Source: a virus. From it: a stretch of DNA of 64,000 nt. The notes below the pieces were generated by a model. The model worked only from the letters and a program-made list of their open reading frames with translations, was not told where the DNA came from and made no database searches. Positions 1-64,000 of the stretch are shown piece after piece (positions within the stretch are counted from its first letter, which is position 1; every line of letters starts with the position of its first letter). A program made the translations under genes and the position numbers. Location: IMG/VR virus record IMGVR_UViG_3300027908_000006, positions 1 through 64,000 of that record. One strand, 5' to 3'.

Positions 1-1446
1 ATTCTCGGCAAGGCACTGACGCAACACCGGCGCAGCCTCATCATCCGGCGGGAGGCCAAGGACTTGCAGGCGCTCATCGACGCCTGCCGGGAGATCGTTG
101 GTAAGCAGGGGTCGTTCAACGCGAATCTCAATATCTGGCGGGACTTGCCGGGTGGCCGGACGATCCAGTTTGGTGGTTTGAAAGACCCCGGCGACGAGCA
201 GCACTTCCGCGGTAATCCGCACGACCTGATCGGGCTGGACGAGGCGGACCAGATACCAGAGTACCAGGCGCGCTTTGTGATGGGCTGGCTACGGACGACG
301 GACAAGAACCAGCACTGTCAGGTCATCATTTGCTTCAACCCGCCGCACGACCCGGAAGGCGAGTGGCTCATCCGCTTCTTCGCGCCGTGGTTGGATGACG
401 AGCATCCGAACAAGGCGCTACCGGGAGAGCCGCGCTGGTTTGCGATGGTCAATGGTAAGGAGACGGAGTTTACGAAGCCGGACAAGATTAAGATCGGCGA
501 CGAGTGGGTGACTCCCAAGAGCCGGACATTCTTCCCTGCGCGAGTGCAGGACAACCGGGCGCTCTTCGACACGGGCTACCTCGATACTCTACTTGCTCTC
601 CCCTCGCCGCTCCGCGAGCAGCTGGCCTACGGCGACTTCAAGATTGGGCGGGTGGATGGCGCGTGGCAGGCGATCCCGACGAGTTTCATCAAGGCGGCTC
701 AGAAGCGGTGGACGCCCTCCTGTCCCTTCCCCGGCAAGATGACCGCGCTGGGGGCCGACATCTCGCGGGGCGGCACGGGAGCGACCTGTACGGCACCGCT
801 CTACGGGACGTGGTTCGGCGAGTTGGAGGCCGTCCGGGGGCCAGCCACGGACACGGGCCGGAAGGCTGCCAACATCGTCAAGGCACGGCATAAGGACGGC
901 TGCCCGATTAACATGGACATGAACGGCCTGGGGGTGGCGTGCTACGAGCATCTTCAAGAGATGCTCGGCCCGCAGTCGGGTTTGCTACGTGGACTCAATC
1001 CGGGCGACCCCTCGGACCTGCACGAGTCCTCCGGCAAGTTCCAGCTAATGAACCTGCGGGCGGCGATGGTGTGGAGCTTCCGGGAAGCACTGGACCCGGA
1101 GAATGGCAGCACGATTGCCCTGCCTCCCGATGACGAGTTGGCGCAGGACTTGGCGGCTCCCCGCTATCAGGTAGTGGGTGATAAGATCAAGATTGAGATG
1201 AAGTCGGACGTGGAAAAGCGCCTCGGTCGCTCCGTTGATCGTGGCGACGCTGTGGTGATGGCGTGGTGGCAATCCTCCGGGGTGGGGACGGTGCAGGGAC
1301 ACGGGGACCGGAACAAGGAGTGGGGGCTAGGCGTACCGCTCCAATCCACCTCCTTCGGATACGGGGATGAGGAAGAATCCATCCTCTTGTTTGGAGATGA
1401 ACCGACGCCGGACAGGGAAGACAAAGAATGGTGGCAAGATTTATGA
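1..1446 (+). CDS. terL: Terminase large subunit (5' end cut off by window edge)
   Basis: Frame is open from base 1, so the TTG at 64 is only the first in-window start. Walker-B-like LIGLDEADQ, then an acidic nuclease-type C-terminal half (GADISRGG, DRGDAVVMAWW). Directly precedes portal and head genes. Confidence 0.8.
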   Translation: MLGKALTQHRRSLIIRREAKDLQALIDACREIVGKQGSFNANLNIWRDLPGGRTIQFGGLKDPGDEQHFRGNPHDLIGLDEADQIPEYQARFVMGWLRTTDKNQHCQVIICFNPPHDPEGEWLIRFFAPWLDDEHPNKALPGEPRWFAMVNGKETEFTKPDKIKIGDEWVTPKSRTFFPARVQDNRALFDTGYLDTLLALPSPLREQLAYGDFKIGRVDGAWQAIPTSFIKAAQKRWTPSCPFPGKMTALGADISRGGTGATCTAPLYGTWFGELEAVRGPATDTGRKAANIVKARHKDGCPINMDMNGLGVACYEHLQEMLGPQSGLLRGLNPGDPSDLHESSGKFQLMNLRAAMVWSFREALDPENGSTIALPPDDELAQDLAAPRYQVVGDKIKIEMKSDVEKRLGRSVDRGDAVVMAWWQSSGVGTVQGHGDRNKEWGLGVPLQSTSFGYGDEEESILLFGDEPTPDREDKEWWQDL

Positions 1447-1772
1447 GCCGCGTAACGAACGTGATCCTACACATGGGGTGCGTTGGCGAAGATGAGGCGG
1501 GCGTGCTGCTGAGTCGCGTCAATTACTTTTTCAAGGATCAACCCGGTTTCGTGCTGGTCGATGATGAGAAGCTACCGCGTGGCTGGTACGGCGGCACGAA
1601 GATGTTGGAGTGCGACTTGGCCATCGGCGCCTTCAACTACCTAGACGTTGGAGCGTTGATCTTGTACCTACGCACTCTCGACTGGCCCGAGCGCGGCGAT
1701 GTGCAGTTAATGGTCAAGGAACAGGACGAGTCGAATTTCCGACTCATAAATGTGTTCCCGGAGGAACTGTGA
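1443..1772 (+). CDS. Hypothetical protein
   Basis: ATG 1443 overlaps the terL stop (ATGA coupling). 109 aa, no motif recognised. Confidence 0.45.
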   Translation: MSRVTNVILHMGCVGEDEAGVLLSRVNYFFKDQPGFVLVDDEKLPRGWYGGTKMLECDLAIGAFNYLDVGALILYLRTLDWPERGDVQLMVKEQDESNFRLINVFPEEL

Positions 1773-1908
1773 ACAATCCAGCACAGACTGGCATATACAG
1801 TGTGTTTCAGTGGCCGGAGTGGAAGGCATTCGCGGCGCGATTGGATATTGACATTCCCCGGCACTGCCGCTCCATGACGATCCTGCCAGCAAAGAGCGGA
1901 GAATAACC

Positions 1909-2202
1909 ATGCTGGTAGACAAGTTGCACGGCTGGCACTACCGTATTGTCCGCTACACTGCGGAGAAAGAAGTGGTCGAGATTTGCCATGTTCTCTTCGA
2001 TCAGCAGGAACGGCCGCAGTTGGCCAGACGATTATTTCAGCGGCGGTTGTCGGCGAGCGATCCCAGCACCTTGCGAGTCGAATGCGACGTGATAATCGAG
2101 GCCATTGACAAGGCCATGCGTTTCGCGCCCATTGATATTAACCCATCGTTAGTCGAGGAGCTAAACTTAGTCAATGACCGCTGGGAGAAGGTGTATCCGT
2201 GA
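1909..2202 (+). CDS. Hypothetical protein
   Basis: 97 aa. ATG preceded by GGAGAA. Co-directional with the head module. Confidence 0.45.
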   Translation: MLVDKLHGWHYRIVRYTAEKEVVEICHVLFDQQERPQLARRLFQRRLSASDPSTLRVECDVIIEAIDKAMRFAPIDINPSLVEELNLVNDRWEKVYP

Positions 2203-2516
2203 TCGAACGACTCAACGATACGCACCTGCTGTTCTCTTTCGGCCCCATCACCGCCTGTCTCGGCTGGTTCCACGGCTGGCTGCGACTCTGGGGCCACGGC
2301 GTCTCGTACAAGGACACGCGGCGGGTGGATCTGACGTTCTCACAGCGCTACCAGTTGGCCAAGTGCGTGTTGGTGGGTCCGTGGTGTTTCGAGTGGCTGG
2401 ACAAGGTTCCCGCCGAGATGCTGGGCAGGCCGGTCTATGGACCTTCGCCGTTACGGGTGGCGTGGGACACTTGGCAAACTTTTGAAGAGATCAAGCGAAT
2501 CCGGGCAGGACGATGA
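2199..2516 (+). CDS. Hypothetical protein
   Basis: GTG start overlaps the upstream stop (GTGA). 105 aa, Trp-rich and hydrophobic. Confidence 0.4.
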   Translation: MIERLNDTHLLFSFGPITACLGWFHGWLRLWGHGVSYKDTRRVDLTFSQRYQLAKCVLVGPWCFEWLDKVPAEMLGRPVYGPSPLRVAWDTWQTFEEIKRIRAGR

Positions 2517-3172
2517 CTTCGTACTCCTACTTCCTGACTGCTGCTATTGCCGGGAATCTGTCACTGCCCGAAGTGCAGATCGCTGCGGATTGCGCTGAGG
2601 AGTATGACCCAGAGCAGTTCGAGGCGGTCATGCGCCGCTGGATCATTATGGACAAGGACGATGACTTGCCGCGCCTGCGTTTGGCTGAGTGGTGGATCGG
2701 CAACGGACAGCGCGAACGGGGCGAATTCGTGAAAGTGCAGTGTGAAGCCGAGAAGGTCAGGGACAGGCTTCTTTTCTCAATCGACCCGAAAGACGCCGAA
2801 AAGTACAGCGAATTGCGGCGCATTGAGGAGCAGTTGCGAAAGTGCGATTCCTTTCCGTGCTGGATACAGGATGCGATTCGGAAACACATGGGATGGAGTT
2901 GCTTTCGTCGCGGTTTTATTCAGGAGATACATTGTACAGGTGAAAACTTCTTAAAGCACGCGGATCGTATTCTATGTCGTGAGCCAATCTGTCAGGTGTC
3001 GCTGAACAAATGGCCTATAACTGTTTTCAGGAACATGACTAACAGAAAAGGCCAGTATTCCATTGGTGGTGGTCGCTTGCGAGGATTATTCAGGAGGCCA
3101 GGCGGTATCGACATGGCGCAAGTCATTAAAGCCGAGTGGCCAAGTATCAAATTCACCTGGCCACTCGACTAA
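2513..3172 (+). CDS. TIGR02996-like (Gemmata-type repeat-companion) domain protein
   Basis: ATGA overlap with the upstream stop. DDDLPRLRLAEWWIGNGQRERGEFVKVQCE matches the PRLVYADWLEE.GD..GEFIRVQCE signature as I recall it. The rest is unassigned. Confidence 0.5.
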   Translation: MTSYSYFLTAAIAGNLSLPEVQIAADCAEEYDPEQFEAVMRRWIIMDKDDDLPRLRLAEWWIGNGQRERGEFVKVQCEAEKVRDRLLFSIDPKDAEKYSELRRIEEQLRKCDSFPCWIQDAIRKHMGWSCFRRGFIQEIHCTGENFLKHADRILCREPICQVSLNKWPITVFRNMTNRKGQYSIGGGRLRGLFRRPGGIDMAQVIKAEWPSIKFTWPLD

Positions 3173-5784
3173 CTCCTTGCTACGCCAATCCCTTCCGTGT
3201 TATGCTGTCCAGCATGGCAAAAGAAGTTTATTATTTCCCGACCGATTGGTCCAACGGCGCCCCGGACGATCCGAAGAGTCGCGGGCTGCTCGGCAGCCTG
3301 CGCCGCTTCTTCGGAGGCTGGTTCGGACCCCGCTATCGAACGGCGGCGCTGGAGTACGTCACCGAGGAGAAGGTAGCGTCCTCCCCGCAGAACGTGCGGT
3401 TGCCGTGGTTTCTACCTTACGAGGAGTACGACACCGGCACGGGCGAGACGCAGAACATGCGCAACCTGTACCGCAAGGGACTCGCCTTTCCGCCAGTGAA
3501 GGCCGCCCTCTTGAATAAGGTCTTCGGCGTCGCGGCCCTCAAGTTGCAAATCCACCCAGCGGACAAGCGGAACGATTACGACCAGCAAGTAGCGGATGGG
3601 GTGCGGTGGAACCTGGTGCGGCGGCTGGGTGGCGGCGTGCCGCGATTGGCGTGGAACCTGTTGACTCCGGCCTGTCTGGATGGCTACTCCGTCAACGAGA
3701 AGATTTGGCAGACGCAGGACACGGGTAAGTACGCCGGGAGGATCGCGCTGACGAACCTCAAGATGAAGGACACGGGGTTTGATTTGGTCCCGAAGGTGGA
3801 CCAGTTCAGCAACATCACGTCCTTCCTGGGGCTGCGCTACAACGGAGGCAAGGAGTTCCACCCGTCCGACTTCGTGACCTACGCGCACCTCAAGATGTAC
3901 GAGCGGCCCACGGGCCTCTCGGACCTGCGCGCTGTATTCGAGGCGATGTGGCTCTACGACACCGTTTGGAAGCTGCGCAGGATCGGCCTGACCACGAAAT
4001 CCTTCCCGTTCCTGAAAGGGATGTACGAGCAGGAGAGTCAGCAGCCGGGATTGAATGCGGCCTTGCGGAAGGCGAAGTCGCTCTCCTTCCTTACCGTGCC
4101 GAAGGGTTGCATGGTGGAGGCAATTGAACTGGCGGGCGGCAGCGCCGATGAGTTTAAGAACTGTATTCAGGACTTGCGGGAAGAGATTCTGATGGGGATT
4201 ACCGGGGCGTTCATGCACCAGATGGGGGCCGGTCAGAACGTCAAGCGCGGCAGTTCCGAGAAGGCGGAAAGCGTCTCAGACCTCTTCAAGTGGTTCTTGG
4301 CCGAAGAGGTGTGCGGACTCCTGAACAACGAGGATACCGGCGTCATCAAGGAGATGGTGGACTTAAACCACGTCGTCAGTGAGTACCCCACGGCGTCTCT
4401 CGACGCGATCAGCTGGGAGGAGATGCTCCAATTCGCCAACATCATCGACAAGGCGCGGACGTGGGGGATGCCGCTCTCGAAGGAGTGGTTGTCCGAGAAG
4501 TTGTCCCTGGAAGCTCCGCACGCGGATACGCCGGGAGACGCCTTGGCACCAGCACCGACGCCGGGTGCGCCTGGTTCCACAAATGGAACCAGCCCGCCAA
4601 ACGGGACGCCGTCGGATGGTGGAGGTTCCACTGTATCCCCCGATACAGTTGACAGTCCCAAGGGCGGTACGGGCGGTTCTCCCATCGACGCGGAACCGCA
4701 TAAGTTCTCAGAAGAGTACGTCGCGGAACTGGAAACCTTCGCCGCCAAGCACGGTTGGGAACCGGCGGTGCGGATGGGACACCGTGGCGGACTCAAGGGC
4801 GGTCCCGCCCGCGCCCAATCGCTTACCAAGGAGGAGATGCACAAGATCGCCGTCCAGGGCGGCAAGGCGCGGCAGGCGGGTGAACACGCTATCGGGGTAA
4901 AGAAGAACGCGGACGCTGCCACGGTGAGCGTCTTGACGGCGCAACCGAAGGTGCAGCAGTTCGCGGGCGGCTTTGACGAATCTCTTCATCCGCGAGACGA
5001 TCACGGGCAGTTCGTGGACAAGGGTGAGTTGGAGGCTGCGAAGGCCGATCTGGGCAAGGCACAGGAACTCCGCAAGAAAGTGACGAAGCCAGTGGAGCGG
5101 GCCAAGTTGGAGCAGCACTTGAAGGGGGCGGACTGGTACGGGAAGAAGGGTGGCGCGAAGCAGTCTGTGCCCTATCCTGAAACCGCTGGACACGCACTCG
5201 AGCAGGGAAAGAAGTTCGGCGTGCGGATCGTCGAAGGGGCGAGCGGTACATCGGTGAGCAAGGATCAACTGCACTCCGTCAATGAGCAAGTGGCCAAGAT
5301 TCCGGCGAAGGCATTAGAGGCCGTCACCAAGGCGGGGAGCGGTATAGACGTGGTGGGTGGCAAAGGCATCACGGATCACCCGCACAACGCTCACTTGAAA
5401 GGTGTTGTACCTCGCGGCTGGGAGAAGACCGGCAAGACATGGGACGACGTGCCCGGCGGCGGCGCGCAACATCCCAACCAGCGGACCATCATCGCGGCTC
5501 GTGGTGCTGCCAATCCTTACAGTCACGGTAGCGCCAATCTGGTCCTGCACGAACATGGGCACACCGTCGATGCGTGTTCACGAGACAGCAACAACCAGCG
5601 TCCTTCCGATCAGGCGGACTGGAAAGCAATCCACGGCAAGGTGAAGTGGCCGTCACCGTACCAGCAAGCTTATGCCGAAGAAGCATGGGCTGAGAGTTTC
5701 GCCAAGATGTACAATGGCGAGCAGACCCGCGCCGCACTGCCGCCCGAAGTGCAAGCGTATTTCACACAGAGGTTCGGCACATGA
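3136..5784 (+). CDS. Portal protein (Mu gp29/DUF935-like by context) fused to a C-terminal HExxH metalloprotease domain (PPEP / anthrax-LF-like, M34-type)
   Basis: 882-aa ORF after the terL block. The N-terminal ~460 aa is portal-sized and in portal position within a Mu-like head module. A Pro/Gly/Ser/Thr linker starts at ~4540, followed by LHPRDDHGQF (HPRD = 4987-4998). Then RGWEKTGKTWDDVPGGG...LVLHEHGHTVD (HEHGH = 5548-5562) and YAEEAWAESFAKMY. Start is uncertain: GTG 3136 overlaps the upstream gene; ATG 3202 and 3214 are alternatives. Confidence 0.7.
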   Translation: MAKYQIHLATRLTPCYANPFRVMLSSMAKEVYYFPTDWSNGAPDDPKSRGLLGSLRRFFGGWFGPRYRTAALEYVTEEKVASSPQNVRLPWFLPYEEYDTGTGETQNMRNLYRKGLAFPPVKAALLNKVFGVAALKLQIHPADKRNDYDQQVADGVRWNLVRRLGGGVPRLAWNLLTPACLDGYSVNEKIWQTQDTGKYAGRIALTNLKMKDTGFDLVPKVDQFSNITSFLGLRYNGGKEFHPSDFVTYAHLKMYERPTGLSDLRAVFEAMWLYDTVWKLRRIGLTTKSFPFLKGMYEQESQQPGLNAALRKAKSLSFLTVPKGCMVEAIELAGGSADEFKNCIQDLREEILMGITGAFMHQMGAGQNVKRGSSEKAESVSDLFKWFLAEEVCGLLNNEDTGVIKEMVDLNHVVSEYPTASLDAISWEEMLQFANIIDKARTWGMPLSKEWLSEKLSLEAPHADTPGDALAPAPTPGAPGSTNGTSPPNGTPSDGGGSTVSPDTVDSPKGGTGGSPIDAEPHKFSEEYVAELETFAAKHGWEPAVRMGHRGGLKGGPARAQSLTKEEMHKIAVQGGKARQAGEHAIGVKKNADAATVSVLTAQPKVQQFAGGFDESLHPRDDHGQFVDKGELEAAKADLGKAQELRKKVTKPVERAKLEQHLKGADWYGKKGGAKQSVPYPETAGHALEQGKKFGVRIVEGASGTSVSKDQLHSVNEQVAKIPAKALEAVTKAGSGIDVVGGKGITDHPHNAHLKGVVPRGWEKTGKTWDDVPGGGAQHPNQRTIIAARGAANPYSHGSANLVLHEHGHTVDACSRDSNNQRPSDQADWKAIHGKVKWPSPYQQAYAEEAWAESFAKMYNGEQTRAALPPEVQAYFTQRFGT

Positions 5785-5993
5785 TCGTACTCGTTCCCGT
5801 ACTGGACGATGAGGGCAACATCGTCGGCGATATGCCAGTAGAGGCTCCCGATGGGACGCCTATGGACGATCCGCGCTTCTTCCCTGACTACAGCAAGCCT
5901 GTCGAGAAGCACGCCGAACACCACTATAGCAGCGAATCACCGGGCAACGGGTGGACGCAGGTGGAAGTGGGGCACTGGACGAAGGAGAAGTGA
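5781..5993 (+). CDS. Hypothetical protein
   Basis: ATGA overlap with the portal stop. 70 aa, acidic. Confidence 0.4.
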   Translation: MIVLVPVLDDEGNIVGDMPVEAPDGTPMDDPRFFPDYSKPVEKHAEHHYSSESPGNGWTQVEVGHWTKEK

Positions 5994-5994
5994 A

Positions 5995-6276
5995 ATGACC
6001 GACCAAGAACGCGAAGAGATGAACGCCAAGATCAAGGCGGTGAAGGAGCGGTTCGGGGCTGCCACATCGTCGCTGTCCGTGAGCAATGGCGATGTGCTGG
6101 TACTCAAGATACCAAAGTGCAATTGGGGAAATCTTTCCGAAATCGAAGATGCGCACACGGCCATGAAACAATTGCGTGGGTGGTTCAAGGATAAAGGCGT
6201 CACGGTCCAATACTTCGTAATCCCTGACGATTACGACCTATCGCTGTTTCGGGAAATCATGGGCGAACCGCTCTAA
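5995..6276 (+). CDS. Hypothetical protein
   Basis: ATG 5995 lies just after the upstream stop. 93 aa. The track start at 5851 lies inside the upstream gene. Confidence 0.45.
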   Translation: MTDQEREEMNAKIKAVKERFGAATSSLSVSNGDVLVLKIPKCNWGNLSEIEDAHTAMKQLRGWFKDKGVTVQYFVIPDDYDLSLFREIMGEPL

Positions 6277-6289
6277 AAACGGAATTAAC

Positions 6290-6318
6290 TTGACAACCTT
6301 CACACTTGTCTAAACAAT
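6290..6318 (+). promoter_or_regulatory. Sigma70-like promoter candidate
   Basis: TTGACA at 6290-6295, then TAAACA/AACAAT 15-17 nt downstream. Pattern match only; host promoter rules are unknown. Confidence 0.2.
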
Positions 6319-6438
6319 CATCGTTACGAGGTTTCTCCGTGCGGGCCAGACGGTTCATCGGGATCGTCATGCAAACTTGAATGGCTGAACCGGGGTAAGC
6401 TCCCGGAAGATGCCTAGAACGTCGTTGTCCTTTCTTGG

Positions 6439-6477
6439 AGGCCAGCGATCCATTAGATGGATCGTCTGGCCTTTTTT
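6439..6477 (+). terminator. Rho-independent terminator
   Basis: aGGCCAGcGATCCAT-tag-ATGGATCgtCTGGCCt forms a ~14-bp stem with a small bulge, followed by a T run (6472-6477). Confidence 0.65.
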
Positions 6478-6545
6478 CGTTGCTTGAGGTTACGCTGGTG
6501 CCGCTCCTGAAAGGAAAGTCCAATATCGGACATAACGTGTCCGAG

Positions 6546-8108
6546 ATGGAAAAGGCTGGCCACCCCAAGGACCAAAGCATCGCCGCCGCTCTCCGCACGG
6601 CAGGCGTGCCGCCGAAGAAGAAGCACGCGGAGTCTGGTGCGCGATCGCGCACCAGCACGGAGCGAGCGCCGGAGTGGGAGAAGTTGCGGGACGTGGAAGC
6701 CTTCTCCACAGGTCGGAAGCGGGACAAGGAGTACACGCCGGAAGACTTAAAGGACATCGTGGACAACTTCCACAAGTTTGGCAAGGGCCAGCGTCCCGGC
6801 TTTGACGTGCCCGGCGTGTACGGGCACAAGGAGAAGACCCCTGCGGATCAAGAGCGCTTTCTGGAGGACACCTCCATACCGGCGAAAGCGTGGGTGGAGG
6901 ACGCCAAGACGGACGGCAAGAAACTCTACCTCGACCTGCGGGCCTCACCGGAGTTGGCCAGGGCCATCCGGGACGGCAACTACGGCGCTGTCTCGATCGA
7001 GATTTACGACAAGCCGCCGCAAGGGATTCCAGGCAAAGGCAAGATGATGCGCCGTCTCGCCTTCCTGGGCGGGGAGATACCGCAGGACAAGAATCTCCGG
7101 CGACTGCCGATGCCGGAGAAGTACAGCGAGGCTCAGCGGCGACGGTTAGTGCAGCGCCACTTACTCACGACTCACCTGCGGGACTGTGTTCCGCACGAAG
7201 GATACGTCACCTGTTTCTCCGAGGTTTCCATGATGCAAGAGACGATGCCGGGTCAGGGGATGAAACCCGGACGAGACGAGATGATGCAGAAGCTCGCCGA
7301 GAAGGGCGTCAACCCCGACGCGATGAAGGCCGCTCCCGACGAGTGTCTCGCCGAGATGTGCCGCATGGCCGAGGACATGGGCAAGAAGGACGAACTCGAT
7401 TGGGACCACGAGCCGGAACCGCCCAAGAGTCCCGAAGAGAAGAAGATGTACGGCGAACTGCACAAGAAGATGAGTGCCTACGCCGAGAAGCTCAAGAAGT
7501 TCACCGAAGACCCACTCCCAGGCGTCACCGCCGTCCACCCCGGCCCGTCCGGTTCCGAGAAGTCCGGCCTGGGCGGTCCCTCTGAGGACGTGAAGAAGAT
7601 GAGCGAGATGGTAGCCAACCTCATCGACCAGAAGTTCGCCATTCTCCGTGCCGAGATCAAGCCGGTCGTGGACCGGGCACAGGAGTCCGATCAACTCGAA
7701 GTCTTCAACTTCTGCGAGGTTCAGGTCAAGGCGGGCAAGCTCACCGCCGCACAGGTGGACCGCAAGGACAAGTTCTCCGTTCTCAATGAACTCTTAGACC
7801 TGGACAACACACAGGTCGTGGACAAGTTCTCGGAGAACGGTCGAGAGATCGCGTTGACCAAACGCCGTAAGCGGATGGAACAGATCAAGCGCGGCCCGAC
7901 TGTCTGGAAGAACTCCGAAGTGGCTCACGGCGGTGATCTAAACACGGTGCTGGGCGGCACGGCAGACCAGGACGAGGCCCGGATCGAGCGGTTCTGCGAG
8001 GACAAGGGTATCTCTAAGGAATCGCACCGCAAGGAGATCAAGGAAGGGTGGCTCGCCTTCCGCAAGGCCAACCCGGACGGCAGCGTGGTCGATTACCTGA
8101 GCGTGTAA
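6546..8108 (+). CDS. Prohead protease / scaffold protein (Mu gpI-like)
   Basis: Lies between the portal and capsid genes. The N-terminal third (YTPEDLKDIVDNFHKFG, GVYGHKEK, AKAWVEDAKTDGKKLYLDLRASPELARAIRDGNYGAVSIEIY) follows the Mu-like prophage protein I pattern as I recall it. The C-terminal half is a charged coiled coil, scaffold-like. Start set at ATG 6546 (GTG 6537 possible) because the track start 6435 reads through the terminator hairpin. Confidence 0.55.
   Translation: MEKAGHPKDQSIAAALRTAGVPPKKKHAESGARSRTSTERAPEWEKLRDVEAFSTGRKRDKEYTPEDLKDIVDNFHKFGKGQRPGFDVPGVYGHKEKTPADQERFLEDTSIPAKAWVEDAKTDGKKLYLDLRASPELARAIRDGNYGAVSIEIYDKPPQGIPGKGKMMRRLAFLGGEIPQDKNLRRLPMPEKYSEAQRRRLVQRHLLTTHLRDCVPHEGYVTCFSEVSMMQETMPGQGMKPGRDEMMQKLAEKGVNPDAMKAAPDECLAEMCRMAEDMGKKDELDWDHEPEPPKSPEEKKMYGELHKKMSAYAEKLKKFTEDPLPGVTAVHPGPSGSEKSGLGGPSEDVKKMSEMVANLIDQKFAILRAEIKPVVDRAQESDQLEVFNFCEVQVKAGKLTAAQVDRKDKFSVLNELLDLDNTQVVDKFSENGREIALTKRRKRMEQIKRGPTVWKNSEVAHGGDLNTVLGGTADQDEARIERFCEDKGISKESHRKEIKEGWLAFRKANPDGSVVDYLSV
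6634..6655. repeat. 22-bp perfect palindrome CTGGTGCGCGATCGCGCACCAG, copy 1
   Basis: Self-complementary 22-mer inside the protease/scaffold ORF, encoding GARSRTS. An identical copy lies at 45046-45067. Confidence 0.95.
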
Positions 8109-8235
8109 CCCGGTCAAACCCAACAGAGAGTCTACGAAAGGGGTACTAGCCATTAGTAATACAACGGGTCTGACCAACAAGGTTCAGCAGACACCCTGGA
8201 CAACCGACCGCAAGCTGGAACTCGGCTGCGAGACA

Positions 8236-8928
8236 GTGTCGTTGACGACGTTCTTCTACGACGGGCAGGCCGTGGGCCGCGACTCCAGCGGCAACATGGT
8301 CAACATGGACGACACGGCCAAGTGCGAGTTCATCGGCATCTTGCAATGTGTCGTGGACGCGCAGCAGGTGAACACCACGGATTCGGTCGGCGACACCATC
8401 TTTCGCGTCTTGCAACCGCAGATGTTCACCGTCAACATCGCCTCCGCCGTTGCCGGGCAGGAAGGCAAGAAGGTCTACTGGCAGTACAACGAGACGGTGG
8501 CCTATAACGGCCTGACCAACTTCAATTACGCGGGCTACGTCTGGCAGGTCTTGTCCTCGACGCAGGTCGTGGTAATCCCGCCGTGGATGGGAGGTGGGCC
8601 TTTTGGTCCCGGCAGCTGGGAGGCCACTGTGCCGGGGCCGAACAGCGGTACGACGACCTTCAACAAGTACGACGTGCGCCGCACCTATCTCTGTAACGAC
8701 ACGGCCAGTCTGACGATCAACCTGCCCGTCTCCACGACCTGTTCTCCGGGTGACGAAATCGCGTTCATCAAGCTCGGCACGGGCAACGACACGTTCAACT
8801 TCAAGCCCTCCGGTACGGATTCGATCAACAGTTCGACCGCGACCTTCGCCTCCGGTTCGGCAACCGTGCAGTTCCACAAGACGGTAGTGACTACCGACGC
8901 TGCGGGCAATTGGTACACGGCGGGATAG
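8236..8928 (+). CDS. Head decoration/cement-like protein (DUF2190-like N-terminal part), tentative
   Basis: Lies between the protease/scaffold and capsid genes. VAGQEGKKVYWQ resembles the DUF2190 pattern. The frame stays open through the upstream intergenic region (GAAAGGGG then ATT 8152), so the real N-terminus may be longer than the GTG 8236 start. Confidence 0.4.
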   Translation: MSLTTFFYDGQAVGRDSSGNMVNMDDTAKCEFIGILQCVVDAQQVNTTDSVGDTIFRVLQPQMFTVNIASAVAGQEGKKVYWQYNETVAYNGLTNFNYAGYVWQVLSSTQVVVIPPWMGGGPFGPGSWEATVPGPNSGTTTFNKYDVRRTYLCNDTASLTINLPVSTTCSPGDEIAFIKLGTGNDTFNFKPSGTDSINSSTATFASGSATVQFHKTVVTTDAAGNWYTAG

Positions 8929-9056
8929 ACGAAGCGCAAACAGCGGCTAGGACATCGAACCCGAAAATCTGACCTTCCCCGGTTGGACAAGCCGCTGCGA
9001 TCAAGGGGATTACCCGTTGGGGAACGGGCGTGAGCCGCTAGATGGCAGTGGGGCAG

Positions 9057-9602
9057 TTAAACAACGTGTTGCCAGATTCGCCCTTGAGCGATGGCATCAA
9101 TCAGCGGTTTGCTGACGTTGTGCTGCTGCGCAAGGACCACTCGCCTTACTCCTGCCGCCAGATCAACGCGAATCTGCCGAACTTTGTCATCATCCAATTT
9201 AGCAAGGCCGTTGCGGACGCCTACTCCACCGTGGCAATGGGAGCGTCGGCCTTTCTTGAGACAGTCGCGGAAGTTGTCACCAGCCGTGCCAAGAAAGAGG
9301 TGTGCCGGGTTGACGCAGGCGGGGTTGTCGCCGCCCGGACAGTTGTGGCAGACTTTCAGGCCGGATGGGATTGGTCCGTGAGTCAGCACCCATGCCAGAC
9401 GATGAGCGTAGATAGCGCGGTGCCGCCGTCGGTCGCTCGCCTCTCGTACTGTGCAAGCCGTGTAGAACCACCCGTAACCGAAGGGGTGGTGTCCTGCCTT
9501 GTCGTTCTGGAATATCCAGCACTCGCCCTTGATGACTTTGGACCAGAATCGCTCGGCTTCGTGGACGGGGAATGGAAACGGGATAGGATCAACCTTGGAC
9601 AT
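9057..9602 (-). CDS. HNH homing endonuclease
   Basis: 181 aa on the opposite strand to all neighbours. AHRLAWVLTHGPIPSGLKVCHNCPGGDNPACVNPAHLFLGTAGDN is an HNH_3-type motif. Confidence 0.8.
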   Translation of the reverse strand: MSKVDPIPFPFPVHEAERFWSKVIKGECWIFQNDKAGHHPFGYGWFYTACTVREASDRRRHRAIYAHRLAWVLTHGPIPSGLKVCHNCPGGDNPACVNPAHLFLGTAGDNFRDCLKKGRRSHCHGGVGVRNGLAKLDDDKVRQIRVDLAAGVRRVVLAQQHNVSKPLIDAIAQGRIWQHVV

Positions 9603-9671
9603 GGACGGCTCCTCGAAAGTCGTTTGTGTTCAGAACCGACGGGCGTTCGCGCGCCTGCCGGTTCATTTGTT

Positions 9672-9705
9672 TTAGCGGCCTGATCCGAATAGGCAAGGCC
9701 GCTAA
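9672..9705 (+). promoter_or_regulatory. Stem-loop overlapping the capsid-gene RBS
   Basis: TTAGCGGCCT (9672-9681) and AGGCCGCTAA (9696-9705) form a perfect 10-bp inverted repeat with a 14-nt loop. The 3' arm runs into AAGGAG (9704-9709), just before ATG 9711. Confidence 0.4.
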
Positions 9706-9710
9706 GGAGC

Positions 9711-10721
9711 ATGAAAATGCCGACAAGTCAGATGCTCGATGTCTATACGGCGCGCTTCAAGGCCGAGTTCTGGAAGGCGTGGAATGCCACTGCCGAACCG
9801 GCGCCGTGGGAGGCGTTCACACAGGTCGTGCCGAGTACCACGCGCATCGAACATTACCCGTACTTCACGCCGATCCCGCAAGTCTCGCTCTGGCAGGGCT
9901 ACCGCAATTACGGCAGCGTGTCGAGCAAGATTTACTCGCTCCAGAACTACCCGTATCACACGGAGTTCCAGTCCACCCTGGAAGACTTCGACGACGAGCA
10001 GACCGGCGCGCTGGCGATGAAGCCGAAGGAACTGGTGGAGAAGTGCAAGCTGTTCCCCGGACGGCAAACGCTCATCAGCCTGGGCAACGGCGCCTCGACG
10101 CCCTGCTTCGACGGCACCAACTTCTTCGCGGGATCGCACACCTACGGCACGGGCAACAACAACCTGACGTACACGAGCCTGGTCAACGACTCGACGACGC
10201 ACTACCTGTACGCGCTCTACTTCGGCAACAGTGTCCTCAAGCCGCTGATCTGGCAGAATCGGGCGGGGCCGGAACTGCGGACCATCGCGGGCACGGAGCA
10301 GAGCTACGAGTCGCGGCAGATTCGCTGGTGGTGCGACCTCCGCGGCGGCTACGGCTACGGCTACTGGTGGAACGCGATCAAGATGACGATTACGGGAACG
10401 CCGTCCGTCATCGACATGCTCTTGATCTTCCAACTGATTGACAACGCCTTCCGCTCCTTCACGCTACCGGTGACGCAGACGAACGAGAAACCGGAGTACA
10501 TCCACGAGCAGACGGTGTTCTCGGACAAGAACCTGTACATGATGGGCAGTATCAAGCTCCAGCAGGTTCTCCGGCAATCGCTGGGTCTGCCGGTCGTGCC
10601 GCAGTACCTCCCCGGCGGCCAGAACGTCGTCAGCGGCAACGTCCAGGCTCAGACAGTCCCTACTGTAAATCTGTACCACCAATTCGCAAGGTACGGTGTG
10701 TCGGCGCTACTAGGCACATAG
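9711..10721 (+). CDS. Major capsid protein (Mu gpT-like)
   Basis: 336 aa with a strong AAGGAG RBS. YTARFKAEFWKAWNATAEPAPWEAFTQVVPSTTRIEHYPYF follows the gpT-family N-terminal pattern. Positioned after the protease/scaffold gene. Confidence 0.7.
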   Translation: MKMPTSQMLDVYTARFKAEFWKAWNATAEPAPWEAFTQVVPSTTRIEHYPYFTPIPQVSLWQGYRNYGSVSSKIYSLQNYPYHTEFQSTLEDFDDEQTGALAMKPKELVEKCKLFPGRQTLISLGNGASTPCFDGTNFFAGSHTYGTGNNNLTYTSLVNDSTTHYLYALYFGNSVLKPLIWQNRAGPELRTIAGTEQSYESRQIRWWCDLRGGYGYGYWWNAIKMTITGTPSVIDMLLIFQLIDNAFRSFTLPVTQTNEKPEYIHEQTVFSDKNLYMMGSIKLQQVLRQSLGLPVVPQYLPGGQNVVSGNVQAQTVPTVNLYHQFARYGVSALLGT

Positions 10722-10763
10722 GTTGATGGTGGAAAAGTTCTGTGCCTCTTGAGGACTTGAGTA

Positions 10764-11156
10764 ATGCCAGCGGTCGCGGTACTCCCCCGGTGCAAGCAGT
10801 GCAAGGGCGATCTGGTGATGACGGACGTGTTCCGCTGTGGAATGTGCGGGGTGCCTTACCTCGTCAACGGCAAGCCCCTGAGTCTCGCACAGGCCCACGG
10901 CGAGGAACCGTTCCTCCGTGACGATCTCGAACCGGACCCGGACATGATCCCGCCGCACATGCGCCACATCATGCAGGGCGGCGAACCGGCCTCGCAAGAG
11001 GAGTTGCAGGCGCTCAACCCACTTCCAGAAAAGGAAGTGGCCTCACCTGCGGACCTGATTTCCGCTGAGCCAGCGAAGCCGGTGGTGGACCTGACGCCCG
11101 TGCCGGAGAAGCCTCTGTTTCGGGTGGACAAGAAGAATCGGTTGATCACGGAGTAG
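10764..11156 (+). CDS. Hypothetical protein with N-terminal zinc ribbon
   Basis: CKQCKG...CGMCG pair; 130 aa. Confidence 0.45.
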   Translation: MPAVAVLPRCKQCKGDLVMTDVFRCGMCGVPYLVNGKPLSLAQAHGEEPFLRDDLEPDPDMIPPHMRHIMQGGEPASQEELQALNPLPEKEVASPADLISAEPAKPVVDLTPVPEKPLFRVDKKNRLITE

Positions 11157-11159
11157 GTA

Positions 11160-11447
11160 ATGGCAGCGCCGGTAGACCAATTTGCCGCGATCATCCAGCA
11201 GAGCAACGGCATCGTGTCGCTGTCCGACCCAGCCTCCGACTTCATCGCCATTACGCCGAGTGACACAATCCAATTCGCTCCGACGCGCGGCGTCTACGTC
11301 GGTGGTGCTGGGACGCTGGTTGTCGATGGTGCTTACGGTGGTACGTCTGTAACGCTATCTGGACTTCTCGCCGGTATGGTCTACCCGTTTCGCATCAATC
11401 GCGCCTACACGGCCAGTTCCGCCACAGGCATCGTCGGCCTCTACTGA
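11160..11447 (+). CDS. Small conserved virion-type protein (hypothetical)
   Basis: 95 aa. The ITPSD...GVYVGGAGTLVVDG...VYPFRI pattern is reminiscent of small head-spike/connector proteins of GTA-like particles. This is recollection only. Confidence 0.4.
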   Translation: MAAPVDQFAAIIQQSNGIVSLSDPASDFIAITPSDTIQFAPTRGVYVGGAGTLVVDGAYGGTSVTLSGLLAGMVYPFRINRAYTASSATGIVGLY

Positions 11448-11461
11448 GTGGAGGCCATTCC

Positions 11462-11815
11462 TTGAACACCACCGTTCAGACGACCGGGACCGTCGTTCTC
11501 ACTTCGGGTTCGACGGAGACGTTCTTGACCGGCAACGACTCCCTCTCCGGCACCTCGAATCTCTTTCTCAACGGTCAACCGTGGAACCTGTCGGGCGGGT
11601 CGGTGTCGCTGGTGTTCATTGATCCGAGCAACAACCGCTCCTCCGTCAGCGCGACCATCTCGCCGGACGGCTTCACGGCGACGGCGACGTGGGTCGTGCC
11701 GAGCAGCCCGTTAGGACCGTGGGCGCGGTGCTGGGTTATCACCCCGGCGACAGGTAGCCCGCAGGTGTCGCGGAGCATCCGGTTCAACGTGGTCAATCCA
11801 CCGACGCAGGGGTAG
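11462..11815 (+). CDS. Hypothetical structural protein
   Basis: TTG start; 117 aa, Ser/Thr-rich. Confidence 0.35.
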   Translation: MNTTVQTTGTVVLTSGSTETFLTGNDSLSGTSNLFLNGQPWNLSGGSVSLVFIDPSNNRSSVSATISPDGFTATATWVVPSSPLGPWARCWVITPATGSPQVSRSIRFNVVNPPTQG

Positions 11816-12008
11816 CCGTGTGGACAATCTACTACTACTTCTTCTTTCAACCGCAGGTGGGAACGCAACCGACAGGCGTCGTTACGATCCGGGACACGTT
11901 GACCTTTGCGCACCCTGTCGCAGACGCACTCACTTTCGTTCATCCGATCCGCGACACGCTCTACTTCACATGACGATATTCTTTTAGACAACACTCGTTC
12001 CGACGAGT

Positions 12009-12506
12009 ATGATGGGCAGCATGTTCCTACCGGACAACAGCCTGATCGAGAGCATTCTTGGAACCCAGCTCAAGCAAGGGTCATTTGCAGCGTTGCCGGA
12101 ATACTGGACCAACATCGTCGGGGTGTCGCACCCGAAGGCGTACAACGAAATCTACATGGCGCTGATGCGCCGTGGCTTTACAGCAGCGCAGATTAACGCC
12201 TGGGATAGTGGAGCCGAGTACGAACTGGACATCAGCCTGTGGTGGTGTCTGGTGTACGGGGCTGGCTTACAAGCTTACGATCCAAAGTGGGTGGCACAAC
12301 TCGACCGCCGCCGGAATATGCTGCCCACGGTGGAAATCAGCAACGCTGGTGTCTGGCAGGCACCGGGCATCCCGCCTCCCACGGGACCGGGACAGGCATA
12401 CGCGGCACCGCAGGAGCGGTGGAATTGGGGTTTCGGACCTCCGCTGCGGAGTGGCTGTTATGGCGGTTACACGCAGGGCGAGTCAAACCCATACTTCGAG
12501 CAGTGA
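12009..12506 (+). CDS. Hypothetical protein
   Basis: 165 aa, in the head-tail region. Confidence 0.45.
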   Translation: MMGSMFLPDNSLIESILGTQLKQGSFAALPEYWTNIVGVSHPKAYNEIYMALMRRGFTAAQINAWDSGAEYELDISLWWCLVYGAGLQAYDPKWVAQLDRRRNMLPTVEISNAGVWQAPGIPPPTGPGQAYAAPQERWNWGFGPPLRSGCYGGYTQGESNPYFEQ

Positions 12507-12514
12507 GGCGAGTT

Positions 12515-12901
12515 ATGCTTCGACGTTCATTCTTCGGGCGAGTGTTCGGCGTCATCGGCTGCCTCTTCGCGCCACATACGGCACAGTCCGTGGCGAAAGA
12601 GTTGGTCGATGGGCTGCGTGATGGGTCGGTTGTCCTTCCTGATCCGTTGGCCGTGGCGCAGAGCGACAAAGACCGTAACGGCAATTGTGTGGCCCAAGTC
12701 TTTCGCAAGGGGACGGACGGCTACTACTACCACATTCACCGCAACGAAGTCCGTGCGGGTGATGAGTGTATCGTTATCGGCCTTGACGGAAAGCGACTCT
12801 GGCGCGTCGATGCCTACAAGGTCCATGAACGTGGCTATACGCGAATGGATGAATTGGAAGGCGCTTACGTCGATGGTGAAATCAAGAGTTTGCTCAAGTG
12901 A
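12515..12901 (+). CDS. Hypothetical protein
   Basis: ATG 12515, 9 nt after the upstream stop. The track start at 12239 overlaps the upstream gene. Confidence 0.45.
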   Translation: MLRRSFFGRVFGVIGCLFAPHTAQSVAKELVDGLRDGSVVLPDPLAVAQSDKDRNGNCVAQVFRKGTDGYYYHIHRNEVRAGDECIVIGLDGKRLWRVDAYKVHERGYTRMDELEGAYVDGEIKSLLK

Positions 12902-12907
12902 CCACCC

Positions 12908-13267
12908 ATGAAGATTGAATCCTCCAAGGTGAAGATTCGCGTGGAAGATGACGCCGTGGTGATCCTCCTCGATGCTCCCACGGATGGCTTTCTGACGCCG
13001 TGGCAAGACGCTTACCAGATCGGCTGGGCTTTGCGGGAACAGGCGTTGCACTTGCCGGAAGTGTTCGCCGTGGATTGGAAGGCTGTCACGCAAGAACTGG
13101 CTCAGTTGCAGGTTTCGCAGAAGGACGGTGTGGTCCTGCTCCGCTTCGCGTGGACGGATCGGCTTCGGTTCTCCAAGGCGGCTGGGTTGAAGATGGCCAA
13201 GACGCTGCGGATGGTGGCCGTTCAGGGACAGGTGGCACAGAAACAGTTGTTGGAGATGAAGGCGTGA
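12908..13267 (+). CDS. Hypothetical protein
   Basis: 119 aa, co-directional. Confidence 0.45.
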   Translation: MKIESSKVKIRVEDDAVVILLDAPTDGFLTPWQDAYQIGWALREQALHLPEVFAVDWKAVTQELAQLQVSQKDGVVLLRFAWTDRLRFSKAAGLKMAKTLRMVAVQGQVAQKQLLEMKA

Positions 13268-13698
13268 ACCAGCCGCTTGATTTCACGACGATGTTCGAGA
13301 CGGAGATCGTGCGGATTATCCGTGTGGCCACTGCCGAGAATTTCCTATTCGGGCGCACCCCGGACGGTAGACCGTGGGATGCCGTGACACAGTTTACTCT
13401 GGATCACCGCGAAAACTCGGCCAAGCATGATGACGAGTTGCCGCTTCAAGACACCGGACACCTGATGGGTCAGGCGCTCTTCAACCCGGAAATCGTGGCA
13501 ACGCCCGACACGCTCCACTACATCGTGGACGTGCCGTATGCCGCCCGCCACCAGTTCGGCGGCGAGAGCGAGAGCGGTAAGCAAGTCCCGCAGCGGAAGT
13601 TTCTCGGTTGGACGCCGGAGATGATCGCGGAGGCGAAGAAGGCCGTGGGTGCGGAGGCGGCGGCACAGTTGCGGGCCAGATTTCGGAGGGCGGGCTAA
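13264..13698 (+). CDS. Head-tail joining / virion-morphogenesis-type protein (tentative)
   Basis: GTG 13264 overlaps the upstream stop (GTGA). Assigned by size and position only. Confidence 0.35.
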   Translation: MNQPLDFTTMFETEIVRIIRVATAENFLFGRTPDGRPWDAVTQFTLDHRENSAKHDDELPLQDTGHLMGQALFNPEIVATPDTLHYIVDVPYAARHQFGGESESGKQVPQRKFLGWTPEMIAEAKKAVGAEAAAQLRARFRRAG

Positions 13699-14205
13699 AT
13701 GCCAGTCACCCCATCGCTCTCCGTCCACGAGCGGTTGATCTTGGCGGACAAGGCGTTGATCCAGTCGCTCCTGCCGAATCAGACCTTGTTCCCGGACCTG
13801 ACGGCGCAGTGGGTGCTGGATCAGATCATCGAGAATCAGGACGTAGTGCAGGCTCCGGGAGTGCTGGTCAGCTGCGAAGGCTGCAAGGTGACGTATGAGG
13901 CCATCGACGAGTTCAACGATGCAGTGATGCGTCAGGTACTCATCGCTGTCGTAGCCCGGAACGATCCGAAGTACGTCGCCTTCCGGCCGAAGTTCATGCT
14001 CTGGGAGCAGTCGCTCATGAAGGTCTTTCGTCTGGGGCCGACGCAGGGCTTGAATCCGGTGCTGGCGACTGTGCCGGAAGTGTCGGCGTGCTGGATGGAC
14101 CCGCAGCCGGTCATCGACAAGACCAGCAAGGTGTACCAGAACTTCCGGGGCGGGTTCCTGCTCAAGTACCGCTGTATCGAGCCAAGGGGCGTTGCGGGCC
14201 AGTAA
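13699..14205 (+). CDS. Hypothetical head-tail protein
   Basis: ATG one nt after the upstream stop; 168 aa. Confidence 0.4.
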   Translation: MPVTPSLSVHERLILADKALIQSLLPNQTLFPDLTAQWVLDQIIENQDVVQAPGVLVSCEGCKVTYEAIDEFNDAVMRQVLIAVVARNDPKYVAFRPKFMLWEQSLMKVFRLGPTQGLNPVLATVPEVSACWMDPQPVIDKTSKVYQNFRGGFLLKYRCIEPRGVAGQ

Positions 14206-14220
14206 CCAAAGGGGTTTCCC

Positions 14221-14793
14221 ATGCCAGTCTTCGGCACGTCCACGATCACCGTCACGGCCGCGCTCAATACGGGTGTAAACCTTAATTACACGGTATCGGA
14301 CCCAGCGCCGTCTTCCGGCTACACGTCAACGAACAATACTACCGAACCGCAGACGTTCAAATCCGGCAGCGGGGTATTGCAAATCAATCAGGCTGTGACG
14401 CAGCAGGTCGTCCTGCCAGCCTCCGGTGCCGACACCTTCAACCTGAATACCGGAGCCGTGAGCGGTTCCACCACGGCCCCGCTTGTCTATCCGGGCACGG
14501 GCGGGGCGACGTTCACGACGACGAAGCTCAACCTCTTGGAAATCGACCTCTTCCCCGGTGGTTCACAGACTGTGACTGTGACGCCAGCGGCCAGCAATGG
14601 TTTTGGCGGCCCGATCTCTGGTTCCGGTTCGATCACCATCAACGGTAGCGACAGTACCGGCCTGGGTGGGTCGTTCCGCGCTGAGCGGTCGGATAGCATC
14701 GGCTGGCCGGTGTCGTCCAGTAAGTGCAATCTGGTCGTCCTGAACAACGATTCGATCAACGCCGCCACCTTCACCGTCACCTTCGGAGGCTAG
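14221..14793 (+). CDS. Virion structural protein (hypothetical)
   Basis: 190 aa, Thr/Ser/Gly-rich beta-type sequence. Confidence 0.4.
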   Translation: MPVFGTSTITVTAALNTGVNLNYTVSDPAPSSGYTSTNNTTEPQTFKSGSGVLQINQAVTQQVVLPASGADTFNLNTGAVSGSTTAPLVYPGTGGATFTTTKLNLLEIDLFPGGSQTVTVTPAASNGFGGPISGSGSITINGSDSTGLGGSFRAERSDSIGWPVSSSKCNLVVLNNDSINAATFTVTFGG

Positions 14794-14797
14794 TACA

Positions 14798-15235
14798 ATG
14801 GCTCTCCCGACAGAATTTTCCGGTCTATTGCTGGCCATTCGCTTTGTCACGGCCAGTGGCAACGGCATCATCTACAAGGCACAGCGGACCCGCGTTCACA
14901 TTCACGGTGATACTGGCGACGTTACAAGTGGTGAGGATTTAACGAAGAAACGGATCGGCACGGTTCCAGATTTCGAGGTGACAATCACCAAGGCATCCTA
15001 CGATCCTGCCAATAATCCATTCACTGGCATGATGAACTTCCGGCTGTTCATGTACATTGTCACGACAAGTATCTTTCCGGGCGGTGTTGGGACCGGACAT
15101 TCTTTCTCGTTTTATAACGCCATCTTGGATGACTTCGAGTTGGATCAGGATGCCAACATGCTCGAACCACTGTCGTTGCACATGGTGTCTGGCGATGGTA
15201 GCCAATCGCCGTCTACCTGGTACTCGCTCGACTAA
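14798..15235 (+). CDS. Putative major tail (tube) protein
   Basis: Assigned by position only: two to three genes upstream of the tape measure, with no sheath-sized gene nearby. Confidence 0.35.
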   Translation: MALPTEFSGLLLAIRFVTASGNGIIYKAQRTRVHIHGDTGDVTSGEDLTKKRIGTVPDFEVTITKASYDPANNPFTGMMNFRLFMYIVTTSIFPGGVGTGHSFSFYNAILDDFELDQDANMLEPLSLHMVSGDGSQSPSTWYSLD

Positions 15236-15243
15236 AGGACTCT

Positions 15244-15747
15244 ATGAGCCAAGAGAATGCCTCGCTCGGTCGCCCGTTCCCCTTCACCTTTGAGGGCCAG
15301 TCGCTCCCCATCGGTGTCTGCACGGGCGACGTGGAGTTGCACTTCACGTCCTGGCTGGAGCTGCATGCCCGCGACAAACTCGCTCGCCGCAAGGAAGAGT
15401 TGCGTGACGAGTACGCCTGGTACGTCAACCTGTGGCTCCAGAAGGTCGAGACGGAAGAATACGAGTGGACCGGCTACATCTCTACCCGCATCCGCAAGAC
15501 GGAGGCGGGCAAGAAGGCACTCCTATTGCTGATGATGCAGTCGGCTGGTGCGCTAGTCTCGGCGGAACTCATCGACCGCATCTTCCAGTGCCCCGAAAAG
15601 GTGGACGAACTGTTCAACGATGACGTGGTTCTGGATGAGAATAAGCAACCGCTCCCGGCGGCGGGTCTGTACTGGAAGTCGATCGCGCAGGGGCGCCCTA
15701 CTGTCCCGGTCCCGAACAAGGCGGAACCGGCCGCGACTTCAAAATGA
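15244..15747 (+). CDS. Tail assembly chaperone candidate
   Basis: Assigned by position upstream of the tape measure. Acidic, helical. Confidence 0.35.
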   Translation: MSQENASLGRPFPFTFEGQSLPIGVCTGDVELHFTSWLELHARDKLARRKEELRDEYAWYVNLWLQKVETEEYEWTGYISTRIRKTEAGKKALLLLMMQSAGALVSAELIDRIFQCPEKVDELFNDDVVLDENKQPLPAAGLYWKSIAQGRPTVPVPNKAEPAATSK

Positions 15748-16058
15748 CGTGGACCTACGTCTGTCAGGTTCTCTGCGACCCGCACTCGCCATCTCGCTTC
15801 AGCCGCGAGGAAGTGCTGTCCTACTCGTGGCAGTACGTCCTTGCCGTGCTGTTCTGCAACCGGGACAAGAACCGCAACCCCATCGTGCCGCGTAAGTCGG
15901 AAGAGAAGCCCAAGGACACCAAGGCAGCGTTGCGGAAGATGTACTGGAAGCAAGGCTATCCAGAGCATATCATCAAGGCCAAGGTGCAGGAATTCTTGGA
16001 CCGACAGAAGGCGGCGGAAATCGCAGCAATGGCGGCAAGACAGGCGCGAGGGCAGTAA
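15744..16058 (+). CDS. Hypothetical protein (chaperone-position)
   Basis: ATGA overlap with the upstream gene. Confidence 0.35.
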   Translation: MTWTYVCQVLCDPHSPSRFSREEVLSYSWQYVLAVLFCNRDKNRNPIVPRKSEEKPKDTKAALRKMYWKQGYPEHIIKAKVQEFLDRQKAAEIAAMAARQARGQ

Positions 16059-16079
16059 ACCACTCAACAGGAGAATCCG

Positions 16080-16427
16080 ATGGAAGACTACAAAACGAAC
16101 TACGGACCCACAGAAAACGTCACGCTTTCACCCGTGAAGTTCCTCCATGTCGGCGGCTACAGCTTCAACCTGGCGAACATCTGCTGTCAGTGGAGCAGTG
16201 ACGGGTCTGTGTCCGTGACCGACGTATCGCAGAAGTGCGTGAAGCTGACGGGTCTGGAACGTGACCTCGTGGCCGAGGCGGTCTGTCTGCCTTCTCCGGC
16301 GGAATTGGCCGCGCTCCGGGCCGGTGTGACAGAGCGGCGCGCCAAGGCCGCTACGGATGAGGCGACGGCACGCAAGGCGAAGGAAGATGCGGAGAAGGCA
16401 GAGCAGGCGAAGACTGTCGAGAAGTGA
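16080..16427 (+). CDS. Hypothetical protein
   Basis: 115 aa with a charged C-terminal helix. Confidence 0.4.
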   Translation: MEDYKTNYGPTENVTLSPVKFLHVGGYSFNLANICCQWSSDGSVSVTDVSQKCVKLTGLERDLVAEAVCLPSPAELAALRAGVTERRAKAATDEATARKAKEDAEKAEQAKTVEK

Positions 16428-16437
16428 GGGGTGAGGC

Positions 16438-18327
16438 GTGGCCGACAGCGACGACAACATCGTTGAACTAATCCTTAGAGTCAATGCGGACAATGTATCT
16501 CCCGACGTGAAGAAAGCCATCCAGCAGGCGCAGCAGGAAGCCGACAAGAACCCGGTCAACATCGCGGCCAACACCGGTTCATCGACTGCCGGTCCCAGCG
16601 CCAGTACCATCGAAAAGCTCGCTAAATTACGGGCCAAAGAGGTTGCTCAAGGTTCCACCGCCGACAAGGATGCCCAACGGGCGCAGCGGGCACAGGATCG
16701 GGCCTTGCAGAACCAGGCTACTCGTGAGGCAAGCCAGCGATTACGAGAGGCCCGACAACCGCCGATGCAGCACGTCGCCGACTTCCGCGCCCAGCAAAAG
16801 GCGGATGCGGCGGCGTTGAAGCAGCAAGCCAAAAATCAACCTGAACAGCATCTCGCCGATTGGAAGGCTCAGCAGAAGGCCGACGCTCTCGAACTGAAGC
16901 GGCAGGTAGCCAATCCTCCAGGACAGCACGTCGAGGACTTTCGCGCTCAGCAGCGGGAAATGGAACGACAGGCGAAACTGGCCAAGGCAGAAGAAGTAAA
17001 AGCGCTGAGACAGCAAGCCGCTAACCCGATGGACCAGCATCTTCGGGACCGCACAGCCTATGAACAGACTCAAGCCCAACGCTGGCTCGACACGGAGAAG
17101 AACCGTAAGACGCAAGAGAAGGCCGATGCCGCCGCCGTGAAACAACAGCCGCGCATGGAGCAGCACGTTGCCGATTTCCGGGCACACCAGAAGCGAGTGC
17201 CGGAGGGCGAGACGGTCTATATGTCGCAGTGGCAAGCCGACCGCGCTTTGAAGCAGTTGACGCGGACGCAGGAGGACGCGAAGAAAAAGGTTCAACAGTT
17301 GGGCGACACCGCCAAGAAGACCGGCGGCGGTGTCCAGACGTTAGCAACCACGCTCGGCACGGTGGCCAGCAGTTTTACTGGCGTTTCTCTGAGCGTTGCT
17401 GGTGCTGCATATCTGACCAAAGGAATGGTCGATTATTACCAGCACACGGCGGCAGTGGCGAACCCGAACTTGGCCGCCACTGCGGAAATTAGCCAGAAAC
17501 TCTACGACGCCACGGCAGGAGCCGAACGCGGCGACTACCTGCGTTACAAGGCGGCCCTGGCTCAACAACACGCCCGCAACCCGAACAAGCCAGGCGTGGC
17601 TGAATTTGAGGCGATCAGCAACGTGACCGGCGATTTCCCAAAGTGGCTCGCATTCCAGTTAAGCAGCCAGAAAGAGTTGGATAAATTCCTCAAAGAGAAC
17701 CCAACGCTGAAATCCTTCGCGGGACTGCCACAGTCCCAACAGTTCGCGGGCATGGCCGAATGGCACGCTGCCATAACACAAGAGAATATGAACATGGGTC
17801 CGGCTGAGCGAGAACTGTGGCGAAAACAATTGAATGAGACGATGAAGGACTGGAACGGCGAACGGGCAGCGGCAGCAGATGCAAGAGAAGAACAAGCAAA
17901 GAAAATTGCTACGGGTGTGGCGGCCCAAGAACAACGGCCAGACCTGGAACAACCATCACTGTTTGGTCCGGCAGGGGAAGCAGCAGTTTTGGCTGGCAAA
18001 AAAGTAATGAATGAAGCGGCCAATGCGTGGTACAACATCCGTAATGCGACGGGTGGCGGGTACGATGAAATCCCGCCGCCATTTCCAGAGGCAGGTAGGA
18101 TGCGCGGTATATCGCCGGAAGCCTTTACAGGTGGTGGCGGTGGTCCTGTTTTTGGGCCAATGCCTCAACAATCCATTCCCGACAAGGATAAGATGCTACC
18201 CGACATCCAGACGCAACCGGGCACGAGTACACCGTTGGACGGTAAGATCGACGAATTGATTACGGCTATCAACAACCAGGCTCTCGTCATCGCCGCTGGC
18301 GTCGGCAAGGCCGTCACGGGGATGTAG
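16438..18327 (+). CDS. Tail tape measure protein
   Basis: 629 aa, helical. Tandem ~26-aa repeats at 16768-17193 (QHVADFRAQQKADAAALKQQAKNQPE / QHLADWKAQQKADALELKRQVANPPG / QHVEDFRAQQ... / QHVADFRAHQK). Hydrophobic Gly/Ala/Ser segment TLATTLGTVASSFTGVSLSVAGAAYL. Position fits. Confidence 0.75.
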   Translation: MADSDDNIVELILRVNADNVSPDVKKAIQQAQQEADKNPVNIAANTGSSTAGPSASTIEKLAKLRAKEVAQGSTADKDAQRAQRAQDRALQNQATREASQRLREARQPPMQHVADFRAQQKADAAALKQQAKNQPEQHLADWKAQQKADALELKRQVANPPGQHVEDFRAQQREMERQAKLAKAEEVKALRQQAANPMDQHLRDRTAYEQTQAQRWLDTEKNRKTQEKADAAAVKQQPRMEQHVADFRAHQKRVPEGETVYMSQWQADRALKQLTRTQEDAKKKVQQLGDTAKKTGGGVQTLATTLGTVASSFTGVSLSVAGAAYLTKGMVDYYQHTAAVANPNLAATAEISQKLYDATAGAERGDYLRYKAALAQQHARNPNKPGVAEFEAISNVTGDFPKWLAFQLSSQKELDKFLKENPTLKSFAGLPQSQQFAGMAEWHAAITQENMNMGPAERELWRKQLNETMKDWNGERAAAADAREEQAKKIATGVAAQEQRPDLEQPSLFGPAGEAAVLAGKKVMNEAANAWYNIRNATGGGYDEIPPPFPEAGRMRGISPEAFTGGGGGPVFGPMPQQSIPDKDKMLPDIQTQPGTSTPLDGKIDELITAINNQALVIAAGVGKAVTGM

Positions 18328-18331
18328 TAGC

Positions 18332-19429
18332 ATGGCTGGCCTCATCAACGGCGCTCCCACTGTCGGCTTCACTTACACCGAACGATCCACGGTCACGCCC
18401 TCTCCGGACGATCAAGACATGTCCGACTCGATGCGCCTGATCCGTGAGTTGAACATCATTCCGGGCACGATGGCTGCCCGCTACGCTGCCAAGAAAGCGT
18501 TCCTCGGTTATCCCACGCTGGATTCCTTCCCCATTGGCTCGGCTCCCGGTACGGTGCGTTGGGTGAAACGCACGTTGCCGGACATCAAGACGTGGACCGA
18601 CTTCCCCAACGCCCTCATCGCCGTGGAGACTCGCGGGCGCGCCAGCGTCGGCGTGCCGGACGGCGCGAAGCCGACGTACAACGTCCAGTACCAGATCAAC
18701 GAATACGCGCAGACAGTGATGACGGTGGAGTACCGCAGCACGAACTACACCGTCTTGCCGGACAGTCAGTGCGTGGCCGGTGGCTATTTCCAGACCAATT
18801 TCGGTCTGAACTTGCCCGACGAAGGGTTGATGCAGCGGTACATCAGCCGTTTCTGGCGTTACGCCGGGCACATCGTTACGATCCCGGTCGGTTTCACCGG
18901 CATCGGCGCCGACACGGCGAGCATGAACGCGGACACCTTCGGTGCCGTGCCGAACAAGGGCGGCTCTCCAGTCCGCGTACCGCTGATCGAACTGACGTAC
19001 ATCCAGCACGAATTGCCGCTGGGAGCCGTGCCGACGCAGACGATTTTAGCAACCATCGGCGCCATGACTTCGGTCTACTTCGACCCCTTCGGCTGGAATG
19101 TGCCCCCCTACTGCGCGCTCTACATCGGGGCCGAACCGCGGAACTACGGGAAGCTAATTACCGGCGAACAGGGTTGCTCGATGGAGCATAAGTTTTTGGT
19201 GGCTCCCAACGTCGTTCAGTACGGACCTCAAGCGGGCGTCTTCGGTGGTTGGCGCCGCGTCTTAGCGCCCTTGCCGCCGCTGGCCGGTACAGGAAGCGGA
19301 GGCAAGGCGGTTGCCGACTATCGAGAATTGCGCGTCTATTACGCCAATACGACTCTGGCCTCATCGCTCGGCAACTTCGTCATTCCGGTCATGGACTTCA
19401 CCGCCCTCTTTCGGCCGCCACAGACATGA
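18332..19429 (+). CDS. Distal tail protein (tentative)
   Basis: First gene after the tape measure; 365 aa. Confidence 0.45.
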   Translation: MAGLINGAPTVGFTYTERSTVTPSPDDQDMSDSMRLIRELNIIPGTMAARYAAKKAFLGYPTLDSFPIGSAPGTVRWVKRTLPDIKTWTDFPNALIAVETRGRASVGVPDGAKPTYNVQYQINEYAQTVMTVEYRSTNYTVLPDSQCVAGGYFQTNFGLNLPDEGLMQRYISRFWRYAGHIVTIPVGFTGIGADTASMNADTFGAVPNKGGSPVRVPLIELTYIQHELPLGAVPTQTILATIGAMTSVYFDPFGWNVPPYCALYIGAEPRNYGKLITGEQGCSMEHKFLVAPNVVQYGPQAGVFGGWRRVLAPLPPLAGTGSGGKAVADYRELRVYYANTTLASSLGNFVIPVMDFTALFRPPQT

Positions 19430-21513
19430 GCGAAGAGACGCCTGCACACCCGCAGTTCAAGAAAGAGGACTGGCCGCTGCACAACAGCGCTCAGCTGGAC
19501 GAACTGCGCCGTCTCGACCGGGAGGCCAAGCGCCTGACGCCGCCGTTCCGGGCCGACGTGAGCGGTGAGGACGTGGGCAGCTGGGAAGACGCCGGAGGCA
19601 CGTCCAACTTCAACACCACGCCACAGCACGTTCTGGGACGGATCACCGGGCAGTTCAGCGGGGGCGGCTACCCGTGGTATTCCTTCTCGACGGAGACGTT
19701 CTACAACGGCGGTCCGCCCCCTTCGCTGACCGTCTCCCCATCGAACACGACCTTCACCTACATGGGAGGGGTTAATGACCCGACCACGTTCAATGCCCTG
19801 GAACTCAACGGCAACGAACACGTTCCGGTGGGTTCAGACTCCGCTCAGACCGGCGCTATCTGTCTGTTCTGGCCTCTTGAGGATGGCCAATCGTGGGGCT
19901 TCTTCTACCAGCCTCCCAACGATACGACCTTCACACTGACCACGACCGATAACGTCAACACCGACCCTGACACGTCCACGATCACAGTCGGCTACGGGCT
20001 TAAATACAGCAAGGGAACGGGCGGCAGTGCGGGCAACGACACCTTCTCATCCGATTCGTGGACGCTAAAAGTCAAGTTGCCGCCCGGTGGGATTCAGGCA
20101 TGCGCCAGCGATTCGCCGGGCAGCGCGACGTGCAGCATCTACACGCTCCAGGGTGGGGTGTTGACCGATACCGGCTCCGTGACGACCGTCTTCAACAACT
20201 CCTACGCGCCGACACCGGGGACTCAGTTCGATGAGGCGGTGCTGGGCGGCGACGCATCGACCTACTTCGCGCCCTTCTCCGGTGAGGGCATGGCCGTCCA
20301 GGGCGGCAATCCCACCTTCGCCCAGCCGAATATCGACATCCAGTCGGCCGACACGACGCTGCTCACGGTCACGCTGGCCAATGATAATGTCGGCCATATC
20401 GGGCACTACACGCTGCGGCCTGTCGGCGGCACGAGCGTTCAAATCAACACGACCTCGCCGACGTACAAGTTCAACCTGCTCAATTTGGTAGCAGGCACGA
20501 ACATCAAGATGAATCTGGCCTCGGACACGCCGTCCGCAGGAGTGTTCCGCAGCAGCGATACGATCACTTCGGGGCTGTACGTCTCCGACTCGTTTGGTTC
20601 CTCTGATTCATTCGCGGAGTCCATCGCGTTCGTCGGCCTCGGCATTGCCACAGTCACATTGACGCCGGGGGCCGGTGGCAACGATACGGTCACAGTCAAT
20701 GTGGCCTCTCAGACGCTCAAAGGGTACACGGGCAACACGGCGATTCCCGCTTGTGTCAGCGGCGGCGGGGGCGATACGCCGGGCACGGCGACGATAGCAA
20801 TTTACTACCTGTTGGGTGGGGTGCTGTTGCCCACAGGTTCTTCGTCGCCGGTGTTCAACAACGCGTTCGTGCCGGTTCCGGCCTACTCGTATGTGGACAT
20901 CATCACGGAACCGGTTTCGGGCGGCAAACTGACGACTTTCGACGGGGAGGGGTTCGAGCATAACGACGATTCGACGACATTGTTTGCGGCGCAAATTGCC
21001 GATTTCCAGGACAATCCAGGCAATGTGTCGTTTTCGGTCACACAAGATGCGCCGGGCCACCGGGCGAAGATCAAGGCGACGGCGCCGGCAAGCGGCATCA
21101 CGACAGGGTCTAATGCACTGTCCACGAACTACACTCTAACAGCCTCGGACACGGTAATTTTCAGTTTAACGCTACCGGCGGCTGGCATATACTTGCTGAG
21201 CGCGCAGGCTTTGTGTTACTTTGCCAGTATACCCATGCCGAATCAGGAGCGGATCGTTCTGTACCTCTACGATTCGACCAATTCGCAATACATCGAGACG
21301 ACTCAAGCGCTCACCACAATGCAGACTCCCGGAATCGAAGTTTACCAGACGCTAACGATACAGCCGATTTCGTACACTGCTATCGGTCCAACGGTTATCA
21401 GCCTGTACGGGCATGAGGAAAATGGAGGTCATTCGGCAACGGGACTGGCTATCATTCATGCCGGTCTATTCGTCCACACGGCAACCAGTATCAATTGGGA
21501 AAAGATCGGCTAA
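19426..21513 (+). CDS. Tail hub / baseplate-associated protein (tentative)
   Basis: ATG 19426 overlaps the upstream stop (ATGA). 695 aa, Thr/Ser/Gly-rich. Confidence 0.45.
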   Translation: MSEETPAHPQFKKEDWPLHNSAQLDELRRLDREAKRLTPPFRADVSGEDVGSWEDAGGTSNFNTTPQHVLGRITGQFSGGGYPWYSFSTETFYNGGPPPSLTVSPSNTTFTYMGGVNDPTTFNALELNGNEHVPVGSDSAQTGAICLFWPLEDGQSWGFFYQPPNDTTFTLTTTDNVNTDPDTSTITVGYGLKYSKGTGGSAGNDTFSSDSWTLKVKLPPGGIQACASDSPGSATCSIYTLQGGVLTDTGSVTTVFNNSYAPTPGTQFDEAVLGGDASTYFAPFSGEGMAVQGGNPTFAQPNIDIQSADTTLLTVTLANDNVGHIGHYTLRPVGGTSVQINTTSPTYKFNLLNLVAGTNIKMNLASDTPSAGVFRSSDTITSGLYVSDSFGSSDSFAESIAFVGLGIATVTLTPGAGGNDTVTVNVASQTLKGYTGNTAIPACVSGGGGDTPGTATIAIYYLLGGVLLPTGSSSPVFNNAFVPVPAYSYVDIITEPVSGGKLTTFDGEGFEHNDDSTTLFAAQIADFQDNPGNVSFSVTQDAPGHRAKIKATAPASGITTGSNALSTNYTLTASDTVIFSLTLPAAGIYLLSAQALCYFASIPMPNQERIVLYLYDSTNSQYIETTQALTTMQTPGIEVYQTLTIQPISYTAIGPTVISLYGHEENGGHSATGLAIIHAGLFVHTATSINWEKIG

Positions 21514-21516
21514 AAC

Positions 21517-21954
21517 ATGGGACTGACTGCCAACTATGTCATCACGACAGACGGCAACAGCATTTTCTGGGGGCCGGCGCCATCGGGTCTGCCTTCAGTG
21601 GTTGCAGGGGCCGATCTAACTGGCCAGACTGCGGCAGTCGCTTCAGTGGTAGCCTATACGACCAGCGCGGATGGAACGTATCGGGTGGCGGTCTACCTGA
21701 CTGTTACCGCTGTCACGCTGGACGTGATTCAGGTCAAAGTGACATACACGGATGAGACGAACACGAGCAGAACGCAGGCGTTCTTCCCAACGGGAGTTAC
21801 TTCGGCCAATGTCTCGACAGTAGGAGCTTTCGCTTTTGCACCCATAAACATCCGCGTTAAATCAGGAACGACGATCACGATCGCTACCACACTGGTGACC
21901 GGATCAGGGACTATCGCTTACGATGTAGGGGCGACTATCGAGCAGCTTCGGTAA
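21517..21954 (+). CDS. Hypothetical tail-associated protein
   Basis: 145 aa, beta-rich. Confidence 0.4.
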   Translation: MGLTANYVITTDGNSIFWGPAPSGLPSVVAGADLTGQTAAVASVVAYTTSADGTYRVAVYLTVTAVTLDVIQVKVTYTDETNTSRTQAFFPTGVTSANVSTVGAFAFAPINIRVKSGTTITIATTLVTGSGTIAYDVGATIEQLR

Positions 21955-21997
21955 CTGTGGGGCCAATGAAGATGACAGACTCGGTAGGTGCATGGGA

Positions 21998-22357
21998 CTA
22001 CTCCGTGAATAGGTTGACAACGACTGTGCGATCTACAGGCGACACCAGTTCCCATTCGATCCAGGGAATCTCCTTCCCATCCGCCTTGTATTGCTCGATG
22101 CAGCCCAGAGCGGCTTCCTTGACGTTCGCCAGAGCTTCCGCCTCCGTCTCGCCCTGGCTGGCCACGCCGGGGAGGTTGCGAGCGATGGCTGAGAAACCGC
22201 CTTCCTTCTCCGCAATCAGGCGGACGTAGAGGCGGTGGGTGAAGTCCGGCAGAAGTTGCACCCATACGGGCTGATTGGGCTGCTGTGGTTCGGACCAAGG
22301 GTTGACGGTGGTTATCGTGTGCACGGCATTCTCCGAAGTGGTATACTGTCCTAACAT
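21998..22357 (-). CDS. hicB: HicB-family antitoxin-like protein (UPF0150 fold), orphan
   Basis: YVRLIAEKEGGFSAIARNLPGVASQGETEAEALANVKEAALGCIEQYKADGKEIPW is the classic HicB N-terminal domain pattern. Start set at ATG 22357 (Met-57 of the track ORF). Minus strand inside a plus-strand tail module. Confidence 0.7.
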   Translation of the reverse strand: MLGQYTTSENAVHTITTVNPWSEPQQPNQPVWVQLLPDFTHRLYVRLIAEKEGGFSAIARNLPGVASQGETEAEALANVKEAALGCIEQYKADGKEIPWIEWELVSPVDRTVVVNLFTE

Positions 22358-22501
22358 TGTACGCAGAGGGCCACGTCTCGCGCTGTGGTTGAAACGTCGC
22401 TGGTGTTGGTTACGCTGGCTACCGTGGCTTGGCGGTATCGTCTGGACATGGGCGGATAACCGCGTCGATGCGTGGCACGTTACCGAAGGCAGGGCTGTTT
22501 G

Positions 22502-22517
22502 AGAGGGCCGGTCCGAT
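22502..22517 (+). repeat. 16-bp direct repeat AGAGGGCCGGTCCGAT, copy 1
   Basis: Immediately precedes ATG 22518. An identical 16-mer lies at 22732-22747. Confidence 0.9.
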
Positions 22518-22733
22518 ATGACCAATGGAATTCTAAACGAGCGTGGTCTAAAAGCTCTAGCAAGTGGCGAGTTGAAGCGCTGTCGGCAATGCGGCTGTGT
22601 CTACGAGGCAGCCGGAGCAGACTTCCGGCACTTCGGTTATTGTTCGCCGGGTTGCCGCGATTATTACATCGGCAGTATCCCGCGGCTGAGCGAGTTTGTG
22701 TCATGGTTGCCAGAAGAGTACCTGGAAAAGTAG
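22518..22733 (+). CDS. Small Cys-rich protein
   Basis: 71 aa with CRQCGC...CSPGC. Bracketed by the 16-bp direct repeats. Confidence 0.4.
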   Translation: MTNGILNERGLKALASGELKRCRQCGCVYEAAGADFRHFGYCSPGCRDYYIGSIPRLSEFVSWLPEEYLEK

Positions 22734-22747
22734 AGGGCCGGTCCGAT
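22732..22747 (+). repeat. 16-bp direct repeat AGAGGGCCGGTCCGAT, copy 2
   Basis: Overlaps the stop of the small ORF and the ATG (22746) of the fibre gene. Confidence 0.9.
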
Positions 22748-25193
22748 GCCGATGGGCTTGTACATGGGACTGAGGATCGACAGCAACCAAGGCGGGGGCG
22801 GTTCGTCATCGGTCACGCTCGGCAAGTACGGTTCCAACCCCGGCGTCCTGCTCTCCACGCCTTCCACGATCCTCGTTCCCACGCCGAACGCGGGTAACCC
22901 ACTGATTGCGATTGGCAGCACGTCCTATCCCACCAACGGCGAACTACGGGACGGCAAGGCCGTGACCGATGGCACGACAGACACTTGGATCATGACGGCG
23001 CCAGTGACATTCAACAACGTCGCCAATCCCTTCCCAGTCCTGGTCCGATACACGTCCCCCGCTGGAGCCAACACCTGGACGCCGCACGGCACGGTTATTG
23101 GCCTGGGCGCCGCGGGCAGGTGGAATGCTGGTGGTTCGTTTGCGCCATCCAAGCCGATCCTCTCCGGCGGCCTGTGGCACATCTATGTTTGTGGTGTACT
23201 CAACACTAATTTCTACTGGGGGTTTGAAGGTTCAACGTGTGCGCTCGGGCACTACACATCCCCGGACCTAATCACCTGGACGGAGGACGTGAACAACCCC
23301 GTCCTTGTCCCCGACCAGCCGTGGGAGGGCAGCAACGGCGTCTATGCAGCGTCGGTGATTCCCTATGCCAGTGGCGGCTGGCTGATGCAGTATTCCACGT
23401 TTAACAACCTCACCGGCGCGTGGGCCAATGCGCTGGCCGTATCGACTAATTTAAGCAGCTGGACGAAACAGGGTTTGGGGTCGCTCTCGTCTGGGGTAAC
23501 GCAGGCTCAGCGCAATGCCAGCCCGCCGCAGGGCTACGTCAAGGAGCAACCGGAGTACCTGCAATATGCGGGGTTGGTCTGGAACGTGACCGACAACATC
23601 CCGAACAACGCCGTGTTCGTCAGTGCGGACGGCGTGAACGAGATGTTCTTCAAGACGATACTCTCGACCAGTTCCATCGGCTGGACTGCCGGGAGTCAGG
23701 GTAGTTGCGGAATGATACTCAACGCCGACAACTCGCTGAACATCGTCTACAACGCGGCCAACAGCAGCAATCGCAACCAAGACGGCGTGGCCAGCGTGCC
23801 CGCATTCCTGAACTTCGGGCCAACGTGGATTGCCGACGCTCCGTCATTTCTGCCCGGTCAAACGTGGTCTATCGGTTGCGACAGCACGGGGACGCAGTAC
23901 GCTTGTCTACCTGGAAAGTATCTGGCGTTTACGACGAGCTTCACCCTGTCGGCTTGTGTGAAGCGCAACGATGGGACGAAGCTGACGACGCTGTTTTCCA
24001 AGCGGTCTTCGGCCGATGCCTCTCTGCTGGAATATGCCCTGTACTGGAATGCGAGCGGCGCTTCTCCGGCCAACAAGCTGCGCTCCGACATTAGCATTGC
24101 CGGGTCGAATCAGGACGTGACCGGCACGGCGGCACACGCGCAAACCGCGTCCTGGCATTTGGCGCATTTGCGTGTCAACGTGGCTGGCGGGAATACGACC
24201 GTTGGGTTCGCATTCGACGGTTCACCGGACGGTTCCTCTACCTTCGCCGGGGCGCCGACGACGTTCGTTAACGACGTGCTGATCGGCGTCGATGAATTGG
24301 TGGATAGCGCTGGCACTTACGCCAATGCCCAATTCTGCGAACTGAACGTCTGGAATCGCTACCTCTCGGACGCCGAAATAGCCGCTCAATTCACCGGCAC
24401 GCCGCCCGCGACGACGAACCAGATATCCCGGATCAAATGTAATGATGGGAGCGGCAAAATCCTGACCGACGCGATAGCCTTCACGCCGTTCACGCCACCG
24501 ACTGCGCTACCTGCGGCGCCGACGCAGCCTGTCTCGCTCTGGCAAGCGGTATTCACACCGAACGGCATCGTCTCCGGCGGGACGCTCACGAATATCTTCG
24601 ACACCGGCCCAGCGAAGAACGATCTGACGTGCAGCGGCAGTGTCTTGCTCGAAGGCAACGTCGCCAACGGCTGGCCCGCCGTGCGCGAGGATGGTTCGAC
24701 TGGCACTTGCACGATGACGACGGGACTCAGTGCGCCGCCGCTTTCTTACATCGCGGTTCTCAAGCCGTCTGCGGCAGGCGTGGCGGCTGGCAACATGGCG
24801 ATTCTCAGCGGGACTGTCGGTGGCATCGAATGGCAGATCACCCAGACCTCGGCCAAGCAAGCACTTAACAAAGCCTTTGTGTCCAACCTTGGCGTGTCCA
24901 ACACGTCGCTGTCTACCTCAGTCCCGCAGATGGTGGGACTGACCATCGACGGTTCGGGGAATGGCAATTTCTATTTGAACGGTGTCGGCGATGGCACGTT
25001 CTCCATCGGCGCCAACACGTTTACCTTCACCCAAGGTTACGTCGGCGCTCAGAACACTGGGGGCACGACGATTGCCGAGCGCTTTGCAGGCGATTGGTAT
25101 GTGATCGGCGTTGATAGCGTGCCGCTGGTGTACACGCCGGCGCAAATGGCGGCCTGGAACACGCGCTGGGCGGCACAGTTCGGGATTAGTTGA
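22746..25193 (+). CDS. Tail fibre / receptor-binding protein with LamG (concanavalin-like) domains
   Basis: 815 aa. LamG_3-type signature ELNVWNRYLSDAEIAAQF. The N-terminal third has a beta-propeller/glycosidase-like flavour (WTEDVNNPVLVP), unverified. Confidence 0.5.
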   Translation: MPMGLYMGLRIDSNQGGGGSSSVTLGKYGSNPGVLLSTPSTILVPTPNAGNPLIAIGSTSYPTNGELRDGKAVTDGTTDTWIMTAPVTFNNVANPFPVLVRYTSPAGANTWTPHGTVIGLGAAGRWNAGGSFAPSKPILSGGLWHIYVCGVLNTNFYWGFEGSTCALGHYTSPDLITWTEDVNNPVLVPDQPWEGSNGVYAASVIPYASGGWLMQYSTFNNLTGAWANALAVSTNLSSWTKQGLGSLSSGVTQAQRNASPPQGYVKEQPEYLQYAGLVWNVTDNIPNNAVFVSADGVNEMFFKTILSTSSIGWTAGSQGSCGMILNADNSLNIVYNAANSSNRNQDGVASVPAFLNFGPTWIADAPSFLPGQTWSIGCDSTGTQYACLPGKYLAFTTSFTLSACVKRNDGTKLTTLFSKRSSADASLLEYALYWNASGASPANKLRSDISIAGSNQDVTGTAAHAQTASWHLAHLRVNVAGGNTTVGFAFDGSPDGSSTFAGAPTTFVNDVLIGVDELVDSAGTYANAQFCELNVWNRYLSDAEIAAQFTGTPPATTNQISRIKCNDGSGKILTDAIAFTPFTPPTALPAAPTQPVSLWQAVFTPNGIVSGGTLTNIFDTGPAKNDLTCSGSVLLEGNVANGWPAVREDGSTGTCTMTTGLSAPPLSYIAVLKPSAAGVAAGNMAILSGTVGGIEWQITQTSAKQALNKAFVSNLGVSNTSLSTSVPQMVGLTIDGSGNGNFYLNGVGDGTFSIGANTFTFTQGYVGAQNTGGTTIAERFAGDWYVIGVDSVPLVYTPAQMAAWNTRWAAQFGIS

Positions 25194-26425
25194 GGTTTTA
25201 CGTGGCCAACAACACACCATCATCGGTGACAGCGAGCCTACCTGTAGGGGTGGGTCCGAAGTTCCTCCAGTACCCGATCGTGGTGGGTAGCAGCATCTTC
25301 ACGGGCGCGTCCTGCAACCTCTTCTACATCATCGGCGGTGATGCGACGAACGGCTTCACGACGCAGGACGTGAATCTGACAGCTGGGATGCCGACGAATG
25401 TCGTGCAACTCAACAGCGCCGCCATTGCCGTTGGCAGCGGCACTACGACAACCGGGACGCAGCGGGTAGCGGTAGCGACGGACAACACGGTCACGGTGGC
25501 CGGGTCAGTATCGGCCACGCTTCAGGGAAACAGTAGCGTCACGCTCACGGCAGGGTCCGTATCGCTCGCGGCGGGTGGAAATCACGTCGTCGTCGATTCG
25601 GGTACGGTCACGGTCAACGGCAGTGTGTCGGCCACATTGAATAACAGTAGTGTGAGCATAAACGGCACGGTTCCGGTCAGTGGGACGTTTTTCCAAGCAA
25701 CGCAACCAGTCAGCGGTACGATTTCACTGAGCGGCAATCCGACGTTCTCGCTCGGCTCGTCAACGCTTCCTGTCTCCCAGACAGGTTCGCCGTGGCCGGT
25801 CGTGTTGGAGGCAGGTTCCGCCTCAACGCCGCTTGGGTCCGCAACGGTCTACGAAGGGGGTACTTGGAACGTAGGTATCACGGGGACGCCGACATTCTCG
25901 CTAGGTGCATCGACTGTGCCGGTGTCGCTCACCGGCAACTCCTCCGTCTCGCTCAATGCGAGCACGCAAATAGTCGGCAAGGTGGGAATTGATCAGACGA
26001 CGCCTGGGGCAACCAACCGTGTGTCACTCAGTACGGATACGGTCACGATGACGCCGGTGTATACCGGCACTTACACGTCCATCCTGGGCAGCGCCACGAT
26101 GGGGGCCAGCAGCGCCAACGTCACCACATCGGCGATCAACCTATGGACTAATGGGGCGCCGGTCGAGATCACGCTGAACATGGCGATCTACAACGGTTCT
26201 TCCTCGCCAAGCGTCGGTGGTTCAGCGACGGTTCAGGTAGCCAACTCGTTCGCAGCGCCAGTGTGGTATAATTTTGGCGGCCCGTTGAACGCGGGCACGA
26301 CTGGCAGCACGACTTACCCGCTAAACATGGAGATTCCACCGGGCTATCGCGGCTTGCAAATCATCTACGGTGGAAATACCGGACAAACAACCTTCATCAG
26401 TGCTGACATTAACGTGGTGACGTGA
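25190..26425 (+). CDS. Tail fibre protein with short beta repeats
   Basis: VTVAGSVSATL / VTVNGSVSATL and TFSLGSSTLPVS / TFSLGASTVPVS repeats; 411 aa. Confidence 0.5.
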   Translation: MRFYVANNTPSSVTASLPVGVGPKFLQYPIVVGSSIFTGASCNLFYIIGGDATNGFTTQDVNLTAGMPTNVVQLNSAAIAVGSGTTTTGTQRVAVATDNTVTVAGSVSATLQGNSSVTLTAGSVSLAAGGNHVVVDSGTVTVNGSVSATLNNSSVSINGTVPVSGTFFQATQPVSGTISLSGNPTFSLGSSTLPVSQTGSPWPVVLEAGSASTPLGSATVYEGGTWNVGITGTPTFSLGASTVPVSLTGNSSVSLNASTQIVGKVGIDQTTPGATNRVSLSTDTVTMTPVYTGTYTSILGSATMGASSANVTTSAINLWTNGAPVEITLNMAIYNGSSSPSVGGSATVQVANSFAAPVWYNFGGPLNAGTTGSTTYPLNMEIPPGYRGLQIIYGGNTGQTTFISADINVVT

Positions 26426-26907
26426 TGCTTAGTCCAGCTGGCTTGTTTTTGCAGACTGAATTACTCAATGACCCGCTCGGCATCGGCTATGCCACGATGA
26501 CTGATGCTCAGATCGTGGCATCATTGAATGCTACAACCATCGCCGTACTCGGCAGCGTTCCCATGTCACAAGTGTTGATATGGGCAGCGCCGTCCGTGCT
26601 GGGTCTGGTCAACGCCGGGCAGACGCAGGCGACAGCCATTAGTGGTGTACCAGCAGAGATGGTTCAAAGCATCTGTCAGGCCGCGATCAAGATGCTTAAT
26701 ATGTCCGAACCGCTGGACCTCACGAATCCTGCGATCAACGGAGGTAGCGGGATGCTTCAGGTGTTGGTCGCCATCGGGTTCGTCACGCCGACTCAGCTGG
26801 CTGCCTTGCTGGCGCTGGGCACGACCTACACCAGTCGCGCTTTGTCTCTGACTGGTTGGGGTGTCCACGTTCAGATTCTTGACGTGCAAGCCGCACGAGG
26901 TTCTTGA
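26422..26907 (+). CDS. Hypothetical protein (fibre-associated)
   Basis: Start overlaps the upstream stop; 161 aa. Confidence 0.4.
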   Translation: MMLSPAGLFLQTELLNDPLGIGYATMTDAQIVASLNATTIAVLGSVPMSQVLIWAAPSVLGLVNAGQTQATAISGVPAEMVQSICQAAIKMLNMSEPLDLTNPAINGGSGMLQVLVAIGFVTPTQLAALLALGTTYTSRALSLTGWGVHVQILDVQAARGS

Positions 26908-27605
26908 TGATTGCCAAGCCAATTAGCCCCATGTTGCAGCGCCAGAAGCCGGTAACCAACGGCCTCGCCCTCGGTCTGCCGTTCACTGAAGGCAGCGGCA
27001 CGACGGTCTATGACCAGAGCGGCAACGGCAACAATGGGACGCTCAGCGGCGGCGTGACGTGGACGGGCGGGCCGAGCGGCTGGACTTTGAACTTCAATGG
27101 CAGCACGGGCTACGTCACTTACCCACTGGCCAAAGCCGCACCGGCGCTCAGTAAATTCACGTTGATGACGTGGTTCGGGTGCAACGCCTTGACCGGCACA
27201 TACCAGATGATTATTAGCGTGACCACGACCGGCAACCCAACCGAATTGCGGCTATTAGGCAACACCACCCGACTCGAATTGTCGATGGGCAGCACGGGCG
27301 ACTTGATCCTGGCCGGTTCCCTGAGTCTAAAAACGTGGTATCACCTGACGGCGACCTACGATGGGACAAACATCCTGCTTTACGTCAATGGCGCGTTGCA
27401 GGGATCAGGAACTTACACGGGGGCGATTTCCAACACCACGAACCCTTGCGTCATCGGCGGTCGCGCGGGGTCGTTCTTCGTCAACGGGATGATTGACACG
27501 CCGAAAATATACAACCGCGCCCTGTCACCAGCCGAGATCGCCGCCGACTACTTTGACAGCGCCGCCATCTACCGGCGGAAGTCGCTGCTGCGGAGGATCG
27601 CATAG
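26904..27605 (+). CDS. LamG-domain protein
   Basis: GNNGTLSGGVTWTGG, WYHLTATYDG, IDTPKIYNRALSPAEIAADY: Laminin_G_3-type pattern. Confidence 0.6.
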   Translation: MMIAKPISPMLQRQKPVTNGLALGLPFTEGSGTTVYDQSGNGNNGTLSGGVTWTGGPSGWTLNFNGSTGYVTYPLAKAAPALSKFTLMTWFGCNALTGTYQMIISVTTTGNPTELRLLGNTTRLELSMGSTGDLILAGSLSLKTWYHLTATYDGTNILLYVNGALQGSGTYTGAISNTTNPCVIGGRAGSFFVNGMIDTPKIYNRALSPAEIAADYFDSAAIYRRKSLLRRIA

Positions 27606-27728
27606 GGCGCGGCGGCACTAGCTGCGTTAGAGAATAGATTATGCACCTAACATGGCTATACCTCTTCTTTTTCCAGCCGCCGGGCTGATTCAGAACATGG
27701 CCAAGTGCGTCGGTATCCCTCTACCGTG

Positions 27729-27974
27729 ATGGGAAAAGAGGCAGCATTTCGGGCGGGAAGGAGCATTAGAGTGAATGAGACACAACAACGACTGGAAAAG
27801 ACCGCTCTGGACGACGCCTACCAGAGCGGGATACGGCAACTGTTCTCCGTGCTGCTGGACGATTGGGGTGACGATAGGTGCTTGCCTGCTTTCGGGAAAG
27901 GCTTGCAAGAGTTGCGGGATGCCTACGACACGGCCCGTGAGCGTATGGGCATCAAGGCGACGAACGGAGGGTGA
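27729..27974 (+). CDS. Hypothetical protein
   Basis: ATG 27729 after an AT-richer gap (27606-27728); 81 aa. Confidence 0.35.
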   Translation: MGKEAAFRAGRSIRVNETQQRLEKTALDDAYQSGIRQLFSVLLDDWGDDRCLPAFGKGLQELRDAYDTARERMGIKATNGG

Positions 27975-27977
27975 GCG

Positions 27978-28442
27978 ATGGGCGACATCAGCATGAACGG
28001 GGCGACGCTGGCCGTTGTCAGCGGCATCATCGGCGCTATCGTGTTGGCGTTGACGACAATATTCCGGTTGTACGTTGCGGCGCTCCAGAACCAAATCAGC
28101 GACTTGAAAGAGCGACTAGCCTCCATGCAAAAGCTCGCGGAGAAGAACGTCGATGAGTGGAAGGACGCAGCTAAAGCGGAACTGGCCTCGAAGGGTATGA
28201 CTGGGGCAGCGCTCTTGGCCGCTGTGCCTGCGAGTCACAATTCTCCCGTGTCCGAGCAGCAGCAATTCGCGGCTGATTTCGAGAGTTTGAAGGCTCAGCA
28301 GATCGCCGCGGAACTGGCTCTGACGCAAGCCATCACAAATTCTGATACAATACCCACGACCCCTCAGTCCGTAAGGATAGACGAAATCAGTCCAAAGGCG
28401 GCGGCAGCGATCGCGGAAGCGGCGAAGGAGAAGCAACCGTGA
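27978..28442 (+). CDS. Membrane-anchored coiled-coil protein (holin/spanin-like, tentative)
   Basis: GGAGGG RBS. N-terminal TM segment LAVVSGIIGAIVLALTTIF, then a coiled coil. Confidence 0.4.
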   Translation: MGDISMNGATLAVVSGIIGAIVLALTTIFRLYVAALQNQISDLKERLASMQKLAEKNVDEWKDAAKAELASKGMTGAALLAAVPASHNSPVSEQQQFAADFESLKAQQIAAELALTQAITNSDTIPTTPQSVRIDEISPKAAAAIAEAAKEKQP

Positions 28443-28449
28443 GGTCGCT

Positions 28450-28653
28450 ATGGGTAGGAAGCTCACCGACGAACCGCGGTACAAGATTATCCGCCGGGTA
28501 ACCACGGACGAGCCGCCGCTGATGATCGGTGAGAATCTGATGGAACAGGCGATCCGAACCTTCTACGTCAACCGGCAGCGGATACTGAGCGAACAGGAGA
28601 AGAGCTGTGAGCGCACAGATTCGGGAATTTCAACGAAAGACCATTTGTCGTGA
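28450..28653 (+). CDS. Hypothetical protein
   Basis: 67 aa. Overlaps the next ORF by 47 nt, so one of the two starts is uncertain. Confidence 0.3.
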   Translation: MGRKLTDEPRYKIIRRVTTDEPPLMIGENLMEQAIRTFYVNRQRILSEQEKSCERTDSGISTKDHLS

Positions 28654-28819
28654 TTGTCCTTTCGCGGCGGGCAAACCGTCTGGGGACGTATCGGCAGCTA
28701 AGGAACCAGGCGATCCAGTCGTGATGCTCTGTCACGAGAGCGGTAGTCTGGACGGCACGGGGCCTGACATGGTGTGCAAGGGGTTCACTGACGCACAATC
28801 CTACGGGAACAAAACATGA
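28607..28819 (+). CDS. Small Cys-rich protein
   Basis: CRDCPF...LCHES...VCKGF cysteine pattern; 70 aa. Confidence 0.35.
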   Translation: MSAQIREFQRKTICRDCPFAAGKPSGDVSAAKEPGDPVVMLCHESGSLDGTGPDMVCKGFTDAQSYGNKT

Positions 28820-29031
28820 GCAATAACCCCACATTGGCCGACGATGAACGGCAGATCGTGAAGGCGTTGGAAGGTATCGAGGCGAGGCTCGACGCGCAGA
28901 ACGTGCTACTGAGCAGTGCGGTGACGGCGCTGGCCTCTATCGCGTCCTCACTGGCCTCTATCGCGGCAGAGGATCAGCCGTCACCGCAGACGCCTTCCGG
29001 TCTCGACATCTCTCCGACAGTCGGGAGTTGA
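28816..29031 (+). CDS. Hypothetical protein
   Basis: ATGA overlap; 71 aa with an Ala/Ser-rich helix. Confidence 0.4.
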   Translation: MSNNPTLADDERQIVKALEGIEARLDAQNVLLSSAVTALASIASSLASIAAEDQPSPQTPSGLDISPTVGS

Positions 29032-29080
29032 TAGAATGGATCCAAGACGAAAGTTCTTTTTCTACCAAGGAGTCTCGAAC

Positions 29081-29470
29081 ATGCCAAAGACCATCAAGGC
29101 CAATCTCTACCCGAAGTCCGCGAAGAAGAAGGCCGAACCGCCGGTACAGCTGACGGCGGACACGACCGGGATCGTGTTCACGACCTTGGATCAGAACGGC
29201 AACCCGATGAATCCTCCTCCAGCGCCGACAGACGTGACGACTGATTTGACCGTGGACAACGTGGTTCCCGGCGTCGTCGTCGCTCCCGGTGCGGACGATC
29301 TGCACTTCACGGTCACGTTTCCGGCCAATTCGACCGGGACGTTCACACTGACGGGTACTGAGACGTACAACGCGCCGACGCCGGGTTCCCCGTTCACTAA
29401 CCAGCTGCCGTGTATCTGCCCCGTGCCGCCGTTGCAAGTGCCGACGACGTTGCAGATTTCCTTACAGTAG
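29081..29470 (+). CDS. Hypothetical protein
   Basis: ATG 29081 preceded by AAGGAG; 129 aa. Confidence 0.45.
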   Translation: MPKTIKANLYPKSAKKKAEPPVQLTADTTGIVFTTLDQNGNPMNPPPAPTDVTTDLTVDNVVPGVVVAPGADDLHFTVTFPANSTGTFTLTGTETYNAPTPGSPFTNQLPCICPVPPLQVPTTLQISLQ

Positions 29471-29589
29471 CGTACACCGTCCTCGGGCGCGAACGGTGTG
29501 CCTGTCACCAACCCGACAGGCGGCCCGGCTTCTCCGATAGGGCGACGGAGGGCCGGGCCATTGCTTCTCTTGCGAAAGACAGGTGCAAC

Positions 29590-29808
29590 GTGATTCGGGC
29601 TGCCGGTGTGTTTCTGCTCGGTTGTTTGATGCTCATGATAATCCTTTACGGATTACACGAGGTCATTCCGATGCTCGGATTGCCAGCTGAGATAGCCCAT
29701 TTCGCCACAGTCATCTTCGGCATTTTGGGTTTGTTGTGCTTGTGCTATCTCGCCTGGCGCGTCTTCTCCGCTGGTGGACCTCCCGGTGGTCCGCCGTCGA
29801 TCTGGTGA
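29590..29808 (+). CDS. Small membrane protein (holin candidate)
   Basis: GTG 29590. Two hydrophobic helices (AGVFLLGCLMLMIILYG, VIFGILGLLCLCYLAW). Confidence 0.4.
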   Translation: MIRAAGVFLLGCLMLMIILYGLHEVIPMLGLPAEIAHFATVIFGILGLLCLCYLAWRVFSAGGPPGGPPSIW

Positions 29809-29908
29809 GCCATGAGCGATGCCGACTTCTATTACTGGACGACAATCGTTCTGTTCGCCATCTCACTCGGCTTCGCCGGCAGTGGACTGTCGATTTAGTA
29901 GGTGTGAC

Positions 29909-30079
29909 ATGACCGACGGCGACACATCAGTATTATCCCAGACAGTTACGGCGATCCTGTTTGTCCTCGCCGTCTTCTTTTTCGCCATGTGGAAAACAGC
30001 GGAGGCGGAAAAGGAAGCTTTGAAAGCTCTTATTCTGAAAGATTCGAGCGAAGAAGTGGAGGCCGACGAAGAGAAATGA
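29909..30079 (+). CDS. Small membrane protein
   Basis: 56 aa; one TM segment (VTAILFVLAVFFFAMW) and an acidic tail. Confidence 0.4.
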   Translation: MTDGDTSVLSQTVTAILFVLAVFFFAMWKTAEAEKEALKALILKDSSEEVEADEEK

Positions 30080-30372
30080 GCAACGGGATACCACAACCCG
30101 CACAGTCCGAAACGCCCGTCAACGGTATGACCGGTTTGCTGGCCAAGATCGCACAGGGCACGGCAGTCGGCGGCATCACGGTCATGCTGTTCGTGGACGT
30201 GATATACCTCGGGCCGCAACGCGAGCAACGTGCCATGCAGATGTTCCAACAGCAACAAGAGCAAGCTGACGCGCGGTACGACCGGCTCCTGTCAGAGATC
30301 GTGACGAACCAAAACATCGCCCGGCAGAACAAGCAGGCGCTTCAGAAGATCGACGCGAAGACGCCGCCGTAA
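30076..30372 (+). CDS. Small membrane protein
   Basis: ATGA overlap. TM segment GTAVGGITVMLFVDVIYLG, then a coiled coil. Confidence 0.4.
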   Translation: MSNGIPQPAQSETPVNGMTGLLAKIAQGTAVGGITVMLFVDVIYLGPQREQRAMQMFQQQQEQADARYDRLLSEIVTNQNIARQNKQALQKIDAKTPP

Positions 30373-30379
30373 GGGGAAC

Positions 30380-30649
30380 GTGACCATGAAGACCAGCCAA
30401 GAAGAATTGCTCAAGCGGATTGCGGACCTCGAAGAACGGCTGGCGCGTTCGGAGGCGCGTATCGCTTATCTGGAGGCACGGCCAGTGTATCCGGTGATCT
30501 TCTATCCGCAATCGCTGCCGCCTCTGTATCCGCAACCGCCACTGTGCGTGTGGTATCTGGCCACCAATGCTTCGCCTCCGAGCGTGCCCACCGGGTTGCT
30601 CTCAGGCATTCGGAACCACATGGAAATGACCGCGCGATGCGGCGGGTGA
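30380..30649 (+). CDS. Hypothetical protein
   Basis: 89 aa; N-terminal coiled coil, Pro-rich middle. Confidence 0.4.
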   Translation: MTMKTSQEELLKRIADLEERLARSEARIAYLEARPVYPVIFYPQSLPPLYPQPPLCVWYLATNASPPSVPTGLLSGIRNHMEMTARCGG

Positions 30650-30840
30650 AAACCGTGATGGGATGTCTCGGTTGGCTGATCGTGATTCCGTACCTGCTGC
30701 TGCACGATCTGTGGCAGGGGATATTGCACGGTTCTCGCTGTCCGGCGTGCTACGGCATAAAGATCGAGAATACAGAGGTAGCGGGCGTATTCCGGCGGTG
30801 TCACCTGTGCAACGGGAGAGGACGGTTGCGATGCGATTGA
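30646..30840 (+). CDS. Small membrane protein with CxxC...CxxC knuckle
   Basis: GTGA overlap. TM segment GCLGWLIVIPYLLL, then CPACYG...CHLCNGRG. Confidence 0.35.
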   Translation: MKTVMGCLGWLIVIPYLLLHDLWQGILHGSRCPACYGIKIENTEVAGVFRRCHLCNGRGRLRCD

Positions 30841-31127
30841 TGGAGTTGGACCCGCATTGGACGTGCGACGATTTGACCCGACACGGAATGGGCATCTCGT
30901 TCGACTGTCCTATTCACCGAACGCATCGGTTGGCGGTAGCTTTCGCCAATCCTGTTGACGGTGGCAAGAGGATGGAAGGGTGTAAGTATCATTGGAATCG
31001 CACCGGGGAAACCTTTGACACCCTGACGCTTGGCCCGTCCATCGACGCTTCCGGTTTCACGACGGGAACGCATGACGTGGTAACACCTTGCTGGCATGGT
31101 TTTATCAGGAATGGTGCAATCGAATGA
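30840..31127 (+). CDS. Hypothetical protein
   Basis: TGATG overlap. The TLTLGPSIDASG...CWHGFIRNGAI end resembles a recurrent phage family of unknown function. Confidence 0.4.
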   Translation: MELDPHWTCDDLTRHGMGISFDCPIHRTHRLAVAFANPVDGGKRMEGCKYHWNRTGETFDTLTLGPSIDASGFTTGTHDVVTPCWHGFIRNGAIE

Positions 31128-31573
31128 CTAATCCCGAAGACCTCCCCGACCTGATCGACCATCTTGACACGGAGTCAGGCGGCACGTTGACGCCGGAAGA
31201 GCTTCACCAACGGGTGCGGGACGTTGTGATACATGGAGCGCCGATACCACGAAAGCCGCCGAATTGGTTTACACGCCGCCACCGCGATCCGCTGAACCCG
31301 CCGTACTTCGCATGGGTCGGGGAACTTCCCTTCGTTTGTATTATGGCGCACTGCCTCTGCGCCGCTGTGGTGGTAGAGTTCGCGGCCCATTGGGGCGGAA
31401 TGTGGTGGCCGTGTGGTGCTGTCCTTACCGTAGCTGCCTGGAAAGAGTTCTGGCTCGACCTTCAGCCGTGGTGGGAGGGCGACTCCTATCAGGATGGTGT
31501 GTACGACTGGCTGGAATACCTGCTCGGCTGCATCCTGGGGATCATCTTGTGCTGTCTGAGGGGGCCATCATGA
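31124..31573 (+). CDS. Membrane protein
   Basis: ATGA overlap; several hydrophobic helices in the C-terminal half. Confidence 0.4.
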   Translation: MTNPEDLPDLIDHLDTESGGTLTPEELHQRVRDVVIHGAPIPRKPPNWFTRRHRDPLNPPYFAWVGELPFVCIMAHCLCAAVVVEFAAHWGGMWWPCGAVLTVAAWKEFWLDLQPWWEGDSYQDGVYDWLEYLLGCILGIILCCLRGPS

Positions 31574-31677
31574 GAGCGACCGAGTTCCTGCTGCTGCTGG
31601 CCGTCGTGCTGTGGCTCGAAATCGGGCTGCAATGGGCGGTGTTCGCGGTGTTGCTGCTGACGGGGGTGGCGCGATGA
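31570..31677 (+). CDS. Very small membrane protein
   Basis: 35 aa, almost entirely hydrophobic; ATGA overlaps at both ends. Confidence 0.3.
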   Translation: MRATEFLLLLAVVLWLEIGLQWAVFAVLLLTGVAR

Positions 31678-32036
31678 GTGCCGTGACGCTGACGATGCTG
31701 GATCAGACAACCAAGGTCGCCGATCTTGACGTTTCCTCCGACCCTGCCGCCCTTGTTTGTGGTAGCAGGGTATTTACGCGGCAACCAGCGTATGGGTCGG
31801 GCATCTTCTACAACGAAGTGTCGGCGATGGTGATTGATTTGTCGCCGAAAACCCTTGGCGTATTTGAGCTTCGGCAAATGCTGCTTACGCTCTCGTGGAA
31901 GACGTTACGGGTTTTCCACGTCAAGGAAGAAGCCGTCAAGCGTTGGACGGAATGCTATAAGGAAGACCCGCTGGGGCATTACGGCGTTGTGGACATGGCC
32001 AGCGGCGAATACATACCAGAAGCGATGCCGATATGA
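31674..32036 (+). CDS. Hypothetical protein
   Basis: ATGA overlap; 120 aa. Confidence 0.4.
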   Translation: MSAVTLTMLDQTTKVADLDVSSDPAALVCGSRVFTRQPAYGSGIFYNEVSAMVIDLSPKTLGVFELRQMLLTLSWKTLRVFHVKEEAVKRWTECYKEDPLGHYGVVDMASGEYIPEAMPI

Positions 32037-32067
32037 GTGCGATGTTGCTGCTGGCGGGAGTGGCGTA

Positions 32068-32391
32068 ATGAACTGCACCAACTGTGGCCACACACGAGAG
32101 CAACACTCCAACGGCAACGCTTGCACCGTCTGCGATTGCCAATGGTTTATGGCGCCGCCCTACTTCCCTGACCAACAGAGACACATGGCTCCTTACGTCT
32201 ACTGGACCGCAATCGCTCTGGTGTTCTGGTCTATCGCCGGGGCCGGGGCGTGCAATTTCGTACTGTGGTTGGCTGGGCGAGAAACGATCAGTGCGTACCT
32301 GAGACTGAACCCGTTGTATTTCATCCTGCCCGTGGGAGCAACGGTGTTGTTCTTAGGGGTGTTGTCCCTACACCTAATTTATAACGGGTGA
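32068..32391 (+). CDS. Membrane protein with N-terminal Cys/His knuckle
   Basis: CTNCGH...CTVCDC, then three hydrophobic helices. Confidence 0.4.
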   Translation: MNCTNCGHTREQHSNGNACTVCDCQWFMAPPYFPDQQRHMAPYVYWTAIALVFWSIAGAGACNFVLWLAGRETISAYLRLNPLYFILPVGATVLFLGVLSLHLIYNG

Positions 32392-32445
32392 GCCGTGACT
32401 TTCGACGATATCCATCGCCCCCTATCCCAAAACAAAGGAGCATCC

Positions 32446-33744
32446 ATGAAGCGTGTGATTCTGTTCTCTCCTGTTATCGCTTTCGTGTTCGTCGCGTTGT
32501 CGTTCGTCGATGCCCGGCAGGACGTTGAGAAGAAAGTGCCCGGCTGCTGCCCCGGCGTCCAACAGGTTGCCCAGGTCGATCCGAAGAAGGCCGACGACAA
32601 GGCCAAGCCAAAGGCCGACCTCAAGAAGCACGGCCGCGGTTTCAAGTTGCCACCGAAGCATGTCCGCGACGCGATCCACCGCATCAGCGAGGCGAAGTAC
32701 GGTCACATTCGCAAGGCGTTGCCGGTTGCCACGGCAGCGGTCTATGACGCCCGCGTGCAAGGTGTCATTCCGCCCGTGGGCAATCAAGACGGCTGCGGTG
32801 ACTGCTACATGTGGTCAGGCTGTAAGGCTGGCGCGTCGGCACAGATGGTTGCGGGAGTCGTGCCGAAGGATGGCAAGTTTATGCTCGCGCCGTCTTTCGG
32901 CCTCGACTGTCACCCAGAGCTAGGAGGTTGTGATGGAGGCGACGAGCAACAGGTTGCTCAGCTGATTGCCAGTGCTGGCTGGCCGTCTGTGGCTCAGTAT
33001 GGTGGCGACGGCTACACACCGGGAACTTGCAAGCCGACGACAGGCATGACGCTGTACACGCTGTCATCCGTGATGATGGTCAGTCCGTCGTCGGGAATCG
33101 CGTCAACCCAGGACATCAAAAACGCGATTCAGGCATACGGCTTTTGCAGCATCGCGGCGGCGGCTGGCAGTGATTGGGACAACCTCGGCGGCGGCTGCAC
33201 GATCACCGGCAGCAGCACGGACATCAACCACGCGATTGGCTATGTTGGGTGGGACGACAACCATGACAACGGGGATGGTTCCAAGGGAGCTGGCATCATG
33301 CAGAACAATTGGGACACCAGTTGGGGCTGCAACTGTGCCAACACAGTCAATCCGAATCCGTCCGAGCCGGGTGGATATGCTTGGGTGAAGTGGGGTGCTG
33401 ACTCCGCAGGGACCGAAGCGTTCGTCTGCATCGCTGCCGCTGGACCTGTCCCGCCGCAACCGCCAGTGCCTCCCGTGCCGCCGATTCCCCCAACCCCGCC
33501 GACGCCGGGTATGAACCCCATCGTGTCGATCGTGGCGACGTTCCAAGATGGGACGACGCAGACGCTCATGGGTGTGCCAACGCCGGGCACGACCATCACG
33601 CCGACGACGACGTTGCAACAGCTGCTCGACATGATGCAGAAACCAATGGCGCCGCCGAAGAAGCCGGGACAAACCATGCTGGATCGACAACTGGAGTACA
33701 ACCGGCGCGAGTTGGAAGAGTCATTCGCCCCGGTGAAGCCATGA
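32446..33744 (+). CDS. Secreted papain-family (C1-like) cysteine protease
   Basis: AAAGGAG RBS and signal peptide MKRVILFSPVIAFVFVALSFVDA. Catalytic-type motifs NQDGCGDCYMWS (Cys), INHAIGYVGWDD (His) and MQNNWDTSWG (Asn/Trp). Followed by a PVPPQPPVPPVPPIPPTPPTPG linker and a short C-terminal domain. Confidence 0.65.
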   Translation: MKRVILFSPVIAFVFVALSFVDARQDVEKKVPGCCPGVQQVAQVDPKKADDKAKPKADLKKHGRGFKLPPKHVRDAIHRISEAKYGHIRKALPVATAAVYDARVQGVIPPVGNQDGCGDCYMWSGCKAGASAQMVAGVVPKDGKFMLAPSFGLDCHPELGGCDGGDEQQVAQLIASAGWPSVAQYGGDGYTPGTCKPTTGMTLYTLSSVMMVSPSSGIASTQDIKNAIQAYGFCSIAAAAGSDWDNLGGGCTITGSSTDINHAIGYVGWDDNHDNGDGSKGAGIMQNNWDTSWGCNCANTVNPNPSEPGGYAWVKWGADSAGTEAFVCIAAAGPVPPQPPVPPVPPIPPTPPTPGMNPIVSIVATFQDGTTQTLMGVPTPGTTITPTTTLQQLLDMMQKPMAPPKKPGQTMLDRQLEYNRRELEESFAPVKP

Positions 33745-33944
33745 AATGTGGCATCAAACACGGATTCGGAGATCAAACTTGCATCCGCGAAAAAGGACAC
33801 GACGGACTGTGCCGATGCAAAGCTGAGCGCGGGCATACAGGAACCATCACCTACAGCGAGTGGGTTTCCAAGGATGGCAAGTTTCACCGGCACGTTGGCT
33901 ACCAGACCACTTATCCAAAGAATGCGGTGAAGCATGACCGATGA
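33741..33944 (+). CDS. Small Cys/His-rich protein
   Basis: ATGA overlap; 67 aa. Confidence 0.35.
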   Translation: MKCGIKHGFGDQTCIREKGHDGLCRCKAERGHTGTITYSEWVSKDGKFHRHVGYQTTYPKNAVKHDR

Positions 33945-34299
33945 ATTGCTGGGCAAGCTCCGTCTCTTGGAGTTCAAGTGCCGCGACCGCTGGGAACGTG
34001 CTGCTGCTGCGATGCAAGAGGCAAGCAAGGGCGTCACGGCATACCCCCATACTCAGGATGAGATGGAGCAGCTTGAAATTGACATGCTCTGGACACAAGC
34101 GGACTTGGCCCGTGCGGAGGATGAGGCCCAGGACGACGCTCCGTGCCCCACGACGCCGGTCAACACGCTGACCACGACGATTTCGCTGTCAGGCAGTTAT
34201 TATCCAACCGAAGGAACCGAATTGAAATTCGGAGAGGCGTTGCCGGCGGGGAACTACGACGTGACCTTCACGCCGATTCCATCGGAGGCTGGAGCATGA
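33934..34299 (+). CDS. Hypothetical protein
   Basis: 121 aa with an N-terminal coiled coil. Confidence 0.4.
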   Translation: MTDELLGKLRLLEFKCRDRWERAAAAMQEASKGVTAYPHTQDEMEQLEIDMLWTQADLARAEDEAQDDAPCPTTPVNTLTTTISLSGSYYPTEGTELKFGEALPAGNYDVTFTPIPSEAGA

Positions 34300-34931
34300 C
34301 GCTACCATTCTATTGTGTGACCTGCAACCACATGCGCACCGACCACGTTGAGGGTGCGGGCGCGTGCCAGTGGGTGGATCGTGCGGACCACCAGTGTACC
34401 TGTCAGAAATTTGTCTCGCCCTTTCTCGAAGGAGCAGCCAAAGACGATTTGCTAATGGCGGCGTGTCATACCGTGGCCGCTCGGTGTCTCTCGCCGTTTC
34501 GAGCAGACGAGCAAGCCCTCAACCAAGCAACTTCATTGATTTACGATTTTGTTACCAGTCACATGACCGGACATTCACCACTACTCGAAGGAGATTCCAT
34601 GCAAGCTACCGCTTCCCAAGCGTCCGAGTTGAAATCCAAGCACGGCGCGTCGGACGCGCAGGTGTCCGCCATCGCCTCCAAGCTGGCCGTCGTGCCGGGG
34701 TTCTCGTGGACGGCGCTACTCGCGTTCCTGTCCGCAGTGGCGTCCGGGACTCCGACGCTGCAAGAATTCTTGGCGATCTTCGGCCTCGGCGGAAACTGCT
34801 CCATCGCCGATTGCTGCAAGGTCGCTCTCGCGTTCCCGACGTTCAATTGGGCGCTGTTCGTCGCCTATTTGCAGGCCGTGAGCAACGGCACGGCGACGTT
34901 GGCGATGTTCCTGGCAATTTTTTCCTTGTGA
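34296..34931 (+). CDS. Hypothetical protein with an internal duplication
   Basis: ATGA overlap. Cys/His N-terminus, then two similar segments (PGFSWTALLAFLSAVASGTPTLQEFLAIFGL / PTFNWALFVAYLQAVSNGTATLAMFLAIFSL). Confidence 0.4.
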   Translation: MTLPFYCVTCNHMRTDHVEGAGACQWVDRADHQCTCQKFVSPFLEGAAKDDLLMAACHTVAARCLSPFRADEQALNQATSLIYDFVTSHMTGHSPLLEGDSMQATASQASELKSKHGASDAQVSAIASKLAVVPGFSWTALLAFLSAVASGTPTLQEFLAIFGLGGNCSIADCCKVALAFPTFNWALFVAYLQAVSNGTATLAMFLAIFSL

Positions 34932-34950
34932 AGCGGCCCCGAGGTGAAAA

Positions 34951-35166
34951 ATGCTCTACACCTTCGTGACGCAACCGGACAACCAATGCCTCGTGGGGCC
35001 GATCCCGCCCGCGAGCGGCCCGTACCTGTTCACCAATCTAGACGGCGTGACTGTGGGGAAGTACCTGCTCTTCGCCACGCAAACCGTCAACCTGTACTAC
35101 CTGCTGCCGTTCGCGGGAGTTGCCCCGCTCAAGGACGGCGAGTACAGTTTGGAGCCTGTGCTATGA
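34951..35166 (+). CDS. Hypothetical protein
   Basis: 71 aa. Confidence 0.35.
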   Translation: MLYTFVTQPDNQCLVGPIPPASGPYLFTNLDGVTVGKYLLFATQTVNLYYLLPFAGVAPLKDGEYSLEPVL

Positions 35167-35384
35167 GAGCGATCATCAATGCCCTGCTGTTCCTTCTATA
35201 CCTACCGCTGGCTCCGGGGCTATGGTTGTTTTGCCGATTGACTGCTCAGCGATGCCCAAACTGTGTATCGAAGTGGCGAACCGAGCTTATTGGTGAATGG
35301 GGCGACGAGGATTGGCATTGTCACAACTGCGGGCAATTCTGGTCTGTGCCTTATGCAACTTCGCCAATTGATCCACCTGTTTAG
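35163..35384 (+). CDS. Small membrane protein with zinc ribbon
   Basis: ATGA overlap. TM segment INALLFLLYLPLAPGLWLF, then CPNC...CHNCG. Confidence 0.4.
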   Translation: MRAIINALLFLLYLPLAPGLWLFCRLTAQRCPNCVSKWRTELIGEWGDEDWHCHNCGQFWSVPYATSPIDPPV

Positions 35385-35488
35385 CTGGAACCTCGCAGGT
35401 GGTTTGTTTCCGAAAGGCGGGTGATGTGTAGTGGAACGGCTTGCAAAGATCAATCAGCGTAATAAGCCTGGTTCAATTGAGTAGATTC

Positions 35489-35542
35489 GCCGCCGGGATG
35501 CCGTACGAGTTGAGGATTGTTTCCTCAGTGTCCCGGCGGCGA
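35489..35542. repeat. Inverted repeat / hairpin upstream of tnpB
   Basis: CGCCGCCGGGA (35489-35499) and TCCCGGCGGCG (35532-35542): an 11-bp perfect stem with a 32-nt loop and no T tract. Confidence 0.8.
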
Positions 35543-35610
35543 TGACTTTCCTCGAAAGGAAGCGAGTTACTGACCTGTCTTTTATTAACAGATTGTGTTA
35601 GTCTCTAACT

Positions 35611-36777
35611 ATGATCCTGACCTATTCCTACAAGCTGTATTTGAGCGCCACGCAAGAAAAGACTCTTGAGCGATGGTTGCGTACCTGTTGTTGGATTTAC
35701 AACCGCGCGTTGGAGCATCGCATTAAAGCGTACCAGCGGCGTAAGGAATCCGTCAGCTATCGGGATCAGCAATCATTATTGACCGAATGGCGTGGACGAA
35801 TGGGGAACTTGCGTCTTGTGCCGGTCGAATTCGAGCGCGATGCGTTGCGTCGGGTGGATCATGGTTTCAAGGCTTTCTTTCGACGACTAGCTGATGGGGA
35901 AAAGAAAGTCGGTTTTCCACGCTTTCGTTCGCACCGCAGGTATCGGTCGCTCGAATGTCTGTTTGTGCAACCGTACTTGCGTGGCGACAGAATTCGCATT
36001 CCGAACCTTGGTTTAGTCCGATGTCGTGGGCGACTCCTGCCCATTGGCAAACAACGGGGCTTACGGATTATCCATCGGGAGGGCGGCTGGTACGCGCAGA
36101 TACTCTTGGACAATGGCGTACAGGTTCCTCCGTGCAAAACGCAAACTAGCATCGGTATCGACGTGGGCCTGACTTCGTTCGCTACGCTCAGTAACGGTGA
36201 AAAGGTTGATAATCCGCGTTTTGGGCGAAAGGCTGAACGTAAGATATGTTCTCTGCAACGGCGGGTATCGCGGCGACAGGAAGGCAGTGCCAACCGCCGC
36301 AAGGTTGCTCAACGGCTGGCAAGGCAACACGAGCGAATCGCATCTCAACGACGTGCGTTCTGCCATGTCGAAGCGCGGAAGATCGTCAACCGTTTCAACC
36401 TGATTGCTTTCGAGAGCCTAAACATCACCGATATGGTGAGAAACCATAAGTTTGCGCGTTCGGTTATGGACGCGGCTTGGGGCTTCTTCGCCTTCTGCCT
36501 GATCTACAAAGCTGCAAATGCTGGTGGTCAGGCAGTTGGCGTCGATCCTCGCAGGACAAGTCAGGAATGTCCGTGGTGTGGCAAGATCGTCCCGAAGAAA
36601 CTTTCTGAGCGTCGTCACCAGTGCGAATGCAAGCCGGGTGTGGTCATCGACAGGGACCACGCGGCGGCTCTGGTGATTCTTGCTCGCGCCGTTGCTGGTA
36701 AGCGCGGCGAATCGCTTGTGGAGGAATCGACCTCTACCGCGCCATCTGTTGGTGGTGTCGGCATGTCGTTCCGGTGA
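35611..36777 (+). CDS. tnpB: TnpB (OrfB) RNA-guided endonuclease
   Basis: 388 aa. RuvC-I IGIDVG (D184), RuvC-II IAFESL (E268), zinc finger CPWCG-x14-CEC, RuvC-III VIDRDHAAALVI (D347/D349). N-terminus YKLYLSATQEKTLERWLRTCCWIYNRAL is typical of OrfB_IS605. Confidence 0.85.
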   Translation: MILTYSYKLYLSATQEKTLERWLRTCCWIYNRALEHRIKAYQRRKESVSYRDQQSLLTEWRGRMGNLRLVPVEFERDALRRVDHGFKAFFRRLADGEKKVGFPRFRSHRRYRSLECLFVQPYLRGDRIRIPNLGLVRCRGRLLPIGKQRGLRIIHREGGWYAQILLDNGVQVPPCKTQTSIGIDVGLTSFATLSNGEKVDNPRFGRKAERKICSLQRRVSRRQEGSANRRKVAQRLARQHERIASQRRAFCHVEARKIVNRFNLIAFESLNITDMVRNHKFARSVMDAAWGFFAFCLIYKAANAGGQAVGVDPRRTSQECPWCGKIVPKKLSERRHQCECKPGVVIDRDHAAALVILARAVAGKRGESLVEESTSTAPSVGGVGMSFR

Positions 36778-36836
36778 AGCAAGTATGCGTGCTGGCTCTA
36801 ACGAACCAAGTATGTAATTACCAAAGGAAGCGTTCC

Positions 36837-37316
36837 ATGTTGAGTCTTCTCCTGTCCGCGACCCTGTTTCTACCCTTCGCCGAGAAACCGCTGTGTCCGT
36901 GCCTCTCCACCTGCCGGTGCGATGCTGACAGCTGCTTCTGTGATGCCAACGAGAAATGCACCAAGAGTTGCTACTGCGACACGCTCTTCGCCCAGGCCGT
37001 TGTGCCGGTTCCTGCTCCTGTCAAGACCATTCCCGGCGCCCCGTTCGAGTGGCGCTACACCGACGACCGGACGCAGGCCGGACTGTTTCAGGACGGCGTG
37101 CAAGTGGGAGCTTGGCGCTTCGCTGATAAGGCGTTCCGCAAGCTCAATGGCAATGTGTGGGGCGAGTTCTGCCCGTGTCCGACTGTGCCGCCGTCTGAGC
37201 CGACCGTGACGTATACGCAGACGTTCCAGGGGGGTGGTGGCTCCGCTTGCTCTGGTCCGGGTTGTGGTACTTCGGCCCCGCGCGTCGGCATCCTCGGGCG
37301 GAGGCAGAAGAAGTGA
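36837..37316 (+). CDS. Secreted Cys-rich protein (repeated CxC motifs)
   Basis: AAAGGAAG RBS and hydrophobic N-terminus MLSLLLSATLFLPFA. Cluster CPCLSTCRCDADSCFCDANEKCTKSCYC. Confidence 0.45.
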   Translation: MLSLLLSATLFLPFAEKPLCPCLSTCRCDADSCFCDANEKCTKSCYCDTLFAQAVVPVPAPVKTIPGAPFEWRYTDDRTQAGLFQDGVQVGAWRFADKAFRKLNGNVWGEFCPCPTVPPSEPTVTYTQTFQGGGGSACSGPGCGTSAPRVGILGRRQKK

Positions 37317-37492
37317 GCGAGCAATACTACTATTCCGAAGGCGCAATTCGCGCCCTCATTTTGACTAACATCAAGAGCAGGAATCCTGCGACGAAGGTTG
37401 ACATTATGGACATTCGCATCGAAGGCGTTGACCGTCTGCGAGGCTCCATATCGGTGACAGTAGAGCCACGCCACCGACAGGAGGAGAAGTAA
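37313..37492 (+). CDS. Hypothetical protein
   Basis: GTGA overlap; 59 aa. Confidence 0.35.
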   Translation: MSEQYYYSEGAIRALILTNIKSRNPATKVDIMDIRIEGVDRLRGSISVTVEPRHRQEEK

Positions 37493-37571
37493 GACGAATC
37501 CGCTTGACCTTCCCCCTCTCCCACGGTTACACTCTGCGGGCTGTTTCATGTGCGGGCCGTCTTTTTCGTTG

Positions 37572-37600
37572 TTGCAATCTTAGCCGAAATGCGATACACT
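37572..37600 (+). promoter_or_regulatory. Sigma70-like promoter candidate for the XRE gene
   Basis: TTGCAA (37572-37577), 17-nt spacer, TACACT (37595-37600). ATG 37607 lies 6 nt after the -10, so the transcript may be leaderless. A second TTGACC-N18-TACACT lies at 37504-37533. Confidence 0.35.
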
Positions 37601-37606
37601 CTCGAT

Positions 37607-37849
37607 ATGAGACGCCTCCGCACCTACACACCGACCCGTCTCGGCTCTATGCTCCGCGAGCGGCGCAAGTCTCTCGGCATCCCCTGCCACGCGCTGGCGG
37701 CACAGGCTGGCCTACACCACACGCTCGTCTACCGGATTGAGTCCGGCCAGACTCCCGACCCCAGCTGGTCCACTGTCTGCCGGATCGCGGCCGTTCTGGG
37801 ACTATCTCTAGACTCGCTTCTGGCCGAAAAATCCAATTCCGCGTCCTAA
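37607..37849 (+). CDS. XRE-family helix-turn-helix regulator (Cro/CI-like)
   Basis: LGSMLRERRKSLGIPCHALAAQAGLHHTLVYRIESGQTPDPSWSTVCRIAAVLGLSLDSLL is the HTH_3 pattern. Start could instead be ATG 37589. Confidence 0.75.
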   Translation: MRRLRTYTPTRLGSMLRERRKSLGIPCHALAAQAGLHHTLVYRIESGQTPDPSWSTVCRIAAVLGLSLDSLLAEKSNSAS

Positions 37850-38062
37850 CTCCATACGCAGACACGACTAAAAATCTTTCGCAAAAATGCTAAACTGGTG
37901 TAGACACCGGATAGCTAATCTGCGATACTATAGGTGTGGACTGAACGAAGGAAACACGGAGAACGAAAGATGTGGATCATCAAGGTTTTCGGAGTGGCGT
38001 GATTCGATCAACTATGGTACGTGGGGCGGCAATTGGGCCGCTCCCTTGGAGGACTGGAACCG

Positions 38063-38326
38063 ATGAAAGCACAGTGCCGCTACTGTCGGAGGTTCGTCCG
38101 AGTCGTGGACGGGAGTTTCATCCACGGCCACTACACAGAGGTCGGAGGAAGCGAGATTTGTAAGGGCGGGTTGACCGAGCATCGGTACGCCATTCCACCC
38201 GTTGAACCGACGATGGAACGCCTCTACCGCTACGCCACGCCTGACGAACGACTCGCGGCGCTCAACGGGATGCTGAGCGAACACCGCACCCTGGGCGAGC
38301 AAATGCGGGCCGGAGAATTGCCATGA
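38063..38326 (+). CDS. Hypothetical protein (Cys/His N-terminus)
   Basis: ATG 38063 preceded by GGAGGA; 87 aa. Confidence 0.4.
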   Translation: MKAQCRYCRRFVRVVDGSFIHGHYTEVGGSEICKGGLTEHRYAIPPVEPTMERLYRYATPDERLAALNGMLSEHRTLGEQMRAGELP

Positions 38327-38703
38327 GTCATCAATGTATCGCAGATGCCTTTGCTCCCTGGGAAATCCGGTACAAAGCCCAAATTATGGCGCAGACGTGG
38401 GGGCATCTTGCGCCGAAGAAGGGGAAGACGTACAGCGGATACGTCGTGTTCGCATTAGGTTGCTTCGGCAGCGACCCCCTAAACCCGACCCCGCTGGAAT
38501 GCGAGTTGAATGGCTTGGATTCTTCGCCGTGGTTCTTTGACGCCTTAATTGAATTTCTTCAGTCGATAAAGGCTGAAACCGGCGGCGTGTACCGCTGGGA
38601 CGGCACGTTCCGCAACTACGAATTCGTTGGCGTAGTTCAGAGATTGCGAGTGGAGAATTCGACGACAGCCGGGCTTGACGCGCCCGGCAATCGTGTGCGA
38701 TAG
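38323..38703 (+). CDS. Hypothetical protein
   Basis: ATGA overlap; 126 aa. Confidence 0.4.
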   Translation: MSHQCIADAFAPWEIRYKAQIMAQTWGHLAPKKGKTYSGYVVFALGCFGSDPLNPTPLECELNGLDSSPWFFDALIEFLQSIKAETGGVYRWDGTFRNYEFVGVVQRLRVENSTTAGLDAPGNRVR

Positions 38704-38837
38704 TCTCTTGCCGCGTCTGCGGCCCGCGGAGTTGTGCCTGCGGAAACTCACCTGACCGAACAACGGCTCTCGCATTGGGGCGCGGAATCACCGCTGCGGC
38801 ACAATCCCCATTGCGAGGCCGTACCCACGGAGGAATT

Positions 38838-39059
38838 ATGCACTTCCTGCGACCGACCGAAGAGCAGCAGCAACGATTGCTCGACACAATCAACGCTCTA
38901 CCTGCTTTTTGGGAACGATCCAAAAACATGAACGGGCCTTGGCAGCGAGTGCGGCGCGTCCCGCCGACTGTGCTGCGGAAATACACGAAGAGACAGGCTC
39001 GCGGTGAAACAGATTTGGTGATTCCTGCCTACTCGTACTACTATCGCCACACCCTGTAA
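38838..39059 (+). CDS. Hypothetical protein
   Basis: GGAGGA RBS; 73 aa. Confidence 0.4.
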   Translation: MHFLRPTEEQQQRLLDTINALPAFWERSKNMNGPWQRVRRVPPTVLRKYTKRQARGETDLVIPAYSYYYRHTL

Positions 39060-39082
39060 CAGTTCGCCCCACGGAGGAGAAT

Positions 39083-39382
39083 ATGACTCTCGAAATCGTA
39101 GAAAACGATGAGTCTCGGATAAACGCTCAGCGCTCGAGGGACAGCCAAGACGCCCGCCGCACGCGCCGGGCCAGGATCAAGGAACTGAACGCCTCACCGA
39201 ATAGACCCCGCTGTGCCTATTGCGGGGAGTTACTTTCAGTTGACCGCTATTTCGACACAGAATTTGGCATCGCCAGGGGCCGTAAGTGGGGCTATGACGG
39301 GGAGGGCGTGTTCTGCACGCTACGCTGTGGGTACGAGTTTGCGAAGCTGGCTGTCGAGGCCGGTTTCGTGGCGAAGCGTTGA
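39083..39382 (+). CDS. Hypothetical protein (C-terminal Cys cluster)
   Basis: GGAGGAG RBS; CAYCG...FCTLRCGYEF. Confidence 0.4.
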   Translation: MTLEIVENDESRINAQRSRDSQDARRTRRARIKELNASPNRPRCAYCGELLSVDRYFDTEFGIARGRKWGYDGEGVFCTLRCGYEFAKLAVEAGFVAKR

Positions 39383-39497
39383 CACGGAGGAACGCGGAAT
39401 CGACTCTTTCACCGACGTCTGCTTGGCTGTGGCCGTGCTGTGGGCAATGAGCCTGCTGGCCGCTGTTCTCGATGCAATGATGGGGAGGGATGACGAG

Positions 39498-39899
39498 ATG
39501 GAAAGCTGGCGTAAGGTCTGGCGTGACGGTATCGCGCCGCTCCTATCCCGCGAGCAGTTGGAGGCGTGCCTTGAAGCGTTGGTCAACGACGACCCCCGTC
39601 TCTTGCAGGGCGCTACGACTACGCCGCCGCCGTTGCAATGCGTATTTGATTGGCCAGTTGAGGCCGCGTGCCTGCTCGGACTGTGCGGCGTGGTTGAACA
39701 CGGTGGCTTTATGGAAGCCAAAGTCTGCGAGGCCGAAGAAGTGTTCGCCAAGCTCTGCTATGAGTGCGATCAGTTGCTTCAAGAACCCGCCGGGGTGCGA
39801 TGGTTCTTGAATTGGGCAGACGAAACGCCACGCGACGAAATGCGGCTGGCAATGATTCCCGAAGTCAAATTGGCTCTTACTCGGAGGGAATTGAAATGA
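39498..39899 (+). CDS. Hypothetical protein
   Basis: ATG 39498 preceded by GGGAGGG. Earlier in-frame starts (39423-39447) are possible. Confidence 0.35.
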   Translation: MESWRKVWRDGIAPLLSREQLEACLEALVNDDPRLLQGATTTPPPLQCVFDWPVEAACLLGLCGVVEHGGFMEAKVCEAEEVFAKLCYECDQLLQEPAGVRWFLNWADETPRDEMRLAMIPEVKLALTRRELK

Positions 39900-40246
39900 T
39901 GGTAACGATGTTCGCCACTGGCGGCGACAAATTCGCTGTGAAGGCTTCAACGGTCAACGGCAAGAAACCCGGCGTTTGCCTATCAATCGACGACAGCCGC
40001 AAAGGGGAGCTTGACCTGCATCTCGACACGCCGGGGGAATTGATCGCGTTCGGGAAGTCGATTGTCAAAGAGGGTCTGCGGCTCGCTCTAGAAGCCGACG
40101 AGAAAGCCAGCGTTGCTGATCCGAGCTACACCCCGACCGTCGAGGAAGCGGCACGCAACCCGGCCGAGTTCGTCGCCGGAATGACAGAGACTCGGCAGCT
40201 GAACCACGGCATCCCCGATTTCCGCGGCAAGCCGTTGCCGAAGTGA
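39896..40246 (+). CDS. Hypothetical protein
   Basis: ATGA overlap; 116 aa. Confidence 0.4.
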   Translation: MMVTMFATGGDKFAVKASTVNGKKPGVCLSIDDSRKGELDLHLDTPGELIAFGKSIVKEGLRLALEADEKASVADPSYTPTVEEAARNPAEFVAGMTETRQLNHGIPDFRGKPLPK

Positions 40247-40409
40247 ACCACTCCCGCCGATTCCGCGGCGGCATACAACCCGTGTTGCTCCGTGCGGGGT
40301 GGAATAACGGAGCTTTGAACCACGAGCGAGCCGGGTAACGAGTAAGGATTGACCGGATGGCATGGTAAATAGCCTGTCGCTTTCAGTTCGCCCAATACTA
40401 GGAGAGAAA

Positions 40410-40689
40410 ATGGTACTGATCGATAAATTCATGCTCCTACGGACGCGGGATGCAGGCGTGCATTGCGGGATCATCCTCGCAATCTCGCAGGACGGTAAGA
40501 CCGTGGACGTGAAGGACTGCCGTCGTATCTGGCGGTGGGAGAAAGCGTTCTCGCTGAACGAGATGGCAAACCACGGTTGCGGCGAGAACAGCCGCATCAG
40601 TGAACCGACAGCGTTCAACCAGCTGTCGGATGTGATTGAAAAGATTCTCTGCACCGACAAGGCCCGCAAGAACCTGGAGCGCAGCCGCA

Positions 40690-40706
<17 letters not shown>
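40410..40706 (+). CDS. Hypothetical protein
   Basis: AGGAGAG RBS; 98 aa. RIWRWEKAFSLNEMANHG...SRISEP is a recurrent phage family of unknown function. Confidence 0.45.
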
Positions 40707-41118
<412 letters not shown>

Positions 41119-41169
41119 CGTAATTCAAAGTGGCAATATTGAGTTCGCCCAACACTACTAGAGGGAATT

Positions 41170-41907
41170 ATGGCCGACCTAGTTGAAAGCCCGTCCGAGA
41201 TGGACTGGCTTGAACGCATCGTGGCGAGGGGGGTCATCGACCCCGACGCTATCGGGAAGTTGATCGACCTGAAGTGCAAGATGGAAGATCGGCTTGCGAG
41301 GGCCGCTTACGCCCGCGACATGAACGCTTGCCAGGGTGAGACGACTACCATCATCCGCGGGACGAAGAACAGTCGCACCGGCAAAATGTACGCCAGTCTT
41401 GAGACGGTTCTCGCTGCCGTCAAGCCTCTCTACATCAAGTACGGCTTCTCGCTCAGCTTCGGAGAGGGGGAATCGCACTTGCCGGACCACACGCGGATCA
41501 TCCTGGACATCCGACACCGAGAGGGGCACGGCGAGCGCTATCAGGGAGACTATCCACTGGACGGGAAGGGAGCCAAGGGCGGCGAAGTGATGAACGCGAT
41601 TCAAGGGCATGTCTCAAGCAACACATACGGACAGCGGGACATGATCCGCAAGGCGTTCTCGCTCGTCATCGCTGACACCGACTTGGACGGCGAACCGACG
41701 ACGCACTACGCCGATGCGGAGGACATCCGGCAAATCAACGAACTGCTCGACAAGATGGGTGAGGGAAAGCCGGTCGCGGTTCACTCAAAGAAGGTCGCAG
41801 CATTCTTCAAGTGGCTGAACGTGGACACCTTGGAGAACCTGACAGCCGAGGGCGTTCAGAAGGCGTTGCAGGAACTGCGGCGACAGGCGAACGAGGTCAA
41901 GTCATGA
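41170..41907 (+). CDS. ERF-family single-strand annealing protein
   Basis: KMYASLETVLAAVKPLYIKYGFSLSF and the following beta-rich core match the ERF pattern as I recall it. Located next to a YqaJ-type exonuclease. Confidence 0.6.
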   Translation: MADLVESPSEMDWLERIVARGVIDPDAIGKLIDLKCKMEDRLARAAYARDMNACQGETTTIIRGTKNSRTGKMYASLETVLAAVKPLYIKYGFSLSFGEGESHLPDHTRIILDIRHREGHGERYQGDYPLDGKGAKGGEVMNAIQGHVSSNTYGQRDMIRKAFSLVIADTDLDGEPTTHYADAEDIRQINELLDKMGEGKPVAVHSKKVAAFFKWLNVDTLENLTAEGVQKALQELRRQANEVKS

Positions 41908-42152
41908 ACGAGCCGATATGCGGCAAATGCGGTCAGGTGATGACTCCGCAGAATAGCCGTGTCCATCCCGAACTGTTCTTACACGATGCCTGTTTGCCGG
42001 CCCAGGACGAATGGGACGAAGACTTTGACGGCGATTCCAGCGTGTGCCCTGCTTGCCACGGCAGCGGAGGAGGAGCCGATCCTGCTCTCGGCTGTCGCCA
42101 GTGCCGCGGTTCGGGGCTGTACCGGCCCTGTTTGGAGGATGACGAGCCATGA
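41904..42152 (+). CDS. Small zinc-finger protein
   Basis: ATGA overlap; CGKCG...CPACHGSG...CRQCRGSG. Confidence 0.4.
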   Translation: MNEPICGKCGQVMTPQNSRVHPELFLHDACLPAQDEWDEDFDGDSSVCPACHGSGGGADPALGCRQCRGSGLYRPCLEDDEP

Positions 42153-42418
42153 ATTGCCCAACGTGCTGTAACGTGATGGTGACTTACACGATGGGATACT
42201 TCCATTGTGCGATTTGCGGAACCTTGAAAATGATTCCGGGCGTTCAGGGTCAACCGGCCAGCGTGTTCGTCCCGAAGCTGGTCGAACGCTGCCGGGAGTT
42301 CGAGAACGTCGCCGCACTCGCCGAGAAGGTTGGCTTCAAAAAAGGCTGGATAGCCGTCGAATGGCAGCGTCTCGGCATCGCCGAGGTAATCAACCCACCA
42401 GAAGGGAGGCCGACGTGA
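42149..42418 (+). CDS. Small zinc-ribbon protein
   Basis: ATGA overlap; CPTCC...CAICG. Confidence 0.4.
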   Translation: MNCPTCCNVMVTYTMGYFHCAICGTLKMIPGVQGQPASVFVPKLVERCREFENVAALAEKVGFKKGWIAVEWQRLGIAEVINPPEGRPT

Positions 42419-43044
42419 AATACTTCGACGTGATCCAGGGCGAAGAGCCTTGGTTCAAACTCCGCAATGGTGTACCTACCGCGAGCCGGTTCGACATGAT
42501 TCTGACGCCGAAGGAAGGCAAGCCGAGTACCCAGCAGGAGAAACTCATCAATCAGCTTGTGGGAGAAAGGCTTTCCTTGATCCCGCCCGAAGGTGTCGAG
42601 AACTACACCAACAGGGCGATGCGTTGGGGCGCCCAATGTGAGGCCGAAGCACGGGCTTACTTTTGCTTCAAGACCAGTCTTGAGGTTTACAACGGTGGCT
42701 TCTGCCTGGACGACAGCGGACGATACGGCGCATCGCCGGACGCCTTGGTTGGCACGGAAACGGCTACGACCGGAGCATTGGAACTCAAGGCGCCGCAAGC
42801 CGAGACACAAGTGGAATACCTCCGCAACGGTGGCTTGCCTCCGGCCTATCGTTGGCAATGTCAGGGGCATCTTTTGGTGACTGGCTTGCCGGTGTGCTGG
42901 TTCCTTTCGTACAGTCCAGGGCTACCGCCGCTGCTCATTCGTGTTGAGCGCGGCCCCGACACCGAAAAGCTCGCTGTCGCCCTCAACGAATTCTGGGACC
43001 GATTCATGGAAGCATTCGAGAAAGTGAAAGGAAGTGCCGGATGA
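42415..43044 (+). CDS. YqaJ-like (lambda Exo / PDDEXK) recombination exonuclease
   Basis: GTGA overlap. QGEEPWFKLRNGVPTASRFDMILT (the YqaJ W..R.G..TAS motif) and GASPDALV...ALELKAP (D...E.K). Confidence 0.65.
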   Translation: MKYFDVIQGEEPWFKLRNGVPTASRFDMILTPKEGKPSTQQEKLINQLVGERLSLIPPEGVENYTNRAMRWGAQCEAEARAYFCFKTSLEVYNGGFCLDDSGRYGASPDALVGTETATTGALELKAPQAETQVEYLRNGGLPPAYRWQCQGHLLVTGLPVCWFLSYSPGLPPLLIRVERGPDTEKLAVALNEFWDRFMEAFEKVKGSAG

Positions 43045-43376
43045 CCAAGCACCTGAAAATCAGCGACACGGAGCTTGAGTTTCGCCGCAACGCCGGGGCG
43101 ACGTACCGCGAACTGGCGAAGATTGCCGGATCGAAACTCCACACGATCTATGGAAAACTCGACAGGCTTGGCGTCCCGCGACGACGCCATTGGGCAAAAC
43201 CGAAACCGCCGAAACCACCTTACATTCCTCCGGTCAAGAACATGGAGCGCCGGGCGAGAGCAGCCGAGTTGCGGTCGCAGGGCTTGACGTTGACTAGGAT
43301 TGGAGCGGAGATGGGAGTCACGAAAGAACGGGCGCGTCAATATCTCAAGGATTTGGAGGTGTCCAGTGAAGTCTGA
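43041..43376 (+). CDS. HTH DNA-binding protein (sigma-70 region-4-like)
   Basis: Two HTH-like segments (ATYRELAKIAGS; LTLTRIGAEMGVTKERARQYL). Confidence 0.45.
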   Translation: MTKHLKISDTELEFRRNAGATYRELAKIAGSKLHTIYGKLDRLGVPRRRHWAKPKPPKPPYIPPVKNMERRARAAELRSQGLTLTRIGAEMGVTKERARQYLKDLEVSSEV

Positions 43377-43563
43377 ACGGGAATTACGAGCGTTTCTGGC
43401 CATGTGCGAGGAAGCCTACCAACTGCAAGCGGACTGTCACCGCTGCAAGGATTGCTACGCGCTGGCCGTGCAAATCCGTTTTTTGAAATGGATTCTCAAT
43501 GGCGACTCAGACTTCGACCGGCAAGTTGAGGAATTCGCCGCTGCGTTGGCGGAAAGCCGTTGA
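43366..43563 (+). CDS. Hypothetical protein
   Basis: GTG 43366; 65 aa. Confidence 0.35.
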   Translation: MKSERELRAFLAMCEEAYQLQADCHRCKDCYALAVQIRFLKWILNGDSDFDRQVEEFAAALAESR

Positions 43564-43717
43564 CAGCGGGCCGGTCGCACGTTCTAATGTCCGAAGTCTC
43601 CCGCGAGAGACCCACAGAAACAATCTGAGAAACGCCGTCGTCACGGACGCATATCCGTCGCGGGAGACATCTTTCGTGGCGGCGGCGCGTACTAGGACCA
43701 ATTACAGGAGTCCATCA

Positions 43718-44620
43718 ATGCCTCTGATTTGCTACACGCCCCGGAAGTTCAGCCGAAACTCTCAGACGCTCATCGACCACGCGAATACGATCTTCGCGGA
43801 GTATCAGGCCCAAGGGTATGTGCTTACCCTCCGTCAACTTTTTTACCAGTTCGTGTCCAGGGACTTGATTCCGAACACCATGCCGAGTTACAAGAATCTC
43901 GGCAGCGTCATCAATGACGCGCGCTTGGCCGGGCTGGTCGATTGGGCTTTGATGGAAGATCGGACCCGGAACCTCAAGAGCCAGCCGTGCTGGGCTTCTC
44001 CGTCGTCGATCATCTCGGCTTGTGCGGATCAGTTCCGCATCGACAAGTGGGCCAGTCAGACTCACCGGCCTGAAATCTGGATTGAGAAAGACGCGCTCGC
44101 TGGTGTGTTCGAGCGGGTCTGTCAGGAGTTGCAAGTGCCCTACTTCTCTTGCCGTGGCTACACGTCGCAGTCGGAAATGTGGGTTGCCGGTCAGCGGTTG
44201 AAAGGCTGGCTCAAGGCCGATCAGAAGCCGGTTATCTTCCACTTCGGTGACCACGACCCCAGCGGGATCGACATGAGCCGCGACATTACGGAGCGGCTTG
44301 AACTGTTCATGGGCGGCGTGCAGTTCAACCGATTGGCCTTGAACATGGAACAGGTGGAAGAATACGAACCACCGCCGAACCCGGCGAAGATCACGGACAG
44401 CCGCGCAGCTGAATACATCCGCGTTTACGGCCGCGAGTCGTGGGAGTTGGACGCACTCCCGCCGGATGTACTGGCCGGTCTGGTGCGAGACTCCATCCTC
44501 TCCATCCGCGACGAGTACGCCTGGCAAGAGGCGGTCGAACGGGAAGAGACGCATCGTCGGCAGCTGGCGGCGGTATCCGAACAATGGGCTACTATCACGG
44601 AGAATCTATCCGATGAATAA
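43718..44620 (+). CDS. Spo11 / TopoVI-A / JetD-like winged-helix + Toprim protein
   Basis: AGGAG RBS. LTLRQLFYQFVSR (5Y-CAP-like Tyr), EIWIEKDALAGVFE (Toprim Glu) and HFGDHDPSGIDM (DxD). Confidence 0.55.
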   Translation: MPLICYTPRKFSRNSQTLIDHANTIFAEYQAQGYVLTLRQLFYQFVSRDLIPNTMPSYKNLGSVINDARLAGLVDWALMEDRTRNLKSQPCWASPSSIISACADQFRIDKWASQTHRPEIWIEKDALAGVFERVCQELQVPYFSCRGYTSQSEMWVAGQRLKGWLKADQKPVIFHFGDHDPSGIDMSRDITERLELFMGGVQFNRLALNMEQVEEYEPPPNPAKITDSRAAEYIRVYGRESWELDALPPDVLAGLVRDSILSIRDEYAWQEAVEREETHRRQLAAVSEQWATITENLSDE

Positions 44621-45629
44621 GTCTCTGCTACTCAGTGAAATCAGGATCGACGGCGGCACACAGATGCGCGTAGAGATCGACCAAGAGTACGTCGAAGAAC
44701 TGGCCGATGTGCTACGCGGCGGCGGGAAACTTCCGAATGCCGTCGTCTTCCACGACGGGGCGCATTACTGGCTGGGGGGTGGCTTCCACCGCTACATCGG
44801 TCACGAGAAAGCCGGAATACCTGCAATGCCCTGCGAGGTCCGCGTAGGCACTCAGCGTGACGCGATTATCTTCGCGGCAGGTGACAATTCCGACCACGGC
44901 TTGCGAAGGTCCAATGAGGACAAGCGTAAGGCCGTGACGGCGCTGCTAACTGACGAGCAGTGGTCGCAGGCGAGCAACCGATGGGTTGCGGAGCAATGTA
45001 AGGTCGGGGATCAGTTGGTTGCCACTGTCCGAGAAGAGATAGAGGCTGGTGCGCGATCGCGCACCAGCGACAATAACGGATCGACTAACGGGCAAACTCG
45101 CACGGATAGGCGTGGTCGTCAGCAACCGGCGAAGAAGCCGAAACCCGGTCGTAAACTCTGTCCGGCCTGCACGCGGAAAGGCGTTCGCGCCAACTGTCCC
45201 GATTGCCGCGACCTGAACCGCAAGGAAGGTAAGCCCAACAAAAAGGCAGGCACGGCTACAGACCCCAGCGGTGAGAAGGACTGTTTCGGGAACGAGGTTC
45301 CGAAGCGCTGCCGCGATGCTCTCTTCGATCCGTGGATACAGGACACCTTCGACATGCTTGCGGCGATGAACGACAAGATCCTCGCCGCACGCATTCCCGA
45401 CAGTATCGAGAAGCGGAAGAAGCGTTACCCGTTCTTTGACGCGAAGGACATAGCCGACGGCGCGATCTTCGTCCAGCAATACCTTGACAAACTTCTTGAC
45501 CACGTTAAGGAAAATCGCCCTGCCGCTGTCTGTCCAATGTGTCAAGGGAAAGGCTGCTCTGACTGCCGAAGTTCTGGTCTTGTGTCCCGCAATCTTTATC
45601 AGCAGTTGAAGGACAAGTTGAAATGTTGA
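44613..45629 (+). CDS. ParB/Sulfiredoxin-domain protein with a Cys-rich C-terminal region
   Basis: IRIDGGTQMR...VVFHDGAHYWLGGGFHRYIGHEKAG is the ParB N-terminal domain pattern. A basic linker carries the 22-bp palindrome. CPAC/CPDC and CPMCQGKGCSDC clusters follow. Confidence 0.65.
   Translation: MNKSLLLSEIRIDGGTQMRVEIDQEYVEELADVLRGGGKLPNAVVFHDGAHYWLGGGFHRYIGHEKAGIPAMPCEVRVGTQRDAIIFAAGDNSDHGLRRSNEDKRKAVTALLTDEQWSQASNRWVAEQCKVGDQLVATVREEIEAGARSRTSDNNGSTNGQTRTDRRGRQQPAKKPKPGRKLCPACTRKGVRANCPDCRDLNRKEGKPNKKAGTATDPSGEKDCFGNEVPKRCRDALFDPWIQDTFDMLAAMNDKILAARIPDSIEKRKKRYPFFDAKDIADGAIFVQQYLDKLLDHVKENRPAAVCPMCQGKGCSDCRSSGLVSRNLYQQLKDKLKC
45046..45067. repeat. 22-bp perfect palindrome CTGGTGCGCGATCGCGCACCAG, copy 2
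   Basis: Identical to 6634-6655. It sits in the same reading phase and again encodes GARSRTS, inside the ParB-like gene. Confidence 0.95.
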
Positions 45630-46111
45630 ATATCAAAACGCGGATTCTTTTCAATGGGAGTCCAAGATTCTGTAGATTGTGCAATCAGGACAAACCGCTT
45701 GTCGAATTCTACAAGGCCAAGCAAAGGAATGGAAAGTGGTATTTCTTGCCCTATTGTAAACGATGCTATCTTGACCGCATCGCAAAGTGGAAGAAAGACA
45801 ATCCAGGCAAAAACTCTGCCGCTGCCCGAAGGTGTCATATCCGCACCAAATACGGAATGACCCAGCAAGAATACGATTCGCTGGTGGAGGCACAAGGAAA
45901 TCTCTGTGAAATCTGCCAGCGTCCAGAGACGAGTATTACGAAAAAAACCGGCGTTGTTCATCCATTGTCTGTCGATCACGACCACGAAACGAACGCAGTG
46001 CGAGGTTTGCTTTGCGGGGCTTGTAACCGAATGCTTGGTTGTGCTGGAGACGATATTACTGTGCTGCGGTCAGCAATCGAATATCTCACAAGAAATCAGG
46101 TGGTCGCGTGA
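45623..46111 (+). CDS. Endonuclease VII-family (T4 gp49-like) junction-resolving nuclease
   Basis: CEICQRPE...LSVDHDHETNAVRGLLCGACNRMLG is the Endonuclease_7 signature. The gene is noticeably AT-richer by eye. Confidence 0.75.
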   Translation: MLNIKTRILFNGSPRFCRLCNQDKPLVEFYKAKQRNGKWYFLPYCKRCYLDRIAKWKKDNPGKNSAAARRCHIRTKYGMTQQEYDSLVEAQGNLCEICQRPETSITKKTGVVHPLSVDHDHETNAVRGLLCGACNRMLGCAGDDITVLRSAIEYLTRNQVVA

Positions 46112-47571
46112 GCCAGACCTTGAAGCCTCTACAGGTGGACTTCTACAACCGCCTCCGTGCCGCGCGTGCCTCGGGCGCCCGCATCATCGTGGCGCAAGCC
46201 GCCACGGGGTTCGGGAAGAACACCGTCGCGGCGTTTATGTGCCAACAGGCTATGCAGAAGAACGTGCCGACGCTTTTCATGGTCCACCGCCGCCGCCTCG
46301 TGGATCAAATATCCGAACGACTCCGTGAGTTCACGGTGCCGCACGGTGTCATCATGCGCGGCAAAGGATCGAATTCCTCGCATCTCGTCCAAGTGGCTTC
46401 GCGTGATACGCTTATCTCGCGGTGTGTAAACAATGAGTGGCTCGATATGCCTCCGGCCGGACTGCTCATCGTGGATGAGGCGCACTTGGCAGCTGCTCCG
46501 AAGTCCGAGTACCGTCGGATCATTGGTCACTACCCGGCGGCAACGGTGTTGCTTCTGACAGCTACTCCCGTGGGGCCGGACGGCGCCGGGTTGGGGCCGT
46601 GGGCACAGAGCATAGTCTGTGCGGCGCCGACGACTCAGCTGGTGCGGGAAGGTTATCTCGTGCCAGTGAAAATCTTTGCACCGGCACGAAAGAGGAAGGG
46701 CAAGCGATTGCTCAAGGGCATCGCAGGAGATCTTGTGGAGAGTTGGCAGCAGTACGGCGAGGATCGGCCTACTGTGTTGTTCTGCGCTCGCGTACAGCAC
46801 AGTCTGGACGCGGTGAAGGCTTATCAGGAACAGGGTATCACGGCGGCGCACATTGACGCCGACACACCGGATGATGAACGCGATCGCATCTTCGACGACG
46901 TGCGCGCCGGACGGATCAAGATACTCTCCAACGTCGGGATCGTGGGAGTGGGCTTCGACCTGCCGGAGTTGGGAACCTGTCAGTTCTTTTGCAACGTGGG
47001 CAGCCGTGTCCGCTGGATTCAGGGAATGGGCCGTGTCATGCGGACGGCAGAAGGTAAGGAGTATGGCATCGGCATCGACCACGGTGGCAACGTCTTCGAC
47101 CACGGCTTCACCGACGAGGACACGGAATGGACGCTTCTAGGCAACGTGGATGCCAAATGGAAGGAGAAGCACGCTGCCGGAGAGACGGAGAAGGCGTACT
47201 ACTGCAAGCACTGTGAACTGGCCTACCACGGGCAGAAGGCGTGTCCGCAGTGCGGTCGGGCGCCTGCGAAGCCGCCGAAGTCGATCTTTGAGGCGCCGCC
47301 GGTGAGGTCGCGGAATGAGATTCTGACTGAGGCGGAACGGACGGCGGATGCTAAGACCTACTCCCGCGAAGAGAAGATCAAAACGTGGTTCGCTTGCCTT
47401 GGAATGGCTGCTCACAGGAACGGGACGTTCAAGATGGCGAGCCGACAATACCACAACAAATACGGCCAGTGGCCTGATGCGGACTTCCCTTGCCTTCCTC
47501 CGTGGGAACAGCGCGGAGAAAAGGTCAGCGACGTGCATCCGAACTTCGGGCGAAAGAAGGTGCAATCGTGA
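46108..47571 (+). CDS. SF2 DEAH-box helicase
   Basis: GTGA overlap. AATGFGKN (Walker A), IVDEAH, LLLTATP and a helicase-C region (ILSNVGIVGVGFDLPE, GMGRVMR). C-terminal CKHC...CPQCG ribbon. Confidence 0.75.
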   Translation: MSQTLKPLQVDFYNRLRAARASGARIIVAQAATGFGKNTVAAFMCQQAMQKNVPTLFMVHRRRLVDQISERLREFTVPHGVIMRGKGSNSSHLVQVASRDTLISRCVNNEWLDMPPAGLLIVDEAHLAAAPKSEYRRIIGHYPAATVLLLTATPVGPDGAGLGPWAQSIVCAAPTTQLVREGYLVPVKIFAPARKRKGKRLLKGIAGDLVESWQQYGEDRPTVLFCARVQHSLDAVKAYQEQGITAAHIDADTPDDERDRIFDDVRAGRIKILSNVGIVGVGFDLPELGTCQFFCNVGSRVRWIQGMGRVMRTAEGKEYGIGIDHGGNVFDHGFTDEDTEWTLLGNVDAKWKEKHAAGETEKAYYCKHCELAYHGQKACPQCGRAPAKPPKSIFEAPPVRSRNEILTEAERTADAKTYSREEKIKTWFACLGMAAHRNGTFKMASRQYHNKYGQWPDADFPCLPPWEQRGEKVSDVHPNFGRKKVQS

Positions 47572-48146
47572 AAGCTCACTCCCCATTGCGTGAACTTACC
47601 TTGTTGGCAGAAGCCGCTCTGTCTGGCGAGTATGTCGCTTCACAGATGGCTCTCGATTGGCTCAGGGAACACGGCCACGACGACATAGCGGATTTGTTCG
47701 CTCACCAGCAAAAGCCCAATCGGAAAGGCGAGGACGTGGGGCATTGGGTGATAGCCTTTTGCCGGTCTATGGAGTTCCAGGCAGTTCTTGACAGGTTCGA
47801 TCCTGCCGAGGTCGTGACGGTACACACTGGTAGGGGTCTTTCGCTGAAAGAGCGGGCGAACTTGTGCCGCGCATTGTTCCGCAGCTGGTGCTTACCTCAC
47901 GTTCGGGTCTACTTGCCGACTGGCAGAAATTCCCATTGGGTCCACGTCGATTACCCGAAGGTCTTCCACCTTGCAATTCGTGACGTGCAGTTAGAACAGC
48001 GGACGGATTATAAGGTGGAACATCAGATACTCTTTCGAGCGTTCCCCGATTACACGGACGAATCGGATTATCAGAGCGACTACTTCGCGCCGTCATGGTA
48101 CGTTCGCGGAGCAATGCCAATGCACAAGACTACTTCGCCATTCTGA
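47568..48146 (+). CDS. Hypothetical protein with a TIGR02996-like N-terminal motif
   Basis: GTGA overlap; QMALDWLREHGHDDIADLF. Confidence 0.4.
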   Translation: MKAHSPLRELTLLAEAALSGEYVASQMALDWLREHGHDDIADLFAHQQKPNRKGEDVGHWVIAFCRSMEFQAVLDRFDPAEVVTVHTGRGLSLKERANLCRALFRSWCLPHVRVYLPTGRNSHWVHVDYPKVFHLAIRDVQLEQRTDYKVEHQILFRAFPDYTDESDYQSDYFAPSWYVRGAMPMHKTTSPF

Positions 48147-48198
48147 GGTGACACCATGTCCAAGCAGAAGAAACCGGACGACGTGAAGTGGTGATGCG

Positions 48199-48411
48199 AT
48201 GCTCTACGTTTTATCGCCGTGGTCTGGTCGATTGGTGCAGGCGACTTGGCATGCCGATGTAAGGCGTGTCGGTTGTGTCGCTGGCGTCGTCGCCTACTCT
48301 GCGGAACTGGTTATCGTGGGCGACGTTGATCCCGAAAGTGTCGGTCTGCAATCGCTGCTCATAAAGTGGGGCTATTGGAACGTGCGGATACAAGCAGAAA
48401 GCATATGGTGA
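48199..48411 (+). CDS. Hypothetical protein
   Basis: 70 aa. Confidence 0.3.
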   Translation: MLYVLSPWSGRLVQATWHADVRRVGCVAGVVAYSAELVIVGDVDPESVGLQSLLIKWGYWNVRIQAESIW

Positions 48412-48415
48412 CACG

Positions 48416-48598
48416 ATGACCCTCGAAGAACTGGCCGCGATGGTCCGGCTGATGCGAGCGCACCAGAAGGATTATTTTAAGACGCGAAGGATAGAATCGC
48501 TCCACAAGGCACAGGAGATGGAGAAGCGGGTGGACAAGGCTCTCGAAGCTCTGGCTGCTGGACCTGACCTGTTCGACAAGAAACCGGAGGAAACATGA
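48416..48598 (+). CDS. Hypothetical protein
   Basis: 60 aa, helical. Confidence 0.4.
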   Translation: MTLEELAAMVRLMRAHQKDYFKTRRIESLHKAQEMEKRVDKALEALAAGPDLFDKKPEET

Positions 48599-49227
48599 TC
48601 GACGCGACATTCCTGAAATCACTAACCAAAGAGCATCCTGAGTGGATGAGTAACGTCTACCTCATCACACTGGACGGAGAACCGTACTACGCCGCCACGA
48701 ACAGTGCTATCTGCGTAGCGATCAGGAACACTATCAGCGGGGTAGAGGCGATTCCCGAACTCAAGGAGCGCTTGCCGAATATCCTCAATCATCCGGCCAC
48801 CATCCCACTCGACTACGCGGCATTCAAGGCATGGGTTGGACCATTTACACCGCAGACAACCAAACCGTGCCCTGAGTGCAACGGTTGGGGCAAGTACAAC
48901 TGTCGTTGTGGCAACGCCTGTTGTCAGGGCTACGTCGATCCGTGTGATGCGTGCGCTGGTGATAAGGTCGTGACAGTCGAACGCGACCGACGCTACGCTC
49001 TTCTCGGCAAGCACGTCGTAGACTGCGCGCTGTTGGCCGATGCGTTCGCTCACCTGGACGCGATTGAGGCCACGATCGGCACCTTCACCACCTCAGGTAA
49101 AAATTACGGAACTGGCTTCATCGTGCGGACTCCAGATTGGGTGGTTGCATTCATGGAATGCACACCCGATCCCGATAAGGTGCATGGTGCGCCATTCCCA
49201 TTGGAAGCGGAGAAGGTGACAGCATGA
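48595..49227 (+). CDS. Zinc-knuckle protein, paralogue A
   Basis: ATGA overlap. YYAATNSAICVAI, then CPECNGWG...CRCG...CDAC. Similar layout to 49541-50278. Confidence 0.45.
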   Translation: MIDATFLKSLTKEHPEWMSNVYLITLDGEPYYAATNSAICVAIRNTISGVEAIPELKERLPNILNHPATIPLDYAAFKAWVGPFTPQTTKPCPECNGWGKYNCRCGNACCQGYVDPCDACAGDKVVTVERDRRYALLGKHVVDCALLADAFAHLDAIEATIGTFTTSGKNYGTGFIVRTPDWVVAFMECTPDPDKVHGAPFPLEAEKVTA

Positions 49228-49544
49228 ACCGCGAAGCCTTCACCGACGACGACATTATCACGGCTCTGGAAACGCTCCTTGCCGAGACAGAAGAATGCCG
49301 CCTGGACGTAGCCGTGACTCTTGGCAACATCGGCCACGATGCGAAAGCCATGCGAAGGGCACTTAATTCCGGCGAGGAACCCATGTTGCCGCTTGTCGTG
49401 CCGGAGGACTGGAAAGCCAAGAAACTGCTGAAACACTTGTCCTTGATCTACTGGAATGCGGTTCAGGCGCTGGAATGCCTCGAACCGGCTAAACCCAAAC
49501 CAGCCGTCAATGGGACGGCGAAACAACCGGAGAAACGAACGTGA
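49224..49544 (+). CDS. Hypothetical protein
   Basis: ATGA overlap; 106 aa. Confidence 0.4.
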   Translation: MNREAFTDDDIITALETLLAETEECRLDVAVTLGNIGHDAKAMRRALNSGEEPMLPLVVPEDWKAKKLLKHLSLIYWNAVQALECLEPAKPKPAVNGTAKQPEKRT

Positions 49545-50278
49545 ACCGCCGCGAAGCATTGCTGACGATGACCGCGAGCTTAGTCGCCTTCATCCTGCCG
49601 TCGCCGCGAAAGCGGATCGACCTGAAAACCTTCTGCTCACGCGAGGCACGGCCAAAGTATGACATGCGCCTGCCCTACGAATTTCAGGAATACACCTACG
49701 CGACGAACGGGATCGTCTGCGTCCAGGTGCGGCCACAGCTGGGCGACGTGGTAGACCACAAGGGAAAGGTTCCGCCGTTCGATATGCTCTCGTGGAATCA
49801 CGATCGCTTACAGTGCTGGCGTCCGTTGCCGAACCTGTCACCGATTGTCGCTGCCGATTCGGATTGCCCTGTCTGCGATGGGTACGGGCACACTGGAAAT
49901 GGACCTTGGCAGGAGTGCGAGGCGTGTCAGGGCGTTGGGAATGTCTGGGTCGGGAGCAACTATCATATCTCGTATCCGAAGCAGTGCCCAAAGTGCAAGG
50001 GATCTGGCCATTTCCCGCCAACGGGATCGAGGCCGTGCCCGAACTGCAACGGCAACGCTATCGGTTCTTTCCCGGCGTTCGTGGAGATCGAGGGCGACTA
50101 CTTCAACGCGGCGATTTATCGCAAGGTGCAAGCCCTGGACGGCGAGTTTTGCCGCGACTGCTGGCAGGGAATGGGCAAGTTCCCGCTGTTGAAATTCCGC
50201 TTCGACGGCGGCTGCGGACAGATGATCGGCGTGGAAACCGCAAGGGCCGTCCAACGGATTAAGGAAGCCAAGAGTTGA
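49541..50278 (+). CDS. Zinc-knuckle protein, paralogue B (Tat-like N-terminus)
   Basis: MNRREALLTMTASLVAFILP, YTYATNGIVCVQV, then CPVCDGYG, CEACQGVG, CPKCKGSG and CPNCNG (DnaJ-type CxxCxGxG). Confidence 0.45.
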   Translation: MNRREALLTMTASLVAFILPSPRKRIDLKTFCSREARPKYDMRLPYEFQEYTYATNGIVCVQVRPQLGDVVDHKGKVPPFDMLSWNHDRLQCWRPLPNLSPIVAADSDCPVCDGYGHTGNGPWQECEACQGVGNVWVGSNYHISYPKQCPKCKGSGHFPPTGSRPCPNCNGNAIGSFPAFVEIEGDYFNAAIYRKVQALDGEFCRDCWQGMGKFPLLKFRFDGGCGQMIGVETARAVQRIKEAKS

Positions 50279-50313
50279 ATCACCCGGTCGGCAACCTTCA
50301 ACCGGAGAACCCC

Positions 50314-50511
50314 ATGATGAACTGGCTGTTCGGCTCTTGGTCCGCTCGCATTCTTCGGAAGGTGGAACAGAAGCTCGACGCGCCGCTTCTTATGGTTCCG
50401 CCCGGAATGCTTACGCCGCCCATTGCTCGCCTCATCACCGGCGGGCCAAGGTTTCAACAACTGCTCCGACTCAGAACTTACTTGCTCAAGAGAATCGAGA
50501 GGAATCCATGA
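50314..50511 (+). CDS. Hypothetical protein
   Basis: ATG 50314 (the track TTG at 50275 is possible); 65 aa. Confidence 0.35.
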   Translation: MMNWLFGSWSARILRKVEQKLDAPLLMVPPGMLTPPIARLITGGPRFQQLLRLRTYLLKRIERNP

Positions 50512-50729
50512 CCACCGAAGATAACAGCACCGTAATGGAACCGCCGAACCCGCCGATCGGCAAGCGCAGCCGAGGGCAGGCCAAGCAGACACGAGCAAAG
50601 CGAAGCTACGCCACGGAACTGAAAGATTTGGAGCGCAGCGTCGCTCTCGCGCGGAAACTACTTCTCAAGGCAGAGAAGGTGGAAACCGATCCGATCCTTT
50701 CCGCCGTCATTGACCTTTTAAGCCCTTGA
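50508..50729 (+). CDS. Hypothetical protein
   Basis: ATGA overlap; 73 aa, basic. Confidence 0.4.
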   Translation: MTTEDNSTVMEPPNPPIGKRSRGQAKQTRAKRSYATELKDLERSVALARKLLLKAEKVETDPILSAVIDLLSP

Positions 50730-50755
50730 CTTGGCGGCGGTGTCCGTGGTAATCT
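50726..50755 (+). promoter_or_regulatory. Sigma70-like promoter candidate upstream of an HNH-like gene
   Basis: TTGACT (50726-50731), 18-nt spacer, TAATCT (50750-50755). Confidence 0.3.
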
Positions 50756-50868
50756 CTTTCTCTGGCCCGCCAGCCAAACACCTGAAAAACGCCGGTCCTT
50801 TGCGCGTCTCGTCTCTGGCGGGCCGAACATGCCAAAGGATCGGCGCGTACCTTCCGCCAGAGGTTGCT

Positions 50869-51306
50869 ATGAGTGGAAAACCACGTCACGGTTATGCTCG
50901 CAGGGGAATGAAACGCAATCGAACTTACAATGCTTGGGCGGGAATGAAACAGCGATGCAACGATCCGAAGCACAAATATTATGATCGTTACGGCGGTCGC
51001 GGCATCAATGTCTGTGAGCGGTGGAGTGAATCATTCGAGGCGTTCCTGGCGGATATGGGTGAATGTCCGCATGGAAAGAGTATCGACCGCTTCCCGAATA
51101 ACGACGGCAATTACGAACCGGGCAACTGTCGCTGGGCAACCGCGAAAGAGCAAAACAATAACCGTTCCGGGAATCACCTGTTAGAGTTCCAAGGAAAGCG
51201 ACTGACAATCAGCCAATGGGCCAGCGAGTTAAATATCAATCCTGGCAACATCGCAATGCGAGTTTTTCGCGGATGGACGATTGAAAGGGCGTTGACGACA
51301 CCATGA
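50869..51306 (+). CDS. HNH-like homing endonuclease (HNH_3-type)
   Basis: NAWAGMKQRCNDPKHKYYDRYGGRGINVCERW...SIDRFPNNDGNYEPGNCRWATAKEQNNN is a widespread phage HNH-like pattern. Confidence 0.65.
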   Translation: MSGKPRHGYARRGMKRNRTYNAWAGMKQRCNDPKHKYYDRYGGRGINVCERWSESFEAFLADMGECPHGKSIDRFPNNDGNYEPGNCRWATAKEQNNNRSGNHLLEFQGKRLTISQWASELNINPGNIAMRVFRGWTIERALTTP

Positions 51307-51620
51307 AACGCTACCCCCCAAACGAAAAACTGCTGGCCACTTTCCGCGGCGAAGGCGTTTGCGAGGCGTGTGGCCGCTTCGTATCGGCGCGCGAGGCGGC
51401 CCACATCCTTGGAAAAGGAATGGGTGGAGGCAGACGGATTGACCACCCCCTGAACTTAGTTAGTCTCTGCGCGCCGTTCAGCGGAGGTAACGATTGCCAC
51501 GGACGGCACCACTTGGGCCAGTCACCGACAGCTGAGGAATTGTGGGAGATAGCCGGGAAACGCGAAGGCGTGACCGGAGAACAGGCAGAGGCAGAAATCA
51601 ACAGAATCAGGCGACTATGA
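51303..51620 (+). CDS. Hypothetical Cys/His protein (possible HNH-like)
   Basis: ATGA overlap; CEACG...AHILGKG...CHGRHH. Confidence 0.35.
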   Translation: MKRYPPNEKLLATFRGEGVCEACGRFVSAREAAHILGKGMGGGRRIDHPLNLVSLCAPFSGGNDCHGRHHLGQSPTAEELWEIAGKREGVTGEQAEAEINRIRRL

Positions 51621-51814
51621 ACCAAACATCCGAAGAGATTTGCGAAGCTCTGGTCCGGCACGTTGAAATGTCCGGCTCGGAAGTGTTCGAGAAGAACTTC
51701 GTCAAGGATGAGCAAATGCTCTGTACCGTGTGGTGTGTCATCGGCCCCAACGCCGAGGAATTCAACCGCATGGTTTGCGAATGGATGGATCAAAATGGAT
51801 TCAAACCGGACTGA
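51617..51814 (+). CDS. Hypothetical protein
   Basis: ATGA overlap; 65 aa. Confidence 0.4.
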   Translation: MNQTSEEICEALVRHVEMSGSEVFEKNFVKDEQMLCTVWCVIGPNAEEFNRMVCEWMDQNGFKPD

Positions 51815-51835
51815 TCGAACCCAAGAGGTGAACCG

Positions 51836-52036
51836 ATGAAACCGGAAGAAATCGAGTACGAGGACAAGCCAGGCTACCACCGGCACTCCTGCGCTGCCTG
51901 TGGCTTCATTTGGGAGCATCGGGACTCTTGCAAGGCCGATGACTCTGCTCACGTCTGCCCGGCTTGTGGAGAACCGGAGCAAACGTGGAAATACAATGGC
52001 CCTTGCGCCCCGGAGAACGTCGATGAAAAAGTCTAA
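51836..52036 (+). CDS. Small zinc-ribbon protein
   Basis: Preceded by the GAGGTGAACCGATGAA junction; CAACG...CPACG. Confidence 0.4.
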   Translation: MKPEEIEYEDKPGYHRHSCAACGFIWEHRDSCKADDSAHVCPACGEPEQTWKYNGPCAPENVDEKV

Positions 52037-52250
52037 AGAGAAAATGAAAACCCTGGACCTGACCGTGAACGGCCACACTCTCCACGGAGAGAAAGTGATC
52101 GGCGCGTGGTTTTTCGTCTGCCCTGACTGGCCCGAAATCGACGACGAATACTACGGCTCTGCGGAGACCGGCCCCGTCATCGAAGCATTCATGGCCCACG
52201 CGTTGGCCGGTGCAATCACTGTGATTGAGAAAATGAAAGGCGGCGTCTAA
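52023..52250 (+). CDS. Hypothetical protein
   Basis: ATG 52023 (ATG 52044 is an alternative). Confidence 0.35.
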   Translation: MKKSKEKMKTLDLTVNGHTLHGEKVIGAWFFVCPDWPEIDDEYYGSAETGPVIEAFMAHALAGAITVIEKMKGGV

Positions 52251-52475
52251 ATGAAGCGCTGTCGAACGTGCGGCAAGACAAAGCCGCTCAGTGACTTCCC
52301 GCTCACCACTCCTCACCGGATAACTGGCGCGCGGTGGGAGCGAAACACCTGCCGAGTCTGCACGAATAAACGCCAACTGGAGTTGAAGAAGATACGGGAA
52401 GCAAAGGCACGCTTCCGCCGGTCCCAAGAGAAGAGGTTGCTCGGAACCAGTCCCAATCCTGCAAGTACGGGGTGA
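52251..52475 (+). CDS. Small zinc-ribbon protein
   Basis: CRTCGKTKPLSDF...CRVC; its end lies inside the 28-bp junction repeat. Confidence 0.4.
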   Translation: MKRCRTCGKTKPLSDFPLTTPHRITGARWERNTCRVCTNKRQLELKKIREAKARFRRSQEKRLLGTSPNPASTG

Positions 52476-52478
52476 ACC
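52451..52478 (+). repeat. 28-bp junction repeat TCCCAATCCTGCAAGTACGGGGTGAACC, copy 1
   Basis: Spans the stop of 52251-52475 and the RBS of 52479. The second copy at 53239-53266 has one mismatch. Confidence 0.9.
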
Positions 52479-52811
52479 ATGAAGCCGATTATCGTCTGTC
52501 TCTGCGGTTCGACCAAGTTCAAGCAAGCCTTCATCGACGCGAACTTCCGCGAGACGATGGCTGGCAAGATCGTGCTGAGTGTCGGCCTCTACAGCCACGC
52601 CGACGCGGAGGTGTACACGCCCACGGAAGCTGAAAAGCTCGCCCTGGATGAATTGCACTTCCGCAAGATCGACTTGGCCGATGAAGTGCTGATCCTTAAT
52701 GTCGACGGCTATACGGGCTACTCGACACGCCGCGAGATTAACTACGCAATGTCACAGAACAAAAAGATTCGCTATCTTTACCCGGAGGTTGTCGTCCATG
52801 CCTACAGCTAG
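52479..52811 (+). CDS. Nucleoside 2-deoxyribosyltransferase-like protein (tentative)
   Basis: MKPIIVCLCGS...KIDLADEVLILNVDGYTGYSTRREINYAMSQNKKI resembles the Rossmann-like pattern of that superfamily. Confidence 0.35.
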   Translation: MKPIIVCLCGSTKFKQAFIDANFRETMAGKIVLSVGLYSHADAEVYTPTEAEKLALDELHFRKIDLADEVLILNVDGYTGYSTRREINYAMSQNKKIRYLYPEVVVHAYS

Positions 52812-53023
52812 AATCAGCAGAGAGCTGGAGGCTCAGATCATCGCCATGCCCGGCACGGCGGCGTTTCTTACGGCGCAAGGTCTTCTTCCGTGGCGGTCTA
52901 TGCTTAGACATAGAGCCTCCAGGTAAGAGCGCAGCCTGTTTGTCGGCTTCCCCAGTGTGCTTCCAAAACAGACGGGGAACCGTCCAGTACGGACAGGGCT
53001 GCTAAACCGACAGGATCAGCGAG

Positions 53024-53052
53024 GACCGGAGTGTGCAACCACTCCGGTCTTT
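53024..53052 (+). terminator. Terminator-like hairpin in a non-coding gap
   Basis: GACCGGAGTG (53024-53033), 6-nt loop, CACTCCGGTC (53040-53049): a perfect 10-bp stem followed by TTTGCCGGGTTTC. Confidence 0.45.
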
Positions 53053-53067
53053 GCCGGGTTTCAGGGA

Positions 53068-53271
53068 ATGATGGGCATTCTCTACCGGATCGACGACGGG
53101 ATTGCGGAGGACGACGCCTGCGCAATGCTGGACGGCATCCGCGAAGAACTGGCCGAGTTCGCGGCTATGGTCCAGAGAGGGGAGCGGTCGCTCTACAGCG
53201 GAAGTGGAAGAAGAAACGGGAGGCTCTCAAGTGAACAATCCCAATCCTGCAAGTACGAGGTGAACCGATGA
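53068..53271 (+). CDS. Hypothetical protein
   Basis: ATG 53068. Its C-terminal codons lie in the 28-bp junction repeat, but in a different frame from copy 1. Confidence 0.35.
   Translation: MMGILYRIDDGIAEDDACAMLDGIREELAEFAAMVQRGERSLYSGSGRRNGRLSSEQSQSCKYEVNR
53239..53266 (+). repeat. 28-bp junction repeat, copy 2
   Basis: TCCCAATCCTGCAAGTACGAGGTGAACC, immediately before ATG 53268. Confidence 0.9.
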
Positions 53272-53699
53272 AAACCAAAAAAGCGCCGCCGATCCCCAAA
53301 AAGTATCGGAAGCCCCGGAAGGTGCATTTCTGGGGCCAAGAGTACACCGTGACTCCGGCGGTGTGCGAAGCTCACCACGGCAACGGCGAGCTACTCCTGT
53401 GGTTTGAGCCGCTGAATACGCGGCCCGACTATTACCTTATCCGCGTCGATTCCGACTTCTTCGCGGCGCCGGACTCGAACGGTTACGACCAGATCGACGC
53501 CGTGATCGACCTGCTGATCGACGAGTTTTCTGAGAAGGAACGCGAGCGTGAAAATCTCGCCGAAGACCTACGCGAGCAGGGCATTGAGCCGAACGGCGAC
53601 AACACCGACCTGGCTGGCAACGAAGAGCGGCTTGGCTGGCCGGTGCTGAGCCTGGACAGCGGTTATTCCTGGGGAGAGGTCTGCAAACTTAGAGGATGA
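53268..53699 (+). CDS. Hypothetical protein
   Basis: 143 aa. Confidence 0.4.
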   Translation: MKTKKAPPIPKKYRKPRKVHFWGQEYTVTPAVCEAHHGNGELLLWFEPLNTRPDYYLIRVDSDFFAAPDSNGYDQIDAVIDLLIDEFSEKERERENLAEDLREQGIEPNGDNTDLAGNEERLGWPVLSLDSGYSWGEVCKLRG

Positions 53700-53703
53700 A
53701 CCA

Positions 53704-54141
53704 ATGGGCATCGACCCGAATTCCGAGCTTGGCCGGAAGTGTCTCGCTCTGGCCGGACTCGCCGAGCCGGTCAAGCCGCTCCAGACGGTGTTCTCCTGCG
53801 TTCTGCCGTTGCCTCCGTCCACTAATAATCTCTTCGCTTCTGTCGGTAAGCGGCGTGTCAAGAGCAAGGCGTACCGCGATTGGATTACAGAAGCGATTCA
53901 ATCTGTGGAAGAGGTCTTCAGTGTCGCTACGCCTGTCTCTATCACACTGACGCTGACAGGACAGGTGAATGAACAACGCGACCTTGCGAACATCGAAAAA
54001 GCAAGCGTCGATTTGCTTGTGGCGTGGGACGTGATTCCCGATGACAGCCTGAAATTCGTGCATTCAATTAACCTTCGCTATCTGCCTAGCGATTCCTCTC
54101 CGTGTGTCCAAGTTGAAGTAAGGACTATTGACAATGCCTAG
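53704..54141 (+). CDS. rusA: RusA-family Holliday junction resolvase
   Basis: LPLPPSTNNLF...SKAYRDW...QRDLANIEKASVDLLVAWDVIPDDS is the RusA pattern. Confidence 0.65.
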   Translation: MGIDPNSELGRKCLALAGLAEPVKPLQTVFSCVLPLPPSTNNLFASVGKRRVKSKAYRDWITEAIQSVEEVFSVATPVSITLTLTGQVNEQRDLANIEKASVDLLVAWDVIPDDSLKFVHSINLRYLPSDSSPCVQVEVRTIDNA

Positions 54142-54351
54142 CGATACTGCGAGGCACGAAGAGAAAATCGTGGTGGGCCTACTGTGCCGATCATCTGTGC
54201 GGCCGGAAGATTGAGGACGGAAAAGTGATGCACCAAGTTCGCCGGGATTCCGCTTGACACGGCCAAGCCGCCGGAGATTTCGTAGAATGAAGAACGGCAG
54301 TCGGGTACGAACCGACTGCCGTTCAACACAACCCGCAGTGGAGTGCAGGTC

Positions 54352-54891
54352 ATGCCTGAGTTCGATTCTACGCTTGAGTACCGCGATGTTCCAGAGTTTC
54401 CCGGCTATCGCGTCGGTTCAGACGGCTCTGTATGGAGCGGCAAAACTGGCTCCTGGAAAGAACTGAAAGGTAGCCGTGTCGGAGAAATGGGCTATCGAGC
54501 AGTCTTGCTCAACGCTACAACCAGCCGCAAGGTCCACCGCCTTGTCTTGGAAGCGTTCGTCGGTCCATGCCCAGAAGGAATGGTGGCGGCCCATCATCCT
54601 GATCCCAACCCATTGAACTGTTCGCTTTCAAACTTGCGTTGGGCAACTCGGAAAGAAAACGAACAGGACAAGTTCAGACAGGGACGCCGCAAGTGCGTGT
54701 ACTTGGAAAAGAAACGCGCCGGGCAAGCCCAACGGCTCGCCGCACGGTTGGAGAGGAAAGCGGCGAGGGCGCTACTGCCAAGTCGTCAAGTCCTCTGGCA
54801 ACGAAAGATGCTCGCTCAGGGACGATGTGTTCAATGTGGCAAGAAACACAGCGGCAACAAAAAGCGTTGCGGATCGTGCCTTGCGAAATGA
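54352..54891 (+). CDS. HNH homing endonuclease with NUMOD4-like N-terminus
   Basis: YRDVPEFPGYRVGSDGSVWS...GYRAVLL...VHRLVLEAFVGPCPEGMVAAHHPDPNPLNCSLSNLRWATRKEN. Confidence 0.75.
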   Translation: MPEFDSTLEYRDVPEFPGYRVGSDGSVWSGKTGSWKELKGSRVGEMGYRAVLLNATTSRKVHRLVLEAFVGPCPEGMVAAHHPDPNPLNCSLSNLRWATRKENEQDKFRQGRRKCVYLEKKRAGQAQRLAARLERKAARALLPSRQVLWQRKMLAQGRCVQCGKKHSGNKKRCGSCLAK

Positions 54892-55158
54892 AGCTGATAC
54901 TCGCCCGCACGGTAGGGTACTCGACACACCGAGAACGTGTCGTACCTCAGCAGGACCGCTGCAAACCGCGGCGGATAAAGGCTATGTCAGCCAAATGACT
55001 AGGGGCCGCTCTTGGTGAGCGGCGAGCGTTGCTGTCGTAAGCAACCCCGGCCTGTTGAGATTGACCTTCGCTTCCTCTTCCCCTTCAAAGGGGGTAAGGG
55101 GGTTTATCCGCCTTGCAGTTCCAACAAGTAGCCGCTCAGCAGTGAGCGAGGGGGCAAC

Positions 55159-55635
55159 ATACTGACAATCTCTCTGTGGCAACCCTGGGCAACTCTGCTC
55201 GTGAACGGGGAGAAGCGGATCGAAACCCGCTCTTGGCCGTTTCCGCGTCCCATGCCGTGTGTTCTCGTAATACACGCCGCGAAAAAGTGGAATACGGAAC
55301 TGGAAAGCATGACTACCATTCCGCCGTTTCAACCAGCGTTACAATGGAGCCTGCGGAAACAATTCGGCCGGTATCTGCACGAGGACTTCGACCGCTCTTT
55401 CGGTGCTGTCGTTGGTATCGTCCGAGTGGCTTCTTGTGTACCTACCGAGACGTTGTTCCGCGAGGTTGTCGGGCCAAAGGAACTGGCGTTCGGTGATTAT
55501 TCACCGGGTAGGTTCGCGTGGATTTGCGACCGCTTCCACGCTCTGCCGGTTCCTGTTCCTTGCAAGGGTCGGCAAGCTTTGTTTCAGTGGCTACCGACAC
55601 CGGATGTAATCCTTCCTGAGTGGGCAACTGAGTGA
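55159..55635 (+). CDS. ASCH-domain protein
   Basis: (I)LTISLWQPWATLLVNGEKRIETRSWP...FGAVVGIVRV...GRFAWICDRFHALPVPVPCKGRQALF is the ASCH pattern. The homologous N-terminus lies upstream of the track GTG 55201. In-frame candidates are ATA 55159 and CTG 55162, with no ATG. Confidence 0.6.
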   Translation: MLTISLWQPWATLLVNGEKRIETRSWPFPRPMPCVLVIHAAKKWNTELESMTTIPPFQPALQWSLRKQFGRYLHEDFDRSFGAVVGIVRVASCVPTETLFREVVGPKELAFGDYSPGRFAWICDRFHALPVPVPCKGRQALFQWLPTPDVILPEWATE

Positions 55636-55649
55636 GCGAGGGGGAGCCG

Positions 55650-56000
55650 ATGAGCGACCTGAGCCAGCTGAGTCCGGCGCCGTGGCGAGTCGAAGAGGGA
55701 TGGAGTGACATTGTCGGCAAGGTCTGGCAAGTGTTTGGTCCGTCTGGTGTTGTCGGCAAATTCCTTTCGGAAGAAGATGCCAATCAATTCGTTCTGGCCC
55801 GCAACGCCTTAGAGGTGATGATGTGGCGCGGGTGGTACGCTTATCCGTCGAATCTGATGGATACTGTGTTGTGGACAGTTGCGGGGATGCCGATAGCAGT
55901 AGAACGAGAATTCGGCAAGTGTCAATATCGTGACCCGTTCACGGCTCTGGTCGAAGCGGAAAAGTGGTACAGGAACCATATTCAAGCCGCTCAGCAGTAA
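55650..56000 (+). CDS. Hypothetical protein
   Basis: ATG 55650 within the junction repeat; 116 aa. Confidence 0.45.
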   Translation: MSDLSQLSPAPWRVEEGWSDIVGKVWQVFGPSGVVGKFLSEEDANQFVLARNALEVMMWRGWYAYPSNLMDTVLWTVAGMPIAVEREFGKCQYRDPFTALVEAEKWYRNHIQAAQQ

Positions 56001-56018
56001 GCGAGAAAGGACCGAACG

Positions 56019-56180
56019 ATGATCGGGAAAAGAAAAGCTAAAGCCGCTACTCCAAAATGCAGGCGGTGCGGAGACAAACCGCGTGGGGTACATTCTCCCA
56101 AAGGTGGCTGGGTGACGTGTCCCGACTGTGGAGGCGCGGCTCTGAAACGACTTCTTGAAGGAAACAAAGCTCAGCAGTGA
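56019..56180 (+). CDS. Small zinc-ribbon protein (below the ORF-track size cut-off)
   Basis: 53 aa: MIGKRKAKAATPKCRRCGDKPRGVHSPKGGWVTCPDCGGAALKRLLEGNKAQQ. Bounded by junction repeats. Confidence 0.4.
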   Translation: MIGKRKAKAATPKCRRCGDKPRGVHSPKGGWVTCPDCGGAALKRLLEGNKAQQ

Positions 56181-56196
56181 GCGAGGGGGAAGGAAG

Positions 56197-56430
56197 ATGA
56201 AAGTTTGGGAAGCAACTATGATCGTGCTAAGGAAAACGGACAATCCAGCGGTTATGTGGGGAGATGAAGGATTACTCCATCTAATCGCCGATGAGTTGGG
56301 ATGGAAACACGACGCCTGGAAAACGAGTGAGCGAGTTCTGGCCGCTTTACGGAAGACGCCGGGGCCGTTGAGTAAGGGATTGACTCGCTGCCACAATCGC
56401 CTTGTGTCTATTTTTAGAATGCCTGAGTGA
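56197..56430 (+). CDS. Hypothetical protein
   Basis: ATG 56197 after the GAGGGGGAAGGAAG RBS; 77 aa. Confidence 0.45.
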   Translation: MKVWEATMIVLRKTDNPAVMWGDEGLLHLIADELGWKHDAWKTSERVLAALRKTPGPLSKGLTRCHNRLVSIFRMPE

Positions 56431-56444
56431 GCGAGGGGGAGCCG

Positions 56445-56570
56445 ATGGCACATTTGTTTCTGGCAGGAATGTGGTTGAGCGGTATCGACAACTCGGTGTT
56501 CGTGATCTATTACCGCGATCTGCCGAGGTTGCCGAGGTTGGCGTATCAAGGTCCGATCTGCCTGAACTGA
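56445..56570 (+). CDS. Very small hypothetical protein
   Basis: 41 aa starting at the ATG of the fifth junction repeat. Contains a 9-bp tandem duplication (GCCGAGGTT twice). Confidence 0.25.
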   Translation: MAHLFLAGMWLSGIDNSVFVIYYRDLPRLPRLAYQGPICLN

Positions 56571-56580
56571 AGGAGAACCG

Positions 56581-56862
56581 ATGAAATGCCGACATTGCGG
56601 TCACGTCCGGGCGAATCGACCGAGGCGACTTTGTCACCGCTGCTTCTACGACCTGAGTATCCGCGACCTGTACCCACCGTCGAAGATGTCGCCGGGTCCA
56701 GAGCCAACGGAATCCGAGTTGCTCGCCATGATCGCTGAGCAGCTGCCGACGATGCCACCAAAGGAATGCGAGGATTACGACGCCGTTCGTGATCCAGCAT
56801 TGTACGCACCGCGGATCGTGCGAATAGCCACGGCGAGAAAGCCCATGCGTAAGGAGTGGTGA
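56581..56862 (+). CDS. Hypothetical protein (N-terminal CxxC..CxxC)
   Basis: AAGGAGAACCGATG start region; 93 aa. Confidence 0.45.
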   Translation: MKCRHCGHVRANRPRRLCHRCFYDLSIRDLYPPSKMSPGPEPTESELLAMIAEQLPTMPPKECEDYDAVRDPALYAPRIVRIATARKPMRKEW

Positions 56863-57134
56863 TGAGCAAGTCGGCAAGAGCAGCGATGGCTCGATTGATC
56901 TGGAGAGGTAGGTACGGCAAGATTGACGCTTGCCGTCCGAGTTACGCCATACCTAAAGAGCAGCTTCGATTTTTCACCTTTGGTCCAGTGGCGAACAGAA
57001 TGGACGTGCGGGCTGCCTTTTACAAATCGCCAGAGCGCTTGGCTCGTGTTGCAGCTTTGGAGGAAATAGTCCAGAGAGACTTGAAGGCGATAGGTGGCCG
57101 TTGGTGGCTTACAGAGGTTCCGATCGTGGCCTGA
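56856..57134 (+). CDS. Hypothetical protein
   Basis: 92 aa. Confidence 0.4.
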   Translation: MVMSKSARAAMARLIWRGRYGKIDACRPSYAIPKEQLRFFTFGPVANRMDVRAAFYKSPERLARVAALEEIVQRDLKAIGGRWWLTEVPIVA

Positions 57135-57157
57135 CAATGCGGAAGGAGTGGTGAACG

Positions 57158-57361
57158 ATGACCACAGTACAACTCAAGTACGCAGCGGAAGACGCATTCG
57201 ATGCGTGGCTCGACTGTCCCCTGAACGCGAGTCGCCAGCGCAAGGAAAAACTACGGGCAGCGGCACACGTAGCCCAGAAGGAGTACGAGCGGGCTGCCGG
57301 GATCGTGCAGAAGAAGCATATCCGGGGCGCGGACGTGCCTTACTTCAGCGCCACACGTTGA
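57158..57361 (+). CDS. Hypothetical protein
   Basis: GGAAGGAG RBS; 67 aa. Confidence 0.4.
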   Translation: MTTVQLKYAAEDAFDAWLDCPLNASRQRKEKLRAAAHVAQKEYERAAGIVQKKHIRGADVPYFSATR

Positions 57362-57380
57362 TCGAACAAGCTGCCGATAC

Positions 57381-57408
57381 TTGACTATCACAAAGCACAG
57401 CGTACTAT
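57381..57408 (+). promoter_or_regulatory. Sigma70-like promoter candidate
   Basis: TTGACT (57381-57386), 16-nt spacer, TACTAT (57403-57408), in the gap before the second XRE gene. Confidence 0.4.
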
Positions 57409-57519
57409 AACGGTGTCTCCTCAACAAGCCGGGTCGGTTGCCGAAGTGATGAGCGGTGGCCGGTCCTGCTTCACTGGCGGCTCCTTCTACGCTCAAGCTC
57501 GCACATAGGTTAGAACGTC

Positions 57520-57987
57520 ATGTCTATCCCTTTCGCGGTTGCTTTGGAGGACTCGCGTCAGATCGGCCCTGACCTACACGAAGTCCCTGCCGCGCTGTCG
57601 GATTCTCCGGCGCCGGATTCCACGGCAGACGCCGCAGGATCGCCGCTGCTGGCCTCACAGGACCATGCCGACCCGGATAGCGTCTCGAAGCAGAATCGTA
57701 AGCCACGCGCCAAGCCTGGCAGCGGTAGCCAAGCCTGGCAGCGGGCGGCCCGCACCTTCGGCGGCCGACTGCGGGAGTTGCGTCGCGCGGCGGGGTTGAC
57801 TCAGGTCCAGCTGGCGGAGCGCTGCGGGATGCACTATCAGGCGGTGGCACAGCTCGAGCGCGGACCAGACCGGAGCGCTCCGAAACGCGGCGCGGCCGGT
57901 CCGGTATGGGGCGCAGTGGTGGCACTGGCGGCCGCGCTAGGAGTCCAAGTGACGGACTTCCTCCCGGACGACGCAGGAACGCATTAG
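57520..57987 (+). CDS. XRE-family HTH regulator with a long disordered N-terminus
   Basis: FGGRLRELRRAAGLTQVQLAERCGMHYQAVAQLERG is the HTH_3 pattern in the C-terminal half. Confidence 0.65.
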   Translation: MSIPFAVALEDSRQIGPDLHEVPAALSDSPAPDSTADAAGSPLLASQDHADPDSVSKQNRKPRAKPGSGSQAWQRAARTFGGRLRELRRAAGLTQVQLAERCGMHYQAVAQLERGPDRSAPKRGAAGPVWGAVVALAAALGVQVTDFLPDDAGTH

Positions 57988-58365
57988 CCGCTAGATCGGA
58001 GCGCGAGCCGGACCGATACCCTACTCGGCTCTCCGCGCGGTGGCGCCCCTGTTTTCGGCAGTGTACGGAAGCGTTGTAGCGATACTGCTCTATTTGTGCA
58101 GAATGATACACCAATATCAGCAGAATGAGGCAGTCAGAGACTAGCACCGTCTTTAATTCCGTCCGTGCCATTCGACGCGGTTGAATTTTCATCTCGTTAC
58201 ACCATATAGACTTACGGCGATTGTGCGGCATGGTTTCCCATCATCAAACACGAACGGCACGGATACTGCTATATCTCTTCCTGCCCAACGCGGTCAAAGA
58301 AAACTCGATAGGCAGTCAGCGCCGGAGGGACTGCCGACGACTGACCTACTCGGAAGGATACGACA

Positions 58366-58578
58366 ATGCTACAGACAGACGATGGATTGTTCGACTTGAC
58401 GGCGTGCGGCACGTTGTCCGCACGCCTGACCGCCGCGCTCAATCCGCCGCCGTCCGAGATGGGTTTGCGGCGCATCAAGATCGCCGCGGGCATCCTGGAC
58501 GACATTCGGAGCGCGGAAGACCGGCTCGCGGGACTGTGCTGCGACTGTGCAGCACAGCGGGGAGATACGACCTACTAG
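58366..58578 (+). CDS. Hypothetical protein
   Basis: 70 aa. Confidence 0.35.
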   Translation: MLQTDDGLFDLTACGTLSARLTAALNPPPSEMGLRRIKIAAGILDDIRSAEDRLAGLCCDCAAQRGDTTY

Positions 58579-58590
58579 GGAGGACTAACC

Positions 58591-58728
58591 ATGCGAATCA
58601 AAGGTGAAGTCGTGTACGTCGTCATTGACGACGAAGGGAAATTACAGGGCGTCTATGCCGACAAGCACAGCGCCGACGTTGCGAGTGCGGCGGTGTGCGG
58701 AGAAATCCACGTCATACTCGTGCAATAA
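58591..58728 (+). CDS. Small hypothetical protein (below track cut-off)
   Basis: GGGAGGA RBS; 45 aa: MRIKGEVVYVVIDDEGKLQGVYADKHSADVASAAVCGEIHVILVQ. Confidence 0.35.
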   Translation: MRIKGEVVYVVIDDEGKLQGVYADKHSADVASAAVCGEIHVILVQ

Positions 58729-58988
58729 TGACCTACTCTCTCCGAAGGATACTGACCATGACCATGACGGAGTATCGGGACTACTGGCGATTGTGCGAGA
58801 CCGCTGGCCTCGCGCTGATCTGCCTCCGCGATCTACTCGCTCACCCGTCCCTTGACCTGGGGGACGGAGAGAGAGCCGAGTACGAGCTGGACTGTCAGGC
58901 ACTAGCCGACAGTCTGCCCGCGAAATGCCGCGCGGTCACGCGACCGACCGCGGCGCCGACAACCGAAGTGATTGATTGCCCCTTCTGA
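58728..58988 (+). CDS. Hypothetical protein
   Basis: TAATG overlap; 86 aa. Confidence 0.35.
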   Translation: MTYSLRRILTMTMTEYRDYWRLCETAGLALICLRDLLAHPSLDLGDGERAEYELDCQALADSLPAKCRAVTRPTAAPTTEVIDCPF

Positions 58989-59085
58989 GCGCTGCACGTT
59001 GCAGCGCTCCCTACCGTGGCCACGACGCACGAGACTGCCGATCCGCAGTGGCGCAGGACGGCACCTATACGAGAGGACGGATACT

Positions 59086-60114
59086 GTGATTACGATTACC
59101 GTCAGACTGAGTGAGGCAGGCCGCAAGGCGGACTTGCTCTCCGGCGGGACCGGAGAGCAGAAGCGGACTCTGACAGTCCCGCACACCGATCCGAGCTACG
59201 CCGGACTGCTGGCCGTCGCGCAACTGTGCGACGGTGGCGCGCTGATCAATCAAGACCACTCCGGCGCGCCGGAGTACGACGCGCTCCCGACGCCTGCCGA
59301 TGTACTCGCGGGTATCTGGACCCGCGAGCAGGCGGAAAAGTACAAGGTAGCGGCTCAGCTGGCCGAACGGCGGGAGGCCACGCTCGCCGTGCTGCGCGAG
59401 CGCAAGGTGTCAAGCGGTAGTGGCCACGTCGCACAGTACCGGCCAGAGGCCGTGACCTATGTCCAGCTGACCCCGGACTGGCCGTATTACGCGGACCAGT
59501 CCGTGAAGGAGTCGCCCGAAGCGGTCGCGTGGGTCGCAGAATTGGACGCGCAGAACGCGACCGCCAGAGCAGCTGCCGAAGTGGAGAGCGCGGCGAAACT
59601 GGCCGCGCTCCAGGTGGAAGCGGACGCCAAAGCCGCGCGGATTGCGGCGAAACGGGCAGAGCGCGGCCTCGCGGATGGTGACCTCGCGCTGAATATCGAG
59701 GACGGCGCGCTGACGCAGGTTCCTGCTGGCTGTTGGCAATCGCATAGCCGCGGCAAAAACTGGCTCGCCATTATCGGCACTAGCCCAGCGTCCCCCGGCG
59801 GACTGGCCCGCGACTTCGCGCCGAAAGCGAAGGGGGACAGCTACTATCTCCTGCCGGACTGGACCGCAGGGGACGCGCTGGAATTCGGGGCTGACTACTA
59901 TACCGGCAGCGGCCGGAAGAGCGCGAAGCGCTGGTACGGATACGTCGTGCGGATTGAGGCGGATTACGTCGTGCTGCGCGAGTGCAGCACGGGTAAAGCG
60001 GCGGTGAAAGCCGGTGCCGCGCACCGCAAGACCCTGACACCGGATACGCAGGTAGCCGGAGCTATCCTCCGCGTCAACGGAGAGGGCGCGATCGTTGAGA
60101 CGCCCGCAGAGTAG
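59086..60114 (+). CDS. Hypothetical protein
   Basis: GTG 59086 after GAGAGGA; 342 aa with a central Ala-rich coiled coil. Confidence 0.45.
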   Translation: MITITVRLSEAGRKADLLSGGTGEQKRTLTVPHTDPSYAGLLAVAQLCDGGALINQDHSGAPEYDALPTPADVLAGIWTREQAEKYKVAAQLAERREATLAVLRERKVSSGSGHVAQYRPEAVTYVQLTPDWPYYADQSVKESPEAVAWVAELDAQNATARAAAEVESAAKLAALQVEADAKAARIAAKRAERGLADGDLALNIEDGALTQVPAGCWQSHSRGKNWLAIIGTSPASPGGLARDFAPKAKGDSYYLLPDWTAGDALEFGADYYTGSGRKSAKRWYGYVVRIEADYVVLRECSTGKAAVKAGAAHRKTLTPDTQVAGAILRVNGEGAIVETPAE

Positions 60115-60212
60115 TTTCCGCGTCCGCTCCCCTCACAGTACGGGAGCGGACGCCTTACCGCTGGGGACTGTCCCCAGCGGTCGCACGGAGAAAACCATAC
60201 GGAGTACACACG

Positions 60213-60437
60213 ATGGATAGTCCCCTTGTCCCAACCGGGCAAATCGAATGGCTCGTCGCCCGCATACACGTCGGCACGCCGCGCGCAGCCGTAGTCCGTG
60301 ACTTCGTCCGTCGCATGCGCCGCAAGGATGGTGTCCGCGGCTATGCGTTCTCCAAACCGTTCCGCAAGGGATGCTACCGCGCTGCCCTCGCGGCGCATGA
60401 AGCCAATCGGCAGCTGTGCCGCGATTTCCGCCTTTGA
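60213..60437 (+). CDS. Hypothetical protein
   Basis: 74 aa. Confidence 0.35.
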   Translation: MDSPLVPTGQIEWLVARIHVGTPRAAVVRDFVRRMRRKDGVRGYAFSKPFRKGCYRAALAAHEANRQLCRDFRL

Positions 60438-60489
60438 TCCACACCACCAGTCCGGCGCCTCAGGGCGCCGGACGCATTGGAGTAACAAC

Positions 60490-60684
60490 GTGAAACAGTC
60501 CGAGTATCATCATTGTGGCACCTGCTCGTGCTGCGGCGGTCGCATACCCTGCGGCGATACGAACATTGTGCGCTGGACGCGGTCCGGGGAGTGTCCAGGC
60601 AGCGTCAATCACGACGGTACTTGCGGCGCCATCCGTAGCGCCAAACCACGGAAAAAAGAGAAACCCGGCGCCTGTCATAATTAA
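60490..60684 (+). CDS. Small Cys-rich protein
   Basis: GTG 60490; HHCGTCSCCGGRIPCG. Confidence 0.35.
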   Translation: MKQSEYHHCGTCSCCGGRIPCGDTNIVRWTRSGECPGSVNHDGTCGAIRSAKPRKKEKPGACHN

Positions 60685-60753
60685 CCTTGTTCCCCACGGG
60701 CGCGGCAACCGTTGCCGCGCCTCTCCACTGTCGCCCCGACAGGAGTACCACAA

Positions 60754-60984
60754 ATGGAACCGCTCGAATTGTTCGCCGCTGCGATACAGACGCTCGCAGG
60801 TGATGCGCTCGCAGACGGCGCCGACCACGGCTATGGCATCATCATGGAAGCGCTCGCACCGCTTGCCCAAGAAGAACTGCTAAGCGCCTTGTCTCACCTA
60901 AACCTTGCGAAGCAGTCCGTCAACCGTGCCCAGCTGCACAATGCGGCCGCGCTTGGCGCACGCAGCTATGTCCGCCGTTCCTGA
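60754..60984 (+). CDS. Hypothetical protein
   Basis: 76 aa, helical. Confidence 0.4.
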   Translation: MEPLELFAAAIQTLAGDALADGADHGYGIIMEALAPLAQEELLSALSHLNLAKQSVNRAQLHNAAALGARSYVRRS

Positions 60985-61019
60985 TTCCACTCTTTCGCCC
61001 AATGGAAGGATACAGACCG

Positions 61020-61250
61020 ATGACGAATAAACTGTACGATCCGAAAGAATTGAAGTGTGGTCAGTCCGTCACCTTTAGCGCGCACGATCGACTGTTCACT
61101 CTCAAGCGTATCAGCCGCGATTGCTGGAATCTCGCTCAGCACGGTTTGTACGAGCGTTCGCGCTTCGGCAACTTGGAGCAAATCCGCGAAGACCTGGAAC
61201 ACGTCCGCACGACTGGAATCATTCCCAAAGCGTGCGGAAGGAGATGGTAG
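61020..61250 (+). CDS. Hypothetical protein
   Basis: 76 aa. Confidence 0.4.
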   Translation: MTNKLYDPKELKCGQSVTFSAHDRLFTLKRISRDCWNLAQHGLYERSRFGNLEQIREDLEHVRTTGIIPKACGRRW

Positions 61251-61253
61251 CCC

Positions 61254-61517
61254 ATGCCCCTCCACCTCCCACGCCCCAAACTCCGAAAGGGACGTATCTC
61301 CATCGTCTCGATAGCCCCCGACTACGACGAGGACACCATACGGCCCCGCGGCGTCTACCGCCTCTCTAAACACGGCATCCTGGACCCACGAGGACCGCCA
61401 CCACTACCCGAAACGGTAGTCAGCCAGATTGAACTGGCCCTCTCACTCGGCACCGGCCAGGCCGAGATACCACACGACGGACGCATCCTCAGCTGGGAAT
61501 ACTTCCCCGACGATTGA
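61254..61517 (+). CDS. Hypothetical protein
   Basis: 87 aa. Confidence 0.35.
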   Translation: MPLHLPRPKLRKGRISIVSIAPDYDEDTIRPRGVYRLSKHGILDPRGPPPLPETVVSQIELALSLGTGQAEIPHDGRILSWEYFPDD

Positions 61518-61584
61518 CCCCCGCGAGACGGCAACGCCTACCGTCTCGCTTCACTTCCCCCAACACTTCCGCTATCCTGTCAGA

Positions 61585-62184
61585 ATGACAGCAGCAACGC
61601 AGACCACTCGCCGACGTAACTCCAATATCAACGCCACGGTCTATACCGACGACCAACGCGCTAACGCTCTCGCCGCGCTCGCCGCCAACGGAGGCAAGGA
61701 AACACCTGGAGCCATCTCCCTCACGGCACGGCAATTAGGTATGCCAGACCGCACCTTGCGCCAATGGGCAAACGCTGAAAGGCGTCCCCAAGCCCTTGCC
61801 TTGAGCGAGCAAAGGAAGGGTGATCTTGCTTCCGCTTTCGAGGTAATCGCTTGGCAGATACTCGACAGCATTTGCCCGGAAGACTTCAAGAAGGAACCAC
61901 TCTCGCGGCGCATGGTCGCGGCCGCCATCGCCGTTGACAAGATGCGTCTCCTGAGAGAGCAAGCGACGCACCTTTCCGGCCAGACGATGGACCCTGAAGC
62001 GAGAGACAAGCGGTTGCTCGAACTACTCCGTGCAGCAGCGGAACGAGCCGAGGCCAAGAAGAAGGCGACTGTCCAGCAGATTGAGCAGACTCCCACCACT
62101 GTACCCCCCCCCGGTACAGTGGAGCAACCCACACCAGCACCTCCGACCGATCCCGCACCACCGCCAGGCGAACCCACGTCCTGA
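61585..62184 (+). CDS. HTH DNA-binding protein; small-terminase candidate
   Basis: ISLTARQLGMPDRTLRQWANAE HTH, helical middle, Pro-rich tail. The terS idea rests on architecture only. Confidence 0.3.
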   Translation: MTAATQTTRRRNSNINATVYTDDQRANALAALAANGGKETPGAISLTARQLGMPDRTLRQWANAERRPQALALSEQRKGDLASAFEVIAWQILDSICPEDFKKEPLSRRMVAAAIAVDKMRLLREQATHLSGQTMDPEARDKRLLELLRAAAERAEAKKKATVQQIEQTPTTVPPPGTVEQPTPAPPTDPAPPPGEPTS

Positions 62185-62278
62185 CAGTCTGCGCGTACAG
62201 ACGCCGATTCCCTGTACGCGCACAGACCGGTTGCGCGTACAATAGCGGCGTGTTCTGTACGCGCAATGGAGGTGAACC

Positions 62279-62560
62279 GTGGAAAGGCTACACATCCGCA
62301 TCTCAGCGGAAGAGAAGACGTACTGGCAAGCCGAGGCATCCAAGGCCGGTCTATCCCTAACTGACTGGATACGCCAGCGTTGCAAGACCCAGGACGCCGA
62401 ACAGGTAGCCCCGCCTATCATCCCGGCACGGCCCGCGCCAGTCACCGCCCCCACAACGCCTGTCGCAAAGCCTAGCCGCTACACCTTCCGCTGTCAGCGC
62501 TGCGAACGGCTCGGACAACCGTCGTGTACCGACTGTCGCACCGCCAACGGGAGGTACTGA
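62279..62560 (+). CDS. Ribbon-helix-helix (CopG/MobC-like) protein
   Basis: RLHIRISAEEKTYWQAEASKAGLSLTDWIRQRC is an RHH pattern. C-terminal CxxC...CxxC. Confidence 0.5.
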   Translation: MERLHIRISAEEKTYWQAEASKAGLSLTDWIRQRCKTQDAEQVAPPIIPARPAPVTAPTTPVAKPSRYTFRCQRCERLGQPSCTDCRTANGRY

Positions 62561-62638
62561 CCCCAGGGGGGAGGTATGGAGGGACGGGATGAGGGACAGG
62601 TCAGCGTGCAATTTTTTTTGGGGATGGTTTACGGAGTA

Positions 62639-63353
62639 TCACACAGGGACGGTGACGGAGCGAGGGTGAGTTTCTTCGGCGGGGGGAAGTGGTATCAATC
62701 GTAACGAGTTTTCTTGAGGCAAGGTCGGCAATAGGGGAAGCCTTTTTTCGCCCGTTGGCCACAGGTGACACAGTTGGTCGAGGTATTTTTGGGCTGCAAC
62801 TACCGTGTGCGGTGCTGGGGATAAAAGGCGTACACCGTTGGCGAGCAGTCGCATATCGAGCAATGCACCGTTGAGCGTGTTTTGCAGGTACTCTTTTTGC
62901 TGGCTATCTCGGAGTAGGATTGCGTCGAGGCGTTCGACGTTCGGCCCTTGTTTTTTCTAGGCGGCGTATTGCCTTCTTTGTCTGGCCTCATGGCTGTTAC
63001 GTTACTGGTTTTGCGCTTGGCTTTGGGCGGTTGCGGGGCTATAGGGGAGGGGGCTTCTTTTTTCAGACGTTTAATGATCTCGGAAGAGAAATGGACGCCC
63101 TTTCCTTCCTTCTTGAGTAGTTCGTGTACAGTCTCGTGGTGTTGTTGACAGAGGGGAATAACGTCGGTGAGTCTCTCGTTGCCGAGGCGTTTGTACTCGT
63201 GATGATGCAGTTGAACCTCGCGGTTGTCGCAGACTGCGCAGCGTTGTGGCTGGATTGTCGATAGCGACTTTTGAAATTGGTCCAGTGTGGGCCTTGAAGG
63301 TAGGCGACGTAGCTATCGAATCCGAGCGTTGCCAGTTTATTCAAGAAGTGCAT
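62639..63353 (-). pseudogene. HNH-type endonuclease gene disrupted by frameshifts
   Basis: The N-terminus (MHFLNKLATLGFDSYVAYLQGPHWTNFKSRY) is in one frame. The HNH core (RCAVCDNREVQLHHHEYKRLGNERLTDVIPLCQQHHETVH) continues in the -1 frame from ~63260. A further helical segment (ERLDAILLRDSQQKEYLQNTL...) lies in the third frame. Confidence 0.55.
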
Positions 63354-63515
63354 GATCCAGCACCTTGCGGGTACGAATCGGTAGCCGTTTTCCGTTGTGG
63401 TGGATTGTTTTTCGGCGGAAGTGGTTTAGAATTCACTTTGCCGGGTACGATCCGGTCACATTCTCGGTGGTGGCAATCCACGCGAGAACAATGAGAGCGG
63501 CAAAGTCCGCTCAGT

Positions 63516-63545
63516 GCCGGTGGGAGCGATTCCACCGGCCTTTTT
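63516..63545 (+). terminator. Intrinsic-terminator-like hairpin (plus-strand polarity)
   Basis: GCCGGTGG (63516-63523), 8-nt loop, CCACCGGC (63532-63539), then CTTTTT. It lies between two minus-strand genes, so its role is unclear. Confidence 0.4.
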
Positions 63546-63582
63546 CATTTCTACACCGCAGCAAGCGGGTCGTCAACCAAAA

Positions 63583-64000
63583 TCACTTCTTTCCGAGGAT
63601 GAGGTCGAGAACCCAGCAGCCGCGTGCGTGGGTGGCGCGGTAGTCGCCGCTATTGTTACATTTGGCGCAGCGGTCGTTGTGTTGGTGGGGTTGTTCACCG
63701 GCCAGTAGTTCGTAGTACGGGTGGCATCGGCAGCAGCAGTAGCGTTCGTAGCGGCAGTGGCGGAGAATGGCCGGGTGGGTGCAACCGGCTTCTTCGAGGG
63801 CATCGGCCAGGATGGGGAGACTATAGAAGTCGCGCTGCTGGTAGATGTGGTCGGCGAGGTTACGGACAGTTCTATTGTTAGAGAAGCGGATGCTATCGCA
63901 TTGGGGGCAGCGGCGTCTACGGTCGCGGTGCTTGGTGTTGCAGAGGGTGTGTCCGGCGAAGGGGCGTGCATCGGGCCGGGCACCGTAGCCGCCGCAGGCT
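63583..64000 (-). CDS. Partial CDS (N-terminus beyond window) of a planctomycete-type paralogous family
   Basis: Not in the ORF track because no start lies in the window. Minus-strand frame from 63999 reads ...DFYSLPILADALEEAGCTHPAILRHCRY...HARGCWVLDLILGKK, with the stop at 63583-63585. Confidence 0.55.
   Translation of the reverse strand, partial: ACGGYGARPDARPFAGHTLCNTKHRDRRRRCPQCDSIRFSNNRTVRNLADHIYQQRDFYSLPILADALEEAGCTHPAILRHCRYERYCCCRCHPYYELLAGEQPHQHNDRCAKCNNSGDYRATHARGCWVLDLILGKK

Follow-up and report, generated by a model that had tools for sequence, protein, structure and literature searches.

The open reading frame (ORF) at 3136..5784 of the window, the whole 64,000-nucleotide stretch of viral DNA analyzed here, joins a Mu-type portal, a Pro-rich linker, a poorly structured tether of ~160 residues, and a protease of the Pro-Pro endopeptidase (PPEP) type, an architecture shown by sequence comparison and structure modeling. 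We read this ORF as a portal-cargo fusion whose protease is packed, released, and ejected to cleave proteins of the host, a reading to which we assign a probability of roughly 60%. The features to which the text refers, all on the plus strand, are as follows.

64..1446, plus strand: C-terminal part of the large terminase, as genomic context (full gene 936 aa, with a LAGLIDADG intein)
3136..5784, plus strand: whole portal-tether-protease ORF, 882 aa from GTG 3136, stop codon 5782-5784
3469..4506, plus strand: Mu-type portal domain, aa 112-457 (Pfam Portal_Mu, PF06074, DUF935; E=1.4e-27)
4507..4695, plus strand: Pro/Gly/Ser/Thr-rich low-complexity linker, aa ~458-520 (sequence)
4696..5172, plus strand: tether module, aa 521-679, common to the homologues P0002, P0003, and P0004
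4984..5013, plus strand: LHPRDDHGQF, aa 617-626, short linear motif found repeatedly in tethers that precede cargo domains
5137..5209, plus strand: cassette junction (blastp coordinates against P0002, P0003, P0027, P0034, P0039, and P0054)
5209..5781, plus strand: PPEP-like M34 zinc metalloprotease domain, aa 692-882 (Pfam ATLF, PPEP-1, AF2/Foldseek)
5404..5457, plus strand: S-loop VVPRGWEKTGKTWDDVPG, aa 757-774 (alignment; residue roles from PMC12828418)
5548..5562, plus strand: HEHGH zinc-binding/catalytic motif, aa 805-809, with H805, E806, and H809 (sequence, residue map)
5659..5682, plus strand: oxyanion Tyr Y842 and Glu tandem E848-E849 (alignment to P0090, PPEP-1 numbering)
5781..5993, plus strand: 70-aa ORF overlapping the portal stop (ATGA)
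6498..8108, plus strand: separate head maturation protease with a scaffold-like C-terminal part (phrog_976, E=4.4e-20)
9717..10721, plus strand: Mu gpT-like major capsid protein of a Mu-type head module (PF10124 on the called gene of L001)

A continuous portal-tether-protease ORF

The portal and the protease lie in one continuous frame with no internal stop codon, and two assemblies of the ~69.5-kb soil-metagenome contig, made with different assemblers, agree on the ORF without a mismatch over 2583 nt. The record name of one assembly carries the run ERR1700722, and the two probably stem from the same soil sequencing project, hence not from independent samples; the phage is uncultured, has a GC content of 59%, and is known from a single soil dataset. 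GC3 is highest in the frame of the ORF in 14 of 16 intervals of 300 nt, the exceptions being those at 4486 and 5386, where the codon-position-1 frame is ahead by 0.03, and drops from ~0.8-0.9 across the portal to 0.63-0.77 over the extension. The single 882-aa ORF proposed in the initial annotation thus stands as a continuous frame but probably not in its start, since a start at GTG 3136 overlaps the gene before it. Translation probably begins at ATG 3202, which is the database gene call (860 aa, the same protein as P0001), or ATG 3214 (856 aa), to which the MAxExYFPDDW N terminus of the homologues corresponds.

What had been described as a portal-sized N-terminal region is identified as a portal by both Pfam and PHROG. 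The Portal_Mu match is near full-length, spanning profile positions 4-335 of 336, the same region matches phrog_113 (portal, E=5e-25), and the portal homologues P0002-P0025 are 31-68% identical to it. As expected for a Mu-type portal, the gene sits in a terminase-portal-protease-capsid module. Pfam detects no MuF domain in the ORF, and a six-frame translation of the 64-kb window gave no match to a local MuF HMM representing the PF04233-type MuF only; the phage appears to lack any MuF domain. Portal C termini point into the capsid lumen, so the twelve protease copies that were initially placed at the portal vertex would lie inside the capsid, with up to 12 present and processing possibly trimming them. 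C-terminal processing of the Mu portal gpH by gpI, for which the searchable literature gave no confirmation, is not part of the evidence.

The Pro/Gly/Ser/Thr linker noted in the initial annotation is present, and all portal relatives have analogous Pro-rich linkers. In the extension upstream of the protease domain, the sole Pro-Pro site is TSP-PNG (P487-P488), which lies in this linker. The tether that follows is ordered as a conserved Gly/Lys-rich segment, GWEPAVRMGHRGGLKGGPARA...IAVQGGKARQ, the HPR motif, and charged helices. It has no Pfam or PHROG match and is predicted as short helices and disorder, with pLDDT values of 30-68 in an AF2 model of aa 520-882; these low-confidence helices and disorder leave the ideas that the tether is a degenerate MuF domain or a prodomain packing on the protease unsupported. 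The LHPRDDHGQF motif had been called recurrent, and the pattern HPRxxxGxF indeed occurs four times among 241 collected proteins versus 0.1 times expected from shuffles, always in the tether between the head-anchoring module and the cargo, with an extended consensus of [FW]DE..HPR...G[KRQ]F[IV].[KT]G. Similarity to the portal lineage stops at aa 676-682 and similarity to the cargo lineage starts at aa 680-692, which places a sharp breakpoint at aa ~680 in the blastp coordinates. Residues 551-881 also align to P0035, a fusion to an HK97-type portal. Of the two ORFs after the gene (70 and 93 aa), neither has a family match; the N terminus of the 70-aa ORF resembles the tail behind the ATLF domain in P0027, and its C terminus is similar to the end of the portal extension in P0002.

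A protease domain of the PPEP type

By sequence and by model, the C-terminal domain is closely related to the Pro-Pro endopeptidases PPEP-1 (Zmp1/CD2830, C. difficile), PPEP-2 (P. alvei), and PPEP-3 (G. thermodenitrificans), which belong to MEROPS family M34 and Pfam ATLF and share their fold with the phage domain. Residues 706-868 match ATLF (PF07737) with an E value of 5.8e-24 and a score of 85.3 bits against a gathering cutoff of 27.4, so that the Pfam check suggested in the initial annotation returned both Portal_Mu and ATLF in one ORF. Among solved structures, PPEP-1/2/3 are the best sequence hits (phmmer versus PDB, E=4.5e-21 for PPEP-1), with ~38% identity to PPEP-1 across an alignment of 181 residues. 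The comparison with PPEP-1 by AlphaFold and Foldseek that had also been suggested gave an AF2 model of the protease domain with a pTM of 0.78, whose top PDB hits are PPEP-2/1/3 at TMt 0.75-0.81; the top 42 hits are all PPEP-1/2/3, with TMt values of 0.68-0.81 over the top 40, and the fold match includes both the N-terminal and the C-terminal PPEP subdomains.

Similar to PPEP-1, the phage domain contains an HExxH motif, a Glu tandem (E848-E849, corresponding to PPEP-1 Glu184-Glu185), and the oxyanion tyrosine (Y842, corresponding to Tyr178). The HEHGH motif and a downstream glutamate ligand had been correctly anticipated, but the residue map places the third zinc ligand at E849 of the tandem; E853 of the AESFA motif was rejected in this role. 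H805, E806, H809, Y842, and E848-E849 are invariant in the alignment of relatives, and Y842 and the Glu tandem are invariant in the clade alignment as well. The M34 zinc endopeptidase is apparently complete and catalytically competent, as judged from these residues. The S-loop is nearly identical to that of the PPEPs (VVPRGWEKTGKTWDDVPG versus VVPKGWEGTGKTWDDVPG), with P759, R760, W762, W769, and V772 corresponding to PPEP-1 P100, K101, W103, W110, and V113, and H797 and L802 corresponding to H134 and L139 of the S1/S1′ proline pockets; the roles of the S-loop and pocket residues have been described for PPEPs (PMC12828418). All residues that contact the P1 and P1′ prolines (P759, W762, W769, V772, H797, and L802) are kept, and the proline-contacting and catalytic residues are also kept across relatives linked to head proteins. 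In addition, the phage domain matches PPEP-3 at Arg 101 (R760, PPEP-3 Arg111), Gly 135, and His 94. The S3, S2, and S2′ pocket residues H753, A813, and Q843 differ from those of characterized PPEPs, with A813 in place of PPEP-1 H150 (S2) and Q843 in place of L179 (S2′). Given these differences, cleavage specificity for Pro-Pro bonds, suggested by the conserved pocket residues, is at most plausible.

The assignment to a PPEP/lethal factor-like M34 protease made in the initial annotation agrees with the conservation of the ligands in sequence, residue map, and fold. The catalytic domain of anthrax lethal factor shares the Pfam family and the zincin core (Foldseek E=3.5e-5) but is distant from the phage domain (16-17% identity, TMq ~0.5), and no PA-binding or VIP2-like domain is found in the phage ORF. 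The S-loop and the proline-pocket residues place the domain with the PPEPs rather than with lethal factor.

An exchangeable cassette on phage head proteins

A search among 1.8 billion proteins found 676 relatives of the protease domain. Of the 25 best of these 676, none has a signal peptide-like N terminus and 17 have N-terminal extensions of at least 180 aa. Pfam architectures among the relatives include MuF-ATLF (P0034, P0042, P0052, and P0057), MuF-ATLF with ADP-ribosyltransferase domains (P0055), Phage_min_cap2-ATLF, which is SPP1 gp7-like (P0046), ATLF on an unrelated HK97-type portal (Phage_portal, P0035), and Phage_portal-MuF-ATLF (P0054). Both split and fused genes, the comparison of which had been proposed earlier, are found in related phages: on IMG/VR contigs, ATLF is either fused to MuF or encoded after MuF or after a portal, and in the locus L003 MuF and ATLF lie in the same frame, separated by a single TGA. 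Cellular relatives (P0029-P0031) combine ATLF with the peptidoglycan-binding domains PG_binding_1 or PG_binding_3. The closest portals, P0002-P0004 (61-68% identical), share the portal and the tether and have different C termini; more distant portals bear MuF, a C39 peptidase with a 2′,5′-RNA-ligase-type domain, MuF with an intein and TopoIB, and others. The presence of homologues on MuF, SPP1 gp7-like, and HK97-type portal proteins, together with the other C termini of the closest portals, shows at the sequence level that the protease cassette (aa ~680-882) is exchangeable among carriers, which comprise MuF, min_cap2, two portal families, and polyvalent proteins.

The clade is essentially absent from cultured phages, as the protease domain gave no tblastn match even at E≤1 in 50,697 GenBank phage records and PHROGs contains no family for aa 469-882. 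No NCBIfam model matches the ORF, and BFVD yields distant analogues only (a metalloprotease of Mycobacterium phage Pharaoh and a metagenomic “minor capsid protein”). The PPEP family has been described as secreted and restricted to Clostridiales and Bacillales (PMC8610288). In contrast to these secreted enzymes with their signal peptides, the phage domain has no signal peptide, forms the C terminus of a portal, and comes from a soil phage of 59% GC.

The fusion belongs to a known class, the polymorphic/polyvalent cargo fusions of head proteins (Zhang 2012, Jamet 2017, Iyer 2017), a logic already described for MuF and portal proteins that the initial annotation had missed. We found no description of an ATLF/PPEP-type cargo in these three papers, and the accessible part of the Jamet 2017 supplements does not contain PF07737/ATLF. 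As in MuF polymorphic toxins (PMC5576092, PMC3482391), a head-module protein carries an exchangeable C-terminal enzyme domain that occurs in other polymorphic toxin families too, and the closest homologues of the protease domain sit on bona fide MuF proteins. A metallopeptidase is reported for about 20% of MuF toxins (PMC5576092), and the Tox-ALF metallopeptidase is a recognized polymorphic-toxin domain whose listed delivery routes are PVC and T2SS and do not include MuF (PMC3482391). Unlike MuF toxins, the phage ORF contains no MuF domain, and no conserved immunity gene was detected at its locus. In an all-against-all BLAST of the ORFs downstream of the domain in the window and in L003-L011, none is conserved with the window, and one small ORF is common to L003 and L004; without an immunity-like gene conserved across these loci, the arrangement does not look like a classical toxin/immunity pair. 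The carrier here is the portal, which would supply up to 12 copies versus the one or two of SPP1 gp7.

The ORF also resembles phage-type polyvalent proteins in combining a portal, a linker, and an enzymatic effector in a portal-terminase phage. For effector domains attached to “MuF or portal”, packaging and injection have been predicted; examples are the inorganic pyrophosphatase (InPase)-portal fusion BcepF1.124 and MuF or portal proteins that bear PBECR or 2H domains (PMC5512222). Zincin-type metallopeptidases are the most common domain of these proteins, and their 12 clades are stated to have no specific relationship to zincin clades defined earlier (PMC5512222), in contrast to the phage domain, which is a clear ATLF/PPEP member.

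Proposed function and alternatives

In the reading we prefer, fusion to the portal would pack up to 12 copies of the protease covalently into each head, as suggested by the lumenal orientation of portal C termini, and the portal would replace the usual cargo carrier MuF, which is undetected in this phage. After assembly, the cargo would probably be freed from the ring, either through cleavage by the separately encoded prohead protease or because it cleaves itself off within the linker. It would leave through the portal-tail channel together with the DNA and early in infection would cleave a single host protein or a small number of them at Pro-rich, probably Pro-Pro, sites. The initial annotation likewise favored a packaged or ejected effector over a maturation protease, and we infer that this is the best supported reading; the gpI-like prohead protease that it had noted in the same genome corresponds to 6498..8108 and already covers the maturation role. 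A point against ejection is that a folded zinc protease of ~22 kDa must unfold to pass the channel.

The metallopeptidases of polyvalent proteins are mostly predicted to be autoprocessing enzymes and not effectors (Iyer et al., PMC5512222), which speaks against an effector role and for an unlikely, though not negligible, alternative, in which the protease acts during assembly in the infected cell or prohead, is not delivered to the next host, and trims either the extension of the portal to which it belongs, with TSP-PNG as a possible site, or other phage proteins. In its favor, most related fusions, like the ORF itself at aa 487-488, have at least one Pro-Pro site in the linker just before the protease domain, and in P0055 and L009 the domain adjoins ADP-ribosyltransferase domains that it could release. 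Such sites are weak evidence, being expected by composition in Pro-rich linkers, and the linker site has Gly at P3′ rather than Pro, the preference common to PPEPs (PMC12828418). Furthermore, the ORF carries no other cargo, so the protease would free only itself; with one effector domain, unlike multidomain polyvalent proteins, a role in processing a multidomain polypeptide does not suggest itself, and a dedicated head maturation protease is already present. Another point in favor of this alternative is a putative phage substrate, the secreted C1 peptidase encoded 26 kb away (32395..33744), which has six overlapping xxP-PxP motifs in tandem, but its signal peptide would place it in another compartment, and no xxPPxP protein adjoins the protease gene. 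The peptide PVPPVPPIPPTP is a candidate substrate as well.

Less probable still is that the ejected protease cuts Pro-rich envelope or wall-anchored proteins in the periplasm or cell wall and so aids genome entry. The known PPEPs detach surface proteins from their anchors by cleavage, all characterized members acting on extracellular wall-associated proteins (PMC8610288), and the cellular relatives with peptidoglycan-binding domains fit this role. The sole hint of a host is the domain TIGR02996, defined on Gemmata, a planctomycete, and present in the ORF that precedes the portal; planctomycete envelope proteins are reported to be Pro-rich. On the other hand, wall-degrading virion enzymes normally reside on tails or tail tips rather than on the lumenal side of a portal, and Pfam finds no envelope-binding domain in the ORF. 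Scans of GTDB genomes gave no host signal either: portal patterns found no relative among 185,579 species genomes, and the phage TnpB has relatives of no more than 49% identity, spread across Cyanobacteria, Chloroflexi, archaea, and others. No tRNAs were found in the phage. That the fusion is an assembly or gene-call artifact, or a decaying remnant of a cassette insertion, is very improbable and already largely refuted. The shared origin of the two assemblies, the GC3 of 0.64-0.75 in the cargo part, lower than in the portal part, and the in-frame stop of L003 could be taken to favor it; the uninterrupted ORF with identical sequence from two assemblers, the intact catalytic and substrate-contacting residues, and the independent occurrence of such fusions on MuF and on portals of two unrelated families argue otherwise.

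Returning to the portal-cargo reading, a broader form of it is possible and is offered tentatively: a large, so far undescribed, phage-borne PPEP clade would exist outside Firmicutes, with the portal replacing MuF as the vehicle in this phage, and a dozen sequence-specific proteases, whose specificity existing PPEP peptide libraries could reveal, packed behind the DNA and self-freed, possibly via the Pro-Pro site of their own linker, would be injected as a “first strike” that cleaves a defined Pro-rich host protein, for example an envelope, defense, or regulatory factor.

The fusion would add a sequence-specific endopeptidase to the enzymes carried on phage head proteins and suggests that a portal can stand in for MuF as the carrier, which raises the expected number of copies from one or two to a maximum of 12. 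The PPEP family, described as secreted and Firmicute-only, is extended by a clade that is linked to phage heads and has no signal peptide. With the proline pockets kept and the S2, S3, and S2′ pockets varied, this clade offers a natural specificity panel for existing peptide-library assays, and identifying what an injected protease of this kind cleaves would point to a host factor whose inactivation phages need at entry.

Architecture of the portal-protease fusion

A single open reading frame, 3136..5784 (+), encodes the protein; counted from the first GTG, it has 882 aa. It is present in a public protein collection as P0001, called as 860 aa from ATG 3202, and its homologues start at the equivalent of ATG 3214 (consensus MAxExYFPDDW), so that the real length is probably 856-860 aa.

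Parts of the fusion, numbered from the first GTG
aa 112-457, +, Mu-type portal (Portal_Mu E=1.4e-27, nearly the entire profile; phrog_113 concordant)
aa ~458-520, +, Pro/Gly/Ser/Thr linker, from the sequence
aa 521-679, +, tether: conserved GWEPAVRMGHRGGLKGGPARA...IAVQGGKARQ, then LHPRDDHGQF at aa 617-626, then charged helices
aa 692-882, +, protease resembling Pro-Pro endopeptidases (PPEPs); ATLF (PF07737, peptidase M34) at aa 706-868, E=5.8e-24, 85 bits versus a cutoff of 27

The fusion is not a gene-calling artefact: the frame is free of stop codons throughout 3136..5784, the gene, carried on a ~69.5-kb soil-metagenome contig, is identical in two assemblies, and the ORF frame has the top GC3 value in 14 of 16 300-nt windows along the gene, the exceptions being those at 4486 and 5386, where the codon-position-1 frame is ahead by 0.03. 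GC3 is lower in the cargo part (0.64-0.75) than in the portal part (0.8-0.9), which is consistent with, but no proof of, later acquisition of the cargo. The initial annotation, which had described one ORF joining a portal-sized region, a low-complexity linker, a recurrent LHPRDDHGQF motif, and a PPEP/lethal factor-like protease, is thus borne out in each of these parts.

AlphaFold predicts short helices and disordered stretches for the tether, with pLDDT 30-68, against 84 or more for the protease. Aa 521-679 do not form a MuF domain and match nothing in Pfam, PHROG, or NCBIfam. HPRxxxGxF is a real recurrent motif, found four times in the 241 proteins gathered versus 0.1 times expected by shuffling, and all four copies lie in tethers, between the head-anchoring module and the cargo domain downstream. 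The copy described here (LHPRDDHGQF, 4984..5013, +) has counterparts at homologous positions in P0002, P0036, and P0043 within a longer consensus, [FW]DE..HPR...G[KRQ]F[IV].[KT]G, and a relaxed version follows the portal domain of P0035, a relative of the protease. It may serve as a signal for cleavage or docking.

The fusion belongs to a Mu-type head module. A six-frame search of the whole window with a profile for PF04233-type MuF gave no match.

Genes of the head module
64..1446, +, large terminase, C-terminal part (the window begins inside the gene); the full gene, at 5435..8245 of the ~69.5-kb contig, encodes 936 aa and contains a putative intein (LAGLIDADG-type homing endonuclease or intein signature, weak Pfam matches)
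between terminase and fusion, four small ORFs
2513..3172, +, ORF directly upstream of the portal; TIGR02996 (rpt_mate_G_obs), E=1.3e-7, above cutoff
between fusion and maturation protease, two small ORFs of 70 and 93 aa
5781..5993, +, the 70-aa ORF, overlapping the portal stop codon (ATGA)
6498..8108, +, head maturation protease (phrog_976, E=4.4e-20)
next, decoration-like protein
9057..9602, -, HNH_3 endonuclease, inserted between the decoration-like and major capsid genes
last, Mu gpT-like major capsid gene

The 70-aa ORF has the look of a conserved "tail piece", here encoded on its own: its start resembles a peptide that in P0027, the closest protease relative, follows the ATLF domain as an in-frame fusion, and its end, KHAEHHYSSESPGNGWTQVEVGHWTKEK, resembles the extreme C terminus of the portal extension of P0002. 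The HNH_3 gene is likely a free-standing homing endonuclease. TIGR02996, defined on Gemmata obscuriglobus proteins, hints at a planctomycete or similar host and is the sole clue of this kind; other host scans gave no confirmation. Elsewhere in the window, an IS605-family TnpB (35611..36777, +; HTH_OrfB_IS605, OrfB_IS605, and Cas12f1-like TNB domains) is carried by the phage; among GTDB genomes, its relatives reach no more than 49% identity and are spread over diverse taxa. The 815-aa product of 22746..25193 (+) has a Laminin_G_3 (concanavalin-like lectin) domain and probably serves as a tail fibre or in receptor binding.

The protease domain and its active site

The best matches among all PDB sequences are PPEP-1/Zmp1 (E=4.5e-21 to 1e-17), PPEP-3, and PPEP-2. 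When a structure model of aa 656-882 (pTM 0.78) was compared by Foldseek, the top 42 matches were all PPEP-2, PPEP-1, or PPEP-3, the top 40 having a target-normalised TM of 0.68-0.81; below them ranks anthrax lethal factor (E~1e-5, TM ~0.5).

Residues were mapped through P0090, a 220-aa relative bearing PPEP-1 numbering, and assigned the roles given in the paper on the structure of PPEP-3 (PMC12828418). H805, E806, and H809 correspond to the zinc-binding and catalytic H142, E143, and H146 of PPEP-1, E848-E849 to the E184-E185 tandem that includes the third zinc ligand (E185), and Y842 to the oxyanion residue Y178. In the S-loop, R760 replaces K101, as does an Arg in PPEP-3, and W762 matches W103; the proline pockets are formed by P759, W769, V772, H797, and L802 (P100, W110, V113, H134, and L139). 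The phage protease differs from PPEP-1 at the S3 site (H753 for Y94) and in the diverting loop (G798 for D135), where PPEP-3 also has His and Gly, and at the S2 (A813 for H150) and S2' (Q843 for L179) sites. Judged from these residues, the catalytic apparatus is intact, as are the elements considered to dictate cleavage between two prolines, and the subsite preference is probably the enzyme's own. The domain is a PPEP-type enzyme, apparently a competent one.

Recurrence and exchange of the protease cassette

An exhaustive phmmer search with aa 656-882 over 1.84 billion representative proteins returned 676 relatives, 21 of them with E <1e-30. All 25 top-ranked relatives lack a signal-peptide-like N terminus, and 17 of them have an N-terminal extension of at least 180 aa; typical secreted PPEP-like proteins predominate lower in the list. 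The protease clade was not found in GenBank phage records or in PHROGs.

Head-linked relatives of the protease (P, proteins, by Pfam architecture; L, IMG/VR contigs)
P0034 (58% identical), P0042, P0052, P0057: MuF + ATLF
P0046: Phage_min_cap2 (SPP1 gp7 family) + ATLF
P0035 (54% identical by phmmer): Phage_portal (HK97 type, unrelated to Portal_Mu) + ATLF
P0054: Phage_portal + MuF + ATLF
P0055: MuF + ATLF + two ADP-ribosyltransferase domains
L006, L008: MuF-ATLF fusions
L011: Pfam MuF + ATLF-like stretch detected by tblastn only
L009: ATLF + ART-PolyVal
L004: MuF, then a separate ATLF gene
L005: HK97-type portal ORF of 607 aa (3866..5689), its 3' end overlapped by an ATLF ORF in another frame (5641..6564)

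Both fused (L006, L008) and separate (L004) genes therefore occur in related phages. The overlap in L005 represents either a split portal-protease fusion or a frameshifted one. On L003 (ena:ERZ27247785:k141_719882), the contig of P0027, the MuF and ATLF ORFs share one frame and are separated by a single TGA (1063..1065), which stands exactly where the MuF motif HPxCRC has its conserved Cys codon; the ATLF ORF resumes 55 codons past it. This TGA may reflect an error in sequencing or a nonsense mutation that split a MuF-ATLF fusion, or it may be read through. Catalytic and proline-pocket residues are kept throughout the head-linked group, and the S2, S3, and S2' positions vary. High-GC cellular relatives (P0029-P0031) combine peptidoglycan-binding domains (PG_binding_1, PG_binding_3) with ATLF, have the S-loop PRGWPPGKTW, and constitute a wall-anchored branch of the family outside Firmicutes.

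The closest portal relatives, P0002-P0004 (61-68% identical), share portal, linker, and tether and then continue into unrelated C termini. More distant Portal_Mu proteins carry MuF, a C39 peptidase with a 2',5'-RNA-ligase-type domain, or MuF-intein-topoisomerase IB. Similarity to the portal lineage stops at aa 676-682 and similarity to the cargo lineage starts at aa 680-692, a sharp breakpoint near window position 5170. With P0035, P0036, and P0038, similarity extends upstream to aa 551, 613, and 624, respectively, so that the protease can be transferred together with some of the tether. The cassette is exchangeable among head-protein carriers.

Possible roles of the portal-borne protease

From portal structures in general, the C terminus is expected to point into the capsid lumen, and fusion to it would thus pack up to 12 protease copies into each head. 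If the protein behaves like MuF toxins (PMC5576092) and polyvalent proteins (PMC5512222), its cargo would then be freed, exit with the DNA, and act in the next host. We put the probability of such an encapsidated, released, host-directed effector at roughly 60%. The initial annotation likewise favoured a packaged or ejected effector over a maturation protease, a reading supported by the exchangeable cassette and by the separate maturation protease, which it had also recognized.

A role in assembly or autoprocessing is unlikely: Pro-Pro sites do occur in the linker of this ORF and of most relatives, but PP arises in Pro-rich linkers by composition, and the ORF has no other cargo to release. Less probable still is an envelope-directed role during entry, to which the relatives with peptidoglycan-binding domains and the biology of known PPEPs (PMC8610288) would point. 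That the fusion is an artefact or relic is very improbable. A substrate may be encoded in the same genome. A 449-aa protein (32395..33744, +) starts with a signal or TM segment and contains a C1 cysteine protease domain of the papain family (E=8e-15), followed at ~33442..33507 by a linker, GPVPPQPPVPPVPPIPPTPPTP, with six overlapping xxP-PxP motifs, the sole such run in the phage proteome. The run is reminiscent of the cleavage sites that known PPEP substrates have in tandem, making this protein a possible substrate of the portal-borne protease; alternatively, the run is simply a proline-rich linker.

Portal/MuF cargo fusions are a known kind. Zhang et al. (2012) described polymorphic toxins delivered by a MuF phage-capsid-like route, and Tox-ALF (anthrax lethal factor-like) metallopeptidases as toxin domains for PVC and T2SS delivery (PMC3482391). 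Iyer et al. (2017) reported effector domains joined to "MuF or portal", with metallopeptidase clades of their own unrelated to those defined before (PMC5512222), and, according to Jamet et al. (2017), ~20% of MuF toxins carry a metallopeptidase (PMC5576092). We did not find a PPEP/ATLF-type protease described as portal or MuF cargo, although ATLF may be listed in the supplement of Jamet et al.; the terms ATLF and PF07737 each retrieved zero papers from the searchable corpus. The PPEP phylogeny paper confines the family to Clostridiales and Bacillales, and phages are absent from its text (PMC8610288). The portal-borne protease widens this known range, and the finding would gain in importance should the domain turn out to be injected, to be specific for Pro-Pro sites, and to have a defined target in the host.

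Follow-up and report, generated by a model that had tools for sequence, protein, structure and literature searches.

An identical palindrome within two genes of an uncultured phage, a candidate site for its orphan ParB-like protein

Introduction

In Bacillus subtilis a parS site lies inside spo0J, and the lambda O protein has its binding site embedded in the linker-coding part of its own gene, next to the specificity domain. KorB of RK2 binds about twelve dispersed 13 bp odd palindromes, and the StrR family comprises ParB-like helix-turn-helix transcription activators acting on long inverted repeats whose outer arms (GTTCGAcTG-N11-CAgTcGAAC) are conserved. Palindromic DNA is also found in frame within protein genes as the Rickettsia palindromic elements, which are 100-150 bp long and present in many copies, and the cyanobacterial HIP1 motif, with the core GCGATCGC, is highly over-represented genome-wide.

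The BisD protein of ICEclc binds two identical 23 bp palindromes located within two unrelated genes (PMC12409273); BisD is a ParB-like CTP clamp and a long-range activator. KorB acts as a sliding clamp in long-range silencing (PMC11790492), prophage N15 SopB uses four separate inverted-repeat centromere sites, IR1-4 (PMC7205306), and phage SPP1 has oriL within gene 38 and a late-region oriR (PMC6316719).

Here we analyse a 64,000 nt stretch of viral DNA (positions 1 to 64,000 of IMG/VR record IMGVR_UViG_3300027908_000006; hereafter the window) from a phage genome that assembles circularly at ~69.35 kb (roughly 69,353 bp), in which one 22 bp palindrome is present both in a head maturation protease/scaffold gene and in the gene for an orphan ParB-like protein. 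The arrangement resembles that of BisD and its bisS sites, in that an orphan ParB-like protein with a GxxR motif is encoded on a mobile element and the sites, GAGCTATCCCCnGGGGATAGCTC with 11 bp arms in the case of bisS, lie inside coding sequences (PMC12409273). It differs in that bisD itself holds neither of the bisS sites, which are separated by 2 kb, whereas here one site lies within the ParB-like gene, at a position conserved in the family; moreover, the carrier is a phage, with an unrelated C-terminal zinc finger, and any binding or CTPase activity would be putative. The likeness to KorB lies in the ParB-family N-terminal domain joined to a helix-turn-helix (Foldseek match 8qa9) and in a regulator role, which would be putative here; KorB, however, recognizes identical 13 bp OB sites and partners KorA and IncC (a ParA), and this phage yielded no candidate for a partner resembling ParA or KorA.

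Results

The sequence CTGGTGCGCGATCGCGCACCAG is perfectly self-complementary and occurs exactly twice in the window, at 6634-6655 and 45046-45067, with no others at three or fewer mismatches and the closest other match at seven mismatches. Shuffled sequences gave an expectation of 0 matches, in keeping with the first-pass annotation, which had called chance recurrence negligible. The same annotation had described the flanks as unrelated, which does not apply immediately beside the copies: the palindrome itself is 22 nt, but the repeated unit is 27 nt (6630-6656 and 45042-45068; neither is assigned to a strand), or 9 codons, with 26/27 positions identical (GAG[T/G]CTGG...CCAGC). In the ParB-like gene the symmetry widens to a 24 nt perfect palindrome, GCTGGTGCGCGATCGCGCACCAGC (45045-45068). 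Both 22-mers start at codon position 2, and in this common phase they encode the same G-A-R-S-R-T-S peptide, as had been noted, within E-S-G-A-R-S-R-T-S at residues 45-53 of the head-protease product and E-A-G-A-R-S-R-T-S at residues 144-152 of the ParB-like protein.

No third 22-mer is present in the 5.35 kb of the genome beyond the window, and a search of the window for degenerate copies or half-sites yielded none except a site at 4571, described below. Assemblies made independently from different samples agree at every position of the 13-21 kb compared from each (100% identity), both sites included, and none of them is a variant without the protease insertion; the difference seen in P0136 concerns only the translation of the start codon. 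In one assembly the contig ends 18 nt from copy 1. Both host ORFs read through the palindrome.

The idea that the 22-mer might be a ubiquitous host repeat is contradicted by a search of 185,579 reference genomes, in which its 18-mer core gave 98 single, scattered matches, many of them inside longer terminator-like palindromes; one match, in a Streptomyces, has the full 22-mer. In the viral (IMG/VR) and JGI metagenome collections there were 0 matches to the 22-mer, the window's own contig apparently lying outside these scans. With 0 collection matches and only scattered single 18-mer matches in unrelated taxa, a multi-copy mobile element or host repeat was rejected.

Copy 1 is found early in the head maturation protease/scaffold gene (6498-8108, + strand, 536 aa; phrog_976, gene call in L109, orthologue alignment A2). 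Specific to this lineage, it is an insertion of 27-30 nt that keeps the frame and is flanked by GAG...GAG, and all seven orthologues spanning the site have 9-11 residues missing there. The insertion falls in a linker with pLDDT<50 (residues 36-57), at the junction between phrog_2423-like and phrog_976 (protease) homology. An empty site is observed for the protease gene only. Judged from the orthologue alignments, the two copies have different histories, the protease copy having been inserted and the ParB-like copy not.

Copy 2 is carried by a gene (44613-45629, + strand) for a 338 aa protein with a ParB/Srx N-terminal domain, a helix-turn-helix, a linker, and a C-terminal helical and CxxC zinc-finger domain. 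Its assignment as ParB-like draws on a weak, precomputed PF02195 match, phrog_1033 (E=1.9e-15), PDB profile matches to ParB and sulfiredoxin, and Foldseek with the AF2 model, which matched ParB, Noc and KorB over 140-168 columns covering the N-terminal and DNA-binding domains. The GxxR motif is present as G57-F-H-R60, both G57 and R60 being invariant in alignment A1, in a form that is Srx-like (FGGCHR-type) and not GERR. In the model, the protein has the ParB/Srx NTP-binding fold with its GxxR motif, followed directly by a predicted helix-turn-helix; the AF2 helices 101-113, 122-129 and 133-153 have pLDDT >90. Residues 145-152 close the last of these helices and a disordered stretch (154-162) adjoins, so that the basic or disordered linkers described in the first-pass annotation hold up in the sense that both copies are inside or bordering predicted disordered linkers.

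The ParB-like gene lies in a replication/recombination module (ERF, YqaJ, toprim 'topoisomerase'-like, ParB-like, endonuclease VII, helicase), and the endonuclease VII gene is directly 3' of it both in the window and in L101. Precomputed gene lists and Pfam scans, in which coverage of small ORFs is incomplete, contained no ParA/CbiA/AAA_31 protein, and because ParA was not found the locus falls outside the definition of a partition system; nor did these lists and scans contain an integrase. No NCBIfam family matches the protein, and among GenBank phages there are only 3 matches, all uncultured. The phage ParBs associated with 5mYOX belong to a different subfamily and have no DNA-binding domain.

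The position of copy 2 is homologous to that of palindromes in L107, L101 and about half of 71 relatives. Palindromes with arms of at least 9 nt lie just after the helix-turn-helix in 36 of 71 distinct homologous segments, compared with 41 of 3276 controls (1.3%), and 49 palindromes with arms of at least 8 nt fall inside the 270 nt following the helix-turn-helix in 82 loci, where 3.8 were expected, both statistics counting related loci as independent. A perfect palindrome with arms of at least 8 nt is missing from about 45% of homologues. The family palindromes are long, perfect and unrelated in sequence to one another: L107, whose protein is 44% identical, carries a different perfect palindrome of 22 nt, GACGTGGGAGT/ACTCCCACGTC, homologous in position and equal in phase to copy 2, and L101 has AGGTTCGA-ATTC-TCGAACCT there. 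In some relatives there are 2-3 tandem linker palindromes spaced 33-34 nt apart. The sequence GACGTGGGAGTACTCCCACGTC is associated with the 84 kb contig JAWVGW010000316.1.

The family palindromes occupy all three codon phases, and one DNA palindrome is read among homologues either as IFGNSED or as SSEIPKI; selection is therefore on the nucleic acid and not on the peptide. An ancestral peptide with synonymous drift, the other outcome that the first-pass annotation had weighed, does not describe the family, in which the DNA symmetry is conserved and the peptide is not. The complementarity runs through to the centre in 38/49 (78%) of the linker palindromes and in 52% of control palindromes. Half-site similarity follows helix-turn-helix identity (partial Spearman 0.147, permutation p about 0.02), a modest and phylogeny-confounded correlation, and does not follow identity across the remaining N-terminal domain; a GGAA(A)TTCC core accompanies every (D/H)KT(V/I) helix.

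Relatives carry 1-5 copies of their own palindrome. A linker palindrome is paired with a distant copy in L244, L246 (with L231), L259 and the contigs behind L200 and L239 and behind L205 and L257, and five copies are present in each of contigs 3300028841_000043 and 3300044961_000340. Where the available sequence of a locus contains no ParB-like gene, the copies adjoin head genes; the L202 copy is placed between the portal and protease-MCP genes, and eight contigs have tandem palindrome pairs upstream of protease-MCP. Many of the extra copies are intergenic, after head-decoration or primase genes, and the flanks of several copies are duplicated along with the palindrome. The sites of contig 3300028841_000043 have the outer arms TCACTG..CAGTGA in common and differ in their inner arms, each variant being perfectly symmetric. 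An ATCT..AGAT pattern has many matches in short contigs where a ParB-like gene is not present in the sequence available.

A candidate diverged third site, the 22 nt CTGGTTCCA-CAAA-TGGAACCAG (4571-4592, not assigned to a strand), lies in a Pro/Gly-rich linker of the portal gene and encodes G-S-T-N-G-T-S. This gene (3202-5784, + strand) encodes a Mu-like portal with a C-terminal ATLF-like domain. The site has the outer CTGGT...ACCAG, the length and the codon phase in common with the 22-mer, so that the replicon holds two identical two-fold symmetric 22-mers and a diverged one. In the window, CTGGT-N12-ACCAG is matched exactly three times, and six times when one mismatch is allowed (1.8 expected). 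Positional homology with the portal-linker palindrome of L102 was rejected, the two sites not being homologous, as was a palindrome cluster at 58.9-60.7 kb, which consists of unremarkable hairpins between genes, downstream of stop codons.

Palindromes are otherwise avoided in this genome, which has 7 perfect ones of at least 12 nt against about 20 expected; CGATCG was counted 15 times where 39 were expected, and TCGCGA 0 times where 28 were. The two palindromes are therefore being retained. Since GCGATCGC is not enriched (4 against 3.3 expected) and CGATCG is under-represented, a HIP1 or cyanobacterial origin was rejected.

Discussion

We favour, with slightly better than even confidence, the view that the 22-mers are parS/bisS/OB-like sites for an orphan protein of the ParB/KorB/BisD type and are carried with it as a protein-plus-site cassette. 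The palindrome would be the cognate DNA site of the phage's ParB-like protein, acting without a ParA partner, and a dimer may recognize the two-fold symmetric site through its helix-turn-helix in the manner of ParB-parS, KorB-OB and BisD-bisS. The protein may then load or spread along the DNA, organizing or regulating neighbouring genes; we infer binding, NTP dependence and a downstream role in late or head gene regulation, DNA organization or replication. One site would be retained inside the protein's own gene, in the linker-coding stretch after the recognition helix, where the linker accepts any peptide that the palindrome dictates, and because the site sits within the gene itself, specificity determinant and site would be co-inherited as a cassette in a mosaic genome. 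The second copy may have arisen by copy-paste of ~27-30 nt into the part of the head-protease gene, at its 5' end, that codes for a disordered linker, which would give the portal/protease junction a site; extra copies in relatives are placed there as well. Indirect pointers to binding are the co-variation of helix-turn-helix and site and the constant association of the palindrome with the gene. Among the three possibilities raised at the outset (a site for a dimeric protein in permissive linkers, a frame-keeping palindromic insertion, or a nuclease/packaging recognition site) the first is the best supported, with the ParB-like protein as its likely, predicted reader.

It is possible, although we hold this wider proposal with less than even confidence, that a large family of uncultured tailed phages carries such cassettes, each with a loading site hard-wired in the protein's own linker, diversifying with the recognition helix, seeded by copy-paste of short stretches, in some cases in frame within essential genes, at the portal/protease end of the head module, and controlling late-gene expression, genome organization or packaging via an NTP-gated clamp. 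In the literature searched we found no description of such a protein-plus-site architecture, and nothing direct on a phage ParB-like protein with a site inside its own gene. The ParB/parS systems of chromosomes and plasmids, Noc/NBS and N15 SopB have in common with it the ParB fold and, putatively, a palindrome read by a dimeric helix-turn-helix; they differ in that no ParA was found here, the site is 22-24 bp against 16 bp, and its in-gene position is conserved across the family.

Several observations sit less easily with a ParB-type site. A length of 22-24 bp exceeds the 13-16 bp of classical ParB-family sites, close to half of the homologues have no perfect palindrome with arms of at least 8 nt, and many of the ATCT..AGAT matches lie on short contigs whose available sequence contains no ParB-like gene. 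The symmetric inner-arm variation in contig 3300028841_000043, to which the third site of the window is similar, resembles stem covariation, and looks more like the product of hairpin selection or quasi-palindrome correction than of one protein reading every base. A structural hairpin or cruciform, in which intrastrand pairing and not a duplex site is selected, in RNA (as an attenuator, terminator or processing/stability element) or in DNA (as a cruciform, for example a substrate of endonuclease VII or RusA), is a minority possibility: the three window sites fold stably (RNA dG -21 to -25 kcal/mol), one relative's sites stay perfectly symmetric despite their differing inner arms, many relatives' copies are at the intergenic positions usual for terminators, and an endonuclease VII gene adjoins the ParB-like gene. 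A hairpin loop would not, however, require complementarity through to the centre, and the pairing across the would-be loop in 78% of linker palindromes therefore counts against it; the window sites are also without a U-tract, a terminator would hardly explain why a strong hairpin is kept within the ORF of an essential protease and at one fixed place in a gene family, and sequences that are identical or nearly so at widely separated positions, together with the co-variation of helix-turn-helix and site, point to sequence-specific recognition. Replication offers another, unlikely, account, in which the ParB-like protein is an origin-binding protein or replisome organizer with its site in its own gene, the protease copy serving as a second origin or a fork barrier in the late region. 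There is a parallel with lambda O and with SPP1 gp38/oriL and oriR, in that the site lies in the protein's own linker-coding segment, where a conserved N-terminal DNA-binding module meets variable C-termini, an arrangement shared with lambda O, and in that SPP1 has a second site in its late region; the ParB-like gene belongs to a replication/recombination module, no other initiator was recognized, and the tandem palindromes of some relatives are iteron-like. The lambda and SPP1 systems, in contrast, have iteron arrays, an AT-rich element and non-ParB initiators, where the window's linker has a single perfect palindrome and no iteron array, and the protein a ParB fold. An AT-rich unwinding element was not found around 45046 (GC 0.55-0.65 in 60 nt intervals), neither a helicase loader nor a DnaB-type helicase was found, and cumulative GC skew has no switch at either site.

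That the palindrome is instead a miniature self-propagating insertion, RPE- or MITE-like or a homing footprint, in frame and unrelated to the ParB-like protein, we consider very unlikely. The suggestion of a frame-keeping insertion fits the protease copy, which is clean, GAG-flanked and absent from orthologues, and it gains something from the flanks co-duplicated in relatives and from the mobile genes of the phage (TnpB, two HNH genes and a LAGLIDADG intein); it fails for the ParB-like gene, where the palindrome is a family-wide feature with sequence turnover and the window's linker is the shortest among close relatives. A fixed position with a phage-specific sequence is not the behaviour of a mobile element, and with two copies per genome, no enrichment of GCGATCGC and no repetition of the 22-mer in any of the reference genomes, the likeness to Rickettsia elements and HIP1 does not extend to copy number. 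Chance, assembly artefact or a generic motif is effectively refuted: the core GCGATCGC is that of HIP1 and is also an AsiSI site, and one contig end lies close to copy 1, but the shuffles predict no match, independent assemblies agree at both sites, the ORFs are intact and the core occurs at about its expected frequency.

If the ParB-like protein does bind the palindrome, the orphan ParB-family NTP switches and long-range regulators represented by KorB, BisD and VirB would extend to widespread environmental phages. The cognate site of roughly half of the 71 distinct members examined could then be read off as the palindrome after the helix-turn-helix, so that specificity and co-evolution would be directly testable, and the family may supply orthogonal ParB/site pairs for DNA labelling. 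A DNA-level signal written into protein linkers, including an in-frame insertion in an essential head gene, would also illustrate how overlapping codes shape phage proteins. One GenBank homologue bears a StrR-family-type annotation, and the TCACTG-N11-CAGTGA of relatives resembles the outer arms of StrR sites, from which the window site differs in its spacing (CTG-N16-CAG).

The palindrome and its genomic setting

The palindrome CTGGTGCGCGATCGCGCACCAG is present as an exact 22-mer at 6634-6655, within the head maturation protease/scaffold gene (6498-8108; phrog_976), and at 45046-45067, within the ParB-like gene (44613-45629; PF02195, phrog_1033), whereas shuffled sequences are expected to yield no such recurrence. 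Both copies start at codon position 2 and are read as E-(S/A)-G-A-R-S-R-T-S, in agreement with the first-pass annotation, which reported one 22-bp palindrome encoding G-A-R-S-R-T-S in the same phase of two genes. Its description of the flanks as unrelated fails immediately around the palindrome, as the common unit is 27 nt long (6630-6656 and 45042-45068; 26/27 identical; GAG[T/G]CTGGTGCGCGATCGCGCACCAGC); the ParB-like gene copy is itself a perfect palindrome of 24 nt. There are no further matches in the window with three or fewer mismatches, as shuffles also predict, and the closest has seven. A diverged 22 nt candidate, the third site, lies in the portal gene linker at 4571-4592 and shares with both copies the outer CTGGT...ACCAG and the codon phase. 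The equal phase calls for no special explanation: the 27 nt were duplicated in one piece, and this frame gives the most linker-friendly peptide, the alternatives being L-V-R-D-R-A-P and W-C-A-I-A-H-Q.

The phage genome, of which the window covers 64 kb, assembles into a circle of about 69,353 bp, and does so independently in several metagenomes, from soil and from other sources; these assemblies are 100% identical over the 13-21 kb compared in each, both sites included, and the 5.35 kb beyond the window contains no additional copy. One contig of the same circular genome (ERZ923594 k127_1640466, MEGAHIT) ends at window position 6673, 18 nt downstream of the protease gene copy, which might reflect how a de Bruijn graph treats the palindrome or repeat at small k, or might be coincidence. 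The genome is poor in palindromes, with seven perfect ones of at least 12 nt against about 20 expected, so the long palindromes here have been kept despite this tendency. Six-base-pair palindromes are very strongly avoided in the window (observed/expected: CGATCG 15/39, TCGCGA 0/28, CCCGGG 0/18, CTGCAG 0/13, GGTACC 0/12, GTCGAC 1/25, GCCGGC 6/52), which suggests heavy restriction pressure from the host.

That the 22-mer is a generic host repeat, named at first pass as an outcome that would refute the observation, is not borne out: it is absent from IMG/VR and JGI metagenome contigs, and among 185,579 species genomes only one contains it in full while its 18-mer core gives 98 single, scattered matches, which together exclude both a host genomic repeat and a multi-copy mobile element. 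A relationship to HIP1 was also rejected, as GCGATCGC is not enriched (4 observed, 3.3 expected).

An in-frame insertion in the protease gene

All seven orthologues that span the site (58-65% identity) lack 9-11 residues exactly at the position of the palindrome, near the 5' end of the protease gene. At the codon level the window reads CAC GCG GAG [TCT GGT GCG CGA TCG CGC ACC AGC ACG GAG] CGA GCG CCG, the counterpart in relatives being a short ...GAG/GAA AAG... stretch. The inserted residues, 45-53, fall within a predicted disordered linker (residues 36-57, pLDDT <50) that divides the protease domain from a small unit of two N-terminal helices, whose homologues form a separate family of 52-aa phage proteins, phrog_2423. 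The earlier proposal of a frame-keeping palindromic insertion therefore stands for this copy; it does not extend to the ParB-like gene, where the linker is the shortest among close relatives and nothing suggests an insertion.

A palindrome at a fixed position in ParB-like genes

The ParB-like protein is modelled (AF2, mean pLDDT 86) with a ParB/Srx domain at residues 1-90, helices at 101-113, 122-129 and 133-153, and disorder at 154-162, the palindrome encoding residues 145-152. In Foldseek, 140-168 columns align with structures of ParB, Noc and KorB that include the DNA-binding domain, and the GxxR motif (G57-F-H-R60) is invariant or nearly so among relatives. Gene lists and Pfam scans revealed no ParA in the phage, so the protein is an orphan. 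The gene directly upstream (43718-44620) matches phrog_6247, 'DNA topoisomerase' (E=2e-111), and its product contains by eye a GDHDPSG resembling a toprim motif; a 297-aa protein of similar size is encoded directly upstream of the ParB-like gene in the related locus L101, and a functional pairing of the phrog_6247-type product with the ParB-like protein is possible. The C-terminal zinc finger of the ParB-like protein resembles the DnaJ-type CXXCXGXG zinc finger of a separate 245-aa protein (49541-50278).

Related phages carry different palindromes at the homologous position: GACGTGGGAGT|ACTCCCACGTC, a perfect 22-nt palindrome in equal codon phase, in L107 (protein 44% identical), and AGGTTCGA-ATTC-TCGAACCT in L101 (46% identical). 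We surveyed these two and 80 IMG/VR loci encoding relatives for perfect palindromes (arms of at least 8, spacer of at most 4) in the 270 nt directly after the helix-turn-helix, and found 49 where locus-wide density predicts 3.8. Arms of at least 9 occur in 36 of 71 dereplicated linker windows as compared with 41 of 3276 control windows (Fisher p ~1e-43, overstated since the loci are related). The linker palindromes are 17-29 nt long, begin 2-10 codons past the recognition helix, vary in sequence between phages and use all three codon phases. One of them, ATCTTCGGAA(A/T)TTCCGAAGAT, reads IFGNSED in some homologues and SSEIPKI in others, which points to selection on the nucleic acid rather than the peptide.

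Among 38 distinct proteins, those with higher identity across the helix-turn-helix region tend to have more similar half-sites (partial Spearman 0.147, permutation p ~0.02), whereas identity over the remainder of the N-terminal domain shows no such correlation. By eye, a GGAA(A)TTCC core accompanies every (D/H)KT(V/I) recognition helix, cores of the type G(T/G)(G/A)(A/T)A(A/T)C accompany xPFV helices, and TCTGGCGG accompanies HHEMV.

Additional copies in related phages

When IMG/VR was scanned for two palindrome types, several contigs proved to be multi-copy. Distant copies accompany the linker copy in loci L244, L246 (with L231) and L259, and in the contigs behind L200 and L239 and behind L205 and L257. 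Contig 3300028841_000043 (61 kb) has five copies; its linker palindrome recurs elsewhere including 12 nt of flank, and three further variants keep TCACTG..CAGTGA with inner arms that differ yet stay symmetric. The five copies in contig 3300044961_000340 (one linker, three tandem, one more) have co-duplicated flanks. Among loci that include no ParB-like gene, L202 has copies between the portal and protease-major-capsid genes and after the head-decoration gene, in L195 they separate primase from portal and head decoration from TerS, and eight contigs have paired tandem copies, 34 nt apart, shortly before a protease-capsid gene. The window conforms to this pattern, with its insertion at the protease 5' end and third site in the portal linker. 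L102, the locus with the closest protease orthologue, has a 24-nt perfect palindrome, TCAACTTCCCGATCGGGAAGTTGA, centred like that of the window on CGATCG (L102 3280-3303) in the C-terminal extension of its portal gene; this contig does not include its ParB-like gene.

Putative sites of the ParB-like protein

The reading with the most support takes the palindromes as cognate sites of the ParB-like protein; we infer binding, its nucleotide dependence and a biological role, be it late/head-gene regulation, DNA organisation, replication or packaging. The sequences are also open to a structural role as hairpin or cruciform, or to a mutational bias toward perfect palindromes: the sites of one relative stay perfectly symmetric while their inner arms vary, much like stem covariation, and the window's third site has an unpaired 4-nt centre. 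Against a hairpin, 38 of the 49 linker palindromes are complementary up to the centre (spacer 0-1), compared with 52% of control palindromes, a property required by two-fold duplex symmetry but not by a hairpin loop. Function as a replication origin is possible, but the window has neither an iteron array nor an AT-rich element.

If the palindromes are cognate sites, one site in linker-coding DNA beside the recognition helix would tie protein specificity to site in a mosaic genome. Lambda O and ori follow the same logic of protein specificity linked to a site. This logic is shared with SPP1 gene 38, which contains oriL, and oriR in the late region (PMC6316719). The putative sites are analogous to parS and to the OB sites of KorB, and an especially close analogue is bisS of BisD, two identical 23-bp palindromes within two unrelated genes of ICEclc (PMC12409273). 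Mobile elements are already known to carry ParB-family proteins that have palindromic sites. What appears undescribed in the literature searched is a site kept at one position within the gene of its own protein throughout a large family of phages, and likewise a copy seeded in frame into an essential head gene.

Other features of the genome

The large terminase (936 aa; window 1-1446, the window beginning inside the gene; 6124-8934 in L109, a locus that also has a protease gene call) has a LAGLIDADG_3 match, which makes an intein bearing a homing endonuclease probable. Other mobile-element genes are a TnpB/IS605 OrfB-like gene (about 35611-36777) and HNH_3 endonuclease genes at 54352-54891 (+ strand) and 9057-9602 (- strand), the latter between the major capsid gene and a 228-aa head-region gene that has no assigned function and lies downstream of the protease. 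The C-terminal domain of the Mu-like portal (3202-5784) matches the anthrax lethal factor N/C domain (PF07737, E=6e-24) and is joined by a Pro/Gly-rich linker in which a second hairpin, ACTGTATC-CCCC-GATACAGT, lies at 4630-4649. A comparable CCCC-loop hairpin that differs by a compensatory change occurs in L102, at a non-homologous position. A papain-family cysteine protease domain (PF00112) is found in a 449-aa protein (32395-33744) near the tail/lysis region.

A hexanucleotide repeat, (GCTCTG) x42 (40850-41103, TRF score 340), lies in the 142-aa gene that immediately precedes the ERF recombinase gene (about 40690-41118 for the 142-aa gene) and encodes in that frame ~84 residues of Ser-Gly; the contig of one independent assembly is broken within it, at window 40900. 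Repeat pairs spaced about 0.8-1 kb apart in a small-gene region, namely an exact 21-nt direct repeat, GCTCAGCAGTGAGCGAGGGGG (55134-55154/56169-56189), an exact 25-nt direct repeat, CTGAGTGAGCGAGGGGGAGCCGATG (55628-55652/56423-56447), and a 31-nt repeat of 94% identity (52448-52478/53236-53266), may be regulatory or ribosome-binding-region repeats. Long intergenic hairpins cluster directly after stop codons at 58987-60721, among them ACCGCTGGGGAC-T-GTCCCCAGCGGT (60157-60181) and GGCGCGGCAAC-C-GTTGCCGCGCC (60699-60721), and resemble terminators that lack U-tracts; within a 380-aa ORF there is also a perfect palindrome of 18 nt, ACTCCGGCGCGCCGGAGT (59258-59275).

Follow-up and report, generated by a model that had tools for sequence, protein, structure and literature searches.

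A solo TnpB gene in a phage, probably within the remains of an IS1595-type transposon, whose predicted guide RNA may single out element-free alleles

TnpB nucleases are usually explained by the scarless, peel-and-paste transposition of IS200/IS605 elements, and it has been argued that TnpB brings less benefit to DDE elements, which move by cut-and-paste, than to those that move by peel-and-paste (PMC13565253). What purpose the nuclease serves is the question raised by a tnpB gene in a duplication-making, transposase-less setting, such as the one analysed here in a 64,000-nucleotide stretch of viral DNA (the window). Phage-borne TnpB is not unusual in itself, being a common kind of passenger (368 records in phages). 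The locus comprises the following features.

35487-35542, + strand: perfect 12-bp inverted repeat (35487-35498 / 35531-35542) with a 32-nt loop, outside the element
35553-35554, + strand: CG dinucleotide, candidate TAM, directly 5' of the left duplication
35555-35564, + strand: left copy of the target-site duplication, AAAGGAAG (8 bp), with identity extending to 10 bp, AAAGGAAGCG
35563-35610, + strand: degenerate left end and tnpB 5' leader, terminal repeat unrecognisable
35611-36777, + strand: tnpB open reading frame, 388 aa, stop ending at 36777
36606-36783, + strand: predicted structured scaffold of the omega RNA, eight helices, drawn from covariation and mapped onto the window
36795-36822, + strand: right terminal inverted repeat and omega-RNA 3' end, where the homology of all relatives ends
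36823-36842, + strand: right copy of the duplication (36823-36830/32) and predicted guide/target AAAGGAAGCGTTCCATGTTG
36837-37316, + strand: downstream phage gene, a 159-aa ORFan, whose start region supplies the predicted guide

The product of 35611-36777 is a genuine TnpB that, judged by its sequence, appears catalytically intact. Its Pfam domains HTH_OrfB_IS605, OrfB_IS605 and Cas12f1-like_TNB all exceed their cut-offs, and the NCBIfam model guided_TnpB scores 249 bits (cut-off 100), with IS200_TnpB (220 bits, cut-off 425) and IS607_TnpB (124 bits, cut-off 350) staying under theirs. The best solved homologue is the ISDra2 TnpB (8bf8; phmmer, E 1e-45), which aligns over residues 6-362 and places D184, E268 and D349 of the window protein on ISDra2 D191, E278 and D361. 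These three residues are invariant among 18 homologues, as are the zinc ligands C320/C323/C338/C340 (CxxC...CxC). An earlier note, written from the sequence alone, had recognised the TnpB layout with its RuvC triad; the OrfB_IS605/TnpB profiles and the ISDra2 alignment confirm both, and settle the third catalytic residue, which the note had left at D347 or D349, as D349. With this triad kept, the protein is a solo TnpB and, as had been argued, apparently not a dead derivative of the TldR type. The 388-codon frame stays open through and past RuvC-III. Its C-terminal tail carries a 1-nt frameshift relative to the homologues (394-400 aa), unmentioned in the earlier note, which alters the last ~11 residues; the ancestral tail, ...SMRAGSNEPSM*, is legible in another frame and ends at 36817.

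Several observations support a foreign origin of the element in this phage. The closest homologues, 57-76% identical, are without exception carried by phage-like contigs, where they occupy unrelated positions, and these contigs are themselves unrelated; relatives in GTDB genomes and IMG/VR reach at most 49% identity. The gene has a GC3 of 0.58 against 0.61-0.86 in 17 large phage genes, which bears out the impression, gained by eye, that it uses more A/T-ending codons than its neighbours, and its GC content is 0.548 against 0.585 for the whole window.

The 3' end of the gene is predicted to encode a guide RNA as well. In an alignment of nine related loci, the omega-RNA scaffold, which overlaps the final 172 nt of tnpB, has 46 pairs (92% paired), with compensatory changes in 18 of them compared with 10.6 +/- 1.9 in shuffled alignments (0/500 reaching this number) and with 2-7 pairs in slid controls. 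The window copy forms standard pairs at 42/46 positions and has a single-sequence fold z of -3.0. The 3' end of the scaffold coincides with the right terminal inverted repeat (...GGCTCTAACGAACCAAGTATGTAATTACC). The covariation thus supports the proposal, made previously by analogy, of an omega RNA that would be expressed from a region spanning the last part of tnpB and the right end; the search for a known RNA that had been suggested alongside yielded no Rfam family at gathering or relaxed thresholds, the structure at 36606-36783 emerging from covariation instead.

On the right side the boundary is sharp. Homology to the relatives stops abruptly at 36822/36823, in the same column first in six and then in nine loci, and beyond this column the nine sequences are unrelated. 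A profile of the relatives' repeats (nhmmer) matches the window at 36806-36823 (E 0.007), and the right end agrees with their consensus at 16/18 positions; a small palindrome (GGCTC..GAGCC in the relatives) lies ~17 nt inside it. Because homology ends at this point, the guide is expected to be adjacent phage DNA, as the earlier note had anticipated: with its scaffold ending at the right repeat, the omega RNA would read on into the flank, so that its guide would consist of the right duplication and the DNA downstream. The resulting 20-mer, AAAGGAAGCGTTCCATGTTG, spans the Shine-Dalgarno/ribosome-binding site and the ATG of the next gene, and is unique within the window with up to 3 mismatches allowed, no second target being found there. 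The protein of that gene has no homologue besides itself. Between the tnpB stop (36777) and the next ATG (36837) lies the 59-nt spacer already noted; the 8-nt direct repeat reported in this region is present and proves to be longer, reading GAAGCAAGTATG / GAACCAAGTATG at 36776-36787 / 36803-36814, and the CAAGTATG repeat forms part of both the right terminal repeat and the 3' region of the omega RNA.

The left side is degenerate. The tnpB gene follows the longest non-coding gap of the late region, as had been stated, when + strand open reading frames are counted (35385-35610). This gap holds the perfect inverted repeat previously given as 11 bp, which is in fact 12 bp long, and the 5-bp hairpin (arms 35548-35552 / 35557-35561) that had also been described. 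Neither belongs to the element or forms a structure of its left end; both lie leftward of the left duplication. The 12-bp repeat is phage intergenic DNA, possibly marking where the late transcription unit ends; a search for an intrinsic-terminator consensus gave no match. The insertion is bracketed by AAAGGAAG(CG) at 35555 and 36823, a direct repeat that the earlier note had not listed, and the exact 10-mer AAAGGAAGCG occurs in the window only at 35555-35564 and 36823-32. In the relatives a left repeat stands 10-36 nt upstream of the ATG; in the window no left terminal inverted repeat was detected, the repeat profile matching the right end only. The left boundary of the window element is set by the 10-bp repeat alone.

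Comparison with the relatives indicates what kind of element has such ends. Their terminal inverted repeats are 21-28 bp long, at L001, L002, L023, L026, L112, L115 and L123 and in further clades too, and the one at L123, whose element occupies 1469-2706, is perfect (23/23). The outer 17 nt of these repeats are non-palindromic; that the left and right ends resemble each other as two copies of one palindrome was considered and rejected, the inner ~14 nt alone being palindromic. Flanking 8-bp repeats are exact in the window, L001 and L002, match at 7/8 positions in L115 and L055 and at 6/8 in L026, and no convincing duplication was seen at L023, L112 and L123 (3/9 insertions). An initial description of these repeats as variable in length (6-12 bp) was dropped, since the GGnnA...TnnCC register gives a constant 8 bp. 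In all nine independent, datable insertions of the clade, YG stands directly 5' of the left duplication, for which we calculate a chance of ~4e-8, and the first duplicated base is A in 9/9. YG could therefore be the TAM, or alternatively reflect a target preference of the transposase.

These ends point to the IS1595 family. The repeats are of the GGCAATTACATACTTGG type and begin GGnnAtTAyATAC. The same type flanks an element at another locus (L050, 237-1579) that has no tnpB and holds a remnant of an IS1595-family transposase, with Zn_ribbon_IS1595 and the start of DDE_Tnp_IS1595 in its forward open reading frame and 50% identity to annotated IS1595-family transposases; a 403-aa reverse open reading frame in the element has no Pfam match. 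The L050 element is defective, and the TnpB of this locus is 39% identical to that of the window. In L125 and L127, annotated IS1595 transposase genes have GGGGACATATATAC and GGGGATTATGTAT in front of them, which resemble the left ends by eye. The link to IS1595 is drawn from one defective element (L050) and from repeat similarity. Around three IS1595 genes annotated on plasmids, inverted-repeat searches failed to yield both ends, and none of the tnpB elements in the close clade proved to contain or adjoin a full-length IS1595 transposase. We take the ends to be of an IS1595 (ISNwi1-like) type, likening them to the ISNwi1 end consensus of ISfinder. IS1595-family elements generate 8-bp direct repeats (PMC12561309), the size of the AAAGGAAG duplication at 35555 and 36823. 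From these sequence features it is probable, by a modest degree, that tnpB lies in the remains of an IS1595-type cut-and-paste transposon, presumably mobilised by a transposase of that family. We likewise lean towards regarding 35563-36822 as a ~1.26-kb non-autonomous transposon remnant whose sole cargo is tnpB with its omega RNA; the relatives have family-type repeats at both ends and the window has a detectable one at the right. No Y1 transposase, serine recombinase, DDE transposase or integrase was detected by Pfam in the 97 open reading frames of the window, in line with the reported lack of TnpA and serine recombinase, and no Resolvase domain occurs there. The features of IS607 elements do not fit either: inverted repeats and duplications are present, and there is no serine recombinase.

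The following sequence of events would account for the locus. By inserting between the hairpins of the late operon and the ribosome-binding site that precedes the next gene, the element would have duplicated AAAGGAAG. It would since have lost its left repeat, so that a transposase could no longer move it. In an insertion-free phage genome the 20 nt of the guide would be contiguous and preceded by CG, the candidate TAM. In a carrier, the right junction would offer the full guide match preceded by ...CC instead of YG, and the left junction a match of 10 nt only; TnpB would thus cut element-free alleles only. A break in an empty genome might then be repaired from a carrier during co-infection or recombination, which the ERF and YqaJ recombination proteins of this phage could carry out, and the element would be copied (homing) or the competitor destroyed. 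RNA-guided homing into, or exclusion of, element-free phages is in our opinion the most likely role. Both non-restorative homing into co-infecting phages and TnpB in DDE transposons bounded by inverted repeats have been discussed before (PMC13565253, PMC10691335). As a whole, an IS1595-type remnant whose tnpB and omega RNA target element-free alleles is the explanation to which, on balance, we give somewhat better than even credence. Points that weigh against it are the undetected left repeat, the frameshifted TnpB tail, the lack of a full-length IS1595 transposase in or next to the close clade's elements, the three insertions with no convincing duplication, the alternative reading of YG, the failure to find an empty-site allele, and the smaller benefit that TnpB would bring to a DDE element.

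It is unlikely, though it deserves serious attention, that the locus is instead a decaying selfish remnant, currently inactive and tolerated by the phage, with tnpB heading for pseudogenisation. Decay would agree with the lost left repeat, with the frameshifted and shortened TnpB tail, with the lack of a transposase in the window and with the lack of presence/absence polymorphism. As to the latter, no empty-site allele of the window phage was found: a scan for the reconstructed empty-site 25-mer gave no match, and IMG/VR scans with the flanking proteins returned distant phages without synteny. All seven contigs that have the downstream gene, by exact-protein look-up, also carry tnpB, and the two compared with the window are 100% identical over 10 kb. 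A scan of IMG/VR with the 17-mer of the right end produced two matches, both attributed to chance and lying inside unrelated genes. No related phage lacking the insertion, such as the earlier note had recommended for comparison, turned up in these searches. No signal of co-conversion was seen either, because the contig pairs with identical TnpBs are all of the same strain (at least 99% identity). Against decay, the frame is uninterrupted through RuvC-III with every catalytic and zinc residue in place, the omega-RNA scaffold and the right end are well preserved, and the same intact element is present in several samples.

Co-option by the phage seems to us distinctly improbable. Here TnpB would serve as a weapon that cuts the intergenic site of relatives without being copied, or would bind its own flank independently of a TAM and tune the downstream gene. 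That the next gene's ribosome-binding site and ATG fall within the guide, and that the close TnpB clade is confined to phage-like contigs, would suit such a role, and nuclease-mediated interference competition is known in phages (PMC11620839). However, the guide of each relative is just the DNA that happens to flank its right end, a pattern expected of a selfish element rather than of a selected target. The protein also has an intact active site, which TldR regulators lack, and the window offers the guide no second target.

The framework in which the earlier note had placed the gene, a classical IS200/IS605 (IS1341-type) solo tnpB with a Y1 TnpA acting in trans, peel-and-paste transposition, subterminal hairpins and a left-flank TAM, is highly improbable. 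ISDra2 is the source of the best solved homologue, the IS200_TnpB model does score 220 bits, it is common for solo TnpBs to sit within IS200/605-like ends (PMC10691335), and the palindrome inside the right end might recall a subterminal hairpin. Yet that score falls below its cut-off, the upstream hairpins lie outside the duplication, and no Y1 transposase was found in the window or in the flanks of 11 relatives. The relatives, moreover, have true terminal inverted repeats with non-palindromic outer parts and 8-bp flanking duplications, both of which are absent from IS200/IS605 elements (PMC13565253). For annotators, the caution is that a solo TnpB is not by default an IS200/IS605 element. We give hardly any credence to the idea that the left/right complementarity acts in RNA, the 5' leader pairing with the omega-RNA 3' end for control of translation or processing, and that the flanking repeats arose otherwise: the right arm does form part of the omega RNA near its 3' end, and the left arm is directly next to the start codon of tnpB, but the same repeat type flanks a tnpB-less IS1595 transposase gene and precedes annotated IS1595 transposases, the 8-bp duplications are left unexplained, and the left arm is missing from the window, L022, L117 and L122, all of which retain tnpB and the RNA.

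Returning to the transposon remnant that targets element-free alleles, a broader proposal, which we offer tentatively, is that of a phage-restricted TnpB/omega-RNA lineage that rides IS1595-type transposons, uses a YG TAM and acts as an RNA-guided homing endonuclease even after its ends have decayed. As the guide would begin with the 3' copy of the duplication and the TAM would be YG, TnpB would recognise exactly the unduplicated empty site. If the guide does span the duplicated 8-mer with the TAM just outside it, recognition of insertion-free alleles would follow the logic of a homing endonuclease and amount to a natural gene drive among phages, and YG with AAAGGAAGCGTTCCATGTTG would be a testable pair for a compact nuclease of 388 aa.

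Among characterised systems, the ISDra2 TnpB/omega RNA (PDB 8BF8, 8EXA, 8H1J) shares the domain order, the positions of the RuvC D/E/D residues and a guide RNA that covers the 3' end of the gene and runs into the right flank. It differs in its Y1 TnpA, which the window lacks, in its host replicon, here a phage, in its subterminal hairpins without duplication, as opposed to the terminal inverted repeats and 8-bp duplications described here, in its second zinc pair, which is CxC in the present protein, and in its TAM, TTGAT as compared with the candidate YG. TldR proteins, the nuclease-dead TnpB regulators of phages, are also phage TnpB homologues with a 3' guide RNA; the present protein keeps its RuvC triad, and its predicted guide matches its own flank and not a host promoter.

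TnpBs associated with DDE transposons form six branches (Altae-Tran et al. 2023, PMC10691335), and their families have been named as IS630, ISL2 and IS1031 (PMC13565253). They resemble the present element in their symmetrical ends, in the distance of at most 250 bp between the 3' end of tnpB and the transposon end, and in the solo copies within ends common to transposase-bearing elements. The differences are the IS1595 end type, which is not among the families named in the portions of PMC10691335 and PMC13565253 consulted, the close relatives without a transposase in cis, and the phage-borne lineage. With IS1595-family elements and their passenger or transposase-less derivatives, the window element and its relatives share the GGnnAtTAyATAC start of the repeats and 8-bp duplications that are often A/T-rich initially (PMC12561309); the cargo here is tnpB and an omega RNA and not a Zn-ribbon DDE transposase, and the window copy has one recognisable end.

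The free-standing homing endonucleases of T-even and other phages (Seg, Mob, HNH) offer a functional analogy only. In both cases the product of a nuclease gene flanked by conserved phage genes would cut genomes without that gene, and recombination would then copy it in; recognition here would depend on an RNA guide and a TAM and not on the protein, and the activity is a predicted one. Fanzor1, found on eukaryotic DDE transposons, is likewise an RNA-guided RuvC nuclease carried by a transposon with terminal repeats and duplications. Since both Fanzor1 and the present element ride transposons that make duplications, their target recognition must accommodate the duplication. In Fanzor1 the 5' duplication falls in the TAM and the 3' duplication in the scaffold (PMC13565253), whereas here the 8-bp duplication, which varies in sequence, appears to open the guide as its first 8 nt, and the conserved YG lies outside the duplication. 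If the broader proposal above is true, the arrangement of Fanzor in DDE transposons would have a prokaryotic counterpart in the present lineage, one that solves the duplication problem in another way.

By its gene content the window is a tailed-phage genome, with portal, protease, major head protein and tail morphogenesis protein genes beside the terminase, and with genes for ERF, YqaJ, RusA, endonuclease VII, a helicase, a topoisomerase and a ParB-like protein. No Y1 transposase, resolvase, DDE transposase or integrase was matched when its 97 ORFs were compared with Pfam or PHROGs, in agreement with the earlier note, which had seen neither TnpA nor a serine recombinase (0/97 ORFs), and the window holds no tRNA genes. 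HTH_3/HTH_31 repressor-like proteins are encoded together with the topoisomerase and the ParB-like protein, integrase/recombinase being absent among the 97 ORFs, and the lifestyle of the phage may be virulent or that of a plasmid-like prophage. An HNH_3 endonuclease is encoded as well and may be a homing endonuclease of the protein-guided kind that shares the genome with tnpB. The end of the late region codes for a papain-like cysteine peptidase whose N-terminus is signal-like and which has a proline-rich linker; IMG/VR phages have relatives of it at 37-61% identity.

Features of the window.
64-1446, terminase
32395-33744, papain-like cysteine peptidase (Peptidase_C1 in the precomputed annotation of contig L110, which is identical)
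35487-35498 / 35531-35542, perfect inverted repeat, 12 bp, left of the left duplication
35548-35561, TTCCT/AGGAA hairpin, left of, or across, the left duplication
35611..36777, + strand, tnpB, ORF of 388 aa
36606-36783, structured part of the omega RNA (window coordinates, mapped from the alignment)
44466-45629, ParB-like protein
45623-46111, endonuclease VII

The description of the 388-aa ORF as a solo, catalytically intact TnpB is borne out. Its Pfam domains (HTH_OrfB_IS605, 9e-9; OrfB_IS605, 4e-22; Cas12f1-like_TNB, 1e-15) all pass their cut-offs, and it scores 249 bits with NCBIfam guided_TnpB (cut-off 100), falling below the cut-offs of IS200_TnpB (220 bits vs 425) and IS607_TnpB (124 bits vs 350). 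The closest natural solved structure is ISDra2 TnpB (8bf8, 8exa, 8h1j; E ~1e-45, residues 6-362), in which the catalytic residues D191, E278 and D361 lie opposite D184, E268 and D349 as counted along the alignment. The third residue of the triad, left between D347 and D349 in the earlier note, is thus D349, since this is the one aligned with D361. In an alignment with 17 homologues of 57-76% identity these three residues are invariant, as are C320, C323, C338 and C340 of the proposed CxxC...CxC zinc finger, so that the second, CxC pair is a feature of the clade and not damage. Compared with close homologues of 394-400 aa, the window gene has one extra base near 36745, which shifts the frame of the last ~11 residues and shortens the ORF by 10 codons; a second frame still reads the ancestral tail, ...SMRAGSNEPSM*, as far as a TAA (36815-36817) in the right terminal repeat. 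The frameshifted tail lies beyond RuvC-III, where tnpB overlaps the RNA gene, and the protein itself appears intact.

In every relative, DNA similarity runs past the tnpB stop to ...CCAAGTATGTAATTGCC and then ends abruptly, which places the right boundary of the window element at 36822/36823. The 59-nt spacer and the direct repeat of the earlier note are present, and 45 nt of the spacer, both copies of CAAGTATG included, therefore belong to the element. The read-through guide is predicted to be AAAGGAAGCGTTCCATGTTG (36823-36842) and would thus derive from the flank, as had been proposed; it takes in the Shine-Dalgarno sequence and start codon (ATG, 36837) of the 159-aa ORFan that follows, and has no second match in the window with up to three mismatches allowed.

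A search with the right-end 18-mer revealed inverted copies just 5' of tnpB in relatives. Local alignment of upstream regions with the reverse complement of downstream regions gave terminal inverted repeats in seven loci, with scores far exceeding shuffled controls; such repeats also occur in more distant clades (L050, L055, L015, L016, L067 and others). Once the repeat was registered as GGnnA...TnnCC, the eight bases on each side of the element could be compared.

Terminal inverted repeats and flanking 8-mers of the window and of tnpB-bearing contigs (locus; inverted repeat; left 8-mer; right 8-mer; identity).
window; right end only; AAAGGAAG; AAAGGAAG; 8/8
L001; 26 bp; ATTTCTAA; ATTTCTAA; 8/8
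L002; 21 bp; AAAGTCTC; AAAGTCTC; 8/8
L115; 25 bp; AAAACTAT; AAAACTAG; 7/8
L055; present; ATCGTAAA; ATCGTGAA; 7/8
L026; 27 bp; AAAAACTC; AATAACTA; 6/8
L123; 23/23, perfect; AACAGTTC; AGGAGCAC; 4/8
L112; 23 bp; ATGAACAA; AATAAACG; 3/8
L023; 28 bp; AAATGATC; ATCTACGG; unrelated

The window flanks are identical over 10 bp (AAAGGAAGCG, at 35555-35564 and 36823-36832). No other exact direct repeat in the region is as long, and neither strand of the 64-kb window has a further copy. These comparisons show both inverted repeats and 8-bp duplications. A classical IS200/IS605 element, assumed by analogy in the earlier note, does not fit such ends: PMC13565253 describes IS200/IS605 and IS607 as having neither terminal inverted repeats nor target duplications, whereas the tnpB relatives here show both. 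Pairing of the ends at the RNA level is a further, unlikely explanation. Of the repeat, the inner ~14 nt alone is palindromic, so that its outer 17 nt are an inverted repeat in the true sense. Five loci with TnpBs at 41-57% identity (L029, L030, L031, L033, L044) have a different repeat (GGGTAGTGTCC...CGCGTTG), which indicates that the end type changes within the TnpB clade; L030 carries a second tandem copy of the 18-mer beyond its right arm.

The repeat profile built on relatives has a single match in the window, at the right end (36806-36823, E 0.007), and none 5' of tnpB, the 48 nt from the left duplication to the ATG (35563-35610) being at most ~60% similar to the expected repeat. The window copy is thus one-ended, like several relatives (L022, L117, L122), and should be immobile by transposition. 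The stretch 35385-35610 is confirmed as the longest of the late region without a + strand ORF. The inverted repeat (12 bp instead of the 11 first given) and hairpin noticed in it are both present; both belong to the phage's own DNA and are no part of a left end, and no consensus terminator or promoter was found at the upstream hairpins. Removal of the element and one 8-mer rebuilds the empty site as ...GACTTTCCTCG AAAGGAAG CGTTCCATG..., with intergenic hairpins on one side of the insertion point and the ribosome-binding site of the next gene on the other; through the duplication this gene keeps its own Shine-Dalgarno sequence. Short hairpins that overlap each other (TTCCT-CGAA-AGGAA and GGAA-GCG-TTCC; 35548-35561, 36826-36836) are numerous in the rebuilt target, and one arm of each is copied by the duplication.

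The repeat consensus of the relatives, GGnnAtTAyATAC with an 8-bp duplication, resembles that of the ISNwi1 group of the IS1595 family in ISfinder; this lead was then tested on sequences. In L050, a second element (237-1579) with the same kind of repeat (GGGAATTACATACTTTACTCCC, reverse complement GGGAATTACATACTTGATTCCC) lies 1.4 kb from the tnpB element (3027-4204). In the ORF of this second element (856-1431) the Zn_ribbon_IS1595 model passes its cut-off (1.4e-8), and DDE_Tnp_IS1595 is matched over its first 21 positions. Behind this beginning of the DDE domain the protein passes directly into a C-terminal tail, and we take the DDE core to have been lost through an internal deletion. The protein is 36-50% identical to annotated plasmid IS1595-family transposases, and the annotated IS1595 genes of Methylocystis (L125) and Roseomonas (L127) are preceded by GGGGACATATATAC and GGGGATTATGTAT, respectively. 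IS1595-family elements make 8-bp direct repeats (PMC12561309). This evidence, which is circumstantial, suggests that the tnpB units are transposase-less, cargo-carrying derivatives of IS1595 type, moved in trans; no intact IS1595 transposase was found inside or beside any close relative's element. Among known TnpB-carrying DDE transposons, six branches bounded by inverted repeats are described in PMC10691335, and IS630, ISL2 and IS1031 are named in PMC13565253; IS1595 is not among the families named in the passages covered, and a full-text literature search gave no TnpB-IS1595 link in paper titles or abstract openings.

The element is evidently foreign to the phage. GC3 of tnpB is 0.58 vs 0.61-0.86 in 17 large phage genes, as its noted preference for A/T-ending codons implied, and tnpB is less GC-rich than its surroundings in most loci. 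Contigs of the window phage number at least seven, come from several samples and all carry the element (the two compared by sequence are 100% identical to the window over ~10 kb), and flanking-protein IMG/VR scans, a downstream-protein homologue search and an empty-site scan found no element-free relative. In a large protein database 2737 homologues reach E <= 1e-20 (best 76% identity); GTDB genomes and IMG/VR gave TnpB relatives of <= 49% identity only. The eleven closest clusters with contigs examined (57-76% identity) are all on phage-like contigs without a transposase, and their neighbours differ: RecT/YqaJ/RusA; UvrD, radical SAM; integrase, Thy1, Gp157; CsrA, helicase, methylase; GpA terminase; DNA polymerase A, RecA; Mu F-like protein. 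TnpB was matched in 368/50,697 phage records and is thus common in phages, so that a phage-borne TnpB as first described is ordinary. Two relatives have a small DNA-binding gene immediately 5' of tnpB that overlaps the tnpB start; the one in L002 is enclosed by the left terminal repeat and so counts as cargo.

Small genes 5' of tnpB in two relatives.
L002, 9873-10004, RHH gene, inside the left terminal repeat (9811-9831)
L121, 384-590, HTH_17 gene, directly upstream of tnpB

The omega/reRNA proposed across the 3' end of tnpB and the right end is supported by covariation. In an alignment of 250 nt reaching 20 nt beyond the right end (the window and eight independent relatives), RNAalifold found eight helices, on which 92% of cells are standard pairs. 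Changes on both sides occur in 18/46 pairs vs 10.6 +/- 1.9 in column shuffles (0/500 reach 18), and in 2-7 pairs when partners are slid by 1-3 columns; with the helices inside coding sequence, we read these compensatory changes as not due to protein constraint. The window sequence folded alone gives the same helices (z = -3.0), and Rfam has no matching model. The comparison shows a conserved RNA structure with the sharp right boundary at its end.

Directly 5' of the left 8-mer, YG is present in 9/9 insertions with a definable left boundary (CG, TG, CG, TG, CG, CG, TG, TG, TG; the register of L023 corrected by one base), and A is the first base of the 8-mer in all nine. By our own arithmetic the chance of this is ~4e-8 for YG (p(Y) ~0.5, p(G) ~0.3). 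No mirror-image motif exists on the right of the nine insertions, where the repeat always ends in CC. In the rebuilt empty site YG would directly precede the 20-mer guide match; where the element is present, the full match follows ...CC, and the copy next to YG agrees over 10 nt only. A TAM of YG together with a guide beginning at the 3' duplication would give just this arrangement, which makes YG a candidate TAM; YG could instead be an insertion preference of the transposase. In Fanzor1, by contrast, the 3' duplication is part of the scaffold (PMC13565253).

All together, the sequence description of the earlier note is correct and its interpretation is supported in part. We propose that the element would have arrived by IS1595-type transposition and then lost its left end, and that it may now persist and spread as an RNA-guided homing nuclease. 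An element-free genome in the same cell would then be cleaved at YG-AAAGGAAGCGTTCCATGTTG by TnpB with its RNA. Either the break would be repaired from the carrier, for which the phage has ERF and YqaJ, and the element thereby copied across, or the cleaved genome would disappear. A co-opted weapon or regulator is a rival reading, with the position of the guide over the start of the next gene speaking for it and the retained triad against it; a decaying remnant is another, to be weighed with the lost left repeat and the frameshift on one side and the invariant residues on the other. Less ordinary than a phage-borne TnpB are the IS1595-type architecture, the duplication-spanning guide with YG and a close clade that is apparently confined to phages, as computed on about a dozen loci. 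The proposed homing corresponds to the 'non-restorative homing' that PMC13565253 discusses for OMEGA systems, and it would be functionally analogous to that of free-standing phage homing endonucleases.
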